Origin: a virus
Virus record (IMG/VR): IMGVR_UViG_3300042309_002578
Coordinates: 74,384-138,383 of that record
DNA length: 64,000 nt
Strand: one strand, 5' to 3'
Part shown: positions 1-64,000 of the stretch, one piece after another
How positions within the stretch are numbered: position 1 is the stretch's first letter
Layout: each line of letters begins with the position of its first letter
Notes under the pieces: generated by a model
Database searches by the model: none
Told to the model about the DNA's origin: nothing
The model's input: the letters and a program-made list of their open reading frames with translations, nothing else
Translations under genes and position numbers: made by a program

Positions 1-89
1 CCAAGCGACTCGTATTTTTACAAAAAGAATAACTTGAAAGACTTGACTCCAGATCCAATTAATTGCTCAAAAATAAAATTTTAGGATTA

Positions 90-305
90 AACAAATATTG
101 TAATCCTCGCGCAGCAAGGCTTTTGTGTTTTAGCGATCGCTCCCCGCAGCCGTCTCCCCACCATAAACCAAATATTTGTACCAGCACCCTATCAACGCCT
201 CGCACCATCGGTAAAATCGACCTCCCTTTATTTTTTATTAAATAAAATATATTGTGCAAATACGCACCTGTATTAAAAAATCCCGTAATACAGGTGTAAT
301 ACGAA
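90..305. repeat. Diverged single copy of the 158-bp repeat unit plus the downstream TACGCACCT..GTAATAC block
   Basis: AATATTGTAATCCTCGCGCAGCAAGGC..TCCCCGCAGCCGTCTCC..ATTTGTACCA matches units at 6300-7150; 255-305 matches 7360-7410. Confidence 0.7.
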
Positions 306-316
306 AAATAATTTGC

Positions 317-3300
317 TCACACACCGAAAGGTGCTTTAGGTGGTCTGGGCAGCCTGTACCCAATATCGCTGGGTTTTATTAGGGTTTGCCCCAACCCCCC
401 TCTATATGTTTCCCAGTGCAAATGCGGTCCATTTGAAAGTCCTGTGCTGCCAACCAGCATTAAAGTTTGCCCTTTGGTTACTTGCTGTCCAGCCCTGACC
501 TTGAAGCTTCCATTCCGCCCATGACTAAATGTCATAAATACAGTTTCACCTGTGTTTGGGAGTTTTAGAGCGATCGCCACCTGATTTCCATATCCGCCAA
601 TAAACTTGGTGTAAATCACAGTCGCATTGCCTGGTGCAACTATCGGTGAACCATTTCTAGCACCAATGTCTACACCTTTGTGCATCCTTCTAACGCCTGT
701 AACTGGATGTACCCTGTCGCCTATCCCGCTAGTTGTTGGTCCGTCTGCTGGCAAAATCAGTGAATTATTGCCAGCAGACGAAGCTTTAGGCGTGGCTTTA
801 GGCGTGGCTTTAGGATTAATGGCATCACCTAGTGTTTGTCCTTGTATATCAGTAATTTTTGTATTCTGTACAAGATTGGGCGTTTCTGGTTCATTCATTA
901 ATGGGATATAGAATCGGATCTTTGTCCGACCATCTTTAAAGCTGTGGCTTATCTCCTCGATTCTTAATTCAGTTGCAAACTCTTGATTAAATATTCTTGG
1001 TGATAGGGCAATTATCTCTCCAGGAACTAACAACAATGTGTCTTTCACTGTTCGCAAAGTTAAGCTTCCTTCATATCCCTTAATTCTAGAGTTTTCATTT
1101 AATAAAACATCTTGTTCTGCACCACCGTCAATTAAATCAATTGCTCCGGGGGCTACTTTGGGTAATCCGGTCGCATCATTTATATCTATTCCTGCATTTA
1201 AAGTTCCTATATTTATGCTTGAAGATAGATTTCTTGTTGTAAATATCTCATTGTTTGTTTTTTGGTTTTGGATTTTTTCTGAAAATGTAGCACCATTTTT
1301 ATCTGTTTCTTCTGTTTCAATTATTGTTATTCCATCTGTGTAAGTTGTTGTAGTTTTCTTAATAGTTTTTTCTATTGCAGTCCCCATTGTGATTGTTGTC
1401 GTTTTTGTCTCAACATCTGTTATTTTCAGATACTCTTTTGTGCGTTGAGTTCTGTTTTCAACATTAACAGTTGTATTATTTGGTCTTGTAAATGTTTTTG
1501 ATGTAACTTTTTCTGGCTCAACAATTTTTGACTCTCTTGGGGCTTTCTTCTGCTTGTCTAGTGCTTGACTTAATTGATTTAATTTAACAATACCAACTTT
1601 GGGTGCTGATTTGTTTGGTTTTATTATCCCACCAGAAGGTGGTGCAGACTTACCTGTAACACCGTTTGACATTGCTCCAGTCTTGTTTTCTACATTATGT
1701 TGATCAACAACACCTGTTTGTCTATTTATTGAAACCTTGTTACTTGCTCCATTCTGCTCTAATTGCGACTCCAAAACGCCTGGGATATATCTTGGTGACG
1801 CTGTTGCCTTATCTGAAAAATTGCAGCTTATAAAAAGCTCTTCATCTACAACAAATCCGGTAAACTTTGGTCTGGCATAAGGTTCAATAATTAGCTCATT
1901 TGACCTTGGGCTATCGCTGATTTTGAATCCAATTCTTCGCGCTTCTCTTTCTAAAACTTGATATACAGTCTGACCATCTTGCGGTAAATAATGGTATGAC
2001 AAACCTTGCCCTTCCATAACTAATTTAAGGTTATATTCTTCTGCAACTCTTTGTGCAAATTCTCTAAGGGTTATATTTTGAAAGCTTTGTGTTTGGGGTA
2101 TTCTTGATAATTTCCATCGCACTGACTTGCCAGAGAACGACGTTTTTTCAACACCATACTCCTTGGAGCAACTGGCTTCTGTGTGGATAAAATGAAAAGC
2201 AATTAACTGCGTAAAACTATTAGAGCCGACCATCATTTCAATAATTAATTCAGTCCCTTTTCTGGTATCTTCCTCTGGCTGTGCCGAAGTTTTCAGTCTT
2301 TTTGTATCGTCAGAGTTTTTAGTCCCCTGCATAGTTTTCGCAAACTGCTTTAATCCCGATTTTGATTTATTTTCGGCATTTGGTGTTATTGGTGTTATTG
2401 AGCTTAATGCTTTGACAATCCTTTGTGCATAGGGCAATAAAGCCTGTTTTAATGCTGTAAAATTATTATTCGCCACACCGCTTACAACTAAGTTTGTGAG
2501 ATTGCTATTCAGTGCATCAATTTCTAAAATTGTTAAACCTTTTGCAATAGAGCCAAGTTTCTCGTCTGGAAATCTGCGGATATCTTTCCCTGCCAGTCCC
2601 CAATAAAAACTAAAAAAACCGAATTCTTTGGCTAGGGCTACATCCATCTCGCTCAAACTTTTACCACTTACATCGTATTTTGAGCCAGCAATAACGCCTG
2701 GTTTCCCACCACCTGGCTGGTCAAAATGCAACTCAAGAGAATATGCGCCTGTTGATTCTTTTAGTTGTTGCACACTTGTGGTGTATGCTTTCCTGGCATT
2801 ATCGCCTCTTGCTGACGGTAATGGTGGTGGTGCGATTACTGTAAATCCGGCTTTTGTTAATTCGGAGCTTACCACCTGTGCTGCAATCTCAGTGGCAACA
2901 GACTCCTTTGTTCTGGTTTCGCCACCATAATTTACCGAGGTGTTGGTTGTTCCGCTTGTTCCGCTATTAATATCAAGCCGATGCCCAGATGTGACAATTA
3001 TTTTCTTTGTTGCTGCAACTTTTGGATATGGCCAATCACCAACCTTGGATTGATTTACTGTAGTTTTGGGTGAGGCATTTTTTGCCGCTGCTTTTACTCC
3101 CCCACCTTCACTTGATGCAGACTTGATCAGTTCATCAACATTGCTTAATTGCTGTCCGCGAATCTTCTCAAAACCTCCTCCGGCTCTATAAATCCTGACA
3201 GCTTCCATGTACTGTTTCATTTGATCTTCTCTGATGCCATTAACCATTCTTCTGGCATTGCGAAAATCCGGTTTATCCGTCAAAAGTCCAAATTGATTAA

Positions 3301-4066
3301 TGTTTTTGTATCCAGTTGGTGGTCTACTCTTTAGAAGATAGACCGCAATTTTAGCCGCAGTGTCTGGGTTTTGCGCCAATTCTGGATTATTAACTAGGTC
3401 TAGTCCCACAGCTTTCCCTGTGGTTTCATAAACTCCGCGCCCAGTTATTTGTAGATATCCGCGTCCCTTGTATTTCACTGCCCAGTCTCTTCTGCCGTTG
3501 TTGCCGATACCCGAAACATTGGCGTATCGTGCAAGATAACTATCTGATCCTTGTTCCGCTAAAAAGCGGGTATCACCAACTGGATATTTTGTGGCCGCAT
3601 CACCTGTTTCGTGTGATGCGGTCGCCAATAAAAAGATTATTTGATTCTTGTTCCATCCTGCTTTTAGTGCTTCACGGACTAAAAGCATTTCATTGTCTTT
3701 CCAAGTTAATTTTGTTCCATTAGGTATTGACGATGCTGTTGGTGATACTGTTGGTGTTGTCCCATCTATTGATGTGTTTGGTACATTGTCCGGTTTCTGA
3801 TCATTAATTACTTTTGAATTAAGTAATTCACTATCTACTATAATTCCGCCAAACTTTATACTCAACGCTCTGTACTTTGCAGCAATTTTTAACCCAGGAT
3901 CGTATAAAGTAAAGCTTCCGGTGCTTGATGCTTTGTTTTCGCTAAGATTTACGTTTATATCTGCTGTCAATATACCATCTCCAGATTGCCAAACATCGTC
4001 ACCTATTCTTACGCGAGCTATTTTAGATGTAAATTCGTAAAAAGTCATATATTTTAATACCTTCAT
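317..4066 (-). CDS. Baseplate hub / tail-associated multi-domain peptidoglycan hydrolase (GH19 + Amidase_3 + M23 peptidase)
   Basis: GH19 motifs LATASHETG, YKGRGYLQITGR, ARRMVNG; Amidase_3 motifs VTSGH, LELHFD, TILEI; M23 motifs HKGVDIG and GSTGLSNGPHLHWE; hub-like segments (QSFQNITLREFAQRVAEEYNL). Confidence 0.8.
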   Translation of the reverse strand: MKVLKYMTFYEFTSKIARVRIGDDVWQSGDGILTADINVNLSENKASSTGSFTLYDPGLKIAAKYRALSIKFGGIIVDSELLNSKVINDQKPDNVPNTSIDGTTPTVSPTASSIPNGTKLTWKDNEMLLVREALKAGWNKNQIIFLLATASHETGDAATKYPVGDTRFLAEQGSDSYLARYANVSGIGNNGRRDWAVKYKGRGYLQITGRGVYETTGKAVGLDLVNNPELAQNPDTAAKIAVYLLKSRPPTGYKNINQFGLLTDKPDFRNARRMVNGIREDQMKQYMEAVRIYRAGGGFEKIRGQQLSNVDELIKSASSEGGGVKAAAKNASPKTTVNQSKVGDWPYPKVAATKKIIVTSGHRLDINSGTSGTTNTSVNYGGETRTKESVATEIAAQVVSSELTKAGFTVIAPPPLPSARGDNARKAYTTSVQQLKESTGAYSLELHFDQPGGGKPGVIAGSKYDVSGKSLSEMDVALAKEFGFFSFYWGLAGKDIRRFPDEKLGSIAKGLTILEIDALNSNLTNLVVSGVANNNFTALKQALLPYAQRIVKALSSITPITPNAENKSKSGLKQFAKTMQGTKNSDDTKRLKTSAQPEEDTRKGTELIIEMMVGSNSFTQLIAFHFIHTEASCSKEYGVEKTSFSGKSVRWKLSRIPQTQSFQNITLREFAQRVAEEYNLKLVMEGQGLSYHYLPQDGQTVYQVLEREARRIGFKISDSPRSNELIIEPYARPKFTGFVVDEELFISCNFSDKATASPRYIPGVLESQLEQNGASNKVSINRQTGVVDQHNVENKTGAMSNGVTGKSAPPSGGIIKPNKSAPKVGIVKLNQLSQALDKQKKAPRESKIVEPEKVTSKTFTRPNNTTVNVENRTQRTKEYLKITDVETKTTTITMGTAIEKTIKKTTTTYTDGITIIETEETDKNGATFSEKIQNQKTNNEIFTTRNLSSSINIGTLNAGIDINDATGLPKVAPGAIDLIDGGAEQDVLLNENSRIKGYEGSLTLRTVKDTLLLVPGEIIALSPRIFNQEFATELRIEEISHSFKDGRTKIRFYIPLMNEPETPNLVQNTKITDIQGQTLGDAINPKATPKATPKASSAGNNSLILPADGPTTSGIGDRVHPVTGVRRMHKGVDIGARNGSPIVAPGNATVIYTKFIGGYGNQVAIALKLPNTGETVFMTFSHGRNGSFKVRAGQQVTKGQTLMLVGSTGLSNGPHLHWETYRGGLGQTLIKPSDIGYRLPRPPKAPFGV

Positions 4067-4444
4067 TGAGATAATTTTATCATCAAAAATAGTGTTTGAC
4101 TTTAAGTGTTATCGCCCGAACAAAAACTATTTCCATATTTCAGCATTAACACCGAAAGAAATAAACTATGAGAGCAAAATTTACTTCATTTAATCAAAAC
4201 AGAACAAAATGGGAATAAATATAAACCCAGAGTCTTTTGTGGGGGACGAAATTATCTATTTATTGCAGTCAAGAGCCAATAATGCAGTCGTTGTTGTGAG
4301 CGAAAATGATGGAACTACGCTTATTGACAATAGGCAACTTAAAATCATTCCACAAATTACTTAAAATATTTCAACATTAATATTGCATTAATATTGAAGG
4401 CGTGGTATGCTGGTTACAGAAGAAAAACACAGGAATCAAAAACA

Positions 4445-4816
4445 ATGACTTTAGATTTTTTGACAAAACAATTCTACCAAGAAGAGTATTTAGCAGAGTG
4501 GGAAAAATATTCACGGGCTGCAATTAATAACTGGGAGTTAGACATTAAATATTTATCAACTTTTGGGCTTAATATAGAAGACGTAAAAAAACTTTTAAAA
4601 GAGCCACTAAACTTTGATGATTGGTGTAAGGCTGCCATCAGGATTGACAAATACACAAAACTAATAGAGCAGAGAGAAAAGATTCTTCATAGGCTAGATA
4701 ATGTGTGCTCTAGAAAATTAAATCCAGATGAAGAAATGCTAATGAATAAGCACAGCGCAAAAATATTAAAGCTTTACAAAAGAATGCTTAAGTATGAAAT
4801 AATGACTCTTTGTTAA
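4445..4816 (+). CDS. Hypothetical protein
   Basis: ORF with ATG after an A-rich leader, followed by a hairpin at 4818-4856. Confidence 0.65.
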   Translation: MTLDFLTKQFYQEEYLAEWEKYSRAAINNWELDIKYLSTFGLNIEDVKKLLKEPLNFDDWCKAAIRIDKYTKLIEQREKILHRLDNVCSRKLNPDEEMLMNKHSAKILKLYKRMLKYEIMTLC

Positions 4817-4817
4817 A

Positions 4818-4856
4818 ATATTTTGTAGTGACTTAATTTAAGTCACTACAAAATAT
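4818..4856. terminator. Long hairpin, probable terminator
   Basis: TATTTTGTAGTGACTTA-AT-TTAAGTCACTACAAAATA inverted repeat just after a stop codon. Confidence 0.6.
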
Positions 4857-4976
4857 TAATAATTTAGCACAATTAATTAATGATCACCAAAGAAAAAGGA
4901 ATAGATCTAGCTAAAATACACTTAGGCGAATTAATAAGTTGACGGCGATTAAAACTATAATTTTATAGTTAGCACA

Positions 4977-5444
4977 ATGTGTTTAAATTCAATCAACAAC
5001 AAGGAAGATACTGTGACTACCGCATCAAAATTCTACATAGTTACACAAACAAAAGAAGTTTTTCCAGTGATCGCAGCACTGGAAAAATGTATAAGACATT
5101 TAATTCTTGCAGATCAATCATTTTATAATCAGTTGCCTGGATTTCCAAGGTTCGAGATAACGCCATCTCTAAAAATGGTAAATGTCATTTTTAACTATTT
5201 GGGGCTTACAAAGAACCTTATGATTCAGTTTCATTCTGACGAGGACGAGATTAACGGTGATAATTACCCGAAGATATTTTTTACTTTACACCACAATTAT
5301 TCTGAAGGCGGAGAACTAGAATGCCTTAAAAAAATTTGCACCCTTATCTGCAACAGCCACAACTTGTTTGATTGGGTGGAAAGCGTCTGGTTCTGCGAAA
5401 GTGACGTTGATGGCGAAGAATACACTAAAGTGTTCGACAATTGA
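4977..5444 (+). CDS. Hypothetical protein
   Basis: 155-aa ORF, no family recognised. Confidence 0.6.
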   Translation: MCLNSINNKEDTVTTASKFYIVTQTKEVFPVIAALEKCIRHLILADQSFYNQLPGFPRFEITPSLKMVNVIFNYLGLTKNLMIQFHSDEDEINGDNYPKIFFTLHHNYSEGGELECLKKICTLICNSHNLFDWVESVWFCESDVDGEEYTKVFDN

Positions 5445-5469
5445 GGCGTTTATTCTGCAAAAGTAACGC

Positions 5470-5498
5470 TTGACCTTGTTTGTTAGCCGTAGTAATAT
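5470..5498 (+). promoter_or_regulatory. Phage early-type sigma70 promoter (consensus copy)
   Basis: TTGACC-17-TAATAT with GTTAGCC in the spacer. Confidence 0.65.
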
Positions 5499-5630
5499 TA
5501 AAATACAGAAAACAAAAAACCACGACTAAGACTTTTACAATCCTCAGAGGCTTTACAGGCAATGGCAAATTAGTACATAGAACATATAAAAAAGCTATCT
5601 AAACATTTGTAAGGGTAGCTTTTTATATGC

Positions 5631-5659
5631 TTGACTTTTTTTGTTAGCTACAGTAATAT
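5631..5659 (+). promoter_or_regulatory. Phage early-type sigma70 promoter
   Basis: TTGACT-17-TAATAT, 30 bp before the ATG at 5689. Confidence 0.75.
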
Positions 5660-5688
5660 GTTTAAAAAACCAATAAAAAAAGGCAACA

Positions 5689-6228
5689 ATGTCTACGCCC
5701 AAAATAACTGTAATTGACGAACATGACTGCTTTGGTCAGATTAAAGAATTTGTATCCGCAAATCCACAAATCATAAAACCAAAATACTTTATTGCACCGA
5801 ATAAAAATTTTTTACAGTCAATGACGGAAATTTGTCTTCAATCTAATCTCGTTATTATCCACCGTCACATTTGGTTGGACGACTGTCACAAAAACGATAA
5901 GCCTTGTCAACAAATAGTGGCAGAACTAAAAAAACAAATTGCACCAATTCCAATTATTGAAGTTGGCGGAGATGCAGTAGATGCAAAACGGTGTCCAAGT
6001 GATATGCTTGCTGCATTTACTCAAATTGCGATCGCAGTTAAAAACCTGGGAACACTGATAGGGGCGCAAGTGTCGCACCCAAGCCCAGCTTACAACGGCG
6101 GATTGATGACTGTCTCTAAAATAGAGATGTTAGGAAACGGAACAATTGGTGCTACCCTCAAAAACAACACTGGAGAAGAAAGAAAATATTACTCGCTGCA
6201 AAACCTGTCGGCTTACGCCACTAATTGA
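5689..6228 (+). CDS. Hypothetical early protein
   Basis: 179-aa ORF with consensus promoter upstream and hairpin downstream. Confidence 0.7.
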   Translation: MSTPKITVIDEHDCFGQIKEFVSANPQIIKPKYFIAPNKNFLQSMTEICLQSNLVIIHRHIWLDDCHKNDKPCQQIVAELKKQIAPIPIIEVGGDAVDAKRCPSDMLAAFTQIAIAVKNLGTLIGAQVSHPSPAYNGGLMTVSKIEMLGNGTIGATLKNNTGEERKYYSLQNLSAYATN

Positions 6229-6240
6229 TACTTTCGCTTA

Positions 6241-6296
6241 TTTAATATAAAAACAGGGATGCCAATACACACTAGCATCCCTGTTTTTATATTAAA
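6241..6296. terminator. Long hairpin bounding the repeat array
   Basis: TTTAATATAAAAACAGGGATGC...GCATCCCTGTTTTTATATTAAA, 22-bp stem. Confidence 0.7.
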
Positions 6297-7150
6297 TAAC
6301 ATATTGCAATCCCCACACAACAAGGGTTTCGTGTTTTTGGCAATATTCCCCGCAGCCGTTCCCCCCAAGCCGCAAACCAACCATTTGCACCAACGCCCTA
6401 ACAACGCCCGTGCCACCGGCTAAAAACCTAAAATCTGCCCAGTCTTGTCGGTAAAAACATATTGCAATCCCCGCACAGCAAGGGTTTCGTGTTTTTGGCA
6501 ATATTCCCCCGCAGCCGTTCCCCCAAGCCGCAAACCAACCATTTGCACCAACGCCCTAACAACGCCCGTGCCACCAGCTAAAAACCTAAAATCTGCCCAG
6601 TCTTGTCGGTAAAAACATATTGCAATCCCCGCACAGCAAGGGTTTCGTGTTTTTGGCAATATTCCCCCGCAGCCGTTCCCCCCAAGCCGCAAACCAACCA
6701 TTTGCACCAACGCCCTAACAACGCCCGTGCCACCGGCTTAAAAACCTAAAATCTGTCCAGCCTTGGCGACAAAAAACATATTGCAATCCCCGCACAGCAA
6801 GGGTTTCGTGTTTTTGGCAATATTCCCCCGCAGCCGTCCCCAAAATCCACGAACCAAACATTTGTACCAACACCCCACTAACACCCGTGCCACCGGCTAA
6901 AAACCCAAAATCTGCCCTAGCTTTGTCGGTAAAAACATATTGCAATCCCTATGTAGCAAGGACTTTGTGTTTTTGGCAATATTCCCCCGCAGCCGTCCCA
7001 TTTGTACCAACACCTCACTAACACCCGTGCCACCGGCTAAAAAACCTAAAATCTGCACCAACTTTGGTGACAAAACATATTGCAATCCCCGCGCAGTAAG
7101 GCTTCCAGCTTTGTCGGTATTTCCCCCGCAGCCGTCTCCAAACCGGCAAA
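6297..7150. repeat. Tandem array of ~158-bp units (5 full + 1 partial), non-coding
   Basis: CATATTGCAATCCC starts at 6300, 6458, 6616, 6777, 6936 and 7076; units diverge rightwards; the + strand is strongly C-rich. Confidence 0.95.
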
Positions 7151-7246
7151 ACAGACATTCATTCCCAGCCTGGACTAACGCCGATAAAATCAAAATCTTG
7201 TAACACGCCTCAAACCCGCATTCTCTCGTTAAAAAATCTGTGGCGG

Positions 7247-7275
7247 ATTATAACATAAGGTGTGTCAAAAGTAAA
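7247..7275 (-). promoter_or_regulatory. Leftward sigma70-type promoter pointing into the 158-bp array
   Basis: Minus strand TTTACT-17-TATAAT with TGn; same arrangement at 41663-41691 (+) and TTGACT-18-TATTAT at 19217-19246 (-). Confidence 0.6.
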
Positions 7276-7430
7276 GGGAAGATACAAAGAAAAAAGGGCA
7301 ATTTCCTATAAGAAAGTGATCATCTTCCCAATTTTATTTTTGATTAAAATCAAAAAATTATGCAAGTACGCACCTATGTCTAAAATTCTTGTAATACGTT
7401 TGTAATATAAAAATGATTTTGAAAGCAGGG

Positions 7431-7459
7431 TTGACTTTATTTGTTAACCATAGCAATAT
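7431..7459 (+). promoter_or_regulatory. Phage early-type sigma70 promoter
   Basis: TTGACT-TTATTTGTTAACCATAG-CAATAT. Confidence 0.7.
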
Positions 7460-7496
7460 ATATTCAGTAAAGAAAAACAAAAAAGCGAAGAAAAAC

Positions 7497-7829
7497 ATGG
7501 ATGCTACAAAAGTAGAAAAAATTGTAACCCTGATAAAAGAGTTTATTGACCATGCCAACATAACAATTTGGGAAGAAGAAAGTTATATAACTCTTATTAC
7601 TTATTCAGGGAGAAATATGTTTGGGCAGTTTTGCTACGCGATAGTAGCACCAGGAAGCGAACAATATCAAGATTTTGTAAGCGACCTTGAAGATTACGCT
7701 AACGAGAAAGAAATAGAAATTGACAAGAAGGATTTAAGAGAATTGAGAAAACCAGGAAGAGACACCCTTGGGTGTAGCAGTGTTTTTTATCTTCCCATAC
7801 TTAAAAAAATTGACGGACTTGAGCCTTAG
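7497..7829 (+). CDS. Hypothetical early protein
   Basis: Start moved to the ATG downstream of the promoter (MDATK); hairpin 7852-7892 follows. Confidence 0.7.
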   Translation: MDATKVEKIVTLIKEFIDHANITIWEEESYITLITYSGRNMFGQFCYAIVAPGSEQYQDFVSDLEDYANEKEIEIDKKDLRELRKPGRDTLGCSSVFYLPILKKIDGLEP

Positions 7830-7905
7830 TAATAATTTTTAATTTTGGCAAATAATAAACCGACAAGATTAAATCTTGTCGGTTTATTATTCATTGTTAA
7901 AAATT

Positions 7906-8625
7906 TTATGTTTGTGCGCTTTTTTCCGTGGATTTCTTTTTTCTTCTTTCTCGCATATAATTCCTCATATATTCAGTCCTATCTCTTGCTCTATCTCTCT
8001 CGCGCTGCCTTTCCTGCACTTCAGGTCTAGCTTTGTATTTTTTCATGTACCTTTTTTTCGCTTCTTTTCCTTTCTCAGTTGCAAAATATTTTTTAATTGC
8101 TTTGTTTGTAGCATCTCTACCTTTTTTGCTCATTCTATACTTCCTTAATGCTTCTTTACCTTTTTCAGTTGCAAGATATTTTCTAGAAGAATTAGATTGT
8201 TTGGCTCTTTTTATGTCTTCGTTTTCTTCTGCATCATTAAAAAATATTGCTTTCCCAAAATGATGGATAGATATAGCGATATATCGTGAATAATATATTG
8301 TTATATCCTCTTTCTCACTTTTATCTTTTTTATTAAGTTGGCACACCCAAAATCCGTCTGGCAATTTTTCTGCAATTGACAAAATGTTACCAAATTCATC
8401 AAAAAATCCCATTCCAATTTCTATTTCTTTGGCAATATTTTCTATAGATTTTTGACTAGTATCATCTGTGCTGTCTTTTACGCTTGAAGATATTTTTATA
8501 GATGAAAATATAACAACCTCAAGTGGATCATTTGTATTTACACACTTCCATGATCTTTTATTTAGCTCTACTGTTTTCCATGTTTTGCCGTCAGCCTTGA
8601 AAACAAGATTTTTTTGTATTTTCAC
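7906..8625 (-). CDS. Hypothetical protein with basic C-terminal KYxATEKGK repeats (possible nucleic-acid binding)
   Basis: KYLATEKGKEA / KYFATEKGKEA repeats and a K/R-rich tail; overlaps the upstream gene's stop (GTGA). Confidence 0.7.
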   Translation of the reverse strand: MKIQKNLVFKADGKTWKTVELNKRSWKCVNTNDPLEVVIFSSIKISSSVKDSTDDTSQKSIENIAKEIEIGMGFFDEFGNILSIAEKLPDGFWVCQLNKKDKSEKEDITIYYSRYIAISIHHFGKAIFFNDAEENEDIKRAKQSNSSRKYLATEKGKEALRKYRMSKKGRDATNKAIKKYFATEKGKEAKKRYMKKYKARPEVQERQRERDRARDRTEYMRNYMRERRKKKSTEKSAQT

Positions 8626-9257
8626 TTTTCACTCCTCGTCGTTAATATTTTAATTCCAATAGCTATAACCCATATTATTAGTAATGGAGCAAATCCATCA
8701 AGATTAAATGTCGGTTTATACCCCTCTGAATACTGTTGATATTGATCCCTTTCAAGTTTATATTTTCCCAGATCTCTTTCTGTTCTTCCTTGTGATTGCC
8801 ACAGAGGAATAATGGTGCTTGCAGTAGACGTAATTATAATACCGCCAACCAGTGAGCATCCCATTGAATCATTGTATTCTTTGTTTAAAAAGTGCGATAC
8901 TGATTTTACTCCACAGTACACAATTCCAATCCCAGGTAGCACAAACCCTGCACCTAATGATGCAGTAGTCAAAACTGAAACTTTTATAATTCCAGAAGTC
9001 AAGTACCAAGTTCCAAATGCCGAAGAAATTACAGAAAAATTCCTCCAGTTTCTTTGTGTTGAGGTTTCCGCCTCTTTCTCAATTATTCCGTAGTCAAAAA
9101 TTTGCCTAACTTCTGGTGATTTGTACTCTTTCCTTGGCAAATACAAATCATTGGTAACCAAATTTTTAGTTGCCGATTTTAACCCTTGCACCAAGGCTGA
9201 ATTAACTTGTTGTGCCGACACAACAATATCTTGTTGTTGTTCAAATTCATCTTTCAT
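8622..9257 (-). CDS. Membrane protein
   Basis: Several hydrophobic Gly-rich segments; likely start MKDEF. Confidence 0.65.
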   Translation of the reverse strand: MKDEFEQQQDIVVSAQQVNSALVQGLKSATKNLVTNDLYLPRKEYKSPEVRQIFDYGIIEKEAETSTQRNWRNFSVISSAFGTWYLTSGIIKVSVLTTASLGAGFVLPGIGIVYCGVKSVSHFLNKEYNDSMGCSLVGGIIITSTASTIIPLWQSQGRTERDLGKYKLERDQYQQYSEGYKPTFNLDGFAPLLIIWVIAIGIKILTTRSEK

Positions 9258-9431
9258 TTTTGTTATTACTAGCAAAATAATATTATATATTACTTGGTAA
9301 ACATCTGTCAAGTGTTTGTTGTCTGTAGATAGTCGCACCAAGCTTAAACTAAATATCAATATTGCACAATAATATTGAGTTTATATTGTGTTATAATTAA
9401 TTTGTGACCAAACACAAAGAACATTACAGCT

Positions 9432-9728
9432 ATGTCATCACACTTCGTTATTGAAAAACAAGGTATAGAATACACAGTTTCTTGTAATAATACGCACACA
9501 AACATAACCGTTGTAATTATAAACGGCAATATTGTTGGTGAATTTACAAAACTGGACGATGGTAGCTACGCTGCAAAAGTAATTAACGGATCTGACTCTG
9601 TGCCAAAAGATACGTATAGGATGGCAGAGCAGTATATTATAGATCAGTATTTTTCTGTATTCAGAAATGCCAGGGGCTTATTTAAAAAGCAAAAACAGAC
9701 AAAAAGAAGATACGGCACACCAGCTTAA
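9432..9728 (+). CDS. Hypothetical protein
   Basis: 98-aa ORF; TGTTATAAT extended -10 at about 9389. Confidence 0.65.
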   Translation: MSSHFVIEKQGIEYTVSCNNTHTNITVVIINGNIVGEFTKLDDGSYAAKVINGSDSVPKDTYRMAEQYIIDQYFSVFRNARGLFKKQKQTKRRYGTPA

Positions 9729-9807
9729 AATTCAAAATATTATAGCAATATTGTTTTTTTATTTAAAAATATTGCTATAATATTGTAACAAAATATGAGA
9801 GGATAAA

Positions 9808-10803
9808 ATGCTTACGATTGCGGAAACTTCGAGTAATTCTTGTGGTGACAATTCAGAGAATGAAACGATAAGAGAAAATATTTTTAATGTTGTAGATGAC
9901 ATATTTAGAGTAATTTCCTACAAGGAGGCTGCCGTTCTGGTTTCGGCATCTGTATACGAAAAGTCTGGGATAAAATATGGTTATCTCCCTGGCGATGGAA
10001 TTAATGAGGTTGTTTTGAGATCAAGCGATCGCGCTCTTGAAATGTATAACGAGATGTGCGAAAGATACAAAATCAAAAAAGTAGAGAATCCCCTCTCCAC
10101 ACAGATAATTCGTAAGTTACACCTATTGGCTTTTGGTGAAGAGTTCTCAAAAAAAGCCAAGCAACGGAATGGCGAGTATTTATCCCATACCGTTAAGCTG
10201 TGTTCACCAATTAGGGCATACAAAGCCTTGTACAAAACTGTGACTCATGATGTCCCTGTAAATTTTGATGAAATTGAATCAGATACAGAAATTGATGAAA
10301 AACACGAACAAGAAAAATTATGCGAATTTAGCCTTGTAGGTGAACAATTTTTGTATCAAAAATATAAAATCACTTTAGAGAACAAACCTATCGGCACTGT
10401 ATTTAAGCGCATTTACTATGTATGTGATAAAAATATGCGAACAAGAAAGAAATCATCATTACAGGCAGAAATATCTATGAATATTGATGGGCGAGTAATT
10501 AATTTAAGCTCCCCCAATAAAAAGGTGCTGACCAATATTAGGGAGTGGCTAACAAATAAACTCTCCAATACTCTCAAGGGTATGTCAAAGTCAGTAATTG
10601 AGTATAAATCCGATAACAGAGGTATTGTTTTTGCAGCAATGCCAATGATTACAAAACTAGCACAGATGAATGGACTTTTAGCAAGATCGCCAGCAGGACG
10701 AGACTCTGATTTAATCAACTGGATAGATAGACAAGAGTTTGACGATCAAGGTATTCCATCGTTCCCAAATAGAGAGCTTTTATCAAATTTGATAATTACC
10801 TAG
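9808..10803 (+). CDS. Hypothetical protein
   Basis: 331-aa ORF with GAGAGG RBS and an upstream TGCTATAAT. Confidence 0.7.
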   Translation: MLTIAETSSNSCGDNSENETIRENIFNVVDDIFRVISYKEAAVLVSASVYEKSGIKYGYLPGDGINEVVLRSSDRALEMYNEMCERYKIKKVENPLSTQIIRKLHLLAFGEEFSKKAKQRNGEYLSHTVKLCSPIRAYKALYKTVTHDVPVNFDEIESDTEIDEKHEQEKLCEFSLVGEQFLYQKYKITLENKPIGTVFKRIYYVCDKNMRTRKKSSLQAEISMNIDGRVINLSSPNKKVLTNIREWLTNKLSNTLKGMSKSVIEYKSDNRGIVFAAMPMITKLAQMNGLLARSPAGRDSDLINWIDRQEFDDQGIPSFPNRELLSNLIIT

Positions 10804-10956
10804 TTTTACGTATGGAGCATTCGGATTTTGTTACACCTGTTTGGCTTTCTCTATCCAAAGAAAGCCAAAATTATTAAAAATATTATGCCAATATTGTTGA
10901 AAATATTAAAATATCGTGTTAATATCGTATCTATATTAAACAACAACAAGGCAATT

Positions 10957-11643
10957 ATGACAAAAGTAAAAGCTATAGCCGACAAATTCTTCGGCGGAAA
11001 TGTTGAAAATTTTTTGACTGAAATGGCTGGGACAGGCTTCAAAGTTGATGGATGGTCAGATACGACTGAATTACCTCTAGATGCAGAAGGTTTCAGATCC
11101 AAGGTTTTTGTAGTCTTGACAAAATCGGGCGTAACAGAGAAAGCTTTTAGGGCAGCACTGTCATCATGGAGCGTTCAGTCTGCGACCGAGAACATAAATG
11201 ATGAACCCATAAATAGTGTCCAGCCCGGTGCAATTGAAAAGATAGAAGATACTGTTATTGATGCGATCGCTGTTCAAAACGCAGGAATCCAACAACTTAG
11301 TGAAATTCAGCTTGATCAACAAATTTCGGAAGCAAGAACGTCTGGGGTAACAGAGGGGATAGTTTTAGAACTTGCCAAACTTGACGGCAAGTTTGAAACT
11401 CAAGTGCAAATTCGAGACATTTTGACGAATGTAAATAAAACAATGCACGAAGACCAAAAAACAAAAGCATTATCATTGGCTGGCGGTTTGTTAACTAAAA
11501 TACAAGGAAGCTATTCAAGAAGCAGTGAAGCAAGTAGAGCATCAAAAGTAAACCAAGAAGCTACAGAAGGTCTGGTTGCCACCATATTTGAAAGATTGGC
11601 GGGACTAAACAATCCTCCGTCCCAGTCGTCCGAGGGAAAATAG
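10957..11643 (+). CDS. Hypothetical coiled-coil protein
   Basis: Long ORF, likely start MTKVK. Confidence 0.7.
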   Translation: MTKVKAIADKFFGGNVENFLTEMAGTGFKVDGWSDTTELPLDAEGFRSKVFVVLTKSGVTEKAFRAALSSWSVQSATENINDEPINSVQPGAIEKIEDTVIDAIAVQNAGIQQLSEIQLDQQISEARTSGVTEGIVLELAKLDGKFETQVQIRDILTNVNKTMHEDQKTKALSLAGGLLTKIQGSYSRSSEASRASKVNQEATEGLVATIFERLAGLNNPPSQSSEGK

Positions 11644-11696
11644 AGAAGGTACTGGTTGACGCGATAGAAATTCTTGCACAAGAAGAAAAAAGCCGA

Positions 11697-11984
11697 GTGC
11701 AAGAATTATACCTCAGTGCCTTGGTTTATGTAACTGTCGCGTTTTTACAGGCAGAAGAACAAAGAAAAAAGGAGATGATACAGATGATACCTATGATTGC
11801 AGCTTTACTAGAAAACTTTGAAAATGATCCGATAGAAACAGGCAAGAACCTCTATGCCGCTGGTTTTTTTGCTGGTGCGATACTGTTTGGTGCTGCCGTT
11901 GGTAGTCCAATGGTTTTGCCAGTAGTATCCTGTGTTTCGCTTGCTTTGGGTATTGCGACTTTTATGGATAATCACAGACGTTAA
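11697..11984 (+). CDS. Small membrane protein
   Basis: Hydrophobic C-terminal helices; start uncertain. Confidence 0.5.
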   Translation: MQELYLSALVYVTVAFLQAEEQRKKEMIQMIPMIAALLENFENDPIETGKNLYAAGFFAGAILFGAAVGSPMVLPVVSCVSLALGIATFMDNHRR

Positions 11985-12017
11985 AAGCAATTCTCGGTTT
12001 TATAGAGAACAAAATTT

Positions 12018-12281
12018 ATGTCACACGCAACAGAGAACGACTCGCCACAAATTTTAATTGTCCCGAAAGAAGTGGGCGGACTATCAATGCCAATCTTATG
12101 TTTCCTAGTTGGGACGCTTAGTTTTGCGCTGCTTGCTAATGCGGTAACAAGTTTTAAAATGGCACAGCAGCAACAAAAAGATGCAAGCCCAACGGATGGT
12201 GTGCAGCAAGAATTAACAGCAAAAAGATTGCCAATACGCGGGCATATTCGTGCAAAACGATACAGAAAACAAATTAAATAA
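12018..12281 (+). CDS. Small membrane protein
   Basis: One TM-like segment and a basic tail. Confidence 0.55.
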   Translation: MSHATENDSPQILIVPKEVGGLSMPILCFLVGTLSFALLANAVTSFKMAQQQQKDASPTDGVQQELTAKRLPIRGHIRAKRYRKQIK

Positions 12282-12518
12282 AAACCTCGCATTATTTTAA
12301 ATAAAAATCAACACTTAGTGCCAAAATTTGACGGGAATAGACTGATTGAATCAAAATTAATAACTTTTATTGATTTTGTTGATTTAGCGTTAATTAATAG
12401 TCGCATTAAATCAGATTTGCTAGAAATAATCAGTTTGCAAAACTATAAACAGCAGAATTAGTTGACTTTGTCTGTTAGCCATAGTATTATATATTTAATT
12501 CAGTAATTTAAAAAGACT

Positions 12519-12890
12519 ATGGCTATTGATTTTAATGCTTTGACAAGAGAGTTGGAGGACAAGAAAGGCAGATGTTTGATTCCCACAACATTCTATGATT
12601 GGGTTAGTGGATACAGAGTTGATTGCATAACCGACGAAAGAACTCCGGTGAAAGTCTACTATTTAATAGAAGAAGGGGCGCATGGTTACTCTATCAAGTT
12701 TTTAAATGGTGTAACTGGATTTGAATCCTATTATGTCCATGATTTGTTAGCGAACAAGCAAGATCATCCTACGGGTTATTGGGCTGCTTGTTCGCTAACA
12801 ATAGGAAGATGGGACGGTCTATACGTTGACGCAAAACAGGTAGATGAAAAACTCAGAAAATTACCATTTGATGTCAATACACAACAATAA
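12519..12890 (+). CDS. Hypothetical early protein
   Basis: Consensus promoter at 12462-12490 and hairpin at 12891-12931. Confidence 0.75.
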   Translation: MAIDFNALTRELEDKKGRCLIPTTFYDWVSGYRVDCITDERTPVKVYYLIEEGAHGYSIKFLNGVTGFESYYVHDLLANKQDHPTGYWAACSLTIGRWDGLYVDAKQVDEKLRKLPFDVNTQQ

Positions 12891-13086
12891 CTAAGTGCGA
12901 CAGATTTTATTGTAAAATCTGTCGCACTTAGGTAAAATTACATAGAATAATCTCAGGTAACAAACCCATTCCTTATGTCAACATTTCATAATACCATATT
13001 TCGCAGAAACTTGTTACAAAAGATTCTTGACATCTATGTGTTAGCTGTAGTATTATATATTAATATGTGTAGCACAATTAAAAACA

Positions 13087-14211
13087 ATGGATATTAAATT
13101 TAGTTCACATTTTAGTGGGTGTGGTGGATTTGCATCTGGGGCAAAAAAAGCTGGATTTGATGTTATCAGTGGCATTGAGTGGGATGAAAAACGCCCAGAA
13201 ATAGCAGAACTATATAGAACAAACGTCAACAGAGATCATCTGATCTATAAAAATATTACAGAGGTTGATTTTAATGAGCTAAACATTCCACTCCCCACAG
13301 AAAGGAAACAGAATGGATTAGTTTTAGTTCACCAAACATCCCCACCATGTCAAGATCACACCACACTAAACAAAAAAAGAGATGCAAAATCATCACGAGC
13401 TAACATATTGGGCAATACTCACGATTTTTACAAAATATTTATGCCGGAGTACGTTGTGCTTGAGAACGTCAAGCTTTACAGAAAAAGTGGAGTTTATAAA
13501 AACTTTAAGCTCTTTCTCTCAACCCTTGGCTACAAAATCGAAGAGCATATTTTAAACGCCGCAGATTTTGGCGTACCTCAAACAAGAACCCGGTTGTTCA
13601 TGATTGCTGCTGCGCCAAACTATAATCTGCCAACAATAGAAACAACGCACACTGAATGTCTAGGCGATCAACTCCATTTATTTAAAAACCGGTGGGTTGG
13701 CTGGTATGAGGCGATCGCCGATATTATTGACAAGCTAGAGCCATCAAAATTGACTAATAAACAAATAGAGTTTGTCCAGTTGCAACAAAAAAGTTATGCA
13801 ACAAGGGACTCTGAAACCCCATCTTTCGCTATTACAGCCTCAATAGGAGAACATAATGTAATCCCGAAGGTGCTATTACCTAAGAATGCGTTTTTGGTGC
13901 AGAGAATTGGGTATTTTAAAATTCCAAAAATAAAAGATTCGCTACAGCCGTGTTGGACTTTGGTTTCTTCGCTGTGTGACGATGGCAAAGGTGGCACAAG
14001 AAATAAAGTCATTGACGTACTAATTGATGATTGCGATACTAAAAATTTAAATACAGACGCTTTGGCAAGGTTACAGGGATTTGACAAAGATTATAAATGG
14101 AGTGGCAACAAGAAAATAGATGTGCATGGTCTGGGTAACAGTGTCTGTCCACCTGTATCGGAGGCAATCTGCAATTCCATTAAAAAAGCTATTTTGGCTA
14201 GGGACAATTAA
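13087..14211 (+). CDS. dcm: DNA (cytosine-5) methyltransferase
   Basis: Motifs I FSGCGG, IV SPPCQ, VI ENV, VIII QTRTR and X GNSV; consensus promoter at 13027-13056. Confidence 0.93.
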   Translation: MDIKFSSHFSGCGGFASGAKKAGFDVISGIEWDEKRPEIAELYRTNVNRDHLIYKNITEVDFNELNIPLPTERKQNGLVLVHQTSPPCQDHTTLNKKRDAKSSRANILGNTHDFYKIFMPEYVVLENVKLYRKSGVYKNFKLFLSTLGYKIEEHILNAADFGVPQTRTRLFMIAAAPNYNLPTIETTHTECLGDQLHLFKNRWVGWYEAIADIIDKLEPSKLTNKQIEFVQLQQKSYATRDSETPSFAITASIGEHNVIPKVLLPKNAFLVQRIGYFKIPKIKDSLQPCWTLVSSLCDDGKGGTRNKVIDVLIDDCDTKNLNTDALARLQGFDKDYKWSGNKKIDVHGLGNSVCPPVSEAICNSIKKAILARDN

Positions 14212-14384
14212 AATATTGTGCTAATATTAATATTATTAGTTTTAATATCTAATCAATATTGACAACCGAAAAGGAGTTTTAATGCAATATCGAGTCGTGT
14301 ACCAGGGCTATGGGCAGTGGATTGGTGAAAATGCCACCAATTAACGGCAGAAAGCTTCCTCGTAAATTTACATAAGGAGTTGAT

Positions 14385-14720
14385 TTGATGTTTAACTTTG
14401 AGACTATTAAGCCACAATACGATGTATTAGCCTGGATGTCAGAAAATAGTGTATCTTTTTATTTAGAATTTTCTGATCCAACTCTTCAAAAAAGTGTTCA
14501 GGAGGAGTTGGAGTCAAAAGGCTTTTCAACAATATATGAGTTTACTGTGAGGCGGTTAATTCAATTGCAACCACCGTCAGGAATGGACACACTACAAATT
14601 TTGGAAAGAATTTGTACGACGTTGGAATTGGAGCATTACAAAGTTCAAAGAAAAATAGCTCCAAGATGGAAGCTATTAAAAGATGTCTTACCAATACAAA
14701 GTTTCATTTTAGGGAGTTAG
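14385..14720 (+). CDS. Hypothetical protein
   Basis: AAGGAG RBS before the start. Confidence 0.65.
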   Translation: MMFNFETIKPQYDVLAWMSENSVSFYLEFSDPTLQKSVQEELESKGFSTIYEFTVRRLIQLQPPSGMDTLQILERICTTLELEHYKVQRKIAPRWKLLKDVLPIQSFILGS

Positions 14721-14722
14721 TT

Positions 14723-15232
14723 ATGTATTGCGACATCCAAGGAAAATCTGTAGAGCGAATAATTGAAAATTGGAGCGTCTTGATTGACATTTCTCCTGGC
14801 AAATTTATGCAGTTTTACGTGCTAACTGACAGTTTGGAGAAATTTAATCTCTATTACTCCCTTTTGTCTGCTAAGTTAAATTTGATTGACGGTGGCGAAC
14901 TTGTACTGCGCCCACAGTCATTAAGTTTATACCAAGAAATAATGTTAAAATTGCCTTTAACCGCACAGAATTACAGCTTTGCAGTTAAAACTTTTAACGA
15001 ATCATGGAATGCAAAGCCTGAGCAAGACAAAGACTATTTTAATAATAGATGGAGATTTGGACACGACTACGATCAAGAATTAATGGAAGATAAAGTTTTA
15101 AAAGAGGCTTTGAAGGACTTTGAGGGAAAAATAGTTATCTTCACGTGGGTAGATGACACTAATCCCAAAATCACTAGAGTCGCAATGGCTTCGCAGTTCA
15201 AAAGTGGTGCAATAAAACCAGTGGAAAAGTAA
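14723..15232 (+). CDS. Hypothetical protein
   Basis: AGGGAG RBS, start MYCDI; terminator follows. Confidence 0.65.
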   Translation: MYCDIQGKSVERIIENWSVLIDISPGKFMQFYVLTDSLEKFNLYYSLLSAKLNLIDGGELVLRPQSLSLYQEIMLKLPLTAQNYSFAVKTFNESWNAKPEQDKDYFNNRWRFGHDYDQELMEDKVLKEALKDFEGKIVIFTWVDDTNPKITRVAMASQFKSGAIKPVEK

Positions 15233-15236
15233 ATTT

Positions 15237-15261
15237 AGCCCCGTAACAGGGGCTTTTTTTA
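15237..15261 (+). terminator. Rho-independent terminator
   Basis: AGCCCCGTAACAGGGGCT followed by a T run. Confidence 0.8.
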
Positions 15262-15450
15262 TTGGCAAAACCAATTTCTTTCGCTAGGGCATTTTTTAAC
15301 CTTTTTGCAGGGTAGTAAATACCCTGAAATATGTCCAGTCCAATTACCATATTCATCTACTAAAGTTCCACTAAAATCAGCACCAAGTAGTTGGTACGGT
15401 CTTATGTCTATTCCACAACCAGGGCAACGAGTACCACCCCAGGAAGCCAT
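15259..15450 (-). CDS. Small Cys-rich (zinc-finger-like) protein
   Basis: CPGCG and further Cys residues. Confidence 0.5.
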   Translation of the reverse strand: MASWGGTRCPGCGIDIRPYQLLGADFSGTLVDEYGNWTGHISGYLLPCKKVKKCPSERNWFCQ

Positions 15451-15692
15451 AAAAAGATTGTAGTTTCTATGGATTTGGTTTTCAGCAATACTGTCTAGTT
15501 CTCTTAGCCGCTGTTTTAATTGATATCGCTTACGTCGCTTTTGTCTTTTTATGTTTCCGGTTAAATGATAAAGTATCCATAATTCAAATTGTTAGAGTTG
15601 TAGCGCGATCGCCCATCAAAAGAGCGATCTTTATGTGACTGTTATGTGATTAAATGCGATCGCCCAACAAAAAGAGACGACCGCTTGTTAAT

Positions 15693-15887
15693 TCAAACTG
15701 AAATCTGTGATCCATTCTTTAGCTCTCTAATCAGGGATGGATAACTTGCTAGATAATCACTTTCGTCAGAGAGAAAATTACCGTCTACTCCAGATTGTCT
15801 AATTTTTAAAGAGCGATATGTTTTCCCTTCCCTGACAAGCACTTTTATTTTCTCATTGTTAATCAAAAGGTATCCAGTATATTGCAT
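15693..15887 (-). CDS. Small hypothetical protein
   Basis: AAGGAAG RBS upstream; flanked by repeated HIP1 hairpins. Confidence 0.55.
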   Translation of the reverse strand: MQYTGYLLINNEKIKVLVREGKTYRSLKIRQSGVDGNFLSDESDYLASYPSLIRELKNGSQISV

Positions 15888-15945
15888 GATCTTCCTTGGT
15901 GATTGTGAGTGCGATCGCCCTAAAAGAGGCGACCGCGTAAATTAG

Positions 15946-16128
15946 CTACTTGAAAACTTCAATCAAAACTGATTCAGGGTACAGCCCGACGCAACCAAAG
16001 CGCGGATCATAAATCTGTTCAATGTCTATTTCCCGTTTACGGCACAAAACAGATGCTTGTCCACCATTTTGACTTGCAAACATTAAATTTTTGTATTTCT
16101 TGCAGACAGATATTTTCTTAGTTTCCAC
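15946..16128 (-). CDS. Small hypothetical protein
   Basis: 60-aa ORF overlapping the end of the RuvC-like gene. Confidence 0.35.
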   Translation of the reverse strand: METKKISVCKKYKNLMFASQNGGQASVLCRKREIDIEQIYDPRFGCVGLYPESVLIEVFK

Positions 16129-16631
16129 TCAGCAATCAAGGCAGCATCTGCACGCCCATCACAAATTTTTACACCATTTTTGTATTTTGAATTTTTTTCA
16201 TATACCAAGTCTTTTATTTGTGGTATTAATTCCACAGCGACTTTATCGCCATTGTATTGACCGCTTGTTTTGCCGTTAACACCCAAAAGTGACATCCATT
16301 GAACGGATTGAACCTCTGTGCATGATATCTGCTTCATAAAAATGCACATCTGCAAAGCCCCAAGACCACGCCCATATTTAAGCATTGATGCAACACTCTG
16401 ACTTCTTTTTTCTCCGCCTTTTTTCTCGTCTTTTTGGCTCATGGCTTTCGCAACTTCTATGGCCGCAAAACTATTGTTAGGGTCAAAATCACTAAATATT
16501 TTAGCAACACCCCTCATTGAGATTTGCCCATCCATAAACGGCATATCGGCGCACATAATTAACTCTCTGTTTTCGTTTATAGCGACAATAGCACCCTTAG
16601 ATCCTGGATCAACCCCGATAAATACTTTCAT
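16083..16631 (-). CDS. RuvC-like Holliday junction resolvase (phage type)
   Basis: IGVDPGxxG, AAIE, YGRGLG, V.S..W and DGRADAALIA motifs. Confidence 0.88.
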   Translation of the reverse strand: MKVFIGVDPGSKGAIVAINENRELIMCADMPFMDGQISMRGVAKIFSDFDPNNSFAAIEVAKAMSQKDEKKGGEKRSQSVASMLKYGRGLGALQMCIFMKQISCTEVQSVQWMSLLGVNGKTSGQYNGDKVAVELIPQIKDLVYEKNSKYKNGVKICDGRADAALIAEWKLRKYLSARNTKI

Positions 16632-16721
16632 GATTTAGCCTAAAATGTTATTGCAATATTGATGCTATATTAACATTGTTTGTGGTAAAATGTGTTAACA
16701 AGTATCAAGAAATTTAAAGCC

Positions 16722-17012
16722 ATGCAGTTAAGTACAGAAAAAATAAATACCCAAGAAACAAAGCCAGAAGTTGAGGCAATTTTACATTCAAGCGAATGGG
16801 TAAAACCAGAGGACAAGCTCCCGCAACCTTATGAGTTTGTTTTAGTAATGATAGCAGAATGCAATATTCCAATATATTGCCTCTATCAATGCGACGATTT
16901 TTATGTTGTCAGTGTGTCGCTGGTTCGCAATAATGTGAATACAAGAATTAAACTTCTAAAAAAAGAAGTCTTGGTGTGGCGAGGAAATCTTGGAATAAAA
17001 CTTCCACAATAA
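16722..17012 (+). CDS. Hypothetical protein (DUF551-like)
   Basis: EWVKPEDKLP...VLV...VLVW pattern. Confidence 0.55.
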   Translation: MQLSTEKINTQETKPEVEAILHSSEWVKPEDKLPQPYEFVLVMIAECNIPIYCLYQCDDFYVVSVSLVRNNVNTRIKLLKKEVLVWRGNLGIKLPQ

Positions 17013-17089
17013 AATCAAAAACTGGTTGACTTTTGTGGTTAACCAATGTAATATAGATATATAGACAAAAACCACAAACACAAAAAACA

Positions 17090-17686
17090 ATGACAATTTT
17101 CATAAACAACAACAAGACAATGAAAGAACTCGCTGCAAAAGTATTTAATTACAGCGGTAGAAAATATAAAGTAGTGCCACAACTTAACTATTGTCTCAAC
17201 AATTATTGGGACGGTGGCAGCAAAGAAAGATGCGTTCTCGTAAATAGAGAAAATGGCGAATTTCACGCACCTAGCGATGATACAAAAAACCCATTTAAGG
17301 TAGTCGCTCATAAAAGCTTCGAGATTCCAAAAGGGTATTTTATAATTACCCACACAATAAGCATGGGAAAAGACGCTGGGATAACTTTTTATGTAAGACC
17401 CGAAGAAATGCCCAAGGATTTAGCTAGTGGCGACTACGATTTAACCTTTGAGCAAAAAGTTGTTCTATCCTGCTTTTTTAGTTTTAAATCGAGCTACGCC
17501 GGCATTAAAGATTATCGCAAAAGCAATGGTTTAGCTTTAATATCATCTCAAGAATGGGATAACGCCAAAGCTTCATTAATCGAAGCGGAGTATATAAACG
17601 CACGAAATGCTATTACCACAAAGGGTAAAAATGCGGCTCTAAAGTTTAGCTTCAGCAGCCTTCACAGCGAAGTAAAAAAGCAGTAA
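17090..17686 (+). CDS. Hypothetical early protein
   Basis: Consensus promoter at 17026-17054; hairpin at 17699-17739. Confidence 0.8.
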   Translation: MTIFINNNKTMKELAAKVFNYSGRKYKVVPQLNYCLNNYWDGGSKERCVLVNRENGEFHAPSDDTKNPFKVVAHKSFEIPKGYFIITHTISMGKDAGITFYVRPEEMPKDLASGDYDLTFEQKVVLSCFFSFKSSYAGIKDYRKSNGLALISSQEWDNAKASLIEAEYINARNAITTKGKNAALKFSFSSLHSEVKKQ

Positions 17687-17824
17687 ACTGATTTAATAAA
17701 CCATTTTGCATTTTGATTCCGATAAAATGCAAAATGGTTAAAAATCGGTGTAATAAAATAATACAAAGCGCGATACCGACACCTATCAATAGACAACAAA
17801 ATTGCGATCGCAACAACAAAAAAT

Positions 17825-18085
17825 ATGCTAGTTAAAGACTTTTTAGAATTTGCCGAACAGGTTAGACAATCTAGTGAGAAAGACCAATCTGTGCTAGACC
17901 TAGAGCTAAATTTTTATGATGGAAGCGAGTCATGGGACATAGACAAATTAGAAATAACTATGCCTGACGCAGAAACAGAAGAACCAGGTTATGTTGTCTT
18001 TGAGTTAAAAACAAGTATTGACATAGAAGATGACCGGTTTGACAGAAGTCACCCAGAAATACGCCATGAAGTAGTAGCCCCATAA
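17825..18085 (+). CDS. Small acidic hypothetical protein
   Basis: 86-aa D/E-rich ORF. Confidence 0.65.
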   Translation: MLVKDFLEFAEQVRQSSEKDQSVLDLELNFYDGSESWDIDKLEITMPDAETEEPGYVVFELKTSIDIEDDRFDRSHPEIRHEVVAP

Positions 18086-18323
18086 GTGCAGCGAAACCTT
18101 TTAAGGACTAACAGCTACTGGAAGTTAGCCCTTAAAGAAAAAAGCATAATATTTAAGATTATGCAATTTTTTCTGTCAAATGGATTTTGTGAGCGAATCC
18201 CACGAAGCGGGTATTTTGCTTCTTGCTAAATTTCAAGAATTTAGACAGCTAACCCTAGCTCTATATTTATATTTCTTTCTTAGTTGTATTGCATATTTTT
18301 TCTTCTCGTGCTATAATTATATT

Positions 18324-18802
18324 AACGAGAGTAAATCCTTAGATCAAGCGTACTGCGTTTTGGTTTTAAACTGTTCTCGTTCGGGTCTTGTTCGCAAGGA
18401 GACAAGATATCCAGGGAAATTCCCCCGTTACTATACGTATGCGGTTTTAAAAAGCCTATACCTGGAAGGCAACTCGTACCTCGGATGCGAGACAACCTCA
18501 AAAAGCTGACAGGACGCGAGGCAGATGGTTACTGCCAAGATTGAAGAAACATAAGAACCTTCGCCTCATCGATCCTAACGGATTAAACATCAGATCCTTG
18601 AAGAAACTGGTGAGCCTATAGAGGTGCTATAGGCACGTTGGTGAAAACTAACAAGATTTTGAAGGGAGCTTGAGCCAGTAACTGTCCTGGATTAAAGTGC
18701 ATTACAAAAGCACACCAAGCTTCGGTCATGCTTTTTGGTTTTCAAGCAACAAAATTATGATCTAACCTTGGGTTTCCAACCGTGTGGACTAAATCACCGC
18801 AC
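18324..18802 (+). ncRNA. Candidate large structured non-coding RNA (unassigned class)
   Basis: Own promoter TTGCAT-17-TATAAT (18289-18317); many local hairpins (GCAA and GAAA tetraloops) and nested long-range helices; no credible ORF. Confidence 0.7.
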
Positions 18803-19214
18803 AAAAGCACACTAAGTATTAGACATAATTATTCTCATTGTTTTTTATTCCGCAAAAACCTAACGCCAAGTGTGTATGCGCTTATTTTAAGCGTTTATAT
18901 TATTTTGGTATTTAAAACTGCGATTTTGTCGTTGCTAGAATCTTTTTATCTTTTTCTGGACAAATAAAAATCGTTAGCTTTAGTTTATCGTCCTAAATTC
19001 TGTGAATTTAGGACAAATTGTCATGCTTATTTTTATTAAAGCCAGATATGCACAGGCGTAAATATAGGCGCATAGAATACATTTGTTCTGTGCTTCGCTG
19101 AAAACGGTGATTTTTGGCGGCAAAAAACTACAAGCGTGTTACATGATTTTTGGCAATGACAACGACTGAAATGCCTATTCTATCGTAAGGTTGGACACCA
19201 AATTTTCAAATTAC

Positions 19215-19310
19215 ATATAATACCATAAAGTGGGTACAAAAGTCAAGGGAAGATACAAAGAAAAAAGGGTAGTTTCCTGTAAGAAAGTGATCATCTTCCC
19301 AGCTTTATTT
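19215..19310. repeat. Third copy of the GGGAAGAT..ATCTTCCC operator/promoter core
   Basis: CAAAAGTCAAGGGAAGATACAAAGAAAAAAGGG..AAGAAAGTGATCATCTTCCC is nearly identical to 7266-7329. Confidence 0.85.
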
Positions 19311-19456
19311 TTCAGTGAAATTATAAATGTATTACAAGCACCCTCTTATTATGGCTATTGCAACGGAGGCGCATTTGTTGAAAGAAAGGAAAGATGGTGG
19401 GAAGGTGATAGTTTAGCGATCTAACAAAGAAATTGTGGAGATTTTATTCCGATAGC

Positions 19457-19501
19457 TTGGTAAGCGTAAAACTCAGTGGATAAAGCCACTGAGAGTGTCA
19501 A
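19457..19501 (+). mobile_element. Minimal IS200/IS605-type palindromic element (end remnant)
   Basis: TTGGTAAGCGTAAAACTCAGTGGATAAAGCCACTGAGAGTGTCAA: a hairpin ending in GAGTGTCAA, like the element end at 21657. Confidence 0.6.
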
Positions 19502-19717
19502 TTCCTCGTTCGCACCCTGATGCAAACAATAATGATCCGAACAACTTCAAAAGGTGCTAATTAGAGCTTTTGTGTAACCAAAGTGGCGATCGCCACATTA
19601 GCTAAAACCTAAAAGGATCAATACCGGGGTTGGAGTAGAGCAAGAAAGCTGCTTGAGCAGCACGGAAAAGACGCAGACAATTTTGCTTATGAATTCCAAA
19701 TAAGTGAAATAAAGCTA

Positions 19718-19993
19718 ATGCAGCTTGACGGTGGCTTTGCAGTTCCTATGTTCGCTCTAAATGGAGTGTCAGGCTACAGACTGGTAATTAAGAATGATCT
19801 GCCAACCGTAATGTCTAATTATTTTCAATTCGCCATAGAAGAGGACGAGTTGAAGGTCAGAGAATGGGCAGAATCTAACTACAAGAAACTATTCGACTGT
19901 GCCAGCATGGGTGACATTTCCCGACTAGTAGAATCAACTCCCAAGCTGAAGAAAAAAGTTAGGAGTGGTTTAATATGCAATAATTTTAGTTGA
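19718..19993 (+). CDS. Hypothetical protein (possibly 5'-truncated)
   Basis: 91-aa ORF. Confidence 0.45.
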   Translation: MQLDGGFAVPMFALNGVSGYRLVIKNDLPTVMSNYFQFAIEEDELKVREWAESNYKKLFDCASMGDISRLVESTPKLKKKVRSGLICNNFS

Positions 19994-20055
19994 CTTTTTT
20001 GTTGACCATAGTATTATAGATATATAGACAAAAACCAAAAACAAAAAAGAAAACA

Positions 20056-20661
20056 ATGCAAAACTTCATTAACCTAAAAACACACCATAGAGAGGGAATT
20101 AAGGCACATTTAGCGATTGTAGGTATGCCAAACTTCGGAATTTTGCAATATTACGGCACATCGTTTGATGATTCAGAAAGAGGGAAAGACATTGCATATC
20201 ACGGCGGATGTCACATAAGCAAGATAATGGTAGACAATTTAGAAGATGGATTCTACCGATTTACTGAAGCAGTGAAGCAGCATAGTATAGAAACAAATGT
20301 TGGTTTCTTGAAAATAATTGGTGGAAAAATTATTAATAAATCTGCGGATTTAGAATCACTGATTTTGTCAGACCAAGACAAATCAATGTTTGAAGCGCAA
20401 AAACTTCGCGGACAAGAAATATTAAAAGATTGGGAAGAAAAAGAGAGGGTGGCGAAAATAGCGAAAGAACAGGAAGATGTAAAAAAAGCGGTAAAAAATA
20501 ACAATAAAAAATTAGAAAAAATAAAAAACCAGATTGGAGAATCTACCGCATTAGATATTGAAGCCTTCAGAAAGCTAACAGTAGAGCAACTGATGGATAT
20601 TATTATTGATCAGCAGACAATAATAGCGTCGCTAAATTCTAGAGAAAAAACAGAAAACTAA
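20056..20661 (+). CDS. Hypothetical early protein, coiled-coil C-terminus
   Basis: Consensus promoter at 19990-20017. Confidence 0.75.
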   Translation: MQNFINLKTHHREGIKAHLAIVGMPNFGILQYYGTSFDDSERGKDIAYHGGCHISKIMVDNLEDGFYRFTEAVKQHSIETNVGFLKIIGGKIINKSADLESLILSDQDKSMFEAQKLRGQEILKDWEEKERVAKIAKEQEDVKKAVKNNNKKLEKIKNQIGESTALDIEAFRKLTVEQLMDIIIDQQTIIASLNSREKTEN

Positions 20662-20674
20662 AAGGGATAGGAAC

Positions 20675-21064
20675 ATGAGTCAAACGATGAAGACATACTT
20701 AATGCTTGGCGTTAGAATTCCTTGCTCGGAAATGCCAGAAGATATTTTTTTAAATTATTGTGAAACTGAAGAGACGTTTTTTGATAAAAACGCAAAAATC
20801 AAAATCATACAAACAGGTGTGGGTACGTTTTTTGATAAAAACACAAAAATCAAAATCATACAAACAGGTGTGGGTAACGATGATGATGACTATGTGGTTG
20901 GCTATGTTATCGGCAATTATGAAGAAATGTCCGATGATTCAATCATCGAAAAAGAAATCAGTTTTATTGAAGATTTTGCTTCAATAGTTGGAAATGCAAT
21001 TAAGAAAAAATTGGACATCAAAATGCAAAAAGTAAGGTTGATAATGTTCACTAGCCTTATCTAA
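20675..21064 (+). CDS. Hypothetical protein with a 17-aa (51-bp) tandem duplication
   Basis: TFFDKNxKIKIIQTGVG occurs twice; AGGA RBS. Confidence 0.7.
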   Translation: MSQTMKTYLMLGVRIPCSEMPEDIFLNYCETEETFFDKNAKIKIIQTGVGTFFDKNTKIKIIQTGVGNDDDDYVVGYVIGNYEEMSDDSIIEKEISFIEDFASIVGNAIKKKLDIKMQKVRLIMFTSLI

Positions 21065-21082
21065 TTTTCAATTCAGGATATT

Positions 21083-21656
21083 TTACTGGAAGTAGAAAAT
21101 TTCGTAACATTTCCTGTATTTTTTTTGAATTATATTTTTATCTGCGTTTCCGTCTATTCGCACAATTCTGTATGGGTTGAGTTTGTGCAATTCCATATAG
21201 CCATGCTGCACACGCCGATGAAATTCTATAGTTTCCTGCTCAATTCTGTCTGGTGCAGATTGCCCACGTTTACGCGAAAGTCCAACTTCTACATCTACAT
21301 CTAGCCAAATAGTTAAATCGCTTTCCAATCCGCCTGTAGCAATTTGATTTAGTTGATTTATTAAATTAAAGCTTAAACCTCTGCCGTAGCCTTGGTACGC
21401 AATTGTCGAGTCGGTGTAGCGATCGCATAAAATAAACTTATTTGCTGCTAAATTTGGTTTTAGTTTTTCTGCGATGTGTTGCGCTCTGTCTGCCGCATAC
21501 AGCAAGAGTTCTGTAATTTCGCCAATTGGATTGTTGTGAGACTTTTCTAGTAACAACTTCCGCAAATCTGTCCCCAATTCTGTTCCTCCTGGCTCACGAG
21601 TGAGTATTGGGGACATATTTAAACTTTCTAGCCATTGATAACACATCTGTATCTGT
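21083..21656 (-). pseudogene. tmk: Thymidylate (dTMP) kinase, 5'-truncated (P-loop missing)
   Basis: TREPGGT, LLYAADRAQH and DRYTDSTIAYQGYGRG are present; the N-terminal EGxxGxGKT is replaced by an IS end at 21657. Confidence 0.85.
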
Positions 21657-21954
21657 TTGACACTCTGCGCTCTAAAGAGACGCAGATTCTATAGAGGGTT
21701 TCAGTCTATGTCCCTCAGTTATCCCAGTTTCAGACATTGCCTTAATATTGGGTTCTTGCCCTGACTTCGTTTGCCCAAAGGGCGAAATCATATCTGACAA
21801 GCGTATACTTTCCGAGAGTCCCCCGGTAGGTTTTTATGTCTTGTACTGACAACTTAATTATAACACAATATTGAAGGCGAATCAATTCGCCCGTGTGCGT
21901 TTTCCCCTTCGGTCTGAAGACGCGAAGCTCCCAACGCTACCGCTTTCCTCTTGG
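21657..21954 (-). mobile_element. Non-autonomous IS200/IS605-family element (~300 bp, no transposase)
   Basis: Minus strand ends GAATCTGCGTCTCTTTAGAGCGCAGAGTGTCAA (right-end hairpin + TCAA) and begins CCAAGAGGAAAGCGGTAGCG; internal hairpins; abuts two truncated genes. Confidence 0.7.
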
Positions 21955-22045
21955 TGGAAATTTATCAGTAAAGGAGTCCTCAAAATCAAGGAAAGAATAT
22001 CAAGATCTTTTTGAAGAGATATTATCATTTTTGAATCATAAATAA
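21955..22045 (+). pseudogene. Possible C-terminal remnant of a ParA-type ATPase
   Basis: Reads ..SKSRKEYQDLFEEILSFLNHK*, like a ParA C-terminal helix, directly before an RHH gene. Confidence 0.4.
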
Positions 22046-22361
22046 AACTAGAAAACCGCTAGACGAGTCCATTGTCAAAGAGTTTGTTTTTGGAAAAGAA
22101 CAAAATATCAACGACAATGATTTAGTTCCGAGTAAAACGGTGGAGTTGTATACCACAAAAGAAGCCCCAACAAGTACAATCAAAACAACTATACAGAAAA
22201 TAAACGAAATTCCCACACAAAAGGAAGCTGTGATTCGTTTCACGGTAGATCTGCCAGAATCTTTGCACACAAAATTATCTATTTTGGCAGCAAAAACTAA
22301 GCGCAAAAAATCTGAGATTGTTAGGATTTTAATATCTGATGCACTTGAGAATTCGGATTGA
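22038..22361 (+). CDS. Ribbon-helix-helix (CopG/ParG-like) DNA-binding protein
   Basis: IRFTVDLPESLHTKLSILAAKTKRKKSEIVR; frame open from 22035 (RKPLDESIVKEFVFG), start uncertain; hairpin at 22410-22447. Confidence 0.8.
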   Translation: MNKTRKPLDESIVKEFVFGKEQNINDNDLVPSKTVELYTTKEAPTSTIKTTIQKINEIPTQKEAVIRFTVDLPESLHTKLSILAAKTKRKKSEIVRILISDALENSD

Positions 22362-22697
22362 TATTTTGAGAAAACATGGGTTGGTGTTTCTATAGTTGTA
22401 TCTATTGATGCAAACCACCGCACTTCGCGCAAAGTGCGGTGGTTTGCTGGGGTGGTCATAAAAATTCGATATATAAAGACGGGAGATATAGGATTATTAT
22501 AGCATAGATATCCTGACTCTAAACATCATTAATAATATTCAAAATTTCCTACTTATCTTCCTTATTGACGCTTAAATACTGTCTTTGTAAATATTCTTTT
22601 GCGAAAAATTAAAAATTTAATTTTTTGCAAAAGCCTTGACTTTCTTCGTTAACCACAGTAATATAGTTGTATACAAAAACATCAAAACCAGAAAACA

Positions 22698-23639
22698 ATG
22701 AGAATAATCAAAAAAACAAATTCATCGAAACAAGTCAGACATCCATTGACACATTCTAATTTTTGTAAATTAGCTGAGACGCTTTATGATGATTACGACG
22801 ATAAAGAGTACGCCCAAAATTTTCGCGGTAATTTAGAAGTTGAGGTTGGCGATTTTTTGATTTTTGTGGAAGAGGATAACTCTGGTGAATTAACTGGGCG
22901 CGAAATAGAAACAATAATTTCTCGCGTAGAAGAAAAAACATACGATTATCTGCGATACCCTTATCCACCAGGGGCAATAGGACCACTAGAACGAGAAATA
23001 TACTGTGAGTACAGACTAAATATGTACGAATGGGTGCTAAGAGAAATAATAGAAGAAAATATCCTCAAAGGAAAAGAGGAGATCAAAATAAATGTTTCGG
23101 ACATCCCTCAAATGTCTGAACATCCTAAAACCAAAATTGAGGTAGAGTGGTGCAATTTAGAAGAAAAAATCAAAATTTTTGTTGAATGCAATGGGCTTAA
23201 ACTTAATTCCGATTATTTTCGAGGATGGGGAAGTGAGTGGGGGGAATACCAGCAAAGACAATATATAGAATACTGTATTAGGGGTGGAGTTTATTGCAGG
23301 GATATTTTATTGAATTTTCCTGGTTTAATAAAAAGTGGCGACAACTTTGGAGATGGTATTAGAGGTGATTTCGTTGTTGTTGACGGTTTACAAAGATTAA
23401 TTGCTGTCAGAAAGTTTATTTCTAATGATTTGTCTGTATTTGATGGCTGCTATCTTAGTAATTTTGATGAGCCAGAAAAAATACTAAAAAGATGTAAACT
23501 CTTCTTTTATGTAAACAACCTAAAAACACTCGCTGAAGTTATGCAATGGCATTTAGATTTGAATACGCCCACAGGTGGTATTCATTATTCCAAAGATGGA
23601 ATAAATCGCATCAAGAAGTTAATACGCGAATCTAATTAA
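22698..23639 (+). CDS. DUF3850/ASCH-like N-terminus fused to a DUF262/ParB-Srx-like domain
   Basis: EVGDFLIFVE..LTGREI at the N-terminus; VVVDGLQRL in the C-terminal half; consensus promoter at 22636-22664. Confidence 0.6.
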   Translation: MRIIKKTNSSKQVRHPLTHSNFCKLAETLYDDYDDKEYAQNFRGNLEVEVGDFLIFVEEDNSGELTGREIETIISRVEEKTYDYLRYPYPPGAIGPLEREIYCEYRLNMYEWVLREIIEENILKGKEEIKINVSDIPQMSEHPKTKIEVEWCNLEEKIKIFVECNGLKLNSDYFRGWGSEWGEYQQRQYIEYCIRGGVYCRDILLNFPGLIKSGDNFGDGIRGDFVVVDGLQRLIAVRKFISNDLSVFDGCYLSNFDEPEKILKRCKLFFYVNNLKTLAEVMQWHLDLNTPTGGIHYSKDGINRIKKLIRESN

Positions 23640-23755
23640 ATTTCTGGCGACGACAAACTATATTGAGAGAGTATTTTAATCTCAATATAGTTGCAATATT
23701 AACTCACTTGGGTTACAGTGGTAGAAGTAAAACAAATAACAAAAACAACACAAAA

Positions 23756-26700
23756 ATGCCATTTATACACTTACATAATCATACCACAGAAGGTAGCGTA
23801 CTTGATGCTACCCAAAGCGTAAAAAACATGGTTGCTACCATAAAAGGAATAGGGCAAAGTGCTGTTGCGCTGACAGATCACGGTACAATGTCCGGTGCGA
23901 TAAAATTGTTGAATGCCTGTAAGCAGCATGGTGTAAAACCAATTATCGGAAACGAGATGTACATTCTTGTTGATGGGAAAAAATACCACCTTACGGTTTT
24001 GGCAAAAAACATTGCAGGTTACAAGAACCTTTGTAAGCTGACGAATTATAGCCATGTACATGGCTGGCACGGTAACAAGCTATTTGGCAGACCAACAATC
24101 TCCAGAGATATGTTGGCAGAAAATAGCGAAGGCTTGATAATCCTTTCTGGGTGTGCTGCCGGAGAGTTACCAAGATATATTTTGGCTGGTGACATTGAAA
24201 AAGCAAAAGTAACGGCAGAATGGTTTAAGAGCGTTTTTGGCGACGACTATTATTTAGAAATCCAAGATCATGGATTTAGAGGAAACGGTAGCCAAGACAT
24301 TAATGGTGATAAAATAGAAAACAATACCAAGAAGTCACCCTTGAACGATGTAACCGTCAACCAAACGCTGCATCGTTTTTCAATAGAATTGTCAATCAAA
24401 TTAATAGCAACAAACGACGCGCACTTTAGCTGTGCGGACGACTGGGAGGCACAAACTGCGCTCCTTTGTATCAATACTAAAACCACCATTGAATCCCCAT
24501 CTATGAAATACACTGGGACGGAATATCTCAAAACGGAACAAGAGATGTTGGCATTATTTGCCGATCACCTGCCCCAAGATGTTGTCACTCAAGCTGTCAA
24601 TAACTCCCAGGAAATAGCAGACAAAGTTGAAGGTTACGAAGGGCTGATATTGAAAGAGGGTGACACCTCAAGAATGCCTAAGTTCGCTGCGCCTTTGGGT
24701 GAAGGATCGGCAGAGGATTATCTTCGCAAAGTCGCTCACGATGGTTTGGTAGAAAGGTTCAAGGGTCTGGACGTTGAGGAGAGATATAGCGATCGCTTAA
24801 ACCTCGAACTCGATGTAATCTGCTCGAAAGAATTCGCGGATTACTTCCTAGTGGTTTGGGATTATTGCAAATATTGTTTTGACAACAATATAGCCATCGG
24901 GGCAGGGAGAGGAAGTGCGGCAGGGTCTTTGGTTGCTTACTCCCTAAGAATTACCAACATCGATCCCATTCACCACGGACTATTGTTTGAGAGATTTTTA
25001 AACCCTGAACGGATGTCAATGCCGGATATAGATATAGATTTTGAGCCGTCACGACGGCATGAAGTAGTAGATTATGTGTCAAAAAAATACATAAACGTCT
25101 GCCAAATCGGAACATTCGGAACGCTGGGGTCTAAGTCTGCCCTAAAAGACGTTTTTAAGGTTTGCGGTTTGCCTTACTCCGAGTCAGATAGGTTGTCAAA
25201 ATTAATCCCAATCAGCCGAGGTAAGCCTACAGACTTGAAGGTGATGATTGGGGAGGCAACGCCCGTCCCCGCATTTCGTGAAATTTACCTGCAAGACGAA
25301 GGCGTTAAAAAAGCCTTAGATTTAGCCATCAAACTTGATGGCGTTACCAAAAGTCGAGGTGTCCACGCCGCGGGTGTTGTAATTTCTCCCGTCTCACTGG
25401 ATGAACTCGTGCCAGTAATGAGAGCCGCTGGCGACGACGGAGACACCACGATAGTTTCCCAGTATGAAATGGCGGACATTGAAAGCCTGGGGTTATTAAA
25501 GATGGATTTTCTGGGTCTGAAAAATTTGACGGCCATTCAAAAAACCATAAACCTGTTGTCCGCTAGGGGCATTAATATTAGTGCCGATGAGATTGCTGCC
25601 AAGGACAAGCAATCACACCCAGAGTGGGGAGATAAATTACCAATGGACGTTGAGCGCACATACAAAATGCTCACCCAAGGGAAAACCTACGGTGTTTTCC
25701 AACTTGGTAACAAGGGCATCACCGACAAGGTAAAACGACTAAAACCCGACAGCATTGAAAGCATCAGTGCGATTTCCGCACTTTACCGACCTGGACCGCT
25801 TGACGCTGGTGTGGTTGATGACTATATCTCCCGTAAAAACGGGGAGACACCCATAACATACCCTCTGCCGATACTTCAACCAATCCTTGAGTTAACCTAC
25901 GGCTGCATGGTTTACCAAGAGCAGATCATGAAGATTGCCCAGGTAATGGCGGGATACTCTTTGGGTGAAGCTGATTTGCTGCGCCGAGCTATGGGTAAGA
26001 AAAAACCAGCAGAAATGGCAAAGCAGCGCGATCGCTTTGTGTCCGGTTCAATAAGCGCAGGAATTGAATCAGATATCTCTAACAAGATTTTTGATGATAT
26101 GTCAAAGTATGCAGAGTATTGTTTCAACGCTTCGCACTCAGTCGCATACAGCTATATTTCTTGGACAACTGCATACCTAAAGGCGAATTACGCAGCAGAC
26201 TTTACAGCAGCATTATTAAGCTGCGATGCTAACAACATGGATGAAATAAAAGTTGCAATCCCCGCAGCCAAAGACATCGGCATAAACGTTATTCATCCAA
26301 GTATCAATGAGTCCGACTCTGACTTTAGAAGGATTGACGAAAAAACCGTAAGATTCGGTTTGTCGGCCATCAAAGGACTGGGAATTGATGTAGTCCAATC
26401 CATAATTTCGGAGCGCAATAAATCTGGCGAATTTAAAAGTTTCCCGGATTTGGCGAAAAGAGTGCAACTTACTAAAAGAGCTACGGATGGGCTGATATAT
26501 TCGGGTGCGCTTGACTCCTTTAACACCAACAGGCAGCAGCTAATAAAGGATGCTGACCTTTTGCTGGACTGGTCTAGAGATTTAGTAAAAAGTAAAAACT
26601 CTGGTCAGATGTCGCTTTTCGACATAACCACAAGCGTTTCTTTTGATCCGCCAAAAGCACCCAATATTGATGACCTTGATTTAGACTCTCGCAACTTTAA

Positions 26701-27481
26701 GGAGAGCGAATATTTGGGGATTTGCCTTAACAAAAAATACAGCGACTCGGAGAGCGAGATATTAGGTGGGATTTGCAATGAAAATATTGAATCAATAAAG
26801 GATTTACCTGTAAACCAAAATGTTGCATTTTTGGCAAGAATCCCAGATATCCTGAACACGAAAGTTAAGAACGGCGCACAGAGTGGCAAAACTATGGCTT
26901 TCTTGAAGCTCGCCGACAACTCTGGCGAAATTGAAGCCGTTATGTTCCCCAATTCCTACGATATTTATGGGGAAAAATTAAGAACGGATTGCCAATTTCT
27001 AATCAACGGTATTGTCTCCGAGAAAAACGGCGACAAACAGATAGTAGTCAACAATATTTGCGCTCCAGAGGCTGTTAAATTTGTTGTCGCATACATCAAT
27101 GATGAAGAGAAAGACAGGCTGACTGTTAAAACGGCGATCGCATTTTCCAGAGGCGATTTACCTCTGATTTTATGGTACAAGGGTCAACAAATTAGAACAG
27201 GAAAATGGGTCAACAATGACGCTGTTGAAAACCTTAAAAAACTGGGGATTACAGCAGCAGAATGTAAGTACGGAGAAATAAAAACCCATTTTGAGATTTA
27301 TGATTCTGTGGATATGCTGGCGAATGCAAAAGACTGGCAAACTGTATCCGAACTTTCGCTTTGTTTCAGACTGATAGATAAAGATTACGGTGCTACTGTT
27401 TGGAAGCACGCACCATCTTCTGTAAAATCTCACGTCAACAGCCTAAAAGCAGCACCCAAACCTGAACTTGTCGCCAGCTAA
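23756..27481 (+). CDS. dnaE: DNA polymerase III alpha subunit, unsplit and intein-free
   Basis: PHP motifs HLHNHT, ALTDHG, TNDAH; GRGSAAGS; PDIDIDF; LLKMDFLGL; YQEQ; OB fold. Confidence 0.97.
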   Translation: MPFIHLHNHTTEGSVLDATQSVKNMVATIKGIGQSAVALTDHGTMSGAIKLLNACKQHGVKPIIGNEMYILVDGKKYHLTVLAKNIAGYKNLCKLTNYSHVHGWHGNKLFGRPTISRDMLAENSEGLIILSGCAAGELPRYILAGDIEKAKVTAEWFKSVFGDDYYLEIQDHGFRGNGSQDINGDKIENNTKKSPLNDVTVNQTLHRFSIELSIKLIATNDAHFSCADDWEAQTALLCINTKTTIESPSMKYTGTEYLKTEQEMLALFADHLPQDVVTQAVNNSQEIADKVEGYEGLILKEGDTSRMPKFAAPLGEGSAEDYLRKVAHDGLVERFKGLDVEERYSDRLNLELDVICSKEFADYFLVVWDYCKYCFDNNIAIGAGRGSAAGSLVAYSLRITNIDPIHHGLLFERFLNPERMSMPDIDIDFEPSRRHEVVDYVSKKYINVCQIGTFGTLGSKSALKDVFKVCGLPYSESDRLSKLIPISRGKPTDLKVMIGEATPVPAFREIYLQDEGVKKALDLAIKLDGVTKSRGVHAAGVVISPVSLDELVPVMRAAGDDGDTTIVSQYEMADIESLGLLKMDFLGLKNLTAIQKTINLLSARGINISADEIAAKDKQSHPEWGDKLPMDVERTYKMLTQGKTYGVFQLGNKGITDKVKRLKPDSIESISAISALYRPGPLDAGVVDDYISRKNGETPITYPLPILQPILELTYGCMVYQEQIMKIAQVMAGYSLGEADLLRRAMGKKKPAEMAKQRDRFVSGSISAGIESDISNKIFDDMSKYAEYCFNASHSVAYSYISWTTAYLKANYAADFTAALLSCDANNMDEIKVAIPAAKDIGINVIHPSINESDSDFRRIDEKTVRFGLSAIKGLGIDVVQSIISERNKSGEFKSFPDLAKRVQLTKRATDGLIYSGALDSFNTNRQQLIKDADLLLDWSRDLVKSKNSGQMSLFDITTSVSFDPPKAPNIDDLDLDSRNFKESEYLGICLNKKYSDSESEILGGICNENIESIKDLPVNQNVAFLARIPDILNTKVKNGAQSGKTMAFLKLADNSGEIEAVMFPNSYDIYGEKLRTDCQFLINGIVSEKNGDKQIVVNNICAPEAVKFVVAYINDEEKDRLTVKTAIAFSRGDLPLILWYKGQQIRTGKWVNNDAVENLKKLGITAAECKYGEIKTHFEIYDSVDMLANAKDWQTVSELSLCFRLIDKDYGATVWKHAPSSVKSHVNSLKAAPKPELVAS

Positions 27482-27582
27482 AGGCAAACTATTAGCACGA
27501 TATTGGTTGACATAAAATCAATATCGTGTTAATATTGTAGAAAGCAACAAGAAACACGCAGCGTTAAAATTTAAAAAATAAG

Positions 27583-28200
27583 ATGTCAGCTACACAAAAA
27601 GAATTGTTTGAATCAGAAAATTACGAAGCTAGATCCCCCGATTTGCCAACCAATCACTGGTACACAAAAAAATTTATGGTTGATCTAGTCCGCGAATCTC
27701 TTGGTGGTGTTATTGGGTTAGATCCGTTTGCAGATCCAGGGAAAAGGATCGAGACAGTACATGGGCATTACACTTATGAAGATAACGGGCTTGCACTGCC
27801 TTGGGGCTGTGGAAGGGAGACGGACACTGTTTTTATAAACCCTGGGTATTCGCATGGCGAACCCAGGTCGGCTATAGAAAAGCTAGTTGAGCAAAAAAAC
27901 GCTGGTAATATTGTCGGTGGCGTTGCATTGCTCAAAGCAGGTGTTTTAAGCAATAAAGGCACACAGGATTTAATTGAGCAAAATGCAGCATCTATTTGCC
28001 TATGGAAAGGTCGCATCCAATTTGACCCAGGCGAACCGTTATTAAAATGGCGTGAAGAACAGCGTATTCTTGGTAAAAAAATCCCAGAAAAATTAAGTGC
28101 AAATAATTTTGATATCTGCTTTATTAATTTTTTCAACGAGAAAAATAGATATTTTTATGGGACTTTCTGTCAATACGGAATGGTTTTAAAAATTGACTAG
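27583..28200 (+). CDS. Phage DNA N6-adenine methyltransferase (Dam-like)
   Basis: HWYT, LDPFAD, DNGL..PW, VFINPGYS (NPPY variant) and GRIQF. Confidence 0.75.
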   Translation: MSATQKELFESENYEARSPDLPTNHWYTKKFMVDLVRESLGGVIGLDPFADPGKRIETVHGHYTYEDNGLALPWGCGRETDTVFINPGYSHGEPRSAIEKLVEQKNAGNIVGGVALLKAGVLSNKGTQDLIEQNAASICLWKGRIQFDPGEPLLKWREEQRILGKKIPEKLSANNFDICFINFFNEKNRYFYGTFCQYGMVLKID

Positions 28201-28284
28201 AAAATAGTGTTGACTTTAATTGTTAACCATTGTAAAATACAGTATAGTCAACAAACACAAAACAAAAACACAACTGCAAAAATT

Positions 28285-29721
28285 ATGTCTCAAACAGCAT
28301 ACCAACCACTGCATTTGAAATATCGCCCACAAACCCTATCACAACTTGTGGGACAGGAACACATCAAAAAAACTTTAATTAATGCCATAAATACTGGCAA
28401 AATAGCGTCTGCATACCTGTTTTCAGGTGCGCGAGGCACGGGTAAAACTTCCACTGGTCGCATTTTAGCGAAAAGCCTAAATTGTGATACTGGCATAACC
28501 TCAGACCCTTGCGGTGTTTGTGAATCCTGCAAAGGAATAACGTCTGGGTATTCCCTGGATGTTATTGAAATAGATGCGGCCAGCAACAATGGCGTGGATA
28601 ATGTCCGCGACTTAATTTCAAAGCTGCAATTTGCCCCAGTCGGTCGCTATAAAGTTGTCATCTTGGACGAGGTTCACATGATGACAACCGCAGCTTTTAA
28701 CGCCCTGCTTAAAACCCTGGAAGAACCGCCAAAAAACGTTGTATTTATTCTTGCAACAACAGATCCACAAAAGGTTCTCCCCACAATTATTTCTCGCTGC
28801 CAAACCTATGACTTTAGACGTATTGGCGTTCCTGCAATGTTTCAACACTTAAAGGAAATTGCAGCGAAGGAAACTATTGAGATAGATGACGATGCTATAT
28901 TTGCAATATGCAGTGCCGTTGCCGGTGGTATGCGCGATGCTCAAGCAAAGCTAGATCAACTCTCGCTCTACCCAGTGAGAATTACAAAGGCTTTAATTTA
29001 TGAGAATCTTGGTAGAGTTTCGGAATCTATGCTCAAGGAACTTGCACTGAAAATTATCGGCGACAATCCGAGCGAAATTGTTGGTGCTGTTGGTGAAATC
29101 CTGAACGCTGGCAAAGAACCAATTATAGTTATCCAGGATTTAGCAAATTTTTACATGAATTTGCTGCTATACAAGACATCTGGAATCTTAGATCCCGCAT
29201 ACAGCGAAGATGACTTTGACGTTGAGATTTACGAGGATCAGATCAAAGAAAATATCTCCAAACTCAAGGGAAGTGAGTGGACAATCAAAACAACAAACCA
29301 AAGCAAACTATGGCTTGAGGTCACACTTGTTGGATTGTCTGGAAATAGTAGCCAACCCGCGACACAACAAAAAGTTGTCACATCAGTCTTGCCATTAGAG
29401 CAACGGATTAAAATAGCAAATCGCCACAAAGACTTATCCGATGAAATTGGATGGGAAACAATTTATATTGGTCGCGGCACACCATTCGGTAACGAGTATG
29501 AGGTCGGCGTTTACGGCACTGCCGATGAATGTGTAAAAGCTTTTAAATCAAGTTCTTGGATAAAATTTAAGGATGAAGCAAGCGATTTTAGAGTCGCAAT
29601 TAACGATCTATTGGCTAGGCTAAGGGCTGGAAGTAAAATCCGGCTGATGTGCAGTTGTTCCAACGTTTGTCACGGCGAGGTTGTGCGATCGCTTCTAATC
29701 TGGGCACACAAAAACGTTTAA
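28285..29721 (+). CDS. dnaX: DNA polymerase III gamma/tau clamp loader with C-terminal DUF4326-like domain
   Basis: KYRPQ, GARGTGKTS, zinc module, DEVHM, SRC; C-terminus IYIGRGTPFGN..CSC..CHGEV; promoter at 28210-28238. Confidence 0.93.
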   Translation: MSQTAYQPLHLKYRPQTLSQLVGQEHIKKTLINAINTGKIASAYLFSGARGTGKTSTGRILAKSLNCDTGITSDPCGVCESCKGITSGYSLDVIEIDAASNNGVDNVRDLISKLQFAPVGRYKVVILDEVHMMTTAAFNALLKTLEEPPKNVVFILATTDPQKVLPTIISRCQTYDFRRIGVPAMFQHLKEIAAKETIEIDDDAIFAICSAVAGGMRDAQAKLDQLSLYPVRITKALIYENLGRVSESMLKELALKIIGDNPSEIVGAVGEILNAGKEPIIVIQDLANFYMNLLLYKTSGILDPAYSEDDFDVEIYEDQIKENISKLKGSEWTIKTTNQSKLWLEVTLVGLSGNSSQPATQQKVVTSVLPLEQRIKIANRHKDLSDEIGWETIYIGRGTPFGNEYEVGVYGTADECVKAFKSSSWIKFKDEASDFRVAINDLLARLRAGSKIRLMCSCSNVCHGEVVRSLLIWAHKNV

Positions 29722-29777
29722 TCAAATATTTTTACATCGGTCTGGAAATTCAATAATCATTGTTTGAGGAAAAATAT

Positions 29778-30410
29778 ATGGCGAGGTCTTATGACATAGC
29801 TGATGTAAAAGTCGGCTATGTGATAGATGGATTGGGAAAAGTAGAGGAAATATATAGCAACGGAAATGCGCTTCAGTTTAAAATAGATGGTAATTACTAC
29901 CACGAAAGAGTTGTTACAGGTACGTTAAAACTTGCGTACAATAAAAAAGAAATTACCCCAGGAAAACTAGCAAAAATCGTTAATAGTTTCACCAATAGCG
30001 ACGACATAAAAAATTCTGGGGACAGCCGACTAATTAAGGCTAAAAAATTAATTGATGTTTATTTTGAGATTAAGGGAAACACCCAAACCTATGTCAAACA
30101 TTTGGGGTGGGGACTGTCTAGTGTCAATGCAGAATTTAAGTTTTTGTACGACCAGGGATTTTACAGAGAGGCTGTTGGAGGCTTTGTCCCTAAAAATGCT
30201 TTTTTTAAATGCTGGGCTGATTTACTCAAAAGAGCAAATAGAAAAGGAATTATCTGCAAGGGAAGGATAAAAACTTGGTTTTTCATGTCGCAATATTTAA
30301 AAATGCTCAAAACAATTAGCTTTGTTTTGAGCATTTTTAAATATCAAGCAGATAGTTTTATTCTGGTATTTCCCAGCCAATTTTCCAGTCTATCGCCAAA
30401 ATTCTTGTGA
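29778..30410 (+). CDS. Hypothetical protein (3' end uncertain)
   Basis: GAGG RBS; the ORF reads through a hairpin at 30292-30343 and overlaps the convergent gene. Confidence 0.5.
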   Translation: MARSYDIADVKVGYVIDGLGKVEEIYSNGNALQFKIDGNYYHERVVTGTLKLAYNKKEITPGKLAKIVNSFTNSDDIKNSGDSRLIKAKKLIDVYFEIKGNTQTYVKHLGWGLSSVNAEFKFLYDQGFYREAVGGFVPKNAFFKCWADLLKRANRKGIICKGRIKTWFFMSQYLKMLKTISFVLSIFKYQADSFILVFPSQFSSLSPKFL

Positions 30411-31098
30411 TAGCGTCTTGTTCGGTTTCTTCGTCGAATTTGACGAATTCGCTAATAGTGTCAGTCCATTTACCTCTAGTCCCAATTATGTGATTAGATA
30501 TTTTGATCAGTTCAGCGTTTTTTGCAATTATTGTGTTGCATAAAGATTTTAAAGAATCTGTGAATTCTTGAGAAGATGTGTCTGTAATTCCTGATCTAAC
30601 AATTTGTTGCGCTACTAAATTTTGTGAATTTTTGATATTATTTGTTGCCAGATAAGATTCTGCTTCTGGGAGTGTCGTAGAAGCCCATCTATCTCTTTCA
30701 GCAGTAGCATACTTGTTAACTAATTTGTCTGTAAGTTGAGCAGCATAACTGTAAATATTTTTAACTACTTGAGTTTTGGCAGCTATTAAAGTTTGAGGCA
30801 ACAAAGCAGCCGCTTCTTTATCTTTAATAACTTGTTCTAATTGTTGATAAACAGCAATTTTGCTAATGTAAACATTGTACTCTTCTACATTTAAATCTAA
30901 AGATTCAATAGTACCATTATGGTGTATGGTTTGGTGTAGAATCCCTTTGTAGTAATCCAACTGTTTTACATTAACAGGTAAAGTAAAGCTAGGTTCAAAC
31001 TGCTTAAATAAGTCTACAGATAACTTGTGTAAAGTAGTGTTATCGTTAAGGCTTACTTCTTGAGCATCTTGAAAAGGTCTGATAATAAAGTATTGCAT
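30358..31098 (-). CDS. Probable tail fibre assembly protein
   Basis: Directly downstream of the tail fibre; Y...E...W...EA..Y and IIGTR..I.W pattern. Confidence 0.6.
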   Translation of the reverse strand: MQYFIIRPFQDAQEVSLNDNTTLHKLSVDLFKQFEPSFTLPVNVKQLDYYKGILHQTIHHNGTIESLDLNVEEYNVYISKIAVYQQLEQVIKDKEAAALLPQTLIAAKTQVVKNIYSYAAQLTDKLVNKYATAERDRWASTTLPEAESYLATNNIKNSQNLVAQQIVRSGITDTSSQEFTDSLKSLCNTIIAKNAELIKISNHIIGTRGKWTDTISEFVKFDEETEQDAITRILAIDWKIGWEIPE

Positions 31099-31100
31099 TT

Positions 31101-34100
31101 TTATTTTACTTTTATGATGAAATTAGACGCTAAAAATGGCTGCATATTGTTGTGAGGTTGACTATCCCCTGTAGGATTCACTGATACTGCAATACCATAA
31201 TTTATACTTGTTTCAGTAATATTTGAGCCTCCCCAATCAGTTGTATGTCTTCCCCAAGCATAATCATTTCTAGATCCAGCCCCTCCTGGTTGATATCCGT
31301 CACTTCCATCAGGATATCCTGGAAAATTAATTTGAACTTGAGTTAAAGTATGGGAATGCCCAGGATCACTAATAGTATGAATATGCGCTCCTGTGGTGCT
31401 AGTGTGTCCATGACTAGGCATTTCATTAGTAGTCAAAGTATGAGTAGCCGCACCCCCAGTAGCTCCTAGTGCGTAATCTCCTCCCGCGCCAAGGAAAACT
31501 CTTCCTCGACTATCTGGCAGACGAACAGTTGTTGTTCCATTACCGCTGTACGGCGCACCTAGCGCGACAAGATCGGCAACAAGTTCTGTGCTAATTTCAG
31601 AGCGCAGAACTTCCTGCCCATGCGCCCATTTCCAGCGAGAGGAAGGGAGTGTGCTTCGGAAATATTTCTCAATCTTGCCAACAGGGATAGCTGCGTCAAC
31701 CATATCCCGCAATTCTGCTGTTGTTATTTTATTTTGTTTTAAATCCAAAGCAGATTTTAGAGATTTTGGTGTTATTGCTCTTTTGTCGTCAAGCCCGTCT
31801 ATCGCTTCTTCATCTGTTGTCAGTTCCACAAATCCAGGGCTTTCAGTTGTGGCATAAACGCCAGAATCTGTTGGTATTGGGGCTAAAAACCTCGATCTGG
31901 TATCAAAATTGAGTTGCGCCGATCTTAAATCTAGGGTTGAATTTGGGTATAAGAACAGCCTTTCCGTGACAGTAAGCCTCTTAAAAACCTTAGAGTCGCT
32001 TTCACCAGAATTTAAGTTTGTTTCGTCCCCTGTCTTTGTGTCAATTATCTTGTCACCAATAAAATAATTTCCATCCTGATCCATCCCACAGGAATAAACG
32101 CGCCCACCATTAGTCTCTCGTTTCATCTTGGCAACGCTTTCAGCTAGAGTTAAGACCCTAGTATGAAATTTTGGCAATGCTGATGAGTAGTTGTTGTACC
32201 CAACCCACTCCCAAGTATGTCCAGACGCTCTAATTAATGACGGCTTTATAAACTCAGGATAAATATTCACCTGTTGATTATCTTTTCTGATTAATCTTTC
32301 GTTACTGGATGTTTCTAGTAACTGGATTGTCTGTTCTTCGGGTATTGTTAATGCTAACAATACCGTTTTGGCAGCGATATATGACCTACTTAAAACTGAG
32401 TTCGGATCAGGCATATCCACATTTAGTTGTGGATATAGATCGTCATTTTTGTCGTTGATGCCGTCTGCATTTAAAAGCGAGATATAGTAACTACCAGATG
32501 GCAGGACATTTCCTGCGCTGTCCACACTTTTTACAGACGAAATAAACAGATTTTTATTAATCTGTAAATTTGGCATTTCGTCTGCATTAAATTTTAAAAT
32601 ATAGTTTTCTTGTGGATTTCTATTCACACCATCAACTCTAAACCAAAATATTCTATCGTCTGGTTTTCTTTCGTCTGGGTTTCTTTTTATAATAACTGGA
32701 AGCGTGTCAATAAGATTTCTGTTTGTGTAAATATCATTATTAGTATCTAACACATTAAAATAGTGTCCATTGCTATCTGTTCCCACTAAATTCACCGAAG
32801 AAACAAGGCGTGCTGAGTATTCTACATTATCAGCACCAACTACATAAATTAATTCATTTTGTAAAAGCGAGAATGGCGAGATTCTTTGAGGGTTAAATGG
32901 TCCATCTATATATATTTTTGTCGCTGTTGACAAAGATGAAACAAAGCCAGAAATAGCATAATTTAAAACATTGCTAACTATCGGCTTTGGTGGCACTATT
33001 TTTGTGATCGTCCCGCCTGAATCTTGTGGCAGGGCATGATTGCTGTATCCATCAGCAAAGAGCGAAATATCGCCAAAATTTGAACAACTATTTGTGACGC
33101 TTAATTCGCCACCGCTTAAAGTTTTAAAGTGTGTGCCAGCGCAAACAACAAAGCAGGAAACTATCTGCATATAACCATTGTTTATTGCACTAAAGGAAAA
33201 ATGTCTCCATGTGTCTTTATATGATTTGCCACCTGGGCTATTAAGATTGACGACAAAAGCTCTTGGATCTGACTGTAAGCTAACATTCGTGAACTGGGAT
33301 GCAACTATTGATTTTAGACCCTGCAACTTGCTGCCGTCGCAGGATATTCCGCACATTCCAAAACGCGATCGCAGAGAACAATTAAATACGTATACAGAAC
33401 TTCCATTGACGCTATTAATGTCTAAAAATCCATCATCGTCTACTGATGTATTGTCTGTTGCCAATGCTGTTATTATTGTCTCCTCGCTGACTGCATCTAG
33501 TTCTCCAGCGTTCATTGGTGGATTTAATGTGTTAGAAAATGCTCTCTCTATTTTTGGGTAATAGCCATAGGATTCATCTGAAAGCTCAAGTGTTGATGCT
33601 GGCTCAGTTGCGCTACACAGGTGGTGTGTGGTTTTTATGCTTTTGTTGTCGAAAAAAGTTAACCCTGTGATAAGAGAACCGCCTGTCGCCTTAAATATTG
33701 CTGTTCTTCCGATACTTGAATTGTCTGGGGAACACTCGCATTGCAAATTAGGATCGTATGGATTATTTAGCTCCCAGGTTGCTACATCGCCAACGTAGCG
33801 CGGAATAATTTTAGTTTTTCTAAGGTCTGAGGCAACTATAGAGCATCCCCTTGGAATAACAACACCACCTGTTGGCGGATTAAAATACGAATATTTGGTG
33901 ACAACAACAATGTCGCCTACCCCACTCCAACTGCCAACAATATTTTTAATCCTGTAACTGCCAGTATTATTAATTGCAGTATCAATTATTGCTCTGCTGC
34001 CGTTACCACCAAATATTTGCTGCCCAGGCTTTAGTTCTTCGTAGGTCGCATTAGATGTGTTCGCTAAAGTTAAAACCTTAGTTTCTGTGTTGTAAGTTTG

Positions 34101-35006
34101 TATATTCCCAACTTGAAGTGGTTGAACAATTTCTGTTTCTAGCGACAGAGGCTGTATCTGTACAAAATCAGAAACACCTGGACGATTATCAACAATATAA
34201 TTCCCAGGTGCTAAATACACAGTAGCTTCATCATAGACATCTATTTGATTATTTGTGTTTGGTCTGTAGCTTCTTCTGGCTACCTCCAGCATAGCCCTTT
34301 CTATGGTTCTGAATGGGCTATATTGATCTGTGCCAGGATTAAGCAATGAATCGTCAGCTTTACCGTTTTTTTCATCAACATAAAAAATGTTACCTCCCGG
34401 TTTTGATGAAACTAAATTATTGTATCTTTTCCAAAGTTCAAGTTTTAGGGATGATAATGCTTTTGTGTCATCTTCGCCAGCGAAGACATTCTCTTGTGTC
34501 GCAATTTTTAGTAACCCTCCTGTTGATTCATCACCAGAAAAAATATGTCTTAATATTTTAAAAGTTTTTCTGTCTCTGTAGTCATCTACTGTAGTTACTG
34601 CGTTTGCAAATGTCGTAACTTTTGCCATCACGATTACATTGTTTGGGTATCCAACAGAGTAAGATACAACGCCATTATCACCAACATAAATCCACACTGT
34701 CGCGTTGTTTGGCAAAGCTAAACTACCAGCAACAACATTTATTTTTGTGTTGTTAAGTAATTCAATAGTCCCACCGCTAAATAATATATTTAGTCCAGAA
34801 CCTGCGGTCACTCGTAACGCATTCTCAAAGCTTCTAAAATCTGGCTTTATGTTCCCTGCTTCATTACTTAGAGAACTATCTGACAATCTTTGTAAATGTC
34901 CTGGATATTCATCCTCGTTAGGATCTCTGTCAAATCTTGGTCGTATAAAAGCGTTAAATTCGTCTGGTGTTGGGATAGTCCCGTATTGATAATTTGGTAA
35001 TGGCAT
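31101..35006 (-). CDS. Tail fibre protein, cyanophage-type, with C-terminal collar domain
   Basis: PFRTIERA, GGVVIPRGCSIVASDLRKT, RASGHTWEWVGY; collar RLPDSRGR..HTLTTNEMPSH..HNNMQPF..FIIK. Confidence 0.9.
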   Translation of the reverse strand: MPLPNYQYGTIPTPDEFNAFIRPRFDRDPNEDEYPGHLQRLSDSSLSNEAGNIKPDFRSFENALRVTAGSGLNILFSGGTIELLNNTKINVVAGSLALPNNATVWIYVGDNGVVSYSVGYPNNVIVMAKVTTFANAVTTVDDYRDRKTFKILRHIFSGDESTGGLLKIATQENVFAGEDDTKALSSLKLELWKRYNNLVSSKPGGNIFYVDEKNGKADDSLLNPGTDQYSPFRTIERAMLEVARRSYRPNTNNQIDVYDEATVYLAPGNYIVDNRPGVSDFVQIQPLSLETEIVQPLQVGNIQTYNTETKVLTLANTSNATYEELKPGQQIFGGNGSRAIIDTAINNTGSYRIKNIVGSWSGVGDIVVVTKYSYFNPPTGGVVIPRGCSIVASDLRKTKIIPRYVGDVATWELNNPYDPNLQCECSPDNSSIGRTAIFKATGGSLITGLTFFDNKSIKTTHHLCSATEPASTLELSDESYGYYPKIERAFSNTLNPPMNAGELDAVSEETIITALATDNTSVDDDGFLDINSVNGSSVYVFNCSLRSRFGMCGISCDGSKLQGLKSIVASQFTNVSLQSDPRAFVVNLNSPGGKSYKDTWRHFSFSAINNGYMQIVSCFVVCAGTHFKTLSGGELSVTNSCSNFGDISLFADGYSNHALPQDSGGTITKIVPPKPIVSNVLNYAISGFVSSLSTATKIYIDGPFNPQRISPFSLLQNELIYVVGADNVEYSARLVSSVNLVGTDSNGHYFNVLDTNNDIYTNRNLIDTLPVIIKRNPDERKPDDRIFWFRVDGVNRNPQENYILKFNADEMPNLQINKNLFISSVKSVDSAGNVLPSGSYYISLLNADGINDKNDDLYPQLNVDMPDPNSVLSRSYIAAKTVLLALTIPEEQTIQLLETSSNERLIRKDNQQVNIYPEFIKPSLIRASGHTWEWVGYNNYSSALPKFHTRVLTLAESVAKMKRETNGGRVYSCGMDQDGNYFIGDKIIDTKTGDETNLNSGESDSKVFKRLTVTERLFLYPNSTLDLRSAQLNFDTRSRFLAPIPTDSGVYATTESPGFVELTTDEEAIDGLDDKRAITPKSLKSALDLKQNKITTAELRDMVDAAIPVGKIEKYFRSTLPSSRWKWAHGQEVLRSEISTELVADLVALGAPYSGNGTTTVRLPDSRGRVFLGAGGDYALGATGGAATHTLTTNEMPSHGHTSTTGAHIHTISDPGHSHTLTQVQINFPGYPDGSDGYQPGGAGSRNDYAWGRHTTDWGGSNITETSINYGIAVSVNPTGDSQPHNNMQPFLASNFIIKVK

Positions 35007-35018
35007 AATAATAAATTC

Positions 35019-35456
35019 CTACTCTTGTGTAAAACTCTTTTTGGGTAGTTTCCCAATAAATCTTGTTAATGACTCTTCTGCAATTTTTATGACTTGATCG
35101 TTTTTCGGCGCAAAAATAAAATTTCTTTTGGGTATTCTATATGTACCACTTATATGGTATATCATGTGGTCTTCAAATTTGATAAAAATTTTACGCCCAT
35201 CTATATAGAATTTAATTGAATTTTTACCAGCAAAAGTCTCTTGAAGCTTTCTACTAGTTTTCTTTCTTTTCCAAGTGCCAGATGTTAAGTCACTCCACGG
35301 CGATGAATTGTCCAGGTCTTGCTCCAAATTAAAGGCTTCATCAGTGTTTTTTTTGGCATTGATTGCTACACTATTTAATATGTCTCTTGGATTTGACAAC
35401 ATTGAATCAATTTTCAAGAGAGACACTAAAACATCTTCTTCTAGCTTAATTTCCAT
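35019..35456 (-). CDS. Virion morphogenesis / tail completion protein (Mu gpG-like)
   Basis: AFNLEQD..PWSDLT..T..RK..LQET..YHISGT..IPKRNFI; likely start MEIKL at 35456. Confidence 0.75.
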   Translation of the reverse strand: MEIKLEEDVLVSLLKIDSMLSNPRDILNSVAINAKKNTDEAFNLEQDLDNSSPWSDLTSGTWKRKKTSRKLQETFAGKNSIKFYIDGRKIFIKFEDHMIYHISGTYRIPKRNFIFAPKNDQVIKIAEESLTRFIGKLPKKSFTQE

Positions 35457-36684
35457 GTCTAATTTTGTACCTGTAGAAGCACCTAGTATATACCCAGAGA
35501 GTCCGCTGTCTTTGTTGGCGTACATGGAGCAACGCCAAAGAGACGTAAGTGAAGGCATAATTAATGATTTTAACCCATCTTCACCAATTACGGCATTTAA
35601 TGAGGGAGTTCTTTGGGCAATATTAGAAATGTTGGCCTATGCAGACAGGATTCCTTTGGCTGCATCTATATTTCATCTGCGAACTGCGGCGATCGCTAGA
35701 AGGTTGGGCGAAAAAGCTCGCGTAACACTAACAATTCAGCTAACAACAACAGTTGCATATTGGGAGCTAAACAAGGGTTATCGAGTAGCAACAAACAGCG
35801 CACTTCAGTACGAAACAGATGAGGCACTTTTTATATATAACGGTGACACCGGAACAGTCAGTGCTACTGCTGTGGGCGACGGAACTCAATACAATCAACC
35901 AATTTTAACTGTCAACGTAATTATAGAAACAAGAGCTTTTTTGCAAAGTATTACAAACTATGAACCTGCTGCTGGCGGCATAGATGCGGAGACTGATCAA
36001 GAAGTATTTTCTAGGGGCTTTGCATCTCTAAGAAGACATAACACTCTTGTTACTGAAGACGACTTTAAACAATATATTGAATTTGAGTTAGGTGATGGGT
36101 CTGTTGTCAAAGTTATTGGTAGATTGGGAGCAGACAAGGCTTCATATATTGCGGGTGCGATACACATCTTCGTTTTAAATCAAGATGGATCTCAAACAAA
36201 TGATGCCCAAAGAACTGCGCTTCTAAATAAAATTAGTCCAAGTTTGCCGAGTTTTTTGCAAAACACAGTTTTACCGTCCGTTGGGACTGGGGTATTTGTT
36301 TCAAGTATTGAATTTTATGATGTTGAATTTGAGATGACGGGAACAATTGTTGCTGGAGATGATCCAGCAACAAGAGCCGCGCAAATTTGGGAAGATTTAA
36401 CTCTGTATTTAGATCCCAGAAACTTAAAACCTGGGGAAACCGTAATTTTGTACAATCTTATCTCTATTTGCATAAATGCTGGCATCAAGGATGTGCAAAA
36501 TTTTAGAGCGTACAATTACACGCTTAACGATAGCGGGACTGAAGATTTACAAATATTAGACAGCAATATACCAATGCCAAACGAATGGACATTAATAAGA
36601 ATGCTTGAAGTTCGGATCACATTAATAGACAAAGATGGTAATATTCATGAGTATTTTTACGGCAATGGTGGGAGTCCAGATTAA
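35455..36684 (+). CDS. Baseplate J-like wedge protein
   Basis: V.ATA..GT.YN, TN.EPAAGGIDAETD, LVTEDDF; likely start MSNFV at 35455. Confidence 0.9.
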   Translation: MSNFVPVEAPSIYPESPLSLLAYMEQRQRDVSEGIINDFNPSSPITAFNEGVLWAILEMLAYADRIPLAASIFHLRTAAIARRLGEKARVTLTIQLTTTVAYWELNKGYRVATNSALQYETDEALFIYNGDTGTVSATAVGDGTQYNQPILTVNVIIETRAFLQSITNYEPAAGGIDAETDQEVFSRGFASLRRHNTLVTEDDFKQYIEFELGDGSVVKVIGRLGADKASYIAGAIHIFVLNQDGSQTNDAQRTALLNKISPSLPSFLQNTVLPSVGTGVFVSSIEFYDVEFEMTGTIVAGDDPATRAAQIWEDLTLYLDPRNLKPGETVILYNLISICINAGIKDVQNFRAYNYTLNDSGTEDLQILDSNIPMPNEWTLIRMLEVRITLIDKDGNIHEYFYGNGGSPD

Positions 36685-37922
36685 TGTCTGAAAAATCGTG
36701 GCAATTAAATCGTCCTATATATTTGCGATTGCCTAATGAAAGTGGTGCTTATCAGGGCAACGAAATTGTTGATGCAATCACAACTCCGTGGGATGAGCAA
36801 CTTGTAGACATTAAAAATACATTATTGAATTTCAACAATGATTTTATCAACCCCGATACAGCAAGGGTTGATGCCCTTGATTGGTTAGCACAGCTATCTG
36901 GTTTTACAGGAGAGTATTGGGACACGAACTGGACTGCAGCCATTAAACGAGAACTTATTAAAAATTCTCATACTAAAATTTGGTCGCATAAAGGTACTGT
37001 AATGCTTTTGCAGTACCTACTTGATTTATTTGGGCTTGACGCAGTAGTTTATGCTGAAAACGTATGGTTTATAGGAATTACCGCTATTGGTTCACCTGTT
37101 GGGGGTAGAACCCTATATTACGCAATAAAATTGTTTATCCCTGGTGCAGAAAATCGGCAATTTTACACGAGGAACTCAAAAGAATGGAAATTTATTGAGC
37201 GTTTAAATCGTCTGTATATGCCGTGTTGGTGTGGCAGTATACCAACAAACGGAAACTTTATTCATTATGAAAAATTTATTATTGGTGTTAGTGCTGTCGG
37301 AGATCCGATTTGGTCTGGATCAATTAACAAGAATCCCATAATCACAGTGAATTTTGGGTCGGGAATTGCAATTAATTCGTCTATGCAAATTGGTGCTAAT
37401 TTCAGTATTGGTTCTGGTTTTGATACCAGAATTATTCGACCAATTATTGCCAATTTTGGTATTGGTAATTCTACCAATACAACAAAAGTAATAACCTCTA
37501 ACTTTGGTATTGGTAGTGGTTTTGATGCCGCAAAAGTAATAACTTCTAATTTCGGTATTGGTTCTGGTTTTGATGCCGCAAAAGTAATAACTTCTAATTT
37601 CGGTATTGGTTCTGGTTTTGATGCCAGAATTATTCGACCAATTATTGCCAACTTTGGTATTGGTAATTCTACCAATACAACAAAAGTAATAACCTCTAAC
37701 TTTGGTATTGGTTCTGGTTTTGATGCCGCAAAAGTAATAACTTCTAATTTCGGTATTGGTTCTGGTTTTAATTCATCAAAAGTTATAGTTACTGACTTTG
37801 GTATTGGTGGTGGACTTAGTTCATCAATAACTATAGTTGCTGACTTTGGTATTGGTAATGCCGACAATACAACTAAAGTTATACTTACCAACTTTGGTAT
37901 TGGTTCTGGCTTTGATTTATGA
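36684..37922 (+). CDS. Baseplate/tail protein I-like with C-terminal NFGIG repeats
   Basis: INPDTA...LDWLAQ..W..KRELIK..KGT; follows the J-like gene; about 13 repeats of 14-18 aa. Confidence 0.85.
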   Translation: MSEKSWQLNRPIYLRLPNESGAYQGNEIVDAITTPWDEQLVDIKNTLLNFNNDFINPDTARVDALDWLAQLSGFTGEYWDTNWTAAIKRELIKNSHTKIWSHKGTVMLLQYLLDLFGLDAVVYAENVWFIGITAIGSPVGGRTLYYAIKLFIPGAENRQFYTRNSKEWKFIERLNRLYMPCWCGSIPTNGNFIHYEKFIIGVSAVGDPIWSGSINKNPIITVNFGSGIAINSSMQIGANFSIGSGFDTRIIRPIIANFGIGNSTNTTKVITSNFGIGSGFDAAKVITSNFGIGSGFDAAKVITSNFGIGSGFDARIIRPIIANFGIGNSTNTTKVITSNFGIGSGFDAAKVITSNFGIGSGFNSSKVIVTDFGIGGGLSSSITIVADFGIGNADNTTKVILTNFGIGSGFDL

Positions 37923-38025
37923 ACAACTACTTCCGTGTAGCCTTAAATATGTTTTTGTGCTATTTGTTCGGTATGTAAATAAATTTGATACAATTTTTAT
38001 ATTGAGGGAAAAATAGGTAAAAATT

Positions 38026-38487
38026 ATGCCAACAAGACAATTATTTGATTCATGGGTAAAGCTAGTAGCGGACACAATGTTTGTAGGAGTAACTGCCCCA
38101 GACCCCACAAAGTTTTATGCAATTTTATCTAACTCAAACGCAATAAGTCGTGATATGACGATGGCTCAAGTTATTGCACTTGAGTTGCCCACAACAAACG
38201 GGTACTCAAGGCAGCCATTAGTCTTTACTACTGGCTTTTACAGCAGCGCAAATAAACGCTATGAATTACCAAATTTAAATATAAATTTCGCAGCAAATAA
38301 TAGCGGGTCATTTCAGTTTAGAACTCTTGTTATTGTTGCTGATGCAATTTCTACTGTGGGCAATACAACCGGTAAATTGGTTGGATTTAGCACGGAGGAC
38401 GCAATAGTGACTGTGGCAGCAAACCAAACACAGCCGTTTGTGATTCCAATCGCAACACTGAACACAGGGTACGTTAATGGAGTGTAG
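38026..38487 (+). CDS. Small tail/baseplate-associated structural protein
   Basis: EL.TTNGYSRQP motif; position after baseplate genes. Confidence 0.65.
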   Translation: MPTRQLFDSWVKLVADTMFVGVTAPDPTKFYAILSNSNAISRDMTMAQVIALELPTTNGYSRQPLVFTTGFYSSANKRYELPNLNINFAANNSGSFQFRTLVIVADAISTVGNTTGKLVGFSTEDAIVTVAANQTQPFVIPIATLNTGYVNGV

Positions 38488-38915
38488 CCAATCAAGTTGA
38501 TATTGCTATACGTATGGCGTATAGTTTATGCCAAAAACAATCGCATTATTATTGCCACAACAGACCTTTAATCAAGTATCCTTTTTGTTGCAATCCGTCA
38601 ATTATACAACAGGGCTTACAGCAATAATGTTGGAGAATTAATTAGGCTAACTCAAAATTATGCGTATAATTACACAAAAACGCCATATTCAAAATTTTGA
38701 ATATGGCGTTTTATTTACCTGAGTATTTGTATTATACATAAATTTAGGCATTATTGAGTTTTGCGTAACATTAGACAATGGCGAGAACGAATATCCGTTT
38801 TGCAAATCTAAAAACATATAAAATAACACAAATATAAAAAATAAAAATAACAATTTATGCCTGACTTTGTGTGTCATCCAGTGTAATATAGATTTACAAA
38901 CAAAAAATCAACATC

Positions 38916-39182
38916 ATGCAAACATCCATTGTATTCATGTCGTCTCCAGTTATTCCTGTAAAAAATCTTTTTAATTTTAGTGCAGTTCCTAGTGACTATT
39001 TATTAGCCTGTACGTCAGATTCTTGTTTTCACAGAGGAAACTTTAATAAAATTGTTGAGCAGTTTAAGTCTATCGCACCTCAAGAATCTGATGTGATTAC
39101 AGTAAATACGATCCTTTTTGTTTCGCCAGCGATCGCTAAAATGATTAATGAAAATCCAGAATTAGCACCACAAAGAATTTAA
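38916..39182 (+). CDS. Hypothetical early protein
   Basis: Promoter variant CTGACT-17-TAATAT at 38861-38889. Confidence 0.6.
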   Translation: MQTSIVFMSSPVIPVKNLFNFSAVPSDYLLACTSDSCFHRGNFNKIVEQFKSIAPQESDVITVNTILFVSPAIAKMINENPELAPQRI

Positions 39183-39349
39183 AATCCCATGCTAAATATC
39201 GAAAAAACAACAATTGTCAGGATAGCAAAGATTCTGTGGATCTAATAAATGTGAAATTTGAAAGTGGAACTTTCAAACAAATTAGACCCCATTTTTGGGC
39301 GGAGAAGAATACGTACAAGCGACTTTCCCAGATCAAAAATATGAAGTTG

Positions 39350-39790
39350 TCACGGTAAATTAATTTTCTTAGGCTTCTCTTTGAAGCCTTTTTTCATTTT
39401 TTCTATAAAATTAGGCGTATTGCAACTGTCTAATTTTGGTGGTGGCATTTTTCCAAATGTCCAATTTCTGCCATTATGCGCCATAACATGATGGCGCATA
39501 CACAACGGAAAAATATGCTCACCAATTATTTCCCGTCCAGCGATCGCGCCTTTCTCATTTTGATAAACTGCGTGGTGCGCCTCCTTGGCGTTGTTTTTGC
39601 AATTTGGGTAACAACATTTACCATTGAGAGAGTCTTTACATTTCTTGCTTAATATGCCCCAGTTCTCGCCATATCTCATGTCGTAAACTTGATTTTTTGG
39701 TGCATTTTTACGGATATTCAATATTTCTTGGTGATATTTTGTAATTCTTTTTTTAGGCTTAAGACTCCCAGGTTTTTTGGTGGTAGCCAT
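39350..39790 (-). CDS. HNH endonuclease-like protein
   Basis: CCYPNC...EAHH..Y...FPLCMRHH..AH. Confidence 0.7.
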   Translation of the reverse strand: MATTKKPGSLKPKKRITKYHQEILNIRKNAPKNQVYDMRYGENWGILSKKCKDSLNGKCCYPNCKNNAKEAHHAVYQNEKGAIAGREIIGEHIFPLCMRHHVMAHNGRNWTFGKMPPPKLDSCNTPNFIEKMKKGFKEKPKKINLP

Positions 39791-40242
39791 ATTGATTAAT
39801 TTGTAATATTTGTAATATAGATTATATTACAAAAACTGGGCTTTAAAATTTTAACACTCAGCTTTTTGGTTTTAAATGATGATCATTTTTATTCGTGAAT
39901 TATTCTATCTAAAATTATTGCTTCTTGGTGGTGGGGTGTTTAATATTCCCCCAATTACATCATTTGTCAAATCTTCTAAATCTTTCTGGCTTATTTTTGT
40001 AAACCCAGTCTCGTTATTTATCAAGAAGTTTATATCCTCCTCCTTCCCAATCAGCACATAGTCATTCCCGCTTTCAATCATTGCAGATAGACCAAATTTC
40101 TGAACAAGTTCGCAGCCTATTAAAACGTCAGCTTTGACAATGTTGTTGTCGCTAAAAACTGTGCATTTTTTTAAATTGGAACTCGCAAAATAACAAAAAA
40201 GCGCGTTAAGCCTTGACGGGCTTTTTTGTTGTAAATTATTTT

Positions 40243-40776
40243 TTATTCAAGGTCAACACCAGGTAGATAAAAATCTGTTAAAATTTTTGCCACTTCTTGG
40301 GGTATTTCTTCCAGGTCAGACAAATTTAGGAATATTATCTTTCCTATTGCCATTGTTTTGTTTTTCTCGGTTGCACAATAAAATGTGTCCTCAGTATAAA
40401 ATGTATCTTCGCCATCGCTGTTTTTTTGTTTTGTCACTACCACTTCTAAATCTAAATGCTCTAACGTGAAAGATTCGGTCACGTCTGCTTGATTGTCTTT
40501 GTTTTGTTCAAAGTTAATACCAGGAAGATAAAATTCTGTCAAAAATTTTGCTACCTCTTGGGGTATTTCTTTCAAATCAGACAAAGTATGAAATATTATT
40601 TTTCCTATTGCCATTGTTTTGTTTTTCTCGGTTATGCCATAAATTGTGTCGTCAGCATAAAATGTATTTTCGCCATCGCTGTTTTTTTGTTTTGTCACTG
40701 CCACTTCCCAATCTAAATGCTCTAACATAAAAGATTCGGTCACGTCTGCTTGATTGTCTTTGTTTTGTTCAGTCAT
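40243..40776 (-). CDS. Hypothetical protein made of two ~87-aa repeats
   Basis: EQNKDNQADVTESF..LPG duplicated (261-bp unit); promoter at 40808-40836. Confidence 0.75.
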   Translation of the reverse strand: MTEQNKDNQADVTESFMLEHLDWEVAVTKQKNSDGENTFYADDTIYGITEKNKTMAIGKIIFHTLSDLKEIPQEVAKFLTEFYLPGINFEQNKDNQADVTESFTLEHLDLEVVVTKQKNSDGEDTFYTEDTFYCATEKNKTMAIGKIIFLNLSDLEEIPQEVAKILTDFYLPGVDLE

Positions 40777-40947
40777 TATCTTTTTTTTGTTTTTCTCTAC
40801 TGCATCCATAATACTGTGGTTAACAAATAAAGTCAAGCCATTTTTAATTTATTTTTCTGAATTAATAATTGAACAATTTTTATCGGTAATAGTTAGATTT
40901 TGGCAACTATTACCGATAAATTAATAGCGGTTAGCTTTCACTCCGCT

Positions 40948-41436
40948 TCAGACACTTTCTAAATACTCCTTTTTAGACATTAATTTTGTCCAATATCTGT
41001 CTTCGCTATCTTTCTTGAAAAAGCTGTAAACCGCTTCGCCTTCCAGATTGTGTGTGTATGCTTCGCCACAAGCAAATACACCATTCTTGTGGTAAGCAGG
41101 AGGAAGTGCCTCTAAACAATCCCAGTAATAATCTTTGGAGACTTCTACCCACTCTTTGATATTTTCGTAAAAGTGCCAGACCGATACATCTCTAGGGTCT
41201 ATTGTCCATGATAAATAATTCCCCAAACAATGATGCAGGAAATCCCAGTCCATTTCATCTACGTGAGATCCATCTTTGCCTCGGAAAATTACCTCTAGCG
41301 GATTTGGATTGTTTGTGCCGTAGCTATTTCCTATCTGTAACTTTACTTGAGATTGATCGTTTAGGACGGCAGTAACCATTATTTGTTTGTAAGGCAGTCT
41401 GCTTAGAAATTTTTTGATATCTGCTAATGTTTTCAT
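40948..41436 (-). CDS. DUF1419-like early protein
   Basis: EVSKDYYWDCLEALPP...FACGEAYTH; promoter at 41480-41508. Confidence 0.7.
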   Translation of the reverse strand: MKTLADIKKFLSRLPYKQIMVTAVLNDQSQVKLQIGNSYGTNNPNPLEVIFRGKDGSHVDEMDWDFLHHCLGNYLSWTIDPRDVSVWHFYENIKEWVEVSKDYYWDCLEALPPAYHKNGVFACGEAYTHNLEGEAVYSFFKKDSEDRYWTKLMSKKEYLESV

Positions 41437-41479
41437 TGTTTTTTCGTGTGTTAATTGCTTGTGTTTTTTCTATATATCT

Positions 41480-41870
41480 ATATTACTATGGTTAACAAAT
41501 AAAGTCAAGCGCATTTTTAATTTATTTTTATATTACAAACGTATTACAGAAATTTTGGATATAGGTGCGTACTTGCATAATTTTTTGATTTTAATCAAAA
41601 ATAAAATTGGGAAGATGATCACTTTCTTATAGGAAACTGCCCTTTTTTCTTTGTATCTTCCCTTTACTTTTGACACGCCTTATGTTATAATCCGCCACAG
41701 ATTTTTTAACGAGAGAATGCGGGTTTGAGGCGTGTTACAAGATTTTGATTTTGGCGACATTGGTCTAGGTTGAGAACGAATGCCTGTCTGGCAGTTTTGG
41801 AAAAGGCTGTGGGGGGAATATCCTTAAAACACCAAAGCCTTGCTACGTGGGGATTACAATATGTTTTTAT
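41480..41870 (-). repeat. Inverted copy of the 7187-7460 block plus one degenerate 158-bp unit
   Basis: Reverse complement reads AAAAACATATTGTAATCCCCACGTAGCAAGGC..AAATCAAAATCTTGTAACACGCC..TTGACTTTATTTGTTAACCATAG. Confidence 0.9.
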
Positions 41871-41885
41871 TGCAACATTACGTTA

Positions 41886-42377
41886 TTAAAATGAGTTAGA
41901 CCATTTGAGTAGTCTTTGCCATTTTTGATCCGTCGTATGACCATCCCATTGTCCAAAATATTTAGGTAAAAAGAAGAACATCTCCACCTCTGTATTGTGA
42001 ATATGAAAACTGACTTGCCCGGTAGGCAATTCGATGTAAATAACATTCATCCATTCATCCTCCCAATCTTCACCTTCGTGCTTTCCAATCGCAGCGGTTA
42101 GCCCTTTTTGTAAAGCAAGGTGGCATAAAGTCAAGAGCATTTTATCTCTTTCAGAGTATGCCAAGTTTTTTGATTCAATGGCATCTTGTGTTGATTTTGT
42201 GTGGGGATGGTAATATTCGGAATTAATTATTTTTTCGCAGCCATAGGTGTGGCGCATTTCTTTAGATGAAACCTTTCTCCATCCAATATGGTTTGATGCC
42301 GTATTGCGAACTAAAATCCATTCTTCACCACGAAGTCGGCGATACCAATTAAATTCTGAAAAAAGTAAATCAAGCAT
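41886..42377 (-). CDS. WDGH-domain protein
   Basis: AYSERD, YIELPTGQVSFH and WDGHTT motifs. Confidence 0.75.
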   Translation of the reverse strand: MLDLLFSEFNWYRRLRGEEWILVRNTASNHIGWRKVSSKEMRHTYGCEKIINSEYYHPHTKSTQDAIESKNLAYSERDKMLLTLCHLALQKGLTAAIGKHEGEDWEDEWMNVIYIELPTGQVSFHIHNTEVEMFFFLPKYFGQWDGHTTDQKWQRLLKWSNSF

Positions 42378-42489
42378 AATATATTAGTGTTTTTTTAATT
42401 ATACACCTCGCAAATATTGTTGTCTATACTATTAATTTGTGTGATGCAATATTGTTGTAGTTAACTAAATTTTTGCAATATTGCCAACT

Positions 42490-43029
42490 ATGGATAAAAT
42501 AAATCCAGAATCAAATTTTCACCACAATGAAGATAGAGTAGATCCATCAAGACTGGGAAATATTATATATTTTACTGGGGAAATAACAGAAACTAGCTCT
42601 TACAAATTTATTTATCTCGAAGGAGAAAAAAGTAAAACATCAGATAAAGACTGTGCTATTCGCATTAATAGCGTTGGTGGTAGTTGCACATCTGGATTGT
42701 TAATGTACGATGCGCTGCGTAGTAGCTCTATTGATATATCTATCATTGCTTCTGGTTTTATTGCAAGTAGCGCAACAATTGTTTTGTTGGGTGCAGAAAA
42801 ACGCTTTTGTACACAAAACACTAACTTTTTAGTTCATCCTGTGCCTTCTTTTATGTTTGGCAGACTACCAGACGTGAAAAATCAATTAGCTTACGGTGAA
42901 ATATTGGAAAGCCAGTTTGTCAATATATATCAAAAACATACGAAAATCACCAAAGAGATGATGCAGCAAGAAACATATTTTGATTCAGAGAAAGCGTTAA
43001 ATCTACAATTAATTTCAAAAATAATTTAG
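42490..43029 (+). CDS. ClpP-like serine protease
   Basis: INSVGG, MYDAL, GFIASSAT (catalytic Ser), FLVHP (His), ETYF..KAL. Confidence 0.85.
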   Translation: MDKINPESNFHHNEDRVDPSRLGNIIYFTGEITETSSYKFIYLEGEKSKTSDKDCAIRINSVGGSCTSGLLMYDALRSSSIDISIIASGFIASSATIVLLGAEKRFCTQNTNFLVHPVPSFMFGRLPDVKNQLAYGEILESQFVNIYQKHTKITKEMMQQETYFDSEKALNLQLISKII

Positions 43030-43082
43030 TTTTTGTTTTAAATTGTACTAAAATGATATTTGCCTGGATAGATGTTGTTGTT

Positions 43083-43117
43083 AAAAAAGGATGCCACAAC
43101 TAAAGGCATCCTTTTTT
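43083..43117. terminator. Bidirectional terminator
   Basis: AAAAAAGGATGCC..GGCATCCTTTTTT between convergent genes. Confidence 0.8.
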
Positions 43118-44531
43118 ATGCCGGCGCATCTGCATTAGTCTCGACATTTTCTGTGTCTACCGCACTGCCTTCTTCATTTGTGGTCTGTTCTGTAGTGTCT
43201 TGTTCTTGGGAATCTTCTGTCCCGAACTGATCTAAGATAGTTTCTTCTTTTTGGAATGACCAACCCTTACCAAACGTCTTTTCTATTAGTTCTGGCTCTG
43301 GTGTTAGTCCAACTTGATTAATCATTACATTCCACCAGTCAGCTTTTGCTTTTAGCACCGTAATTTTGTGCGTTTCTTCTGCTTGCCTCTCCTCCTCCTG
43401 TTTCCTCTCTTCTTCTTTTGCGCTTCTGGTAATTTCCTTTTTAATTTCTTCGTTTGTTGTCCAGATTCTTATATCTGGGGAATTTGAGCCAGGATAATTA
43501 TATTCTTTAACTTTTTTCCAAATATTTTTAGTAAGACAATCATTCAGCAAGATGCAGTGTGCATCTATTACATTAGACTCTCTGTCATCATTTTGTGATA
43601 CTTGTGCATTGTAACTCCCGTGATCTGTAGCTGAAAGTGGCACTTCACTAAGCGCAGCCTTAGATATTTCTTTTGATGCTAGTTCTATAAGGTATTCAGA
43701 ATTTGTTAAAACCTCTTGTGGGAAAAGACTCTCTGCTTTATATCCTGGTGGACCAGTAAAATATCCATTGGGGGAAACGAGTCTTAAAAAGTTGCACCAT
43801 TTTACAAATCGTGGATCATTCTCTGCTACGCCTTCAGGGTTCTCGCCAACAATGGGTGGCGAACCAACTCTACCTGTTTGACGAATTATGTTATCTCTAG
43901 CCGCATTTTTTGTAATCCACCAAGGGTAAAATCTCCATCCAAGCCCAAGCCCGTATGGATAATACGAAGAGCCAAATGAATAAACAATAACGTCTCCATC
44001 TAGCAATCTTTCTCCTGTGACTGGCCTACGTTTTGTTAGTATTCTGATTTCATAACCCATGTGGGTTGCTATTTTTGTGTTTTTTTTAATTGGGCGATCG
44101 CTCTTATATATTGGAATGTCTTTGTTTGGGTTGGTGTTTGGCTGTACAAATATAAACCTCCACCAGGGTATAGACACAAATTCTGGATAAAGAACTGAGT
44201 CCTCATTTACCCACTCTTTTACACATAAAAATGCTACACCTATATAATGTGCATCTAGCAAGTCTGAACAAATTTTTGAATAATTAATTTTAGATAATAT
44301 TTTTTTTGCTATTTCTGCATTGTCCTTGTCTTTTTGGTCGTCGCTAAACGAATCTACTAATACTTGTCTGCCTGTTATAGTATTGTTAAGCTTGTTTAGT
44401 GTGCTTAGTATATGACAATCTCTTCGCATCTCTTCGTAATTTATTCTTAGGGAGATGTCCTGGGAATGAAGTAGCAAGGACGGGAAATAACCTGGATCGT
44501 CAGATGGTAATATTATTGGAGTTTGGTACAT
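43116..44531 (-). CDS. Portal protein (Mu gp29/DUF935-like)
   Basis: YEEMRRD.HI, DLLDA..G, PYGLGL..YP, EISKA.L, GSYNA; adjacent to head genes. Confidence 0.85.
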   Translation of the reverse strand: MYQTPIILPSDDPGYFPSLLLHSQDISLRINYEEMRRDCHILSTLNKLNNTITGRQVLVDSFSDDQKDKDNAEIAKKILSKINYSKICSDLLDAHYIGVAFLCVKEWVNEDSVLYPEFVSIPWWRFIFVQPNTNPNKDIPIYKSDRPIKKNTKIATHMGYEIRILTKRRPVTGERLLDGDVIVYSFGSSYYPYGLGLGWRFYPWWITKNAARDNIIRQTGRVGSPPIVGENPEGVAENDPRFVKWCNFLRLVSPNGYFTGPPGYKAESLFPQEVLTNSEYLIELASKEISKAALSEVPLSATDHGSYNAQVSQNDDRESNVIDAHCILLNDCLTKNIWKKVKEYNYPGSNSPDIRIWTTNEEIKKEITRSAKEEERKQEEERQAEETHKITVLKAKADWWNVMINQVGLTPEPELIEKTFGKGWSFQKEETILDQFGTEDSQEQDTTEQTTNEEGSAVDTENVETNADAPA

Positions 44532-44641
44532 ATTGCAAAAAATATTTTCTGTTTAAAAATATCATTACATCAATTAATGACAAATTATTGCTATGTGTGA
44601 TATAAAGAGAAAATAAATTCTAATTATAGTAGCATTTAACA

Positions 44642-46264
44642 ATGCAAACCTCACAAACATTAGATAAAAAAGCGCAACAAGAAGAATATCAAATAGAGAT
44701 ATTTGAGTCCGGTTCACACTTATCCGGAAATCACATCTCTAGGAATTATTCACGAGGCGATCTGCAAGATGTCGTTGACTCTTATGATCCGACATACTTC
44801 AAAGCTCCGCTTATATTTAACTACTACGCTGAAGACCCGCATTCCCCTATGGGATATAGCGACAGAGAGCTAGTAAAATCTCCGTTTGCGTTTGGATATC
44901 CTGAAAAATTATCTTTAAATGGGCAGAGACTTGTAGCTCATTTTAAAAATATCGCACCAGAATTTGTTGAAATGGTCAAAGAGCATAAAATCTTGGCTGT
45001 GTCTGCCAGTTTTTATCCAGAAAACAACCCATTTAATCCCACTCCAGGCAAACTTAGCTTGAGGCACGTTGCAGGTCTTGGTAGTGAGCCACCAGCCGTA
45101 AAAGGAATGCCTCTTGAGTTTAGCGAAGACTCGGATCTTTTGAGTTTTTCTAATTTTGCGGAGCATTCCTATGAACCATGCGAAGAAGAGACGCTTGACT
45201 ATAACTGCGCCTGTGACAAACTTAATTTATCTTTGCCTCCATTGCTGAATTTAATGACCAGGCAGAGAGAGCTTTTAATTGAGAGAATGGGTATAGATGA
45301 GGCTGACAAATATTTACCAAGGCTTTTGATTGACTCTTTGTCTGTTGCTCTTTCTGAGGATGAAGAATCTAGCGAGGATGAAGAATTCAGGGAGGAAGAT
45401 TCCTTGGGTGAAGATCCAGAAGATTCTCCACCTCCTGTGATTGATTCTGGGGCTATTTCTGATGTGTACTCGATATTGGTTGACCACACAGAAAAAGTCG
45501 CTGCTATATCTAACGGATTAAAGTATTCAATGAGTCAGATAATAGGAGTTAAGGGAGGATTAGACTCTTTGAACTCTGATTTTGAGTCTTTGGTTGATAT
45601 AGTAGATCAATCGTTTGAACAACTAAATAATCGTGTAGAATCTTTAATAGAGTTAGTATCAAGTTTATTCACAATAACTGAAGCTAAACAAAACGAAGTC
45701 AATAATTATCAGCCAGATATTAACGACAATTTGTCTAGTGGTTATTATCACCCTTATGTAGCCCCAAGTCCATCTGAAACTTTAGGATATAGCAAAGAAA
45801 TGACAACTCAAACCGGAGCTTTAGAATCTACTGTTGCTGCTCTAAAGTTAGAGCGAGATCAAGAAAAAAGAAAGAACTATGTTCGCAGTTTAATGAATTT
45901 TATGGAGACTCAGTGCAACGTACACCATAGGATTTTGCCAGCACAATTAGAAGAAGAAAAAGCATTTGTTTTAAGCTTGCTTGAATCTCAAGAAAAAGAG
46001 CCTATTGAATTTAGCGAAAACGCTGTTCTGCCTATCATTGAAAAATTCAAGAAAAATATTCAAAATCGCCAAGCAGTTTGGACACCAGAGCCAAGTGTTG
46101 TGATTGACAACGAAGATATTGTTCCTCGGAATTATTCTGAGGCAGAACTTTCTGCAAAAGCTCGACAACTAAAAGAGCAATACAAGAAGAAAGGTAAAAC
46201 AATCTCGTTGCACGAGGCTATTGATATGGTTGCTGGTGGAGAAATGCCGGAGTCAGAAGAATAA
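44642..46264 (+). CDS. Prohead protease/scaffold (Mu gpI-like)
   Basis: IEIF.SG.H, YDP...APL, VSASFY, LRHVAGLG..PPAVKGM; acidic scaffold region. Confidence 0.88.
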   Translation: MQTSQTLDKKAQQEEYQIEIFESGSHLSGNHISRNYSRGDLQDVVDSYDPTYFKAPLIFNYYAEDPHSPMGYSDRELVKSPFAFGYPEKLSLNGQRLVAHFKNIAPEFVEMVKEHKILAVSASFYPENNPFNPTPGKLSLRHVAGLGSEPPAVKGMPLEFSEDSDLLSFSNFAEHSYEPCEEETLDYNCACDKLNLSLPPLLNLMTRQRELLIERMGIDEADKYLPRLLIDSLSVALSEDEESSEDEEFREEDSLGEDPEDSPPPVIDSGAISDVYSILVDHTEKVAAISNGLKYSMSQIIGVKGGLDSLNSDFESLVDIVDQSFEQLNNRVESLIELVSSLFTITEAKQNEVNNYQPDINDNLSSGYYHPYVAPSPSETLGYSKEMTTQTGALESTVAALKLERDQEKRKNYVRSLMNFMETQCNVHHRILPAQLEEEKAFVLSLLESQEKEPIEFSENAVLPIIEKFKKNIQNRQAVWTPEPSVVIDNEDIVPRNYSEAELSAKARQLKEQYKKKGKTISLHEAIDMVAGGEMPESEE

Positions 46265-46332
46265 AAAGATTTTGGCATAGTGTTTCTTGTTCTCTCGTCT
46301 TGTTGAAAATTTATTTAATTTGGTTGAAAATT

Positions 46333-47136
46333 ATGGCAGCAGATAGAATTGACAGTCTAATTATTAGTCGCCGAGCTAGTGGCGCAATAACCCCAAATCG
46401 TATTCTTAGGTTTGACCCTGCGAATCAGTCTGCTGTTTTACAGGCAACATCTGCAAAAGATGTGTTGGTTGGTGTTTCTTATTTTATGGGTAGATCGTAC
46501 AGACGATATCAATATAACTCACAGAGTGATTTTGTTCCAAGTAGCACACCTGGAGATATTAGCATACGTGGTGATGCTCCGCCAGATGCAATAATTGGGG
46601 ACATGATTGATGTTGTGTGTGGTGGTGTTGCGCCTGTCGAATTTGGTAGCACCGTCACAATCGGACAGTGGGTAACTTCAGATGCTTTAGGTAGAGCAGT
46701 TCCTGCATATTATGGTGCAAGCGTTGTTGGTGTCGCAACAACAGGCGGAACTGTTGGGTCACTTGGCAGTATTATAGTTGCGGCTGGTTCTGCATACACT
46801 AACGCATCAGTTCCTTCAACTCTCATTGATGCTGCAACGATTGTCATTGACTCTGCTGTTGCCTCTGATTTCAATGTTATTCTTGCTGGGAATAGAACTT
46901 TAGGTGTCCCTGCAAACCCCATAAACGGGGCAGAAATCAGGCTCTTTATCAAGCAAGATGCAACAGGATCAAGAACTCTTACACTGCCAACTGGTGCTGG
47001 TGGGTTTACACTTGGTGCTGATATTGCAAATACAACGTTGTCTACCGCAGCAAACGCTACAGATTTTATATCTGCAAGATACAGTTCTGTTGTTGGGAAG
47101 TGGCTTGTCACCAACTTCAAGAAAGGTTACGTCTAA
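46333..47136 (+). CDS. Capsid decoration/cement protein (DUF2190-like) with extra C-terminal domain
   Basis: GD.IDVV.GGVA.VE.G.TVT.GQWVTSDA.GRAV; lies between protease and capsid. Confidence 0.8.
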   Translation: MAADRIDSLIISRRASGAITPNRILRFDPANQSAVLQATSAKDVLVGVSYFMGRSYRRYQYNSQSDFVPSSTPGDISIRGDAPPDAIIGDMIDVVCGGVAPVEFGSTVTIGQWVTSDALGRAVPAYYGASVVGVATTGGTVGSLGSIIVAAGSAYTNASVPSTLIDAATIVIDSAVASDFNVILAGNRTLGVPANPINGAEIRLFIKQDATGSRTLTLPTGAGGFTLGADIANTTLSTAANATDFISARYSSVVGKWLVTNFKKGYV

Positions 47137-47195
47137 AATTTAAAGACGCTTTCATCTTTTTCTAATTTTCTATTTATTTACCAAGGATTAAATTT

Positions 47196-48170
47196 ATGGC
47201 CATTTCCCCAGGACAGATCGTATTACCAGGAAATTATAGCCCAGACAGCCGATTGCAAGCGATCGCAATCGGCTATGTTCCTGGTGAAGATGACGGTGAA
47301 GAACTTATTCATGAACTTGTTTTCCCAACAGTTGACCTGAAAGGAAAAAAAGATTACGAGTACCAAAAATATAGAATTTCCGATGCTTTTGATGTGCCTA
47401 GCACAGAAGTTTCTAGACTTGGTACAGTGAATAGGATTGAATTTGGTTATGACGTTGTTACCAGCACCACCAAAGATTACGGTCTTGAGGATGCTATTCC
47501 CAAGAAAGAGTATGAAAACTCAAATGGGGTCACGACTGGACCAGTTGGAGAACAACTGATGCGGTTGGTGAAAATGGATCGTGAACAACGAGCAGCCAGA
47601 ATTGCATTTAATCCCAACACCTATTCCCCATCTCAAGTTGTTGCACTTTCCGGGACTTCGCAATTTACAGACAAAGTAAATAGCGATCCTATTTCTGTAA
47701 TAACTGGTGCCTTAGATGGGATGCTTGCCACTGCAAACACTATGATAATTGGGCGTGGTGCTGCAACTGCTTTGTTGACTCATCCTCAAATAGTTGCAAG
47801 TTACCAAGCCAGTTCTGGATTAGGCAGTAAGCAGGGTGGTATTATCCCAGCAAGTTATTTAAGTTCTTTGTTTCCACAAATTAAAAAGGTGGGAATAGGG
47901 GCAGCATTCATAAATACTGGTTCCTCGTCCAGAGGAAGTGTGAATTTGCGTCGGATGTGGGGGAACAACATCGCTCTCCTAAGAAATGAAACTGTTAAGT
48001 TACCATATTCCAGAACTTTCGGTTTTACTGCTTATACTGGTGCGGTGTCTGGCGTTTATTTTGACAAGAGTGTTGGGCTTGAAGGTGGTTATGTCGTAAG
48101 AATGGGTGAGCAACTCGAAGAAGTAGTTGCTGAACCAGCTTATGGCTACTTAATTCAAAACGTAGCGTAA
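47196..48170 (+). CDS. Major capsid protein
   Basis: 324 aa, L..IAIGY, FPTV, E.R.A, SDPI, GYLIQN; canonical position. Confidence 0.88.
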   Translation: MAISPGQIVLPGNYSPDSRLQAIAIGYVPGEDDGEELIHELVFPTVDLKGKKDYEYQKYRISDAFDVPSTEVSRLGTVNRIEFGYDVVTSTTKDYGLEDAIPKKEYENSNGVTTGPVGEQLMRLVKMDREQRAARIAFNPNTYSPSQVVALSGTSQFTDKVNSDPISVITGALDGMLATANTMIIGRGAATALLTHPQIVASYQASSGLGSKQGGIIPASYLSSLFPQIKKVGIGAAFINTGSSSRGSVNLRRMWGNNIALLRNETVKLPYSRTFGFTAYTGAVSGVYFDKSVGLEGGYVVRMGEQLEEVVAEPAYGYLIQNVA

Positions 48171-48207
48171 TCAATCCGCTGCTAATTAGCAAAATTATTG
48201 GAGTATT

Positions 48208-48663
48208 ATGTCTCAATTCTATAAAGTAGTTCGTGGACGAGTGATACACGACGGCGAAGCGAAAAACGTCGGTGACTTTATTTTCGCTTCGCCAAAAGAA
48301 ATGGAGGGTATTGCTGGCGTTGGCAGTGTTGTACGAGTTGAGCAAGGTGAAGTTTCATTCTCGTTTTTACAAGAAAATGGACTACTTCCTGCTACTCTCC
48401 CAACTGTTGTTTCTAAACCTGAAATACCGACAATCCCAACTGTTGTTTCTAAACCTGAAATACCGACAATCCCAACTGTTGTTTCTAAACCCGAAATACC
48501 GACAATCCCAACTGTTGTTTCTAAACCCGAAACTCCCGAAGCACCTACAATCCCCCCTGTTATTTCAGATATAAACGAGCCTGATCTTGGTTTGTCTCTT
48601 GGGATTGATCCAGTTGTCAAAACGGAAGCAGTCGGAAAAAGAAATCGCAGCGCAACAGCTTAG
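48208..48663 (+). CDS. Small head-associated protein with Pro-rich 12-aa repeats
   Basis: YKV..VIHDG...VGD N-terminus; PTVVSKPEIPTI x3 (36-bp unit). Confidence 0.7.
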   Translation: MSQFYKVVRGRVIHDGEAKNVGDFIFASPKEMEGIAGVGSVVRVEQGEVSFSFLQENGLLPATLPTVVSKPEIPTIPTVVSKPEIPTIPTVVSKPEIPTIPTVVSKPETPEAPTIPPVISDINEPDLGLSLGIDPVVKTEAVGKRNRSATA

Positions 48664-48695
48664 TAGCAATGCCACTTTAGAGTGGCATTAAAAAA

Positions 48696-49130
48696 ATGTC
48701 ATACGCCACCCCACAAGAGTTTATAGCTTCATTTCCTCCTACTGAATCACAAGAATTAAGTAACCTAGATGGATTCTCTACGTCTTCGCCAAATTTAGAC
48801 ACACAAAGAATTCAGCTTGCTCTTGATAAAGCACAGGGAGAGATTAATTCATATTTAGCAGCAAGGGGTGAAGTATTCCCTTTTATTGATGTATCTGGTA
48901 GATTACGAGATATTGAAATAATAATAGCGAGAAAAAATCTAAATTCATATTCTTGGGAAGAAAACGATCCTAGATACAGAGACTATAAAGATGTTCTTGA
49001 GTGGCTTAAAAACTACTCAAAAGGGATTGTTTCGTTGCCAAAAGTCGATGCTGGTAGCCCATCATCTGCCGTTGCCGTTTTTATTCCTCAGCCAAATTAT
49101 TTTGAATCTCGAATATTTTATGGTTTTTAA
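48696..49130 (+). CDS. Head-tail adaptor (Mu gp36/DUF1320)
   Basis: MSYAT, AL..A..EINSYL..R, YKD..EWLK..KG.VSL. Confidence 0.88.
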   Translation: MSYATPQEFIASFPPTESQELSNLDGFSTSSPNLDTQRIQLALDKAQGEINSYLAARGEVFPFIDVSGRLRDIEIIIARKNLNSYSWEENDPRYRDYKDVLEWLKNYSKGIVSLPKVDAGSPSSAVAVFIPQPNYFESRIFYGF

Positions 49131-49135
49131 AAATA

Positions 49136-49747
49136 ATGCTGATAAATCCATTGCTTGTAGAATTTGAAATAGAAAAAAGACTAAGGGCTTTTAATTTACC
49201 TGTCAGAATTAGGAGAACTCCTGCTGAAAACGCTAACGCTCCAGTAAACAAAACAGAACTCTGGGTTAGGTATGTTGATTCTGATTATGATGCAATAGCA
49301 AATGCAAACGATTTAACGGCAAAAAGTTATAATAGAAAAATGCTGTTTCATGTAATGACTGAAGTTGTTAGTTTGCAAAATCATGAAAGGGCGTTGACAT
49401 TACACAATAATGCGATCGCATTATTGACTGGGTGGCGACCAAAAATAAAAGTTGACTCAAATTCTACAAGCTGTGTAAATGGATTCGCAGATATTGTTAA
49501 GTGTTTTGACCCAATAAAGGATAGATTTGAAAGATATGCAGAGGGAAAATATCAATACAGACTTGATTTAACCATTACTGTTCCTCACTCTAGAATTGAA
49601 CAGGTTGACTTAACTCCTTTTAATTTGGACTGGACATACAATAATTATTATGCAGATCCTGGAAATCCAGTAAACGATATAGGAAGTCCAGAAAATTCCA
49701 TTAGTTTTACACAAATTGTCCCTGAAATTCACATAGGGCATGGCTAA
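49136..49747 (+). CDS. Tail terminator (Mu gp37-like)
   Basis: E.EI..RL, LLTGWRP; position between gp36-like and sheath. Confidence 0.7.
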   Translation: MLINPLLVEFEIEKRLRAFNLPVRIRRTPAENANAPVNKTELWVRYVDSDYDAIANANDLTAKSYNRKMLFHVMTEVVSLQNHERALTLHNNAIALLTGWRPKIKVDSNSTSCVNGFADIVKCFDPIKDRFERYAEGKYQYRLDLTITVPHSRIEQVDLTPFNLDWTYNNYYADPGNPVNDIGSPENSISFTQIVPEIHIGHG

Positions 49748-49779
49748 TATTAAATCGCCACGAAAAGGAAATAAATAAA

Positions 49780-51258
49780 ATGTCTATCAGAGTTTTACCT
49801 TCGCGTCCAGGTGTATATATATCCGAACAAAGTGCTGGGACCCCGCCAATTAGTACGGCCTTATTTCAGCGCACATACCTTCTTGGAACTTCAACACAGG
49901 GGACTTTAGAGCCTTTTCAGTTAGGAAGTTACGATGATTTTATAAATTACTTTGGCAACAGTGAAACAGTTACCAAGAACACAATTAACACATATTTACA
50001 AAATACAAAGTTGGGGTTGTTTTTTGTAAAAGTTCCAGTTGCTTACACATCAGAAGTTACTCTTAGTGCCAAAACTACTGGCACAATATACAGCTTTAAG
50101 ATTGGAGACATTACATTTACAAGAACCGCGACTGAAACCGACACAATTGATAAAATAATTGACTATTTTATTGATGCCATAAACAATAGTTATGCCATCA
50201 ATAATGAAGTAATGGGGCATCATTTAAAAGATTCGCTTGGTGCTAACGATTATTCAGATAGTTCATTCATTGTCAGATCAATAAATGAACAAATATTTAC
50301 AATTACCGATCTGTCTGAGTATACGTCTCCATCTCTTCCCTCAACCACGAATATAAATTATTGGGATTATGTTGGGGCGACACAAAGAATTGCAAACTCG
50401 TATAAAAACGAAAGACAAGGCTTTCTGGTCTGCCCAGAAGCATTTTATAACATAGAAAGTTTACCCCAAAGAAATATAGTCGCTAATTCTATGGAGGTTG
50501 CAGCCCGTAATTTGGGTTGGATGGCGTTTATTGATGCTGGCTCTCCAGATATTGTGACTAGACCAAGCCAATTAACCGCAGAATTTGAAAACGTTACGTC
50601 TCCCACTGGGAATACCGCAGCGTACTATCCTTGGTTGATAGACCTAAATGACAACCACGTCAGTTTAGCCGCTATGACCGCTGGATATGCCTTGCAAAGA
50701 TTTGAGAAAGAGGGGATACAACACCCACCTGCCGGGAATTCATACCCGTTTGTAAATGTTTCTGGTGCGGCATTTAAGTTGTCAGACCCACAAAGAGATT
50801 TTATGGCAGATATTCGCGTTAATCCGTGTATATTTCGCAGAGGATTTGGTTACGTCCCCTATGATGTAAAAACACTTTCATTAAATACAGATTTTCGATT
50901 TATAAACCACCGCGTTATTTTTTCTTGCATTGAAAGAACAATTTTTGACACCATAGAAAACAGTAATACGCTACTTAGGGCTAATGGTGGTGCTGGAGCG
51001 TTTTATTTAACGCTCCGAAACATAATAATAGACATCCTTGACACTTTTTATAATGCTGGTGCATTATATGGATTAACAGCAAGAGATGCCTATAATTGCC
51101 GATGTGATGCGGGTATTCAAACTTCTGAAGCACTTGAAAGAGGTGTTGTGACTGCGTTAATTTACATAGTTCCAGCAAGCACGGTGAGACAAATAGATGC
51201 TGTTGCTTACCGTGTGAAAATTGGTGGTATTGCCCAGGCTATTTTACAAACTCTATAA
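49780..51258 (+). CDS. Tail sheath protein
   Basis: RPGVYISE, AYYPWL, HPPAG, VNP, RFINHR, YNAGALYG...AY..RCD. Confidence 0.93.
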   Translation: MSIRVLPSRPGVYISEQSAGTPPISTALFQRTYLLGTSTQGTLEPFQLGSYDDFINYFGNSETVTKNTINTYLQNTKLGLFFVKVPVAYTSEVTLSAKTTGTIYSFKIGDITFTRTATETDTIDKIIDYFIDAINNSYAINNEVMGHHLKDSLGANDYSDSSFIVRSINEQIFTITDLSEYTSPSLPSTTNINYWDYVGATQRIANSYKNERQGFLVCPEAFYNIESLPQRNIVANSMEVAARNLGWMAFIDAGSPDIVTRPSQLTAEFENVTSPTGNTAAYYPWLIDLNDNHVSLAAMTAGYALQRFEKEGIQHPPAGNSYPFVNVSGAAFKLSDPQRDFMADIRVNPCIFRRGFGYVPYDVKTLSLNTDFRFINHRVIFSCIERTIFDTIENSNTLLRANGGAGAFYLTLRNIIIDILDTFYNAGALYGLTARDAYNCRCDAGIQTSEALERGVVTALIYIVPASTVRQIDAVAYRVKIGGIAQAILQTL

Positions 51259-51272
51259 TTTCGGTAATTTTT

Positions 51273-51689
51273 ATGTCAATTCAAAATGAGTCAGATTTTA
51301 TTGTTCAAATAGGGGGACCATTCCTCCAGTTAGCAGTCACAGAAAAGAGCGGGGGGGAGGTGTCGAGGGAAACAGCAAAATATCCAGACGCACTAAAGGA
51401 CAAAAGCTATTTCACCACCGGAAGGCGAATGATTAGTGACTTGGTTTTGCGTTTACCATACGATGCCGCTGATCATGAAATTTTGATTGAGGAAATTGAA
51501 AGCAGCTGTCAAGATCCATTTTCGATTGTTGTTCAAGCGGTAAAAAACTGCCCAGACGTAGAAAATTATGGTCCACCAGTTGTTTACAAAGGCTGCATTC
51601 TTTCTAAAATTAAGCGCCCAGATGTTAAGCGTGGTAGTGGTAGCGGAGTGGCAATGCTTGAACTTGAGTTTGCTGTTGGAGATTTATAA
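51273..51689 (+). CDS. Tail tube protein
   Basis: 138 aa directly after the sheath; SGGE, YKGC.L...PDV..GS..VAMLELE. Confidence 0.85.
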   Translation: MSIQNESDFIVQIGGPFLQLAVTEKSGGEVSRETAKYPDALKDKSYFTTGRRMISDLVLRLPYDAADHEILIEEIESSCQDPFSIVVQAVKNCPDVENYGPPVVYKGCILSKIKRPDVKRGSGSGVAMLELEFAVGDL

Positions 51690-51698
51690 GTAAATCAA

Positions 51699-51764
51699 TG
51701 CGGTTAAAACCGCGCGTGTCGTTTCCCTCTCGGCACTAAAGTGACTGAGTTTCATACTTACCAG
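51699..51764 (-). mobile_element. IS200/IS605-type left-end remnant
   Basis: Minus strand TGGTAAGTATGAAACTCAGTCACTTTAGTGCCGAGAGGGAAACG..GCGGTTTTAACCGC, similar to 19457-19501. Confidence 0.55.
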
Positions 51765-51772
51765 GAGTTCTT

Positions 51773-53374
51773 GTGATATTTTCAAGTAAGCATCTTGAAG
51801 AAAAATTTAAAAACTTAGACACAGATGGTTTGACACCATTTGTGTCTGCTTTGGTTTTTGATATAGTAGATGAAAATTATGGGGGCGTAATTGAGAATTT
51901 AAATATAACCCATATAGAATTGCCAAATATTTCTGGATATTTTCACTCTCCAAGAGTAGGGAACAGGCGATTAAAAATAGATTTTTTAATCAATGGGAGC
52001 AACATAGTATTAACGCCACAAAACCTAGAAATAATTGACGACGATATAGAGAAAATATATCTTGCTGTAAGATCACTATCTTTTGGCAACATAAACAAAA
52101 CTAATTATCTTCCAATAGAATTCTTCAGTTTTGCTCAAAAGCAAATGAATTGCACAGTCGGGTGGTCTTGTAAGGGGCAAAATGGTTATGCTTGTCTGTC
52201 TAAATCAAAGAAAAATTGTAACAATGAGTTGAATCCAACTCACTCACAATATATGCAGTGGTTAGCAAAAAATGCTAGTGCCGAATCTGATTTATTTAAA
52301 GACTTAGAAAAAGCCGTAACTAAACCCGCAACTAAACCCGCAACTAAACCTGCAATTAAACCCACAACTAAACCTGCAACTAAACCTGCAACTAACCCCG
52401 CAACTAACCCCGCAACTAAACCTGCAACTAAATCTAAAGCAACAGTAAATTTACTTAGGAAAACAGGTAGAGGTGAGAAGTTGTTACAACCAGAAAATGA
52501 CGAAGATAAAAAATTGTTTAAGGATAATATAGACAAAGCAAGAAAAGAATTAAATTCTGAATTATCAGAAAATAAAGAAAAGTTAAAAAATAATCCAAAC
52601 AGCAAATATGCAACCAGGAAAATAAAAGAAATATCGGACAAACAAGATAGACTTGATGCCTACGAAAAGTCTGATAAAAACATCTCATTGCCGTCTGATT
52701 ACAGATTGTATAAAGTATCAGACATGGAATCAAAGGAGTATGAAGGTAGGCTTCTGTCTCAGCCAAACAGCAGGAGAGTGGTTGCGCTAAGTAGTGTTTC
52801 TGATGACTTACAGAAACAATACCCCAACATGACAAAAGCTGAATTAGCCTCTTTAAAAGTTTACACGCAAACAAGCTTTGATCACATGAACACGTATTTG
52901 CGAAATAACGAAGATTCTGAGGCTATTTATAAAATAGACATTATGAAATCTGCTGGAGAATATAGATCTAAGCATCAGCTAGAAAATGACACGATTGCCG
53001 ACATCAGGATGACGACATCCGCACTCAATAAATTGCCTGATTTTATTGGCACAGTTCTTCGAGGGACTAAAATGCCAAAAAATATGAGTAACTCAGATAT
53101 AGAAAATACGTACAAACCCGGTAGTATAATTACAGAAAAAAGTTTCACAAGTACATCTAGTTCCGGCGATCGCAAGTTTAGAGGAGAATTGCAGTATGTA
53201 ATTGAATCTAAAACAGGGAAAGATATATCAAATATTTCAGATAGTAGGCAAGAAAAAGAGGTTTTATTCAGACCAGGCACCAGTTTTAATGTGACTAGCT
53301 TTAAAAAATCTGATAGCGGGTATGAAATACACTTAAAAGAGGTTGACCCTGTAACTAAACCTGCAACCACCTGA
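51773..53374 (+). CDS. Effector A: shared leader + Cys4 motif + KPAT linker + VIP2/Alt-like ADP-ribosyltransferase
   Basis: VDENYGG leader; CTVGWSCKGQNGYACL..KKNC; ART YT...MN.YLR, VLRG, FTSTS, QEKEVLF (R-STS-ExE). Confidence 0.88.
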   Translation: MIFSSKHLEEKFKNLDTDGLTPFVSALVFDIVDENYGGVIENLNITHIELPNISGYFHSPRVGNRRLKIDFLINGSNIVLTPQNLEIIDDDIEKIYLAVRSLSFGNINKTNYLPIEFFSFAQKQMNCTVGWSCKGQNGYACLSKSKKNCNNELNPTHSQYMQWLAKNASAESDLFKDLEKAVTKPATKPATKPAIKPTTKPATKPATNPATNPATKPATKSKATVNLLRKTGRGEKLLQPENDEDKKLFKDNIDKARKELNSELSENKEKLKNNPNSKYATRKIKEISDKQDRLDAYEKSDKNISLPSDYRLYKVSDMESKEYEGRLLSQPNSRRVVALSSVSDDLQKQYPNMTKAELASLKVYTQTSFDHMNTYLRNNEDSEAIYKIDIMKSAGEYRSKHQLENDTIADIRMTTSALNKLPDFIGTVLRGTKMPKNMSNSDIENTYKPGSIITEKSFTSTSSSGDRKFRGELQYVIESKTGKDISNISDSRQEKEVLFRPGTSFNVTSFKKSDSGYEIHLKEVDPVTKPATT

Positions 53375-53532
53375 GTTCGACGTAAGAAAATCCGCTAGAA
53401 AGCAAGTGGGAAGAGAGTTAGAGAGTTAGAGACTTTTAGCCAAAGAAATTTTATTCTCAATAATTACTAATTATTGAGAAAAGTCTTACTATTACTCACT
53501 TTGAGCTTTTTAATTTAGGTCGAACTCAGGTG
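53368..53532. mobile_element. MITE with 14-bp terminal inverted repeats
   Basis: CACCTGAGTTCGAC ... GTCGAACTCAGGTG, 165 bp, no ORF; supplies the stop codon of effector A. Confidence 0.8.
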
Positions 53533-53781
53533 AATCCGCAGAAAATTTACTTAAAAAAACAGGGAAAACTCAATGAAAAACCAGAATAAATCAATAGAAA
53601 TTAATTCTTTTTTGCAAAGTCTTTATGAAGCGGAGCAAAATTTTACCCCAACGGTCAAACAAAAGCAAGAGAAATTGGTAGCCAACAAAACAAAGAAAAA
53701 TTAGGCACTGCAAGTAGTGTTTGACATTTTTGTTAAAACTTAGTGATAAAATAATTTTAATACACAACATCCTTTAAATAT

Positions 53782-54462
53782 ATGGCGAAGATTACAGAAG
53801 TAAACGACAACGAGCAAGAAATAGTGGCGACAAACATTTCTGAAAAAAATAAAGCCACTGCTCCCAACATTGAGTTGTTAAAATTTCAATTATCAAGTGG
53901 ACTGGACGCGGTTTTTAAGAAGCCTAACGCCGTTGATTTAATAGCAGCAGAAAAATTGCCAGGGGCTATATCTAGAACAGAGTCTGGCACTGGAATGACT
54001 ACGGCTATTTTTTATAGGGAAATCGGTAAAAGATGCTGCCTTTCTTGGGGAAAAGCAAAGAAAATACCGTCCGAGATTCGCAGTGGGGATGACTCGAAGC
54101 TGTCAGAGTTTTTCATGAAACTACTAAATGTAACCTATATTGAGTCAGGCAATTGCAGCATGGATGTCGAAGAAGAGGCAACAGAAAACGAAGCCGGAGA
54201 TAGATTTATCCCTAAAGAGGTCAAGCTTACAAATGGGGACACCGTGGTTTTTCGCCAGGTACTCAACAAAGATATTGAGCAAATAGAAAAAGTCAGTTCT
54301 ACTACTGCGATAACTAGCGTTGAGCAATATCTAAAGCTTGCTTGCCAAACAGTCACAAAGATTAATGGCAAGCCTACAAACTGGGCAGAAGTGCAAACAT
54401 ATTTTTATGAGCTTACAGGGGAGGACTATATCAGGGTTTATTTAACCCTGCGCTCGTTTTGA
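53782..54462 (+). CDS. Tail assembly chaperone (tandem domains)
   Basis: Two L..G..V.F/K....D repeats; first structural-type gene after the tube. Confidence 0.7.
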   Translation: MAKITEVNDNEQEIVATNISEKNKATAPNIELLKFQLSSGLDAVFKKPNAVDLIAAEKLPGAISRTESGTGMTTAIFYREIGKRCCLSWGKAKKIPSEIRSGDDSKLSEFFMKLLNVTYIESGNCSMDVEEEATENEAGDRFIPKEVKLTNGDTVVFRQVLNKDIEQIEKVSSTTAITSVEQYLKLACQTVTKINGKPTNWAEVQTYFYELTGEDYIRVYLTLRSF

Positions 54463-54718
54463 GTCCGAATGTGTTGCTTATTTTTTGAGTTCACGCGATC
54501 GCATTAGATTTAATAAAAATGAATGGCGCAAAGTTTTGAACCAAACGCCATTATTTATTAATTATGACAATTGGCTAGAGATAACTTTTCATCTTAATGG
54601 CGATAATTTTGCAAATTTAAAATACTGGCAAGAAATGTCATTTTTGAAGTGGCTAAAATTGCTTGCAGTTTACAACAAAATATCCAAAAAAATGGAGGAT
54701 AAAAATAATGAAAAATAG
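54458..54718 (+). CDS. Tail chaperone extension (gpT/E'-like), probably reached by +1 frameshift
   Basis: The +1 frame is open from 54446 across TTT-TGA with no ATG near its 5' end; WLEI..H..W.EM...W pattern. Confidence 0.55.
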   Translation, partial: FESECVAYFLSSRDRIRFNKNEWRKVLNQTPLFINYDNWLEITFHLNGDNFANLKYWQEMSFLKWLKLLAVYNKISKKMEDKNNEK

Positions 54719-55757
54719 CACGCTTGATTATGCGTCAGCTAAGAAAATAATACCCTTTTTTAACAAAAAACTTGGCATCGAGTATTTCCCAGGTGATAAA
54801 AGATTTGTGGGTACACCTCACGAAAGGGAGCTAAAAATTTGTTATGGGCATATCAGGGGATATGTTGGGGCGGACAAAGAAGCTCTTGATTGTTATGTTT
54901 CGCCCAGCTATATAGCAGACCCATCAAATGTTGGTCTGGTTTTTGAAATTGAGCAGCTTGACGGTGACGGAAATTTTGACGAGCATAAATACATGATTGG
55001 TTTTTTCACCGAATTAGAAGCCAAAGAAGCCTATTTAAGTGAAATGCCAGAGGATAGGTTTGGCGGAATCAAAGCAGTAGATACAGATCATATTGAAAAA
55101 AACAAGAGAAATTATGTTTTTTCGGAGCAAGATTTAAAAACTAGAATTAACGATAAATACAACTCATTAAGTGATACCGAAAAGCCCGATTTTATGGCAT
55201 CTATGGTTTATGAAATAGTTGATGAGAACTATGGAGGCAAGATACAAAATTTTAAGATTTTAGAGAAGCCAAAAGCTGGCTATATCATATCTGGAGGCTT
55301 TGAAACGCCACGTATGGGCGGTAAAAAACTAATAATGGGTTTTGATATAGATGATAGTAAAATCGTCTTAGCACCGCAGAATTTAGAGGTTTTAAACAAT
55401 AGCGAAAGCGGGTCTTTATATCTTTTGAGTCTGGGTTTAGTTAACTCTTTCTCAGAAAAAACCAACTACTATCCGATTGAGTTTTTCGACTTTGCACAAA
55501 AGCAGATGAATTGCACCGTTGGCTGGTCTTGTAAGGGTGAAAATGGTTATGCCTGTTTGTCTAAAATAAAGAAGAACTGTAACAACAATCTGAATCCTAA
55601 CCATAAAACATATATTAGCTGGCTAAAAGACCAAATAGGGAAAGGGGCTAAACTTCACAAGGGTCACATGGACGAAGCCAAGGCTCTTGGGATCATTAAG
55701 CCAACACCTACGAACAAACCTAATATTAAGCCAACACCTACGAACAAACCTAATTAA
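54708..55757 (+). CDS. Effector B 5' part: inorganic-pyrophosphatase-like domain + shared leader + Cys4 motif; frameshifted in its linker
   Basis: YGHIRG..GAD.EALDCYV and FDEHKYMIGF....AKEAYL; VDENYGG; the stop arises from a 2-bp deletion in a 30-bp repeat. Confidence 0.8.
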   Translation: MKNSTLDYASAKKIIPFFNKKLGIEYFPGDKRFVGTPHERELKICYGHIRGYVGADKEALDCYVSPSYIADPSNVGLVFEIEQLDGDGNFDEHKYMIGFFTELEAKEAYLSEMPEDRFGGIKAVDTDHIEKNKRNYVFSEQDLKTRINDKYNSLSDTEKPDFMASMVYEIVDENYGGKIQNFKILEKPKAGYIISGGFETPRMGGKKLIMGFDIDDSKIVLAPQNLEVLNNSESGSLYLLSLGLVNSFSEKTNYYPIEFFDFAQKQMNCTVGWSCKGENGYACLSKIKKNCNNNLNPNHKTYISWLKDQIGKGAKLHKGHMDEAKALGIIKPTPTNKPNIKPTPTNKPN

Positions 55758-56375
55758 GCCAACGCCTACGAACAAACCTAATATTAAGCCAACGCCTACT
55801 AATAAACCTAATATTAAGCCAACACCTACGAATAAACCTGATATTAATCCAACATCTACGAATAAACCTGATATTAATCCAACATCTACGAATAAACCTG
55901 ATATTAATCCAACATCTACGGTTAAACCGGACATCTACGGTTAAACCGGACGACAACCCCGCACCTAAATCACCCCAAAACAATGGTAAATTCCCAGATA
56001 ATTTAGACAGTCTTGTTGTTGTCAAAAAACTTGGTGGTACAACAGGCGCAAAGCTAGTTAAAGACCCCGCAACTAGTAAACAGTATGTGATGAAAAATGG
56101 CAACAGTCCAGAGCATTTGGAAAATGAGGCGATCGCAGATAGTGCATACCAAGCTCTAGGCATCAACGTCCCTAATCACAAAGTCTACAAAGATGCCAGC
56201 GGTAAGCCCACGAAGCTTGCTGAATATATAGAAGGCAGGGATAGAGTGTTTGGGACATATTTTAATAGCACCGACCCAGGAAGCGACAGAACTCCATTTT
56301 TTGATGATAATGAAAATGAGTTTTTAGTAATGCTTGAAGGTATTAAATCTAAGCACATATCCTCAAGAGCCAAAA
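55694..56375 (+). pseudogene. Effector B 3' part: IKPTPTNKPN repeats + internally deleted kinase/ART paralog of effector C
   Basis: Two frameshifts (about 55752, and a 19-bp duplication at about 55913-55950); KFPDNLD..AEYIEGRD is joined directly to RVFG..ENEF..KSKHISS, i.e. the two ends of effector C. Confidence 0.8.
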
Positions 56376-56402
56376 AAGCAATACTGATTAAATCGCAATT
56401 CG

Positions 56403-56786
56403 TTATTTGGTTAATTTTCCTGCCTCTTTTGTTATTTCCCCCAAATCTTTTTTAATTTCATTCCACTGCTTAACGTGTTCTTCATTTTGATATTTTTCTG
56501 ATATTTCTATTGGCAGTTTTGTTGATTTCAAAAATAATGCCCAAAAAATCCCAAAAAGTTTGCTGTCTGGTTCGTGTTGACCCTTAGCAAGATCCCGCTG
56601 AATAAAAAATAGTGTTGGCAACAAGTCTTCGTCTTTTATTTCTTTTCCGTCCATCAATTGTTGGTAATTTTTGTAATCACTAAAGTCTTTGTTGTCTTCT
56701 CTGTACGTATAGCCGTCAAATCTTAGAGCAAATATGGTAACGGCTTCAAATAAATCTGTAAAATCAGAATAATCTAGGTTTTGCAT
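56403..56786 (-). CDS. Small convergent partner protein (candidate inhibitor/immunity)
   Basis: 127-aa ORF duplicated together with the kinase/ART gene. Confidence 0.75.
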   Translation of the reverse strand: MQNLDYSDFTDLFEAVTIFALRFDGYTYREDNKDFSDYKNYQQLMDGKEIKDEDLLPTLFFIQRDLAKGQHEPDSKLFGIFWALFLKSTKLPIEISEKYQNEEHVKQWNEIKKDLGEITKEAGKLTK

Positions 56787-56931
56787 TTTATTTCTTTTTT
56801 ATTTGTCTTTTTATTGTACTGTTTTGTAGACAAAAAACAAACATAAATAAATAGCAATTTAAAAACATGATACAATAACTATATTATCTCTGCTTAACTT
56901 ACTGTATACAGTCATTTATTTAAACAAGAAT

Positions 56932-58785
56932 ATGAAAAATCTAGATGTTTTAAATCAAAGCGAAAATGAATCTTTGTGCTTTTTGAGCTTAGGACTAGTT
57001 AGTTCTTTTTCGGAAAAAACAAATTATTATCCGATAGAATTTTTTAAGTTTGCTGAAAAGCGGATGAACTGCACTATTGGGTGGTCTTGTAAAGGCGAAA
57101 ACGGATATGCTTGCTTGTCTCGTGCTAAAAAAAATTGCTTCAGTAGCTTGAGTCAAAATCATGTCACTTATATTGACTGGCTAAAAGATCAAAAGAATAA
57201 AAATAAAGCCATAGTTAAGCCAGCGGACAAGCCAGAATTTAAAAACAATAGCAAGTTCCCAGACAATTTAGATAATCTTGTCGTTGTCAAAAAACTTGGT
57301 GGCACGACAGGCGCACAACTCGTCAAAGATCCTGTGACTGGCAAGCAGTATGTGATGAAAAATGGCAGCAGTCCAGAGCATTTGGAAAATGAGGCGATCG
57401 CAGATAGTGCATACCAAGCTCTAGGCATCAACGTCCCTAATCACAAAGTTTACAAAGATGCCAGCGGTAAGCCAACGAAGCTTGCTGAATATGTAGAAGG
57501 CAGGGATTTAGCCGAGATAAATAAAAACGGGACACAACAAGAAAAAGACTTAATCAAGAGCGAGATTAAAAAACATTTTGCTGCGGATGCACTTTTGGGT
57601 AATTGGGATGTTGTTGGACTAGAAAAAGACAACATTATGCTTGGCAACGATGGCAAGGTTTACCGGATAGACAATGGCGGTTCTCTTGGTTATCGAGCGC
57701 AGGGTGCTAAAAAAGATTCTAAATTTTGGAACAAATACCCGCTGGATTTATGGAGCATGAAAGATACAAAAGTGAACCCAGATGGTGCAGAATATTTTGG
57801 TAAATTAACACACAAAGAGGTAGTAACCCAAATAAATGATTTGGTTAGCAAGAAAGACAACCTTAATGGCATTTTCAGCAAAGAAGATCAAGAAATAATA
57901 GGTAGTAGACTTGATGAAATGAAGCGAGTCGCAGACATCAGCAAGACTCTAGATGACGACAAATGGAATGATGATTATATCGGCAACTTTACAAGACACA
58001 CTGTAGGAATAAGAGCAGCAGGAATTACAGAAAAATTCCCGAAAGAATTTAAACAAAAATCAAAAGACTTTGACTCCGCAGATTTTACAAAAGTTGTTGA
58101 TGAAAATGACAAAGAATTTGATAATTTGCGCGGCTCGGACTCAACAATGTACGATTTTCAGAAGTATGTGAACAATGATAGTGGTGGTGGCGATTATGGT
58201 ATCTTAGAAAGCTGGATGGCTGGACAAGGAAATACGTCTTGGGGAAGATACCCAAGAGCAGCGAAGTATTTTATGTCAAAACAAAGAAATGTTCCTCCCG
58301 AAGATTTGTATTGGAAGGGCAAATTTAGTCGTGCTATTTCAGAGAACCAATATAAAGCTGTTTCGGAAAATCAGAAAAAGGGACATACAAAAGAGATATA
58401 TAATAACACTTTGACGGCGTATCACGCATTTACTTATGAGATGCTGTCAAAAACTGATTTTCCCAACAAAAACAAAGATGGCACTATAACTTTACTTCGC
58501 ACAGAGGGCAAAAATGTTACAGACATCTATAACTCAAAAGTTGGAGACGACAACTCATATATAAAACGTGGCTCAATGGAATCTACGTCCATATTCAAAG
58601 AAGTATATGTCGCTAGTACAACAGAGCTAACTTCGCAGGTTGTGCCAATTCATAGGGTATTCGGCGCATATTTTCACGAAGCTATCCCAGGAAGCGGAAA
58701 AACACCATTTTATGGCGACAAGGAAAATGAGTTTGTGGTAATGCTTGAAGGAATTAAATCCAAGCATATATCTTCAAAGGCGTAA
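56932..58785 (+). CDS. Effector C: partial leader + Cys4 motif + PI3/4-kinase/HipA-like domain + probable ART domain
   Basis: KLGGTTGA..YVMK..ENE, DALLGNWD..DN, RIDNGGSL; C-terminus LLRTE..ESTS..ENEF. Confidence 0.8.
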   Translation: MKNLDVLNQSENESLCFLSLGLVSSFSEKTNYYPIEFFKFAEKRMNCTIGWSCKGENGYACLSRAKKNCFSSLSQNHVTYIDWLKDQKNKNKAIVKPADKPEFKNNSKFPDNLDNLVVVKKLGGTTGAQLVKDPVTGKQYVMKNGSSPEHLENEAIADSAYQALGINVPNHKVYKDASGKPTKLAEYVEGRDLAEINKNGTQQEKDLIKSEIKKHFAADALLGNWDVVGLEKDNIMLGNDGKVYRIDNGGSLGYRAQGAKKDSKFWNKYPLDLWSMKDTKVNPDGAEYFGKLTHKEVVTQINDLVSKKDNLNGIFSKEDQEIIGSRLDEMKRVADISKTLDDDKWNDDYIGNFTRHTVGIRAAGITEKFPKEFKQKSKDFDSADFTKVVDENDKEFDNLRGSDSTMYDFQKYVNNDSGGGDYGILESWMAGQGNTSWGRYPRAAKYFMSKQRNVPPEDLYWKGKFSRAISENQYKAVSENQKKGHTKEIYNNTLTAYHAFTYEMLSKTDFPNKNKDGTITLLRTEGKNVTDIYNSKVGDDNSYIKRGSMESTSIFKEVYVASTTELTSQVVPIHRVFGAYFHEAIPGSGKTPFYGDKENEFVVMLEGIKSKHISSKA

Positions 58786-58825
58786 TTTATTTGACTGTTT
58801 TTTAATCTAGGATATCTACTTTATC

Positions 58826-59201
58826 TCCCTATTTGGCTAATTTTCCCGCCTCTTTTGTTATTTCACCCAAGTCTTTTTTAATTTCATTCCGTTGTTTGAT
58901 GTATTTTTCGTTTTGATATTTTTCTGGTATTTCTGCTGTTAGTTTTATTGATTTCAGAAATATTGTCCAGAACCCTTTAAAAAGTTTGGCTTCACGTTGA
59001 CCTTTGGCTAGATCCCGCTGAAGGAAAATAGTGTTGGCAACGACTCTTCGTCTTTTATTTCTTCGCCATCCATCAATTCTTTGTATTTTTTATAGTCATC
59101 AAACCCTTCTTCTTTCCTGTATTTATATCCATCAAGTCTCAAGGCGTACATAGTCGCCGCTTCAAATAAATCTGTGGTATCAGAGTAATTTAATTTCCCA
59201 T
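58826..59201 (-). pseudogene. Frameshifted paralog of 56403-56786
   Basis: Reads YSDTTDLFEAATMYALRLDGYKY..KDEESLPTLF, with frameshifts after the ATG and near 59025. Confidence 0.8.
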
Positions 59202-59450
59202 TTTATTTTGTTTAATTTTTTCTTTTCTTCTTGCATTTATAATACTATTTTTAAGCAAAAAAGCAAGCATTAAAATCACTTTTTAGTAATACAAATTACG
59301 TAGACAAATTTAATAATACCGACATAAATACAGAATAAGGAAATTTTATGTTGCAATTTGCTGTTATTAACGGCGACAAAAACAAATGGGTATGATACAA
59401 TTTTGTAAATATACTTTACTTAAATAGCAGACAATACATTTATAAGCGCA

Positions 59451-62408
59451 ATGAAAAACGTAATTACACAAGACTCAATTACCAGCAAATACAACTCTTT
59501 GAATAGCAAGTCAGAAAAATTAAGATTCATGCAAAAAATGGTCTACGAAATGGTAGACGAAAACTATGGTGGCAAAATAGAAAATTTTAATATTTTGGAA
59601 AAACCTAACCCTGGACACATAATATCTGGCTTTTTTGAAACTCCGCGTATGGGAGGAAAAAGACTGATAATGGGCTTTGATATTGACAAAGACAAAATTG
59701 TCTTAGCACCTCAAAATATAGATGTTTTAAGTCACTCCGAAGAGAGTGAGACATATTATGTGACAATGAAAATGGCTCTGGAATTTTCAGAAAAAGTTAA
59801 CTATTTACCCCTAGAATTTTTCAACTTTGCTCAAAAGCAAATGAATTGCACAAAGGGCTGGTCTTGTAAAGGTCCGAATGGTTTTGCCTGTTTGTCTCAA
59901 AACAAGAAAAACTGTAACAATGCTCTTAATCCTGCTCACGCAACTTATGCCGGATGGCTTGCAAATCAAATAAACACAGGAGCTAGTTTACATAGTTCAC
60001 ACATGGCAAACGCATCAACGCTTGGCATAACCAAAACTACCCCTGCCCCAGCACCTGCCCCAACACCTGCCCCAACACCTGCCCCAACGCCAGCCCCAAC
60101 ACCTGCCCCAACACCTGCCCCAACGCCAGCCCCAACACCTGCCCCAACACCTGCCCCAACATCAACTATTGGAACAAAAATTAATGCTTTAAAAAGCAAA
60201 ATTCTTGGGAAAAAGAATCCTAATAAAAACCCAACGAATGGAAAAGGGCTTGTTGATACAAGGAACGAACTGATACAAAATGCGGGACAAAAAGCAGTAG
60301 AAGATGCTGAAAATAATGTCAAAAAAATACTAGATTCAAATGATACGCAGCCATTTATCAGAGTTGGAGAAATCCAGACACTAGAACTTATTTTGGGTTC
60401 TGAATTTAAAAATGCTCACCAGCTTGGTAAAACTACTCACAATATTCCAGATTTACTTGACACAAATTATTTGACTGCGCGGAGTCGTGTTGAAAAACTT
60501 ATTAATGGCATACCAACAAATACTTCTGGTACAGATCGACCTATTTCTGCATACTTGGGAAGCAATGATTTAAATGGCAAATCTCACCAAGATATAGCCA
60601 AGGTCTACGGTTCAATTTCTGTGAAATTGAAAAAAGATGCCGTTAAAGACAGAATGACATTTACTGCAAGCGACTCGTTTAGGTCTGGGTATGCAAGCGA
60701 TGTCACAAATAATGGTAATCCTCCACCACCAGATGCTTCTAGTTTGATCCCTATGACAAGGCATGGGTATAAGCGAGATAAGCTTTTGTCCCATGTTTCG
60801 ACTGGGGACGATAAGGATATTTTAGAGAAAGCCGCAAAAGCCAAAAATATTGATGATTTGTCAAGAATTACAGACGGTACTTCGGCGGGTGCAGGTAAAA
60901 AATATGTTGAAGCCCAGGTTCACGGTGGTGTAAAACCCTCAGATATTGCCGAGATTCATTTTGCACCCAAAAATAATACAGATCAGCCAACTCCTGCGAT
61001 CGCCACATGGGCAAAGAAAAATGGTGTCGACATATTTATCAATGGTAAAAAAGCTGATTTAGACAAAATAATTAAAGCACCTCCAGCAACAAACCCACAC
61101 CAAAACATTGCAGACGCGATTAAAAATGGAGACATAGATGCTCTTGGCACGTTCGCCGAAAAACTAGAAAAAGAGACTGAAGCCTTAGTTACGGCGCATA
61201 ATAGTAACCCAAATAATGTCAAACTTGCCAGCAAAAACGACACAATTGCATACACTTTGGCTGAGAAGCGTGGGTTTAACACCAAGCCACAAATTGGTAC
61301 TGTAGCTGAAATTGATAATATTGCCCAAAATGGCGGAACTTTAACATTCAGGGGGATGGGTTCTCAAAAAAGATTTGACACATTTAAAAATGGCGACAAT
61401 TTTCTAGCTACAGGCGCAGATGGAAACAATATGTATGGAAGTGGTATATATGTCGCTTCCCTTTTTGATCCGTCTCCAACTGGGAGTAAGGCTCAAGCCG
61501 CACACGCAGTGCTTTATGGAAACAAATACTCCAATCCCGGTGCTTCACCCACTGACAGCGCAACCGCAAGAATGGTAACGAGCGCAGACTTCAAGTGGGG
61601 AGACCATAAAAAGAACAAGCAAGATGTAGTAAAACTTGAGTCGCAACTTGAAAAATGGCTTGCACAAAAGGAAAACGATGCAAAAACGCAATATCCTGCG
61701 GGTGCGGCTGGCGCGGCAAATTTTAGTCCACTCACAGAGAGCCAGTTGAAGGCAGACCCAGCGCACTCTTTACTACACAGCACTATAAGGAACAATATCT
61801 CTAATACATTTAACTCTAAGTTAACTGTCACGCCTACAAAAACAAAAATAGCATCATCTCCAACAGGAAATGAAAGGTACGAAATCGAATTCAACAAAAA
61901 ACAAAGTAAATCTGCTCAACAATTTTTTAACACCAAAATCAATGGACTGTTTTATGATTTAACCCCACCTAAGTTCACGATTGAAAAAGTTGGGAATGGA
62001 AAATATGAGTACACCAGAAGAGATGGCTTAAAAGTAGTTCAAAGCTACAAGGATACTATAGCCGAGGCAAAAAATGATCACTCTTATATAGAGGCAGTTA
62101 GGGCGCACAACGAGTATTTGAAAGCTACGTTAGGTATGTCTCCTGTCTCGCCACAAGCTCAAAAAATAATCAATCAAGCAAGAGAAACTCATGACAGAAT
62201 TAGAGACGTTTTCATAGGTGATATTACCTATAGCAATAAAACATCTGGTAGGCTGGCTCTCATTCAAGGTTATGATGGGTTAAGACTAGACGAAAGTTAT
62301 CAGCCAAACAATTTCGGGCTTGTTTTTAACAGAGGCAAAATGACCGTTCAAAATGATCAGATGGATAACAACAATTTAGACAAAGAAGCGAGAGGAACTT
62401 TGAAATAA
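59451..62408 (+). CDS. Effector D: shared leader + Cys4 motif + (PAPT)n + DUF3626-like domain + PARP-like ART domain
   Basis: VDENYGG; [24 protein letters not shown]; then TFRG, MYGSGIY, GYDG, LVFNR. Confidence 0.75.
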
Positions 62409-62455
62409 TCAGACGAGGAACAAATTAGGCAAACAAACAAAAGGAACTTTATAGC

Positions 62456-62806
62456 ATGACCACCGAACTTGGAATTGACAAAACTTTGTCCAAATTATTT
62501 CCACAATGCAGCGGTTCTGCGTGGGAAATGTACATGACAGGGCTAAATGGCGGAAAGAGCCAATACGAATATGAGTTTTCTAAGGCACTAAAAGATCACA
62601 CTTACGAAAATCTTAACGAAGACACTAAACAGTATATAGCAAATTGTCAGGAATCTAATAGAATAGCCAAAGAAAAAGGCATTAACTTGAGAAAGACTGT
62701 AGATAAAGATGTTATGGATAGGCAGATTCGTGAAATTTGTAGTGAAGTAACAAAAAATCTACCTGATGCAAGGACAGAAGACGAGAAGAAAGTTGTTTTT
62801 GATTAG
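62456..62806 (+). CDS. Small protein downstream of effector D
   Basis: AAGGAA RBS; 116 aa; hairpin at 62845-62891. Confidence 0.7.
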   Translation: MTTELGIDKTLSKLFPQCSGSAWEMYMTGLNGGKSQYEYEFSKALKDHTYENLNEDTKQYIANCQESNRIAKEKGINLRKTVDKDVMDRQIREICSEVTKNLPDARTEDEKKVVFD

Positions 62807-62934
62807 ACTTCAGATAATGTTGGCTATTCTGTTTTGCTTTTGTGTTATTCAGTAGTTATTATCCTCTATATTATGATAACTACTGAATAACGCAAAGTTA
62901 GGTAGTAAAATAAAAGTAACTAAAAACAAAAAAA

Positions 62935-63198
62935 ATGCAAATAGCAAGCAAAGAAGATTACCCAAACGCTCAATGGGTAGAAACCCCGTTTAAAATCGGC
63001 ACTAGAGGCGGCATGGACTTATATTATCTGGGAAAAGACACAGTTGATAGAGATAATTTGGTCGCCACACGCTACAACAATAGTGAGCCATTAGAGCCAG
63101 TTGATTTAGGTAGTTTATTAAAGTGGTCACAAGAACCAATTACTATTGATAAACAGCACGAAAAACTGCTATCAATGAATATTGATCAAGAGATTTAG
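62935..63198 (+). CDS. Small hypothetical protein
   Basis: 87 aa, followed by a 42-bp palindrome. Confidence 0.65.
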   Translation: MQIASKEDYPNAQWVETPFKIGTRGGMDLYYLGKDTVDRDNLVATRYNNSEPLEPVDLGSLLKWSQEPITIDKQHEKLLSMNIDQEI

Positions 63199-63238
63199 TA
63201 ATCAATTGGTATAGTAATTACTATACCAATTGATTACT
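63197..63238. repeat. Perfect 42-bp palindrome
   Basis: AGTAATCAATTGGTATAGTAA|TTACTATACCAATTGATTACT. Confidence 0.85.
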
Positions 63239-63262
63239 CGTTTAAGTACGTTATAAATTATT

Positions 63263-64000
63263 ATGAAAAACACAATTACACACAATACAATTACCAAAAA
63301 ATATGACTCTTTAGGTAGCGAGTCTGATAAATCAAGATTTATGCAAATGATGGTCTACGAAATTGTAGACGAGAATTATGGGAGCAAAATAGAGAATTTT
63401 AATATTTTAAAAAATCCCAACCCTGGATACATAATATCCGGGATTTTTCAAACGCCGCGCATGGGTGGCAAAAAGCTAATAATGGGTTTTGATATTAGCA
63501 AAGATAAAATTGTCCTAACACCCAAAAACAGAGAGGTTTTAACCTATTCTGAACAAGACGTAGTGTATATTGCGTCTTTGCAAATAGCACTTTATTTATC
63601 CGAGAAAGTTAACTATTTACCATTGGAATTTTTTAACTTTGCTCAAACACAAATGAATTGCTCAAAAGGCTGGTCTTGTAGGGGTCCAAATGGTTACGCG
63701 TGTTTGGCACAAAGCAAGAAAAACTGCAACGTCCAACTAGATACCGTACACAAAACTTATTCTGGATGGCTTGCAGATAAAATATCAAGCGGGACTAAAT
63801 TACACAACACGCTGTCCTTCATAGCAAATAGAGCTAAATCAACACCCACAGCAACATCTACAGCAGCACCAGCAGCTAAATCAACACCCACAGCAACATC
63901 TACAGCAGCACCAGCAGCTAAATCAACACCCACAGCAACATCTACAGCAGCACCAGCAGCTAAATCAACACCCACAGCAACATCTACAGCAGCACCAGCA
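63263..64000 (+). CDS. Effector E (runs off the window, absent from the ORF track): shared leader + Cys4 motif + 14-aa linker repeats
   Basis: MKNTITHN..VDENYGSKIENF..FFNFAQTQMNCSKGWSCRGPNGYACL..KKNC, then AKSTPTATSTAAPA repeats (42-bp unit). Confidence 0.9.
   Translation, partial: MKNTITHNTITKKYDSLGSESDKSRFMQMMVYEIVDENYGSKIENFNILKNPNPGYIISGIFQTPRMGGKKLIMGFDISKDKIVLTPKNREVLTYSEQDVVYIASLQIALYLSEKVNYLPLEFFNFAQTQMNCSKGWSCRGPNGYACLAQSKKNCNVQLDTVHKTYSGWLADKISSGTKLHNTLSFIANRAKSTPTATSTAAPAAKSTPTATSTAAPAAKSTPTATSTAAPAAKSTPTATSTAAPA

Follow-up and report, generated by a model that had tools for sequence, protein, structure and literature searches.

The window analysed here is a 64-kb stretch (bases 74384-138383) of a 138-kb IMG/VR virus record with an estimated completeness of 83%, and all positions below refer to this window. 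The thymidylate kinase (tmk) of the phage, encoded at 21083-21646 on the minus strand, has 73-78% protein identity to its counterparts in Dolichospermum, Aphanizomenon, Cuspidothrix and Anabaena, based on 80 loci retained out of 194 confirmed ones. Because of this similarity the host is probably a bloom-forming freshwater member of the Nostocaceae of the Dolichospermum/Aphanizomenon/Anabaena type. There is no close cultured phage: the DnaE of the phage stays below 60% identity to each of the 1450 GenBank phage records that it matches, and its identity to IMG/VR contigs is 44% or lower.

The locus under study is found once in the phage genome and its features are collected in Table 1. It lies within a region, 18086-19717, in which no credible gene is found under genetic codes 11 or 4 or with TAG read as glutamine. 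Under the same codes no ORF of at least 70 amino acids is present at the locus itself, except for an implausible 109-aa frame at 18180-18509. As a protein family this frame was rejected, its sole real match covering the gene fragment at 18150-18245. Alternative genetic codes (code 4, TAG as glutamine, TAA as glutamine) opened no convincing gene, and the ORF at 18782-18967 was discarded as a gene, as it is without relatives and not on record as a gene call.

Table 1. Features at and around the locus, in window coordinates.
Feature	Position	Strand	Description
Gene fragment, 32 codons	18150..18245	+	5' part missing; gene intact in related phages
Sigma-70-type promoter	18289..18317	+	TTGCAT -35, 17-nt spacer, TGcTATAAT extended -10; predicted start ~18324
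5' domain of predicted RNA	18322..18636	+	Orphan; several local hairpins, e.g. 18614-18634
3' domain	18637..18750	+	Long irregular stem capped by three-way junction
Three-way-junction core	18669..18722	+	Homologous to module 3' of HEARO core in host mini-transposons
Terminator-like hairpin	18878..18894	+	7 pairs, 3 G-C, then T-rich run; scan-listed

Both promoter elements described in the initial annotation can be read directly in the sequence, the -35 box at 18289-18294 and the extended -10 box at 18309-18317. The site is not in the list given by a promoter scan of the window, since its -35 box matches TTGACA at just three of six positions. The extended -10 motif TGNTATAAT has eight copies in the window, against 4.5 +/- 2.0 expected (eight or more copies in 8 of 100 shuffles), and is plausibly in use by the phage, because the majority of these copies are directly upstream of ORFs. 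The terminator scan lists no site near 18737; its hairpin at 18878-18894 is a possible 3' end, with which the RNA would be about 580 nt long. The GC content is 0.43-0.455 within 18300-18800 and 0.295-0.37 in the flanks, in agreement with the GC enrichment reported before. The initial description of an ORF-free, promoter-driven and probably transcribed locus is supported.

The locus had further been described as a highly structured non-coding RNA with dense complementarity, and the sequence motifs listed for it are all present, in place or one to two bases off. Compared with shuffled sequences the plus strand of 18320-18802 folds well, with a z-score of -3.14 and 0 of 100 shuffles as good, and better than the minus strand (z -0.83). 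Compared with its own genome, however, it does not stand out: 24 evenly spaced 483-nt windows have a mean z of -1.62 (sd 2.0) and five of them reach z <= -3, in a run in which the locus itself scored -2.37. In 240-nt windows the locus varies between -0.8 and -3.3, and neighbouring coding windows reach -4.0 and -3.95. As the windows of this genome fold well everywhere, the folding of the locus is not exceptional; the dense complementarity exists but is not above this genome's background. ORF-free, GC-richer and helix-rich phage regions of this kind need a genome-specific background before they are labelled as ornate RNAs.

The predicted long-range helices shift with the chosen ends of the folded sequence, and only 18637-18750 and a few hairpins are stable. 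Two of the proposed long-range pairs, CAGGAC/GTCCTG and GGTTACTG/CAGTAACT, are within chance: their duplex energy is equalled in 122 of 1000 shuffles, and they compete with hairpin 1 of the junction described below, which is local by homology and which they would replace. The 5' domain has a z-score of -2.33, with 1 of 100 shuffles as good. For the 114-nt 3' domain the minimum free energy and centroid structures are identical, the z-score is -3.38 (1 of 200 shuffles as good) and the helix probabilities are 0.9-1.0, both when 18318-18802 and when 18318-18900 is folded.

GOLLD and ROOL are large ornate RNAs that are often found in phages, and membership in such a class had been proposed for the locus. 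Neither of them, nor any other Rfam 15 family, matches it: there are no gathering-level matches in the whole 64-kb window, at E <= 10 no match in 17800-19400 overlaps the locus, and the sole match in 18300-18760 at this threshold is a 12.3-bit archaeal snoRNA, which is noise. The absence of tRNA and tmRNA, also noted initially, agrees with ARAGORN, which finds none.

Searches for relatives of the locus gave host homologues of the junction core and no full-length homologue, in collections that leave out near relatives of the phage. There was no blastn match in 50,697 phage records, and two stretches of the window, searched as exact patterns in IMG/VR and GTDB genomes, gave 0 matches. The locus is absent from 34 loci of DnaE relatives (identity <= 44%) by BLAST, nhmmer and the covariance model R1 described below. 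Searching via a flanking 198-aa protein yielded no confirmed IMG/VR locus and nothing among GenBank phages, only one 1.1-kb metagenome contig and a distant locus, L202, which is tightly packed with coding sequence and lacks the RNA. Closer relatives of the upstream protein exist at 66-87% (P0002-P0005). In 389 Nostocaceae genomes no full-length match was found. For the 5' domain (18300-18660), a search of 401 genomes of the order in which two candidates were scored for each genome gave nothing beyond chance, with 32 genomes giving a match at E <= 0.05 and a best E of 0.002. Two candidate matches were rejected: one of 18323-18376 in two host genomes, which lies inside a host ORF and is attributed to chance, and a recurring 25-nt match of 18525-18549, which lies in a conserved host gene and does not extend.

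The picture is different for the 3' domain. When 18280-18900 was searched by BLAST in five genomes of Dolichospermum, Aphanizomenon, Cuspidothrix and Anabaena, there were multi-copy matches, all of them to 18670-18716. Family-wide, a match at E <= 0.01 was obtained in 42 of the 389 Nostocaceae genomes. Among the 57 places listed, 48 correspond to 18664-18722, where identity is as high as 93% over 40 nt; the remaining nine are scattered (E 0.001-0.008).

At the host loci the shared piece is positioned about 60 nt 3' of, and on the same strand as, the HEARO RNA (Rfam: RF02033), the omega RNA of IscB, which is matched with, for example, 141.8 and 126.8 bits. The five host genomes have 16, 28, 1, 17 and 9 HEARO matches at E <= 0.001. 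Most of the host copies are gene-less elements of about 446 nt, composed of the HEARO core, the shared module and a hairpin-rich 3' end that finishes with ...TTTCCCACTTACCG..TCTT and is followed by ATGA and unrelated DNA. This ATGA is often the start codon of the next gene. According to Kapitonov et al. 2016 (PMC4810608), cyanobacterial ISC elements start with GTCA and insert upstream of ATGA, a description that the host mini-elements fit. In full-length host elements iscB follows directly after HEARO (438 aa in L132 and 424 aa in L144); these elements have the 3' end and lack the module. Among 29 loci fetched across the family, 28 match a profile HMM of the mini-element and 25 include the HEARO part, while in L182 a diverged HEARO can be seen by eye and in L162 none is recognisable.

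We aligned 41 distinct host copies out of 43 (alignment A2), with L177 and L184 excluded before counting for their long insertions. The consensus comprises 28 pairs, which form a closing stem, three stem segments and a three-way junction with two hairpins. In the closing stem CAUUAUGCG pairs with GGCGGUAAUG, so that the region of the former iscB start is base-paired. The hairpin loops are GUAAYUGUC, which is nearly invariant, and AUYACAAAA, which is largely so. In the alignment 97.4% of the cells are paired, compared with 38-53% when the partners are slid by one to three columns, and 16 of the 28 pairs have compensatory changes, compared with 0-6 when slid. On four of five measures the observed value was reached by 0 of 500 shuffles, and on the count of further pair types by 2 of 500. 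Several G-U pairs are fixed, one of them in 41 of 41 sequences, which makes the structure strand-specific. The host module is thus a real strand-specific structure, either an RNA or a top-strand feature in the HEARO direction. In the preprint of Meers et al. 2023 (doi 10.1101/2023.03.14.532601), RF02033 is described as missing structural elements located downstream, and the position of the host module is where, by that description, these elements lie.

The covariance model R1, built from the 41 host copies only, was run over the whole window with filters off and gave a single strong match, 18669-18722 on the plus strand, with 41.5 bits and an E-value of 1.2e-7, the R1 E-values being rough because the calibration was shortened. 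The match covers model positions 67-119 of 147 with zero non-canonical pairs; the next best match has 19 bits and lies in AT-rich DNA. With nhmmer the junction core has an E-value of 3.6e-4 against the whole phage genome. In the phage, the inner stem CUUG/CAAG leads into hairpin 1, CCAG-UAACUGUC-CUGG, and hairpin 2, GUGC-AUUACAAAA-GCAC, and the module is oriented in the direction of the promoter. By sequence and pairing, 18669-18722 is a clear homologue of the structured module of the host HEARO/IscB mini-transposons. A clear match to a known mobile-element RNA had been named at the outset as evidence against the initial interpretation; it is present in part, at the junction core, and the 5' ~315 nt are without such a match.

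Outside the core the phage sequence is unrelated to that of the host. The stem nevertheless continues for about 24 more pairs, between 18637-18668 and 18723-18750. Complementarity as good as that of these flanks is found in 226 of 5000 shuffles and in 95 of 5000 pairs taken with the same geometry from the genome, so the closing stem outside the core is modestly better than chance (p ~0.02-0.045). When the 446-position host element was compared by nhmmer with 18250-18950 alone at E <= 100, only element positions 240-334 aligned, and neither the HEARO part nor the transposon 3' end was found. The phage locus likewise has no 3' subterminal hairpins and no ...TTTCCCACTTACCG..TCTT end abutting ATGA. 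Two further candidates were dropped: a pseudoknot between the loop of hairpin 1 and upstream sequence, which is within chance in the phage and by eye on A2 has no covariation in the hosts, and an echo of the element 3' end that a MAFFT alignment showed in 18722-18840, for which nhmmer gave no support.

These results bear on the proposal that the locus encodes a large structured phage RNA of a new class that has a function of its own, in which the junction would be a reusable RNA building block. We regard this as improbable. The RNA would have its own promoter and possibly its own terminator, its plus strand folds better than the minus strand, its sequence is present in RNA sequencing runs (see below), no Rfam family matches it, and one host locus, L162, has the module with no recognisable HEARO next to it. 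Yet HEARO accompanies the module at 25 of 29 host loci, the fold z-score is ordinary for the genome and two of the proposed long-range helices are within chance. Moreover, for about 85% of the RNA no homologues were found and therefore no covariation. As the sole recognisable part is the module of a host mini-transposon, the locus is better read as a mobile-element derivative than as a new giant RNA class.

Another way to explain the locus would be a functioning omega RNA that has diverged very far, has a 5' guide and recruits the IscB nuclease of the host in trans. The hosts would offer such a partner, as they carry full-length IscB elements (L132 and L144) and 1-28 HEARO matches each, gene-less elements with in-trans omega RNAs are described by Meers et al. 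2023 (doi 10.1101/2023.03.14.532601), and complete HEARO mini-elements are present in three IMG/VR contigs. The searches of the phage make this explanation very improbable. At E <= 10 RF02033 has no match in the whole phage genome. For 18300-18760 none is reported either, although matches down to some 12 bits would have appeared, which is below even the liberal floor of 15 bits that Meers et al. 2023 used for this family (the gathering score is 83 bits). The same model scores host copies with 40-160 bits. Furthermore, the HMM of the host element aligns no HEARO part at the locus. No RRXRR/IscB gene is matched at E <= 1 in the record, which is 83% complete, and the record contains no TnpB (best 12.6 bits).

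The surroundings of the locus are a patchwork. The gene fragment in Table 1 shares 32 of 33 residues with residues 29-60 of P0016, a 65-aa protein found on nine contigs elsewhere; P0016 and P0017 represent the intact small gene. A TAA at 18147-18149 precedes the fragment, in-frame stops lie upstream and the similarity ends at 18245. The cassette starts 43 nt after a rearrangement point, counted from the fragment end to the -35 box. Elsewhere the phage genome contains further fragments of the mini-element 3' end, at least six in number, four strong (E 1e-19 to 1e-11) and two weak, and one of them follows a truncated Y1 transposase. Because of these fragments and the complete mini-elements in three IMG/VR contigs, traffic of mini-elements into cyanophages is regarded as common.

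Such traffic would also be the source of a dead relic, that is, a mini-transposon which landed in the phage and was eroded by deletion or recombination, with the junction surviving by chance and any RNA being functionless. We consider this somewhat unlikely, and similarly so that the promoter is fortuitous or serves downstream genes, as the relic explanation would have it. The gene fragment 43 nt upstream of the -35 box, the six solo fragments (four strong, two weak) from this element family together with the truncated transposase, the fold that is not above genome background, and the single-copy locus with a 5' domain that has no homologue in the genomes searched would all be expected of a relic. 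Less expected are the retention of all junction pairs, the extension of the closing stem by about 24 pairs into non-homologous sequence, and a perfect extended -10 box in the correct orientation. In addition, slow decay at a core divergence of about 12-20% should have left detectable flanks, and nhmmer detected none.

To look for the locus in other samples we used the 31-mers of 18280-18810. At least 76% of the sampled 31-mers are present in 20 runs from 15 studies, which come from lake, freshwater and estuary samples and one sample labelled as soil. Six of these runs, from five studies, are metatranscriptomes and contain 0.76-0.92 of the sampled 31-mers, measured as k-mer presence in assembled RNA runs, which read-through or DNA carry-over would also give. 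We consider it probable that the locus is transcribed. That it is under selection as an RNA is a more tentative proposition, and we lean somewhat against it.

Taking the evidence together, the explanation we prefer, with moderate confidence, is a promoter-driven, gene-less cassette that is partly derived from the IscB/HEARO mini-transposons of the host and is possibly vestigial. Rightward transcription from about 18324 would produce a non-coding RNA of roughly 420-580 nt, made up of an orphan 5' domain (~315 nt) and the 3' domain 18637-18750 with its long stem and three-way-junction cap. The junction core would be shared by descent with the conserved module of the host mini-transposons, which sits just 3' of the HEARO core and replaces the deleted iscB gene. 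By virtue of this shared descent the phage RNA would be a chimeric derivative of a mobile-element RNA. As it has no HEARO core and no transposon ends, and the record no nuclease partner, it would not belong to the GOLLD/ROOL type, nor would it work as an omega RNA. Here as in the host elements, the module would act as a self-contained 3' structure, as a stabiliser or a factor-binding site, and the phage copy of it may be vestigial. What counts against the derived cassette is that only about 54 nt (at most ~90) of the ~480-nt locus are homologous to anything, that its fold is ordinary for this genome, that the 5' domain gave no homologue in the genomes searched, and that the closing stem beyond the core exceeds chance only modestly. 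A more specific version, in which the phage expresses the chimeric RNA during infection to engage a host factor that recognises the junction, for example as a decoy or hijacker of the OMEGA/transposon machinery of the host, seems to us quite improbable.

If the locus is functional, a phage of a bloom-forming cyanobacterium would have domesticated a piece of a transposon guide RNA, and this would point to a role for the uncharacterised extension of the omega RNA, the junction found in place of iscB in hundreds of mini-elements of the hosts. Should the decoy or hijacker interpretation be true, phage and host would interact at the RNA level in a way that is new. As a relic, the locus would document how heavily IscB/IS200-605 mini-elements are exchanged between the Nostocaceae and their phages.

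By the defining features of each, the locus is not a HEARO RNA, a complete mini-transposon, a PATE or a GOLLD/ROOL RNA, but it resembles several of them in part. Like GOLLD and ROOL it is phage-borne, ORF-free, several hundred nucleotides long and rich in predicted helices. Unlike them it has no Rfam 15 match and no homologue family or covariation, and its fold stability is ordinary for the genome. PATEs are palindrome-associated, protein-less derivatives of IS200/IS605 elements, which often encode in-trans omega RNAs, as described by Meers et al. 2023 (doi 10.1101/2023.03.14.532601). On that description, a PATE is, like the locus, a short non-coding cassette whose cargo is a structured RNA related to a transposon guide RNA, whereas the locus has no recognisable ends, no copies elsewhere and no detectable guide-RNA scaffold.

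The closest known systems are the gene-less IscB (ISC-type) mini-transposons with HEARO in the Nostocaceae, which are related to ISC1-1_MA of Microcystis, an element with a GTCA start and insertion upstream of ATGA (Kapitonov et al. 2016, PMC4810608). In contrast to these mini-transposons, the locus lacks a HEARO core, a GTCA start on the 5' side and a ...TCTT/ATGA 3' end (the slash marking the element boundary); it is single-copy, its 5' 315 nt and closing stem are unrelated to theirs, and it is equipped with its own strong promoter. Neither the locus nor the mini-transposons code for protein, and elements of this type do find their way into cyanophages. A long irregular stem, preceded by two short hairpins, carries the junction as its cap in the locus and the mini-transposons alike. 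The locus has the junction module that characterises the mini-transposons, with its GUAAYUGUC/AUYACAAAA loops, at 41.5 bits in 18669-18722, and the 54-nt core of this junction is common to both in sequence, in structure and in its orientation to transcription.

Four well-kept 3' ends of host IscB/HEARO mini-transposons, each 60-90 nt in length and matched with E values from 1e-19 to 1e-11, were found in the phage genome (see the table; coordinates on C1 count along the full phage record). All four are intergenic, and three of them stop at or beside the ATGA or GTGA that starts the next ORF. In one copy some 29 nt from the 5' end of HEARO also survive, so that this copy is a micro-element of roughly 95 nt (C1 25748-25842). 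This micro-element adjoins the most stable fold among 24 sampled windows of 483 nt (C1 25801-26283, z -8.2), which lies outside the window. Another of the 3' ends follows directly after a truncated IS200/IS605 transposase, whose remaining frame matches positions 71-120 of the 121 in the Pfam Y1_Tnp model with 43.5 bits.

Besides these 3' ends, the genome carries two near-identical copies of a non-coding repeat about 230 nt long. Over its final ~80 nt this repeat has weak similarity to the 3' end of the mini-elements, with E values of 5e-4 and 8e-4, and it has no match to the Rfam HEARO family. The non-coding DNA content of the genome is unusually large for a phage, with 28 gaps of at least 350 nt lacking any ORF of at least 80 aa over the whole genome. 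Several of these ORF-free gaps are GC-richer than average, such as C1 41883-43250, 49249-50927 and 53442-54335. At 18881-19120 of the window, each strand has a strong local fold (z -4.6 and -3.7); the region contains a perfect 11-bp hairpin, GTCCTAAATTC-TGT-GAATTTAGGAC, near 18990-19014.

Location of the features in the phage genome and in one host locus
Feature	Location	Strand	Remark
Mini-transposon 3' end	window 51692-51776	+	
Mini-transposon 3' end	C1 21119-21202	-	outside window
Mini-transposon 3' end	C1 25748-25808	-	outside window
Mini-transposon 3' end	C1 70220-70311	+	outside window
Truncated IS200/IS605 Y1 transposase	C1 70067-70207		outside window, ~4.2 kb left; 64-aa frame
Repeat of roughly 230 nt, copy 1	window 21707-21953	+	
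Repeat of roughly 230 nt, copy 2	C1 about 51250-51490		
Near-consensus promoter	window 19192-19221		TGGACA-18-TATAAT
Pseudogene fragment of 65-aa protein (P0016/P0017)	window 18150-18245	+	
364-aa ORF	L120 1915-3009	-	host Anabaena genome; weak IS110-family matches

Beside the non-coding cassette lies a pseudogene fragment of the gene for the database proteins P0016 and P0017, which is intact on other contigs; in the phage, other sequence stands in place of the 28 N-terminal codons and the final 5. P0015, a public gene call from a near-identical strain, spans window positions 18180-18554, has a single residue that departs from the window (C to T at 18493) and a W for the TGA at 18507-18509. 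This gene call is an artefact of code-4 gene calling on non-coding DNA.

In the host locus L120, a HEARO mini-element is located just downstream of a 364-aa ORF on the same strand, which matches Transposase_20 with 24.3 bits and DEDD_Tnp_IS110 with 17.4 bits. Across the host loci L118-L184 from Nostocaceae genomes, the module of roughly 100 nt positioned 3' of HEARO in the mini-elements shows strong covariation; L132 and L144, the two iscB elements of full length that were examined, both lack it. Possibly the module extends the omega RNA in a way that has been described little or not at all, standing in for the nuclease gene.

Follow-up and report, generated by a model that had tools for sequence, protein, structure and literature searches.

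A cyanobacterial phage gene array with a shared N-terminal carrier and variable enzymatic tips, and its proposed role in effector delivery from the virion

In phage T4, the ADP-ribosyltransferase (ART) Alt and the internal proteins IPI-III are made late, packed into the head and injected, and the capsid targeting sequence is a short N-terminal peptide that is removed by the prohead protease. Packaging and injection of these proteins are also cited by Iyer, Burroughs, Anand, de Souza and Aravind 2017 (PMC5512222), whose text describes polyvalent proteins with InPase, ART, truncated kinase, methylase, zincin and ParB domains, fusions to portals or MuF, and cassette-like smaller genes near the main locus; its main text nowhere uses the word 'cysteine'. 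MuF (SPP1 gp7 / Mu gp30) polymorphic toxins and MuF-ARTs have C-terminal enzymes that vary behind a constant N-terminal carrier, and delivery with the DNA was proposed (Jamet et al. 2017, PMC5576092; Iyer et al. 2022, PMC9503650). In passages of these three papers, ARTs, kinases and InPase fused to MuF or to portals are treated as head-packaged injected effectors.

Here, we describe an array with a similar organisation but another carrier. It lies in a 138-kb contig (IMG/VR record IMGVR_UViG_3300042309_002578; CheckV completeness 83%) of an uncultured freshwater phage that infects filamentous cyanobacteria. The phage is probably lytic, and no integrase or lysogeny genes were present among the annotated ORFs, which cover part of the contig. 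The window, i.e. the whole stretch analysed, comprises 64,000 nt, and the following features are numbered from its first nucleotide.

43116..44531, minus strand: Mu-type portal gene (Pfam Portal_Mu, 3.7e-31), context for the head route proposed below
49780..51258, plus strand: tail sheath gene (PHROG 17610, 9e-23; PHROG 23, 3e-22)
51273..51689, plus strand: tail tube gene (PHROG 5102, 1.9e-6)
51773..53374, plus strand: gene A, 533 aa; carrier at residues 1-~175, ART tip at ~349-524
53782..54462, plus strand: 226-aa ORF in a putative chaperone slot between A and B; no family match
54485-54718, +1 frame: 77-aa ORF after the 226-aa ORF, from reading of the frames
54708..55757, plus strand: gene B, truncated form; InPase, full carrier, start of a KPTPTNKPNI linker, premature stop
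55758..56455, plus strand: out-of-frame remnant of gene B (tblastn, three-frame reading, TRF, contigs)
56932..58785, plus strand: gene C, 617 aa; N-domain reduced to its last ~44 aa, Cys4 at residues 45-69, short linker, tip
59451..62408, plus strand: gene D, 985 aa; full carrier, linker, DUF3626-like domain at ~267-547, C-terminal domain at 555-985
62935..63198, plus strand: 87-aa ORF 3' of D (BLASTP 38% identity, E 2e-10, to kac65v151 gp020)
63263..64000, plus strand: 5' part of gene E; full carrier, 42-nt repeat linker at 63832-64000

The array genes are located 3' of sheath and tube, at a distance of 7-19 kb from the portal gene, in the late structural block and on the structural strand, so that their products would be made together with the virion parts. 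A Mu gp36-like adaptor is also encoded, and MuF (PF04233) gave no match across the whole contig. The first-pass annotation had placed the array after the tube, in line with the PHROG sheath and tube matches directly preceding gene A. Its label 'tail chaperone' for the 226-aa ORF found no backing in Pfam, PHROG or NCBIfam. This ORF and the 77-aa ORF may be linked by a +1 shift site, and they occupy the usual tail-chaperone position.

The location raises the alternative that the proteins are tail cargo, which during assembly enters the tube lumen or attaches to the tail tip and is expelled before the DNA. The array directly follows sheath and tube and precedes the expected tape-measure gene, and the ORF pair occupies the chaperone position. 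The search for a tape-measure gene in the 83%-complete contig came back empty, and such a gene may thus lie beyond gene E. Phage Mu gpN, a tail-associated protein that enters together with the DNA, offers a precedent.

The carrier is present in five plus-strand genes, starting at 51773, 54708, 56932, 59451 and 63263, and tblastn detected no further copies in the 138-kb contig. Gene A starts with GTG and gene B with an ATG inside a longer ORF opening with TTG at 54663; the B orthologs P0003 and P0035 begin at the same site. Behind an N-domain of ~120-125 aa come the flexible junction EF-x-FA and a module with four cysteines (Cys4). According to the alignment, the N-domain is complete in A, B, D and E, and C retains just the final ~44 aa; with the D leader as tblastn query, A, B and E were recovered at E-values of 4e-51 to 4e-90 and C at 5e-30. 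All five continue into MNC-x2-GWSC-[KR]-G-x-NG-[YF]-ACL-x3-KKNC, share 32 invariant alignment columns and have a common region extending through L-x3-H-x2-Y-x2-WL. Gene-specific Pro/Thr repeat linkers were detected by TRF in A (12 nt x10), B (30 nt x7.9), D (12 nt x10) and E (42 nt, at least x4), and no repeat was detected in C. The module, motif and linkers thus correspond to what the first-pass annotation had reported. Its count of 'at least 5' genes holds for carrier copies and fails for working genes, as B is broken (see below). It had also assigned the leader to no named family, and indeed no Pfam, NCBIfam or PHROG model matched the carrier, nor did those LPD families of the polyvalent-protein work that are present in Pfam match the carrier or its Cys4 module.

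We describe the carrier as a small alpha/beta N-domain, an exposed junction, [LIV]-[ED]-F-x-x-F-A, and a basic Cys4 knuckle with a helix behind it; the knuckle probably binds zinc. Comparison of the AF2 carrier model (pLDDT 78.8) with solved folds gave no match (best Foldseek E 0.23; best VIA Z 6.1, within noise), and the carrier's role can therefore not be read from structure.

The enzymes behind the carrier differ. Gene A continues through a (KPAT)n linker (52310-52432) into a tip matching Pfam ADPrib_exo_Tox (5.1e-10) and ART (6.8e-7), with R, STS and E-K-E readable in the sequence; the NCBIfam XopAI model matched at 3.6e-16, far below the model cut-off. As proposed earlier, this tip is by its sequence an arginine-type R-STS-ExE ART. 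The tip of gene C comprises a kinase fold (residues ~106-340), a helical middle and a domain with R/S-T-S/E-N-E (~520-617). In the AF2 model (pLDDT 89, pTM 0.90), the kinase region resembles CtkA (Foldseek 9e-6; VIA Z 13.2, 207 aligned, rmsd 3.6), and 27 sequences retain invariant kinase residues (GxGxxG-like, K, E, D..N, D-N-G). We therefore assign an atypical protein-kinase fold to this tip on the basis of the model. The C-terminal R / S-T-S / E-x-E is likewise invariant in the 27 sequences. However, Pfam detected no ART family in these homologs, and a comparison with A-type ARTs by hhalign yielded E 0.67. Hence, the kinase half of the original 'kinase + ART' assignment stands, and the ART half is a tentative reading from motifs and a language-model and structure lead.

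Gene D carries a (PAPT)n linker (60042-60161) and a DUF3626-like domain (Pfam 0.0031, below cut-off) that is 45.6% identical to a 'DUF3626 domain-containing protein' of a Nodularia phage (gp019). Its C-terminal domain, for which only four homologs were found, matched no family and no PDB sequence; the first label, DUF3626-like plus PARP-like, is thus retained in its first part only. The contig ends within the 42-nt repeat of gene E. E is an array member by its full carrier, and its tip, first described as unknown, is a paralog of the C-terminal domain of D, as shown by the orthologs P0155 and P0001, which run on into such a domain (59% identity).

Similar variation was observed in other genomes. 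Among 1.84 billion representatives, we found 15 full-length carrier homologs, all of which (15/15) keep the four Cys, G-W, H and Y. The domains behind them are ART (A/P0004, P0009, P0013), InPase with kinase and an ART-like domain (P0003, P0035), an N6-methyltransferase (P0011, MTS 5e-7), zincin-like tips (P0008 at 3.7e-4, below cut-off; P0006 by its HExxH motif only), a J domain (P0012, 1e-3, below cut-off, HPD present) and ParB on a Rhizonema contig (ParB_N in L005, 1.2e-9). The Cys4 module alone occurs behind Portal_Mu in P0018, P0025 and P0027 (1e-95 to 3e-75), and N-terminal to J-domain, InPase or HExxH tips in small proteins. A search with residues 100-617 of C returned 332 homologs; among the 120 listed, the tip follows Phage_Mu_F in 73, and 13 contain NUDIX and two InPase. 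One of the 120 (P0036) is a Portal_Mu protein with the Cys4 module between portal and tip, and nine have a Cys4-like module ahead of the tip (8/119 of P0033-P0151 by regex, plus P0003). The same 520-aa kinase+ART-like tip therefore swaps carriers between MuF, portal, Cys4 and N-domain plus Cys4.

In BFVD, the carrier model also matched proteins of Nodularia phages, the best of them at E 5.5e-5 with a probability of 1.00. In vB_NspS-kac65v151 (Ravarandavirus, MK605242), gp012, gp019 and gp025, annotated as hypothetical, DUF3626 or ParB, are built alike: the N-domain comes first, then a Cys-rich motif, a basic linker and a tip that varies (DUF3626, ParB), with 3-4 such proteins per genome. These phages also share the filamentous cyanobacterial host, the DUF3626-like domain and the small ORF following it. 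In contrast, carrier identity is only ~15%, Cys spacing differs, and hhalign gave P 7e-4 over 114 colinear columns at a probability of 26%; the link is weak by sequence and comes mostly from predicted structure and architecture. No description of this module was found in the papers searched. Unlike in the array phage, the genes of these phages, with kac65v151 being a siphovirus, sit between portal (gp014) and prohead protease (gp030), and another relative, L007, lies just upstream of terminase genes. Carriage by siphoviruses in some cases, location in head or packaging modules, and fusion of Cys4 to portals and of the same tip to MuF, both head components, all speak against tail cargo. We thus regard that route as quite unlikely and the earlier hint towards it, taken from the tail-operon position, as not supported.

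Taken together, we consider it reasonably probable that the array is a paralogous family of virion-carried, injected effectors whose carrier packs the enzymes, more likely in the head than in the tail, and the best reading is that a new carrier stands in for MuF. Each protein would consist of the carrier, a flexible Pro/Thr repeat linker and one to three enzymes for the host cytoplasm (arginine-type ART, atypical protein kinase, InPase, DUF3626-like domain, unknown domain); the tips are enzymes that require cytoplasmic co-substrates. The carrier would bring them into the particle, most probably to the interior of the Mu-type head close to the portal, a job done in other phages by MuF or direct portal fusion. 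The enzymes would then pass through the tail alongside the DNA to modify host proteins as the next infection starts. The earlier proposal, in which an invariable module for packaging or delivery is combined with exchangeable enzymes, is in line with the differing tips of the 15 homologs and with the C tip shared by MuF and portals. As in T4, head-packed injected enzymes including an ART would be made late, but what the proteins have in common is a folded module of 125-175 aa, which is not known to be cleaved, instead of a signal peptide. In contrast to MuF systems, which share the C tip, the proteins lack a MuF domain and carry an unrelated N-domain and Cys4 knuckle; five paralogs instead of one gene are present, not beside the portal, in a probably lytic phage. 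The domain vocabulary is that of the polyvalent proteins as listed in PMC5512222 (InPase = PF18823), and the B orthologs qualify as small polyvalent proteins; however, those are single giant polypeptides, whereas here the enzymes are spread over several genes with one carrier repeated.

It may also be speculated that the proteins are not packaged and act as cytoplasmic enzymes during infection, the N-terminal module serving regulation, oligomerisation or localisation. A carrier without a recognisable fold would fit this, as would the full-carrier match in only one genome of a 401-genome sample drawn from a single cyanobacterial order, which leaves little context for judging. We consider this unlikely given that the genes are part of the late structural block and share the structural strand, that the same tips are fused to structural head proteins elsewhere and that Cys4 is covalently joined to portals.

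A polymorphic toxin-immunity system as proposed for MuF toxins of temperate phages, with tips aimed at competing bacteria or superinfecting phages and downstream ORFs as immunity genes, appears very unlikely. Variable toxic-type tips do follow a constant N-terminus, and small ORFs follow most MuF toxin genes according to sections of PMC5576092. Two small ORFs likewise follow D; the 87-aa one, kept directly after the DUF3626 gene in Nodularia phages, is a candidate immunity or chaperone partner of the DUF3626-like tip. However, no such small same-strand ORF is located downstream of A or C, the annotated part of the contig lacks lysogeny genes, and the 1/401 incidence does not point to a common prophage.

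Returning to the proposed injected effectors, gene B illustrates how the family changes. It begins, as first annotated, with InPase (PF18823, 1.2e-22), but the kinase and ART also ascribed to it are not intact. The third 30-nt repeat lacks 2 nt, which creates a stop at 55755-55757, and a 19-nt duplication (55912-55951) shifts the frame a second time. The remnant contains the rest of the repeat, the duplication, and a kinase fragment corresponding to C residues 95-192 (86% identity) fused straight to the 43 residues that end the tip (575-617 in C). Contigs from four metagenome runs of four studies show zero differences at the breaks, which are thus real, and the gene is intact in P0003 (881 aa) and P0035 (898 aa). 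B is therefore a pseudogene or truncated form that decayed in the present genome, and C is a duplicate of B shortened at the 5' end; this indicates turnover of the family by duplication, recombination and repeat-number change.

The five genes that the first-pass annotation had read as an array with a shared module were all recovered as open reading frames on the plus strand, starting at 51773 (A), 54708 (B), 56932 (C), 59451 (D) and 63263 (E). Their common front part, here called the carrier, consists of an N-domain, an EF-x-FA junction and a four-cysteine (Cys4) module, and is followed by a Pro/Thr repeat linker and an enzyme tip. The module is complete in A, B, D and E, while C begins within it and retains only the final ~44 residues. 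The motif MNC-x2-GWSC-[KR]-G-x-NG-[YF]-ACL-x3-KKNC is present in 5/5 genes, conservation extends to L-x3-H-x2-Y-x2-WL, and an alignment of the five copies has 32 invariant columns in total. According to tblastn, the contig holds exactly five carrier copies. The array is well above chance, and its first reading is correct in its core and wrong in details.

As proposed earlier, the leader belongs to no named family: no model in Pfam, NCBIfam or PHROG covers the carrier, and the matches of A to D were confined to the tips, the InPase domain and the repeats. Among 1.84 billion representatives, a profile of the five carrier copies matched 32 proteins, comprising 15 whole-carrier matches (E-values of 2e-40 or lower), 16 matches to the Cys4 module only and one spurious repeat protein (P0017). 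All 15 full-length carriers keep the four cysteines, G-W, H and Y. The tabulation of C-terminal domains suggested in the first-pass annotation revealed differing tips behind them, each preceded by a low-complexity linker, namely ADP-ribosyltransferase (ART), InPase with kinase and R/STS/ExE, methyltransferase, HExxH peptidase-like, J domain and tips without a family. Furthermore, a Rhizonema contig encodes the carrier with a double ParB_N tip; it belongs to a metagenome-assembled genome (MAG) with carrier genes on three short contigs, three genes in all. Among 401 genomes sampled from the order of Rhizonema, three gave any match and only the Rhizonema MAG a full carrier. Scanning IMG/VR with a carrier pattern yielded 117 stretches, of which none was confirmed; the same scan gave only two loci in genome contigs (one Rhizonema MAG) and one in metagenome contigs. 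At one Rhizonema MAG locus (L006), two stand-alone J-domain ORFs with a YHPD motif (174-452 and 1656-2126) lie just upstream of a gene for carrier and J domain (2168-3307) and resemble spare cassettes next to the main gene.

The AF2 model of the carrier, based on 17 sequences (pLDDT 78.8, pTM 0.74), places two helices, a four-stranded sheet and a further, long helix in residues 1-116, drops to very low confidence over the EFFNFA junction (residues 122-129) and continues in residues 137-175 with three short cysteine-bearing strands and a helix. Foldseek against the PDB returned nothing usable with this model (best E-value 0.23) and the best match in a wide VIA search was within the noise level (Z 6.1), neither of which is proof of a new fold. 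Since the four invariant cysteines lie in a cytoplasmic, lysine-rich mini-domain, the sequence suggests that the Cys4 module is a zinc knuckle. Most carriers (P0007-P0014, B and D) contain an additional conserved stretch, G-x2-L-H-x2-H-x-[DE]-E-A-x-K-L-G-[IL], after the Cys4 helix and ahead of the low-complexity linker; it is missing in A and C and may be a docking or cleavage motif.

The tip of A matches the Pfam families ADPrib_exo_Tox (5.1e-10) and ART (6.8e-7), both above the cut-offs, and contains LRG, TSTS and EKE; on these grounds it is an arginine-type (R-S-E) ADP-ribosyltransferase. B and its orthologs have the InPase domain PF18823 (1e-22), which has been described from polyvalent proteins, i.e. 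multi-enzyme phage proteins (PMC5512222). The C tip was modelled from 27 aligned homologs, with residues 100-617 folded at pLDDT 89 and pTM 0.90, and the first ~235 residues of the model form a protein-kinase-like fold. In a Foldseek search against the PDB, the kinase matches of this tip at E<=1e-3 numbered at least 500, and H. pylori CtkA ranked first (9e-6). VIA aligned 207 residues to CtkA (Z 13.2, rmsd 3.6), and all 50 rows listed were kinases or kinase-like proteins, among them Rio, actin-fragmin kinase, CotH, PI4KII and HipA, at model residues 7-233. The alignment is invariant at a Gly-rich loop LGGxTGA, K, E, D..N and D-N-G. The modelled tip has a kinase-type bilobal fold with Gly-rich loop, lysine, glutamate, catalytic Asp/Asn and DxG, which fits the truncated kinase of polyvalent proteins as described by Iyer et al. 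(PMC5512222).

In the last ~100 residues of C, R, S-T-S and E-N-E are invariant in the 27 homologs. These residues correspond to the R-S-E signature, and the C-terminal domain is likely an ART judging by these motifs. Pfam gave no ART match among the 27 members, an hhalign comparison of A-type ARTs with the C tip was not significant (E 0.67) and the lists from the fold searches of the C model (Foldseek, VIA) were filled by kinase matches. ART-bearing clusters are among the Atlas neighbours of the C tip, which is a lead only. The homologs point to a widespread, hitherto unstudied pair of kinase and ART-like effector.

The first tip of D reached 17.0 bits (E 0.0031) against DUF3626 (PF12294), which is below the cut-off of 27. 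The domain shares 45.6% identity with a protein from a Nodularia phage that was deposited as DUF3626, and the Atlas structure rows for D include DUF3626-bearing clusters. The Salmonella protein SopF is an ADP-ribosyltransferase. DUF3626 is given as a domain of SopF in PMC6682159. The second tip of D, previously described as PARP-like, has only four homologs, all in relatives of this phage. It showed no sequence match in Pfam, NCBIfam or the PDB and no significant hhalign alignment to A-type ARTs (E 0.36), and its best Atlas feature match was an ART-PolyVal cluster (0.88), which is likewise a lead only. Searches of PDB sequences by phmmer and hmmsearch with C, D, the tip profile and the DUF3626-like part of D returned low-complexity or chance rows only. 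An 87-aa ORF after D (62935-63198) is 38% identical (E 2e-10) to an ORF that follows the DUF3626 gene of Nodularia phage kac65v151 (locus L008, 14353-14688). As a small ORF stands beside the DUF3626 gene in both phages, enzyme tip and small ORF form a conserved pair, and the ORF product may act in immunity or as a chaperone.

The linkers are genuine tandem repeats that differ from gene to gene, and their copy number varies compared to near-identical orthologs (533 aa for A, 513 aa for P0004); the repeat of E differs between its orthologs P0001 and P0155. The earlier view of B as an intact gene has to be revised. The third 30-nt unit of its repeat is short by 2 nt, which leads to a stop at 55755-55757, a 19-nt duplication (55912-55951) causes a second frame shift, and a kinase fragment (C residues 95-192, 86% identity) runs straight into the final 43 residues of the tip. 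All three lesions are identical, with zero differences, in contigs from four runs of four studies and are therefore not an assembly error. Intact orthologs of B (P0003 with 881 aa; P0035 with 898 aa, which represents 26 member sequences and shares the repeat of B) are ordered as InPase, carrier, linker, kinase and R/STS/ExE domain. C is thus a duplicate of B truncated at the 5' end. A 127-aa ORF without family match lies between the B remnant and C on the minus strand (56403-56786). The tip of E, listed as unknown in the first-pass annotation, is missing in the window solely due to the contig end, which falls within the 42-nt tandem repeat of this last gene of the array; the orthologs P0155 and P0001 run on into a paralog of the D C-terminal domain (59% identity).

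The window forms the final 64 kb of one 138,383-bp contig, which is classed as linear in IMG/VR and has a CheckV completeness of 83%. Its structural and replication genes are as follows.

42481-43029, adjoining the portal gene: ClpP-family protease (Pfam CLP_protease, 1.8e-20)
43116-44531, minus strand: Mu-type portal (Portal_Mu, 3.7e-31)
44642-46264: prohead protease
Also encoded: scaffold protein and major head protein
In the contig: Mu gp36-like adaptor
49780-51689: tail sheath and tail tube
Elsewhere in the window: baseplate wedge and tail fibre genes
Other half of the contig: large terminase and replication genes

A reading of the array as eCIS/PVC-type cargo was dropped because the contig has portal, terminase, capsid and DNA polymerase genes. 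Given the ClpP-family gene besides the prohead protease, the head module may have two proteases. No tape-measure gene was identified in the contig. A 1205-aa protein (genome positions 14665-18282) was rejected as a candidate, as it has no family match and appears beta-rich and fibre-like by eye, and so was a 1249-aa protein encoded at 317-4066 on the minus strand, which has the look of a hub or lysin. The latter has domains of GH19-type lysozyme and M23 peptidase and, weakly, of a Mu gp44-like hub; it probably serves as a baseplate hub or to pierce the cell wall, with its gene distant from the sheath and tube genes.

The company that the tips and the Cys4 module keep in other proteins bears on whether the array products belong to head or tail. 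The C tip (520 aa) has at least 332 homologs, and by our count 73 of the 120 listed contain Phage_Mu_F; the sources name these proteins SPP1 gp7 family head morphogenesis or minor capsid protein. In P0036 a Mu-type portal is followed by the Cys4 module and a C-type tip, in P0037 (Nostoc linckia), P0038 and P0043 a Nodularia-type N-domain and Cys4 precede the C-type tip, and in P0039 Cys4 alone does so. Judged by these front parts, a single tip occurs with four different carriers, and two of the four are established head components. The Cys4 module also stands behind a Portal_Mu domain in P0018, P0025 and P0027. A BFVD structure search with the carrier returned Nodularia phage proteins (best E-value 5.5e-5; named as such in 4/8 top rows), and gp012, gp019 and gp025 of MK605242 show N-domain, Cys-rich motif, basic linker and tip in that order. 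Nodularia phages have three to four such proteins per genome, between portal gp014 and prohead protease gp030 and adjacent to the InPase protein gp017; colinearity with the carrier is weakly supported by hhalign (P 7e-4, 114 columns). In a metagenome contig, a carrier-methyltransferase gene lies just upstream of terminase genes. Finally, MuF (PF04233), the SPP1 gp7 / Mu gp30 head protein that carries polymorphic toxins, had zero matches in six frames of the whole contig, and a Mu-type head module without MuF leaves this role free for the carrier.

The differing tips behind one carrier and the presence of the same tip on other carriers bear out the core of the first reading, a constant module with interchangeable enzymes, and we consider it reasonably probable that the proteins are virion cargo. 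Delivery by the tail route stays a live rival, since in this genome the array genes follow the tube gene and enclose a pair of ORFs at the position expected of a chaperone. The first member of this pair, a 226-aa ORF between A and B (53782-54462) that had been called a tail chaperone, has no match in Pfam, PHROG or NCBIfam. It ends in TCG TTT TGA G, where, by eye, a +1 frame opens exactly and runs to 54718 (77-aa ORF), and a hairpin (54432-54450) is located just upstream. TTT-TGA-G may, again by eye, be the +1 frameshift site of a G/GT-like chaperone pair. The hint at a tail route that had been drawn from operon position gives way to the relatives encoded between portal and protease, the Cys4 modules behind portals and the same tip on MuF. 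Together with the Mu-type head lacking MuF, these observations form four independent lines that lead us to clearly favour the head over the tail as the site of the cargo. A complex prediction of portal monomer and carrier, with scores of 0.00 and 0.00, bears on neither side.

The first minutes of infection are decided by enzymes that the phage injects. To our knowledge, how such enzymes are addressed to the particle is known for few systems only, namely the T4 capsid targeting sequence, MuF/gp7 and P1 Dar. For a cargo located in the head we tentatively propose, as a possibility to which we give rather less than even weight, that N-domain, junction and Cys4 knuckle make up an autonomous, transferable module for capsid loading and ejection, which would have taken the place of MuF in those phages of filamentous cyanobacteria that have a Mu-type head. 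Docking to the portal or prohead core would fall to the N-domain, and the knuckle, by binding zinc and the end of the DNA, would allow the cargo to exit with the genome. If this holds true, any enzyme behind the carrier would enter the host, and the carrier would be a natural, programmable protein-injection tag. It is compact, conserved and unnamed, and all occurrences so far are in phages, or phage-like contigs, whose hosts are filamentous and often bloom-forming cyanobacteria. As one carrier occurs on several enzymes per genome and the same enzymes occur elsewhere on MuF or portal, the question of addressing becomes testable.

The logic of the array is known from MuF polymorphic toxins (PMC5576092), polyvalent proteins (PMC5512222) and head-packaged ARTs (PMC9503650). 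Like the array, MuF polymorphic toxins have variable C-terminal enzymes behind a constant part. Their genes are directly downstream of the portal gene, whereas the array begins at 51773, past sheath and tube, and the portal (43116-44531) is encoded on the minus strand; in Nodularia phages, by contrast, the distant relatives are located after the portal. Moreover, A-E gave no MuF match (PF04233 / PF06152) at E<=0.1, and as this defining domain is absent, the array is not part of the MuF family. Polyvalent proteins combine at least two effector-type domains in one polypeptide, as do C (kinase fold and R/STS/ExE), the B orthologs (with InPase PF18823 in addition) and D (DUF3626-like and second domain). 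They occur in portal-terminase phages in a virion or late context, which is matched here by Portal_Mu, the large terminase and the late structural block. The self-processing zincin-like metallopeptidase that is common, not universal, in polyvalent proteins is found in none of A-E, while HExxH tips are present in the relatives P0006, P0008, P0026, P0029 and P0031. C, D and the B orthologs therefore qualify as small polyvalent proteins. Three elements, namely the carrier, Cys4 as a recurrent joint between portal and cargo, and a paralog array that repeats the carrier, were not found by term search in the main texts of PMC5576092, PMC5512222 and PMC9503650, nor in nine papers naming the Nodularia phages.

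The host is most likely a filamentous cyanobacterium, given the carrier and portal relatives in the Rhizonema MAG and the structural relatives in Nodularia phages. Neither blastn of the structural block nor tblastn of the D leader gave a match among 50,697 phage records. In four RNA runs, 0.05-0.10 of the sampled words of the region 55300-56900 were present, which is not a measure of expression. The same region, which includes the decayed B, was present with 0.96-0.98 of its sampled words in 16 DNA runs from 11 lake or freshwater metagenome studies between 2016 and 2024, 13 of these runs being flagged as possible sources of the IMG/VR record. The genotype with the decayed copy of B is widespread and stable.
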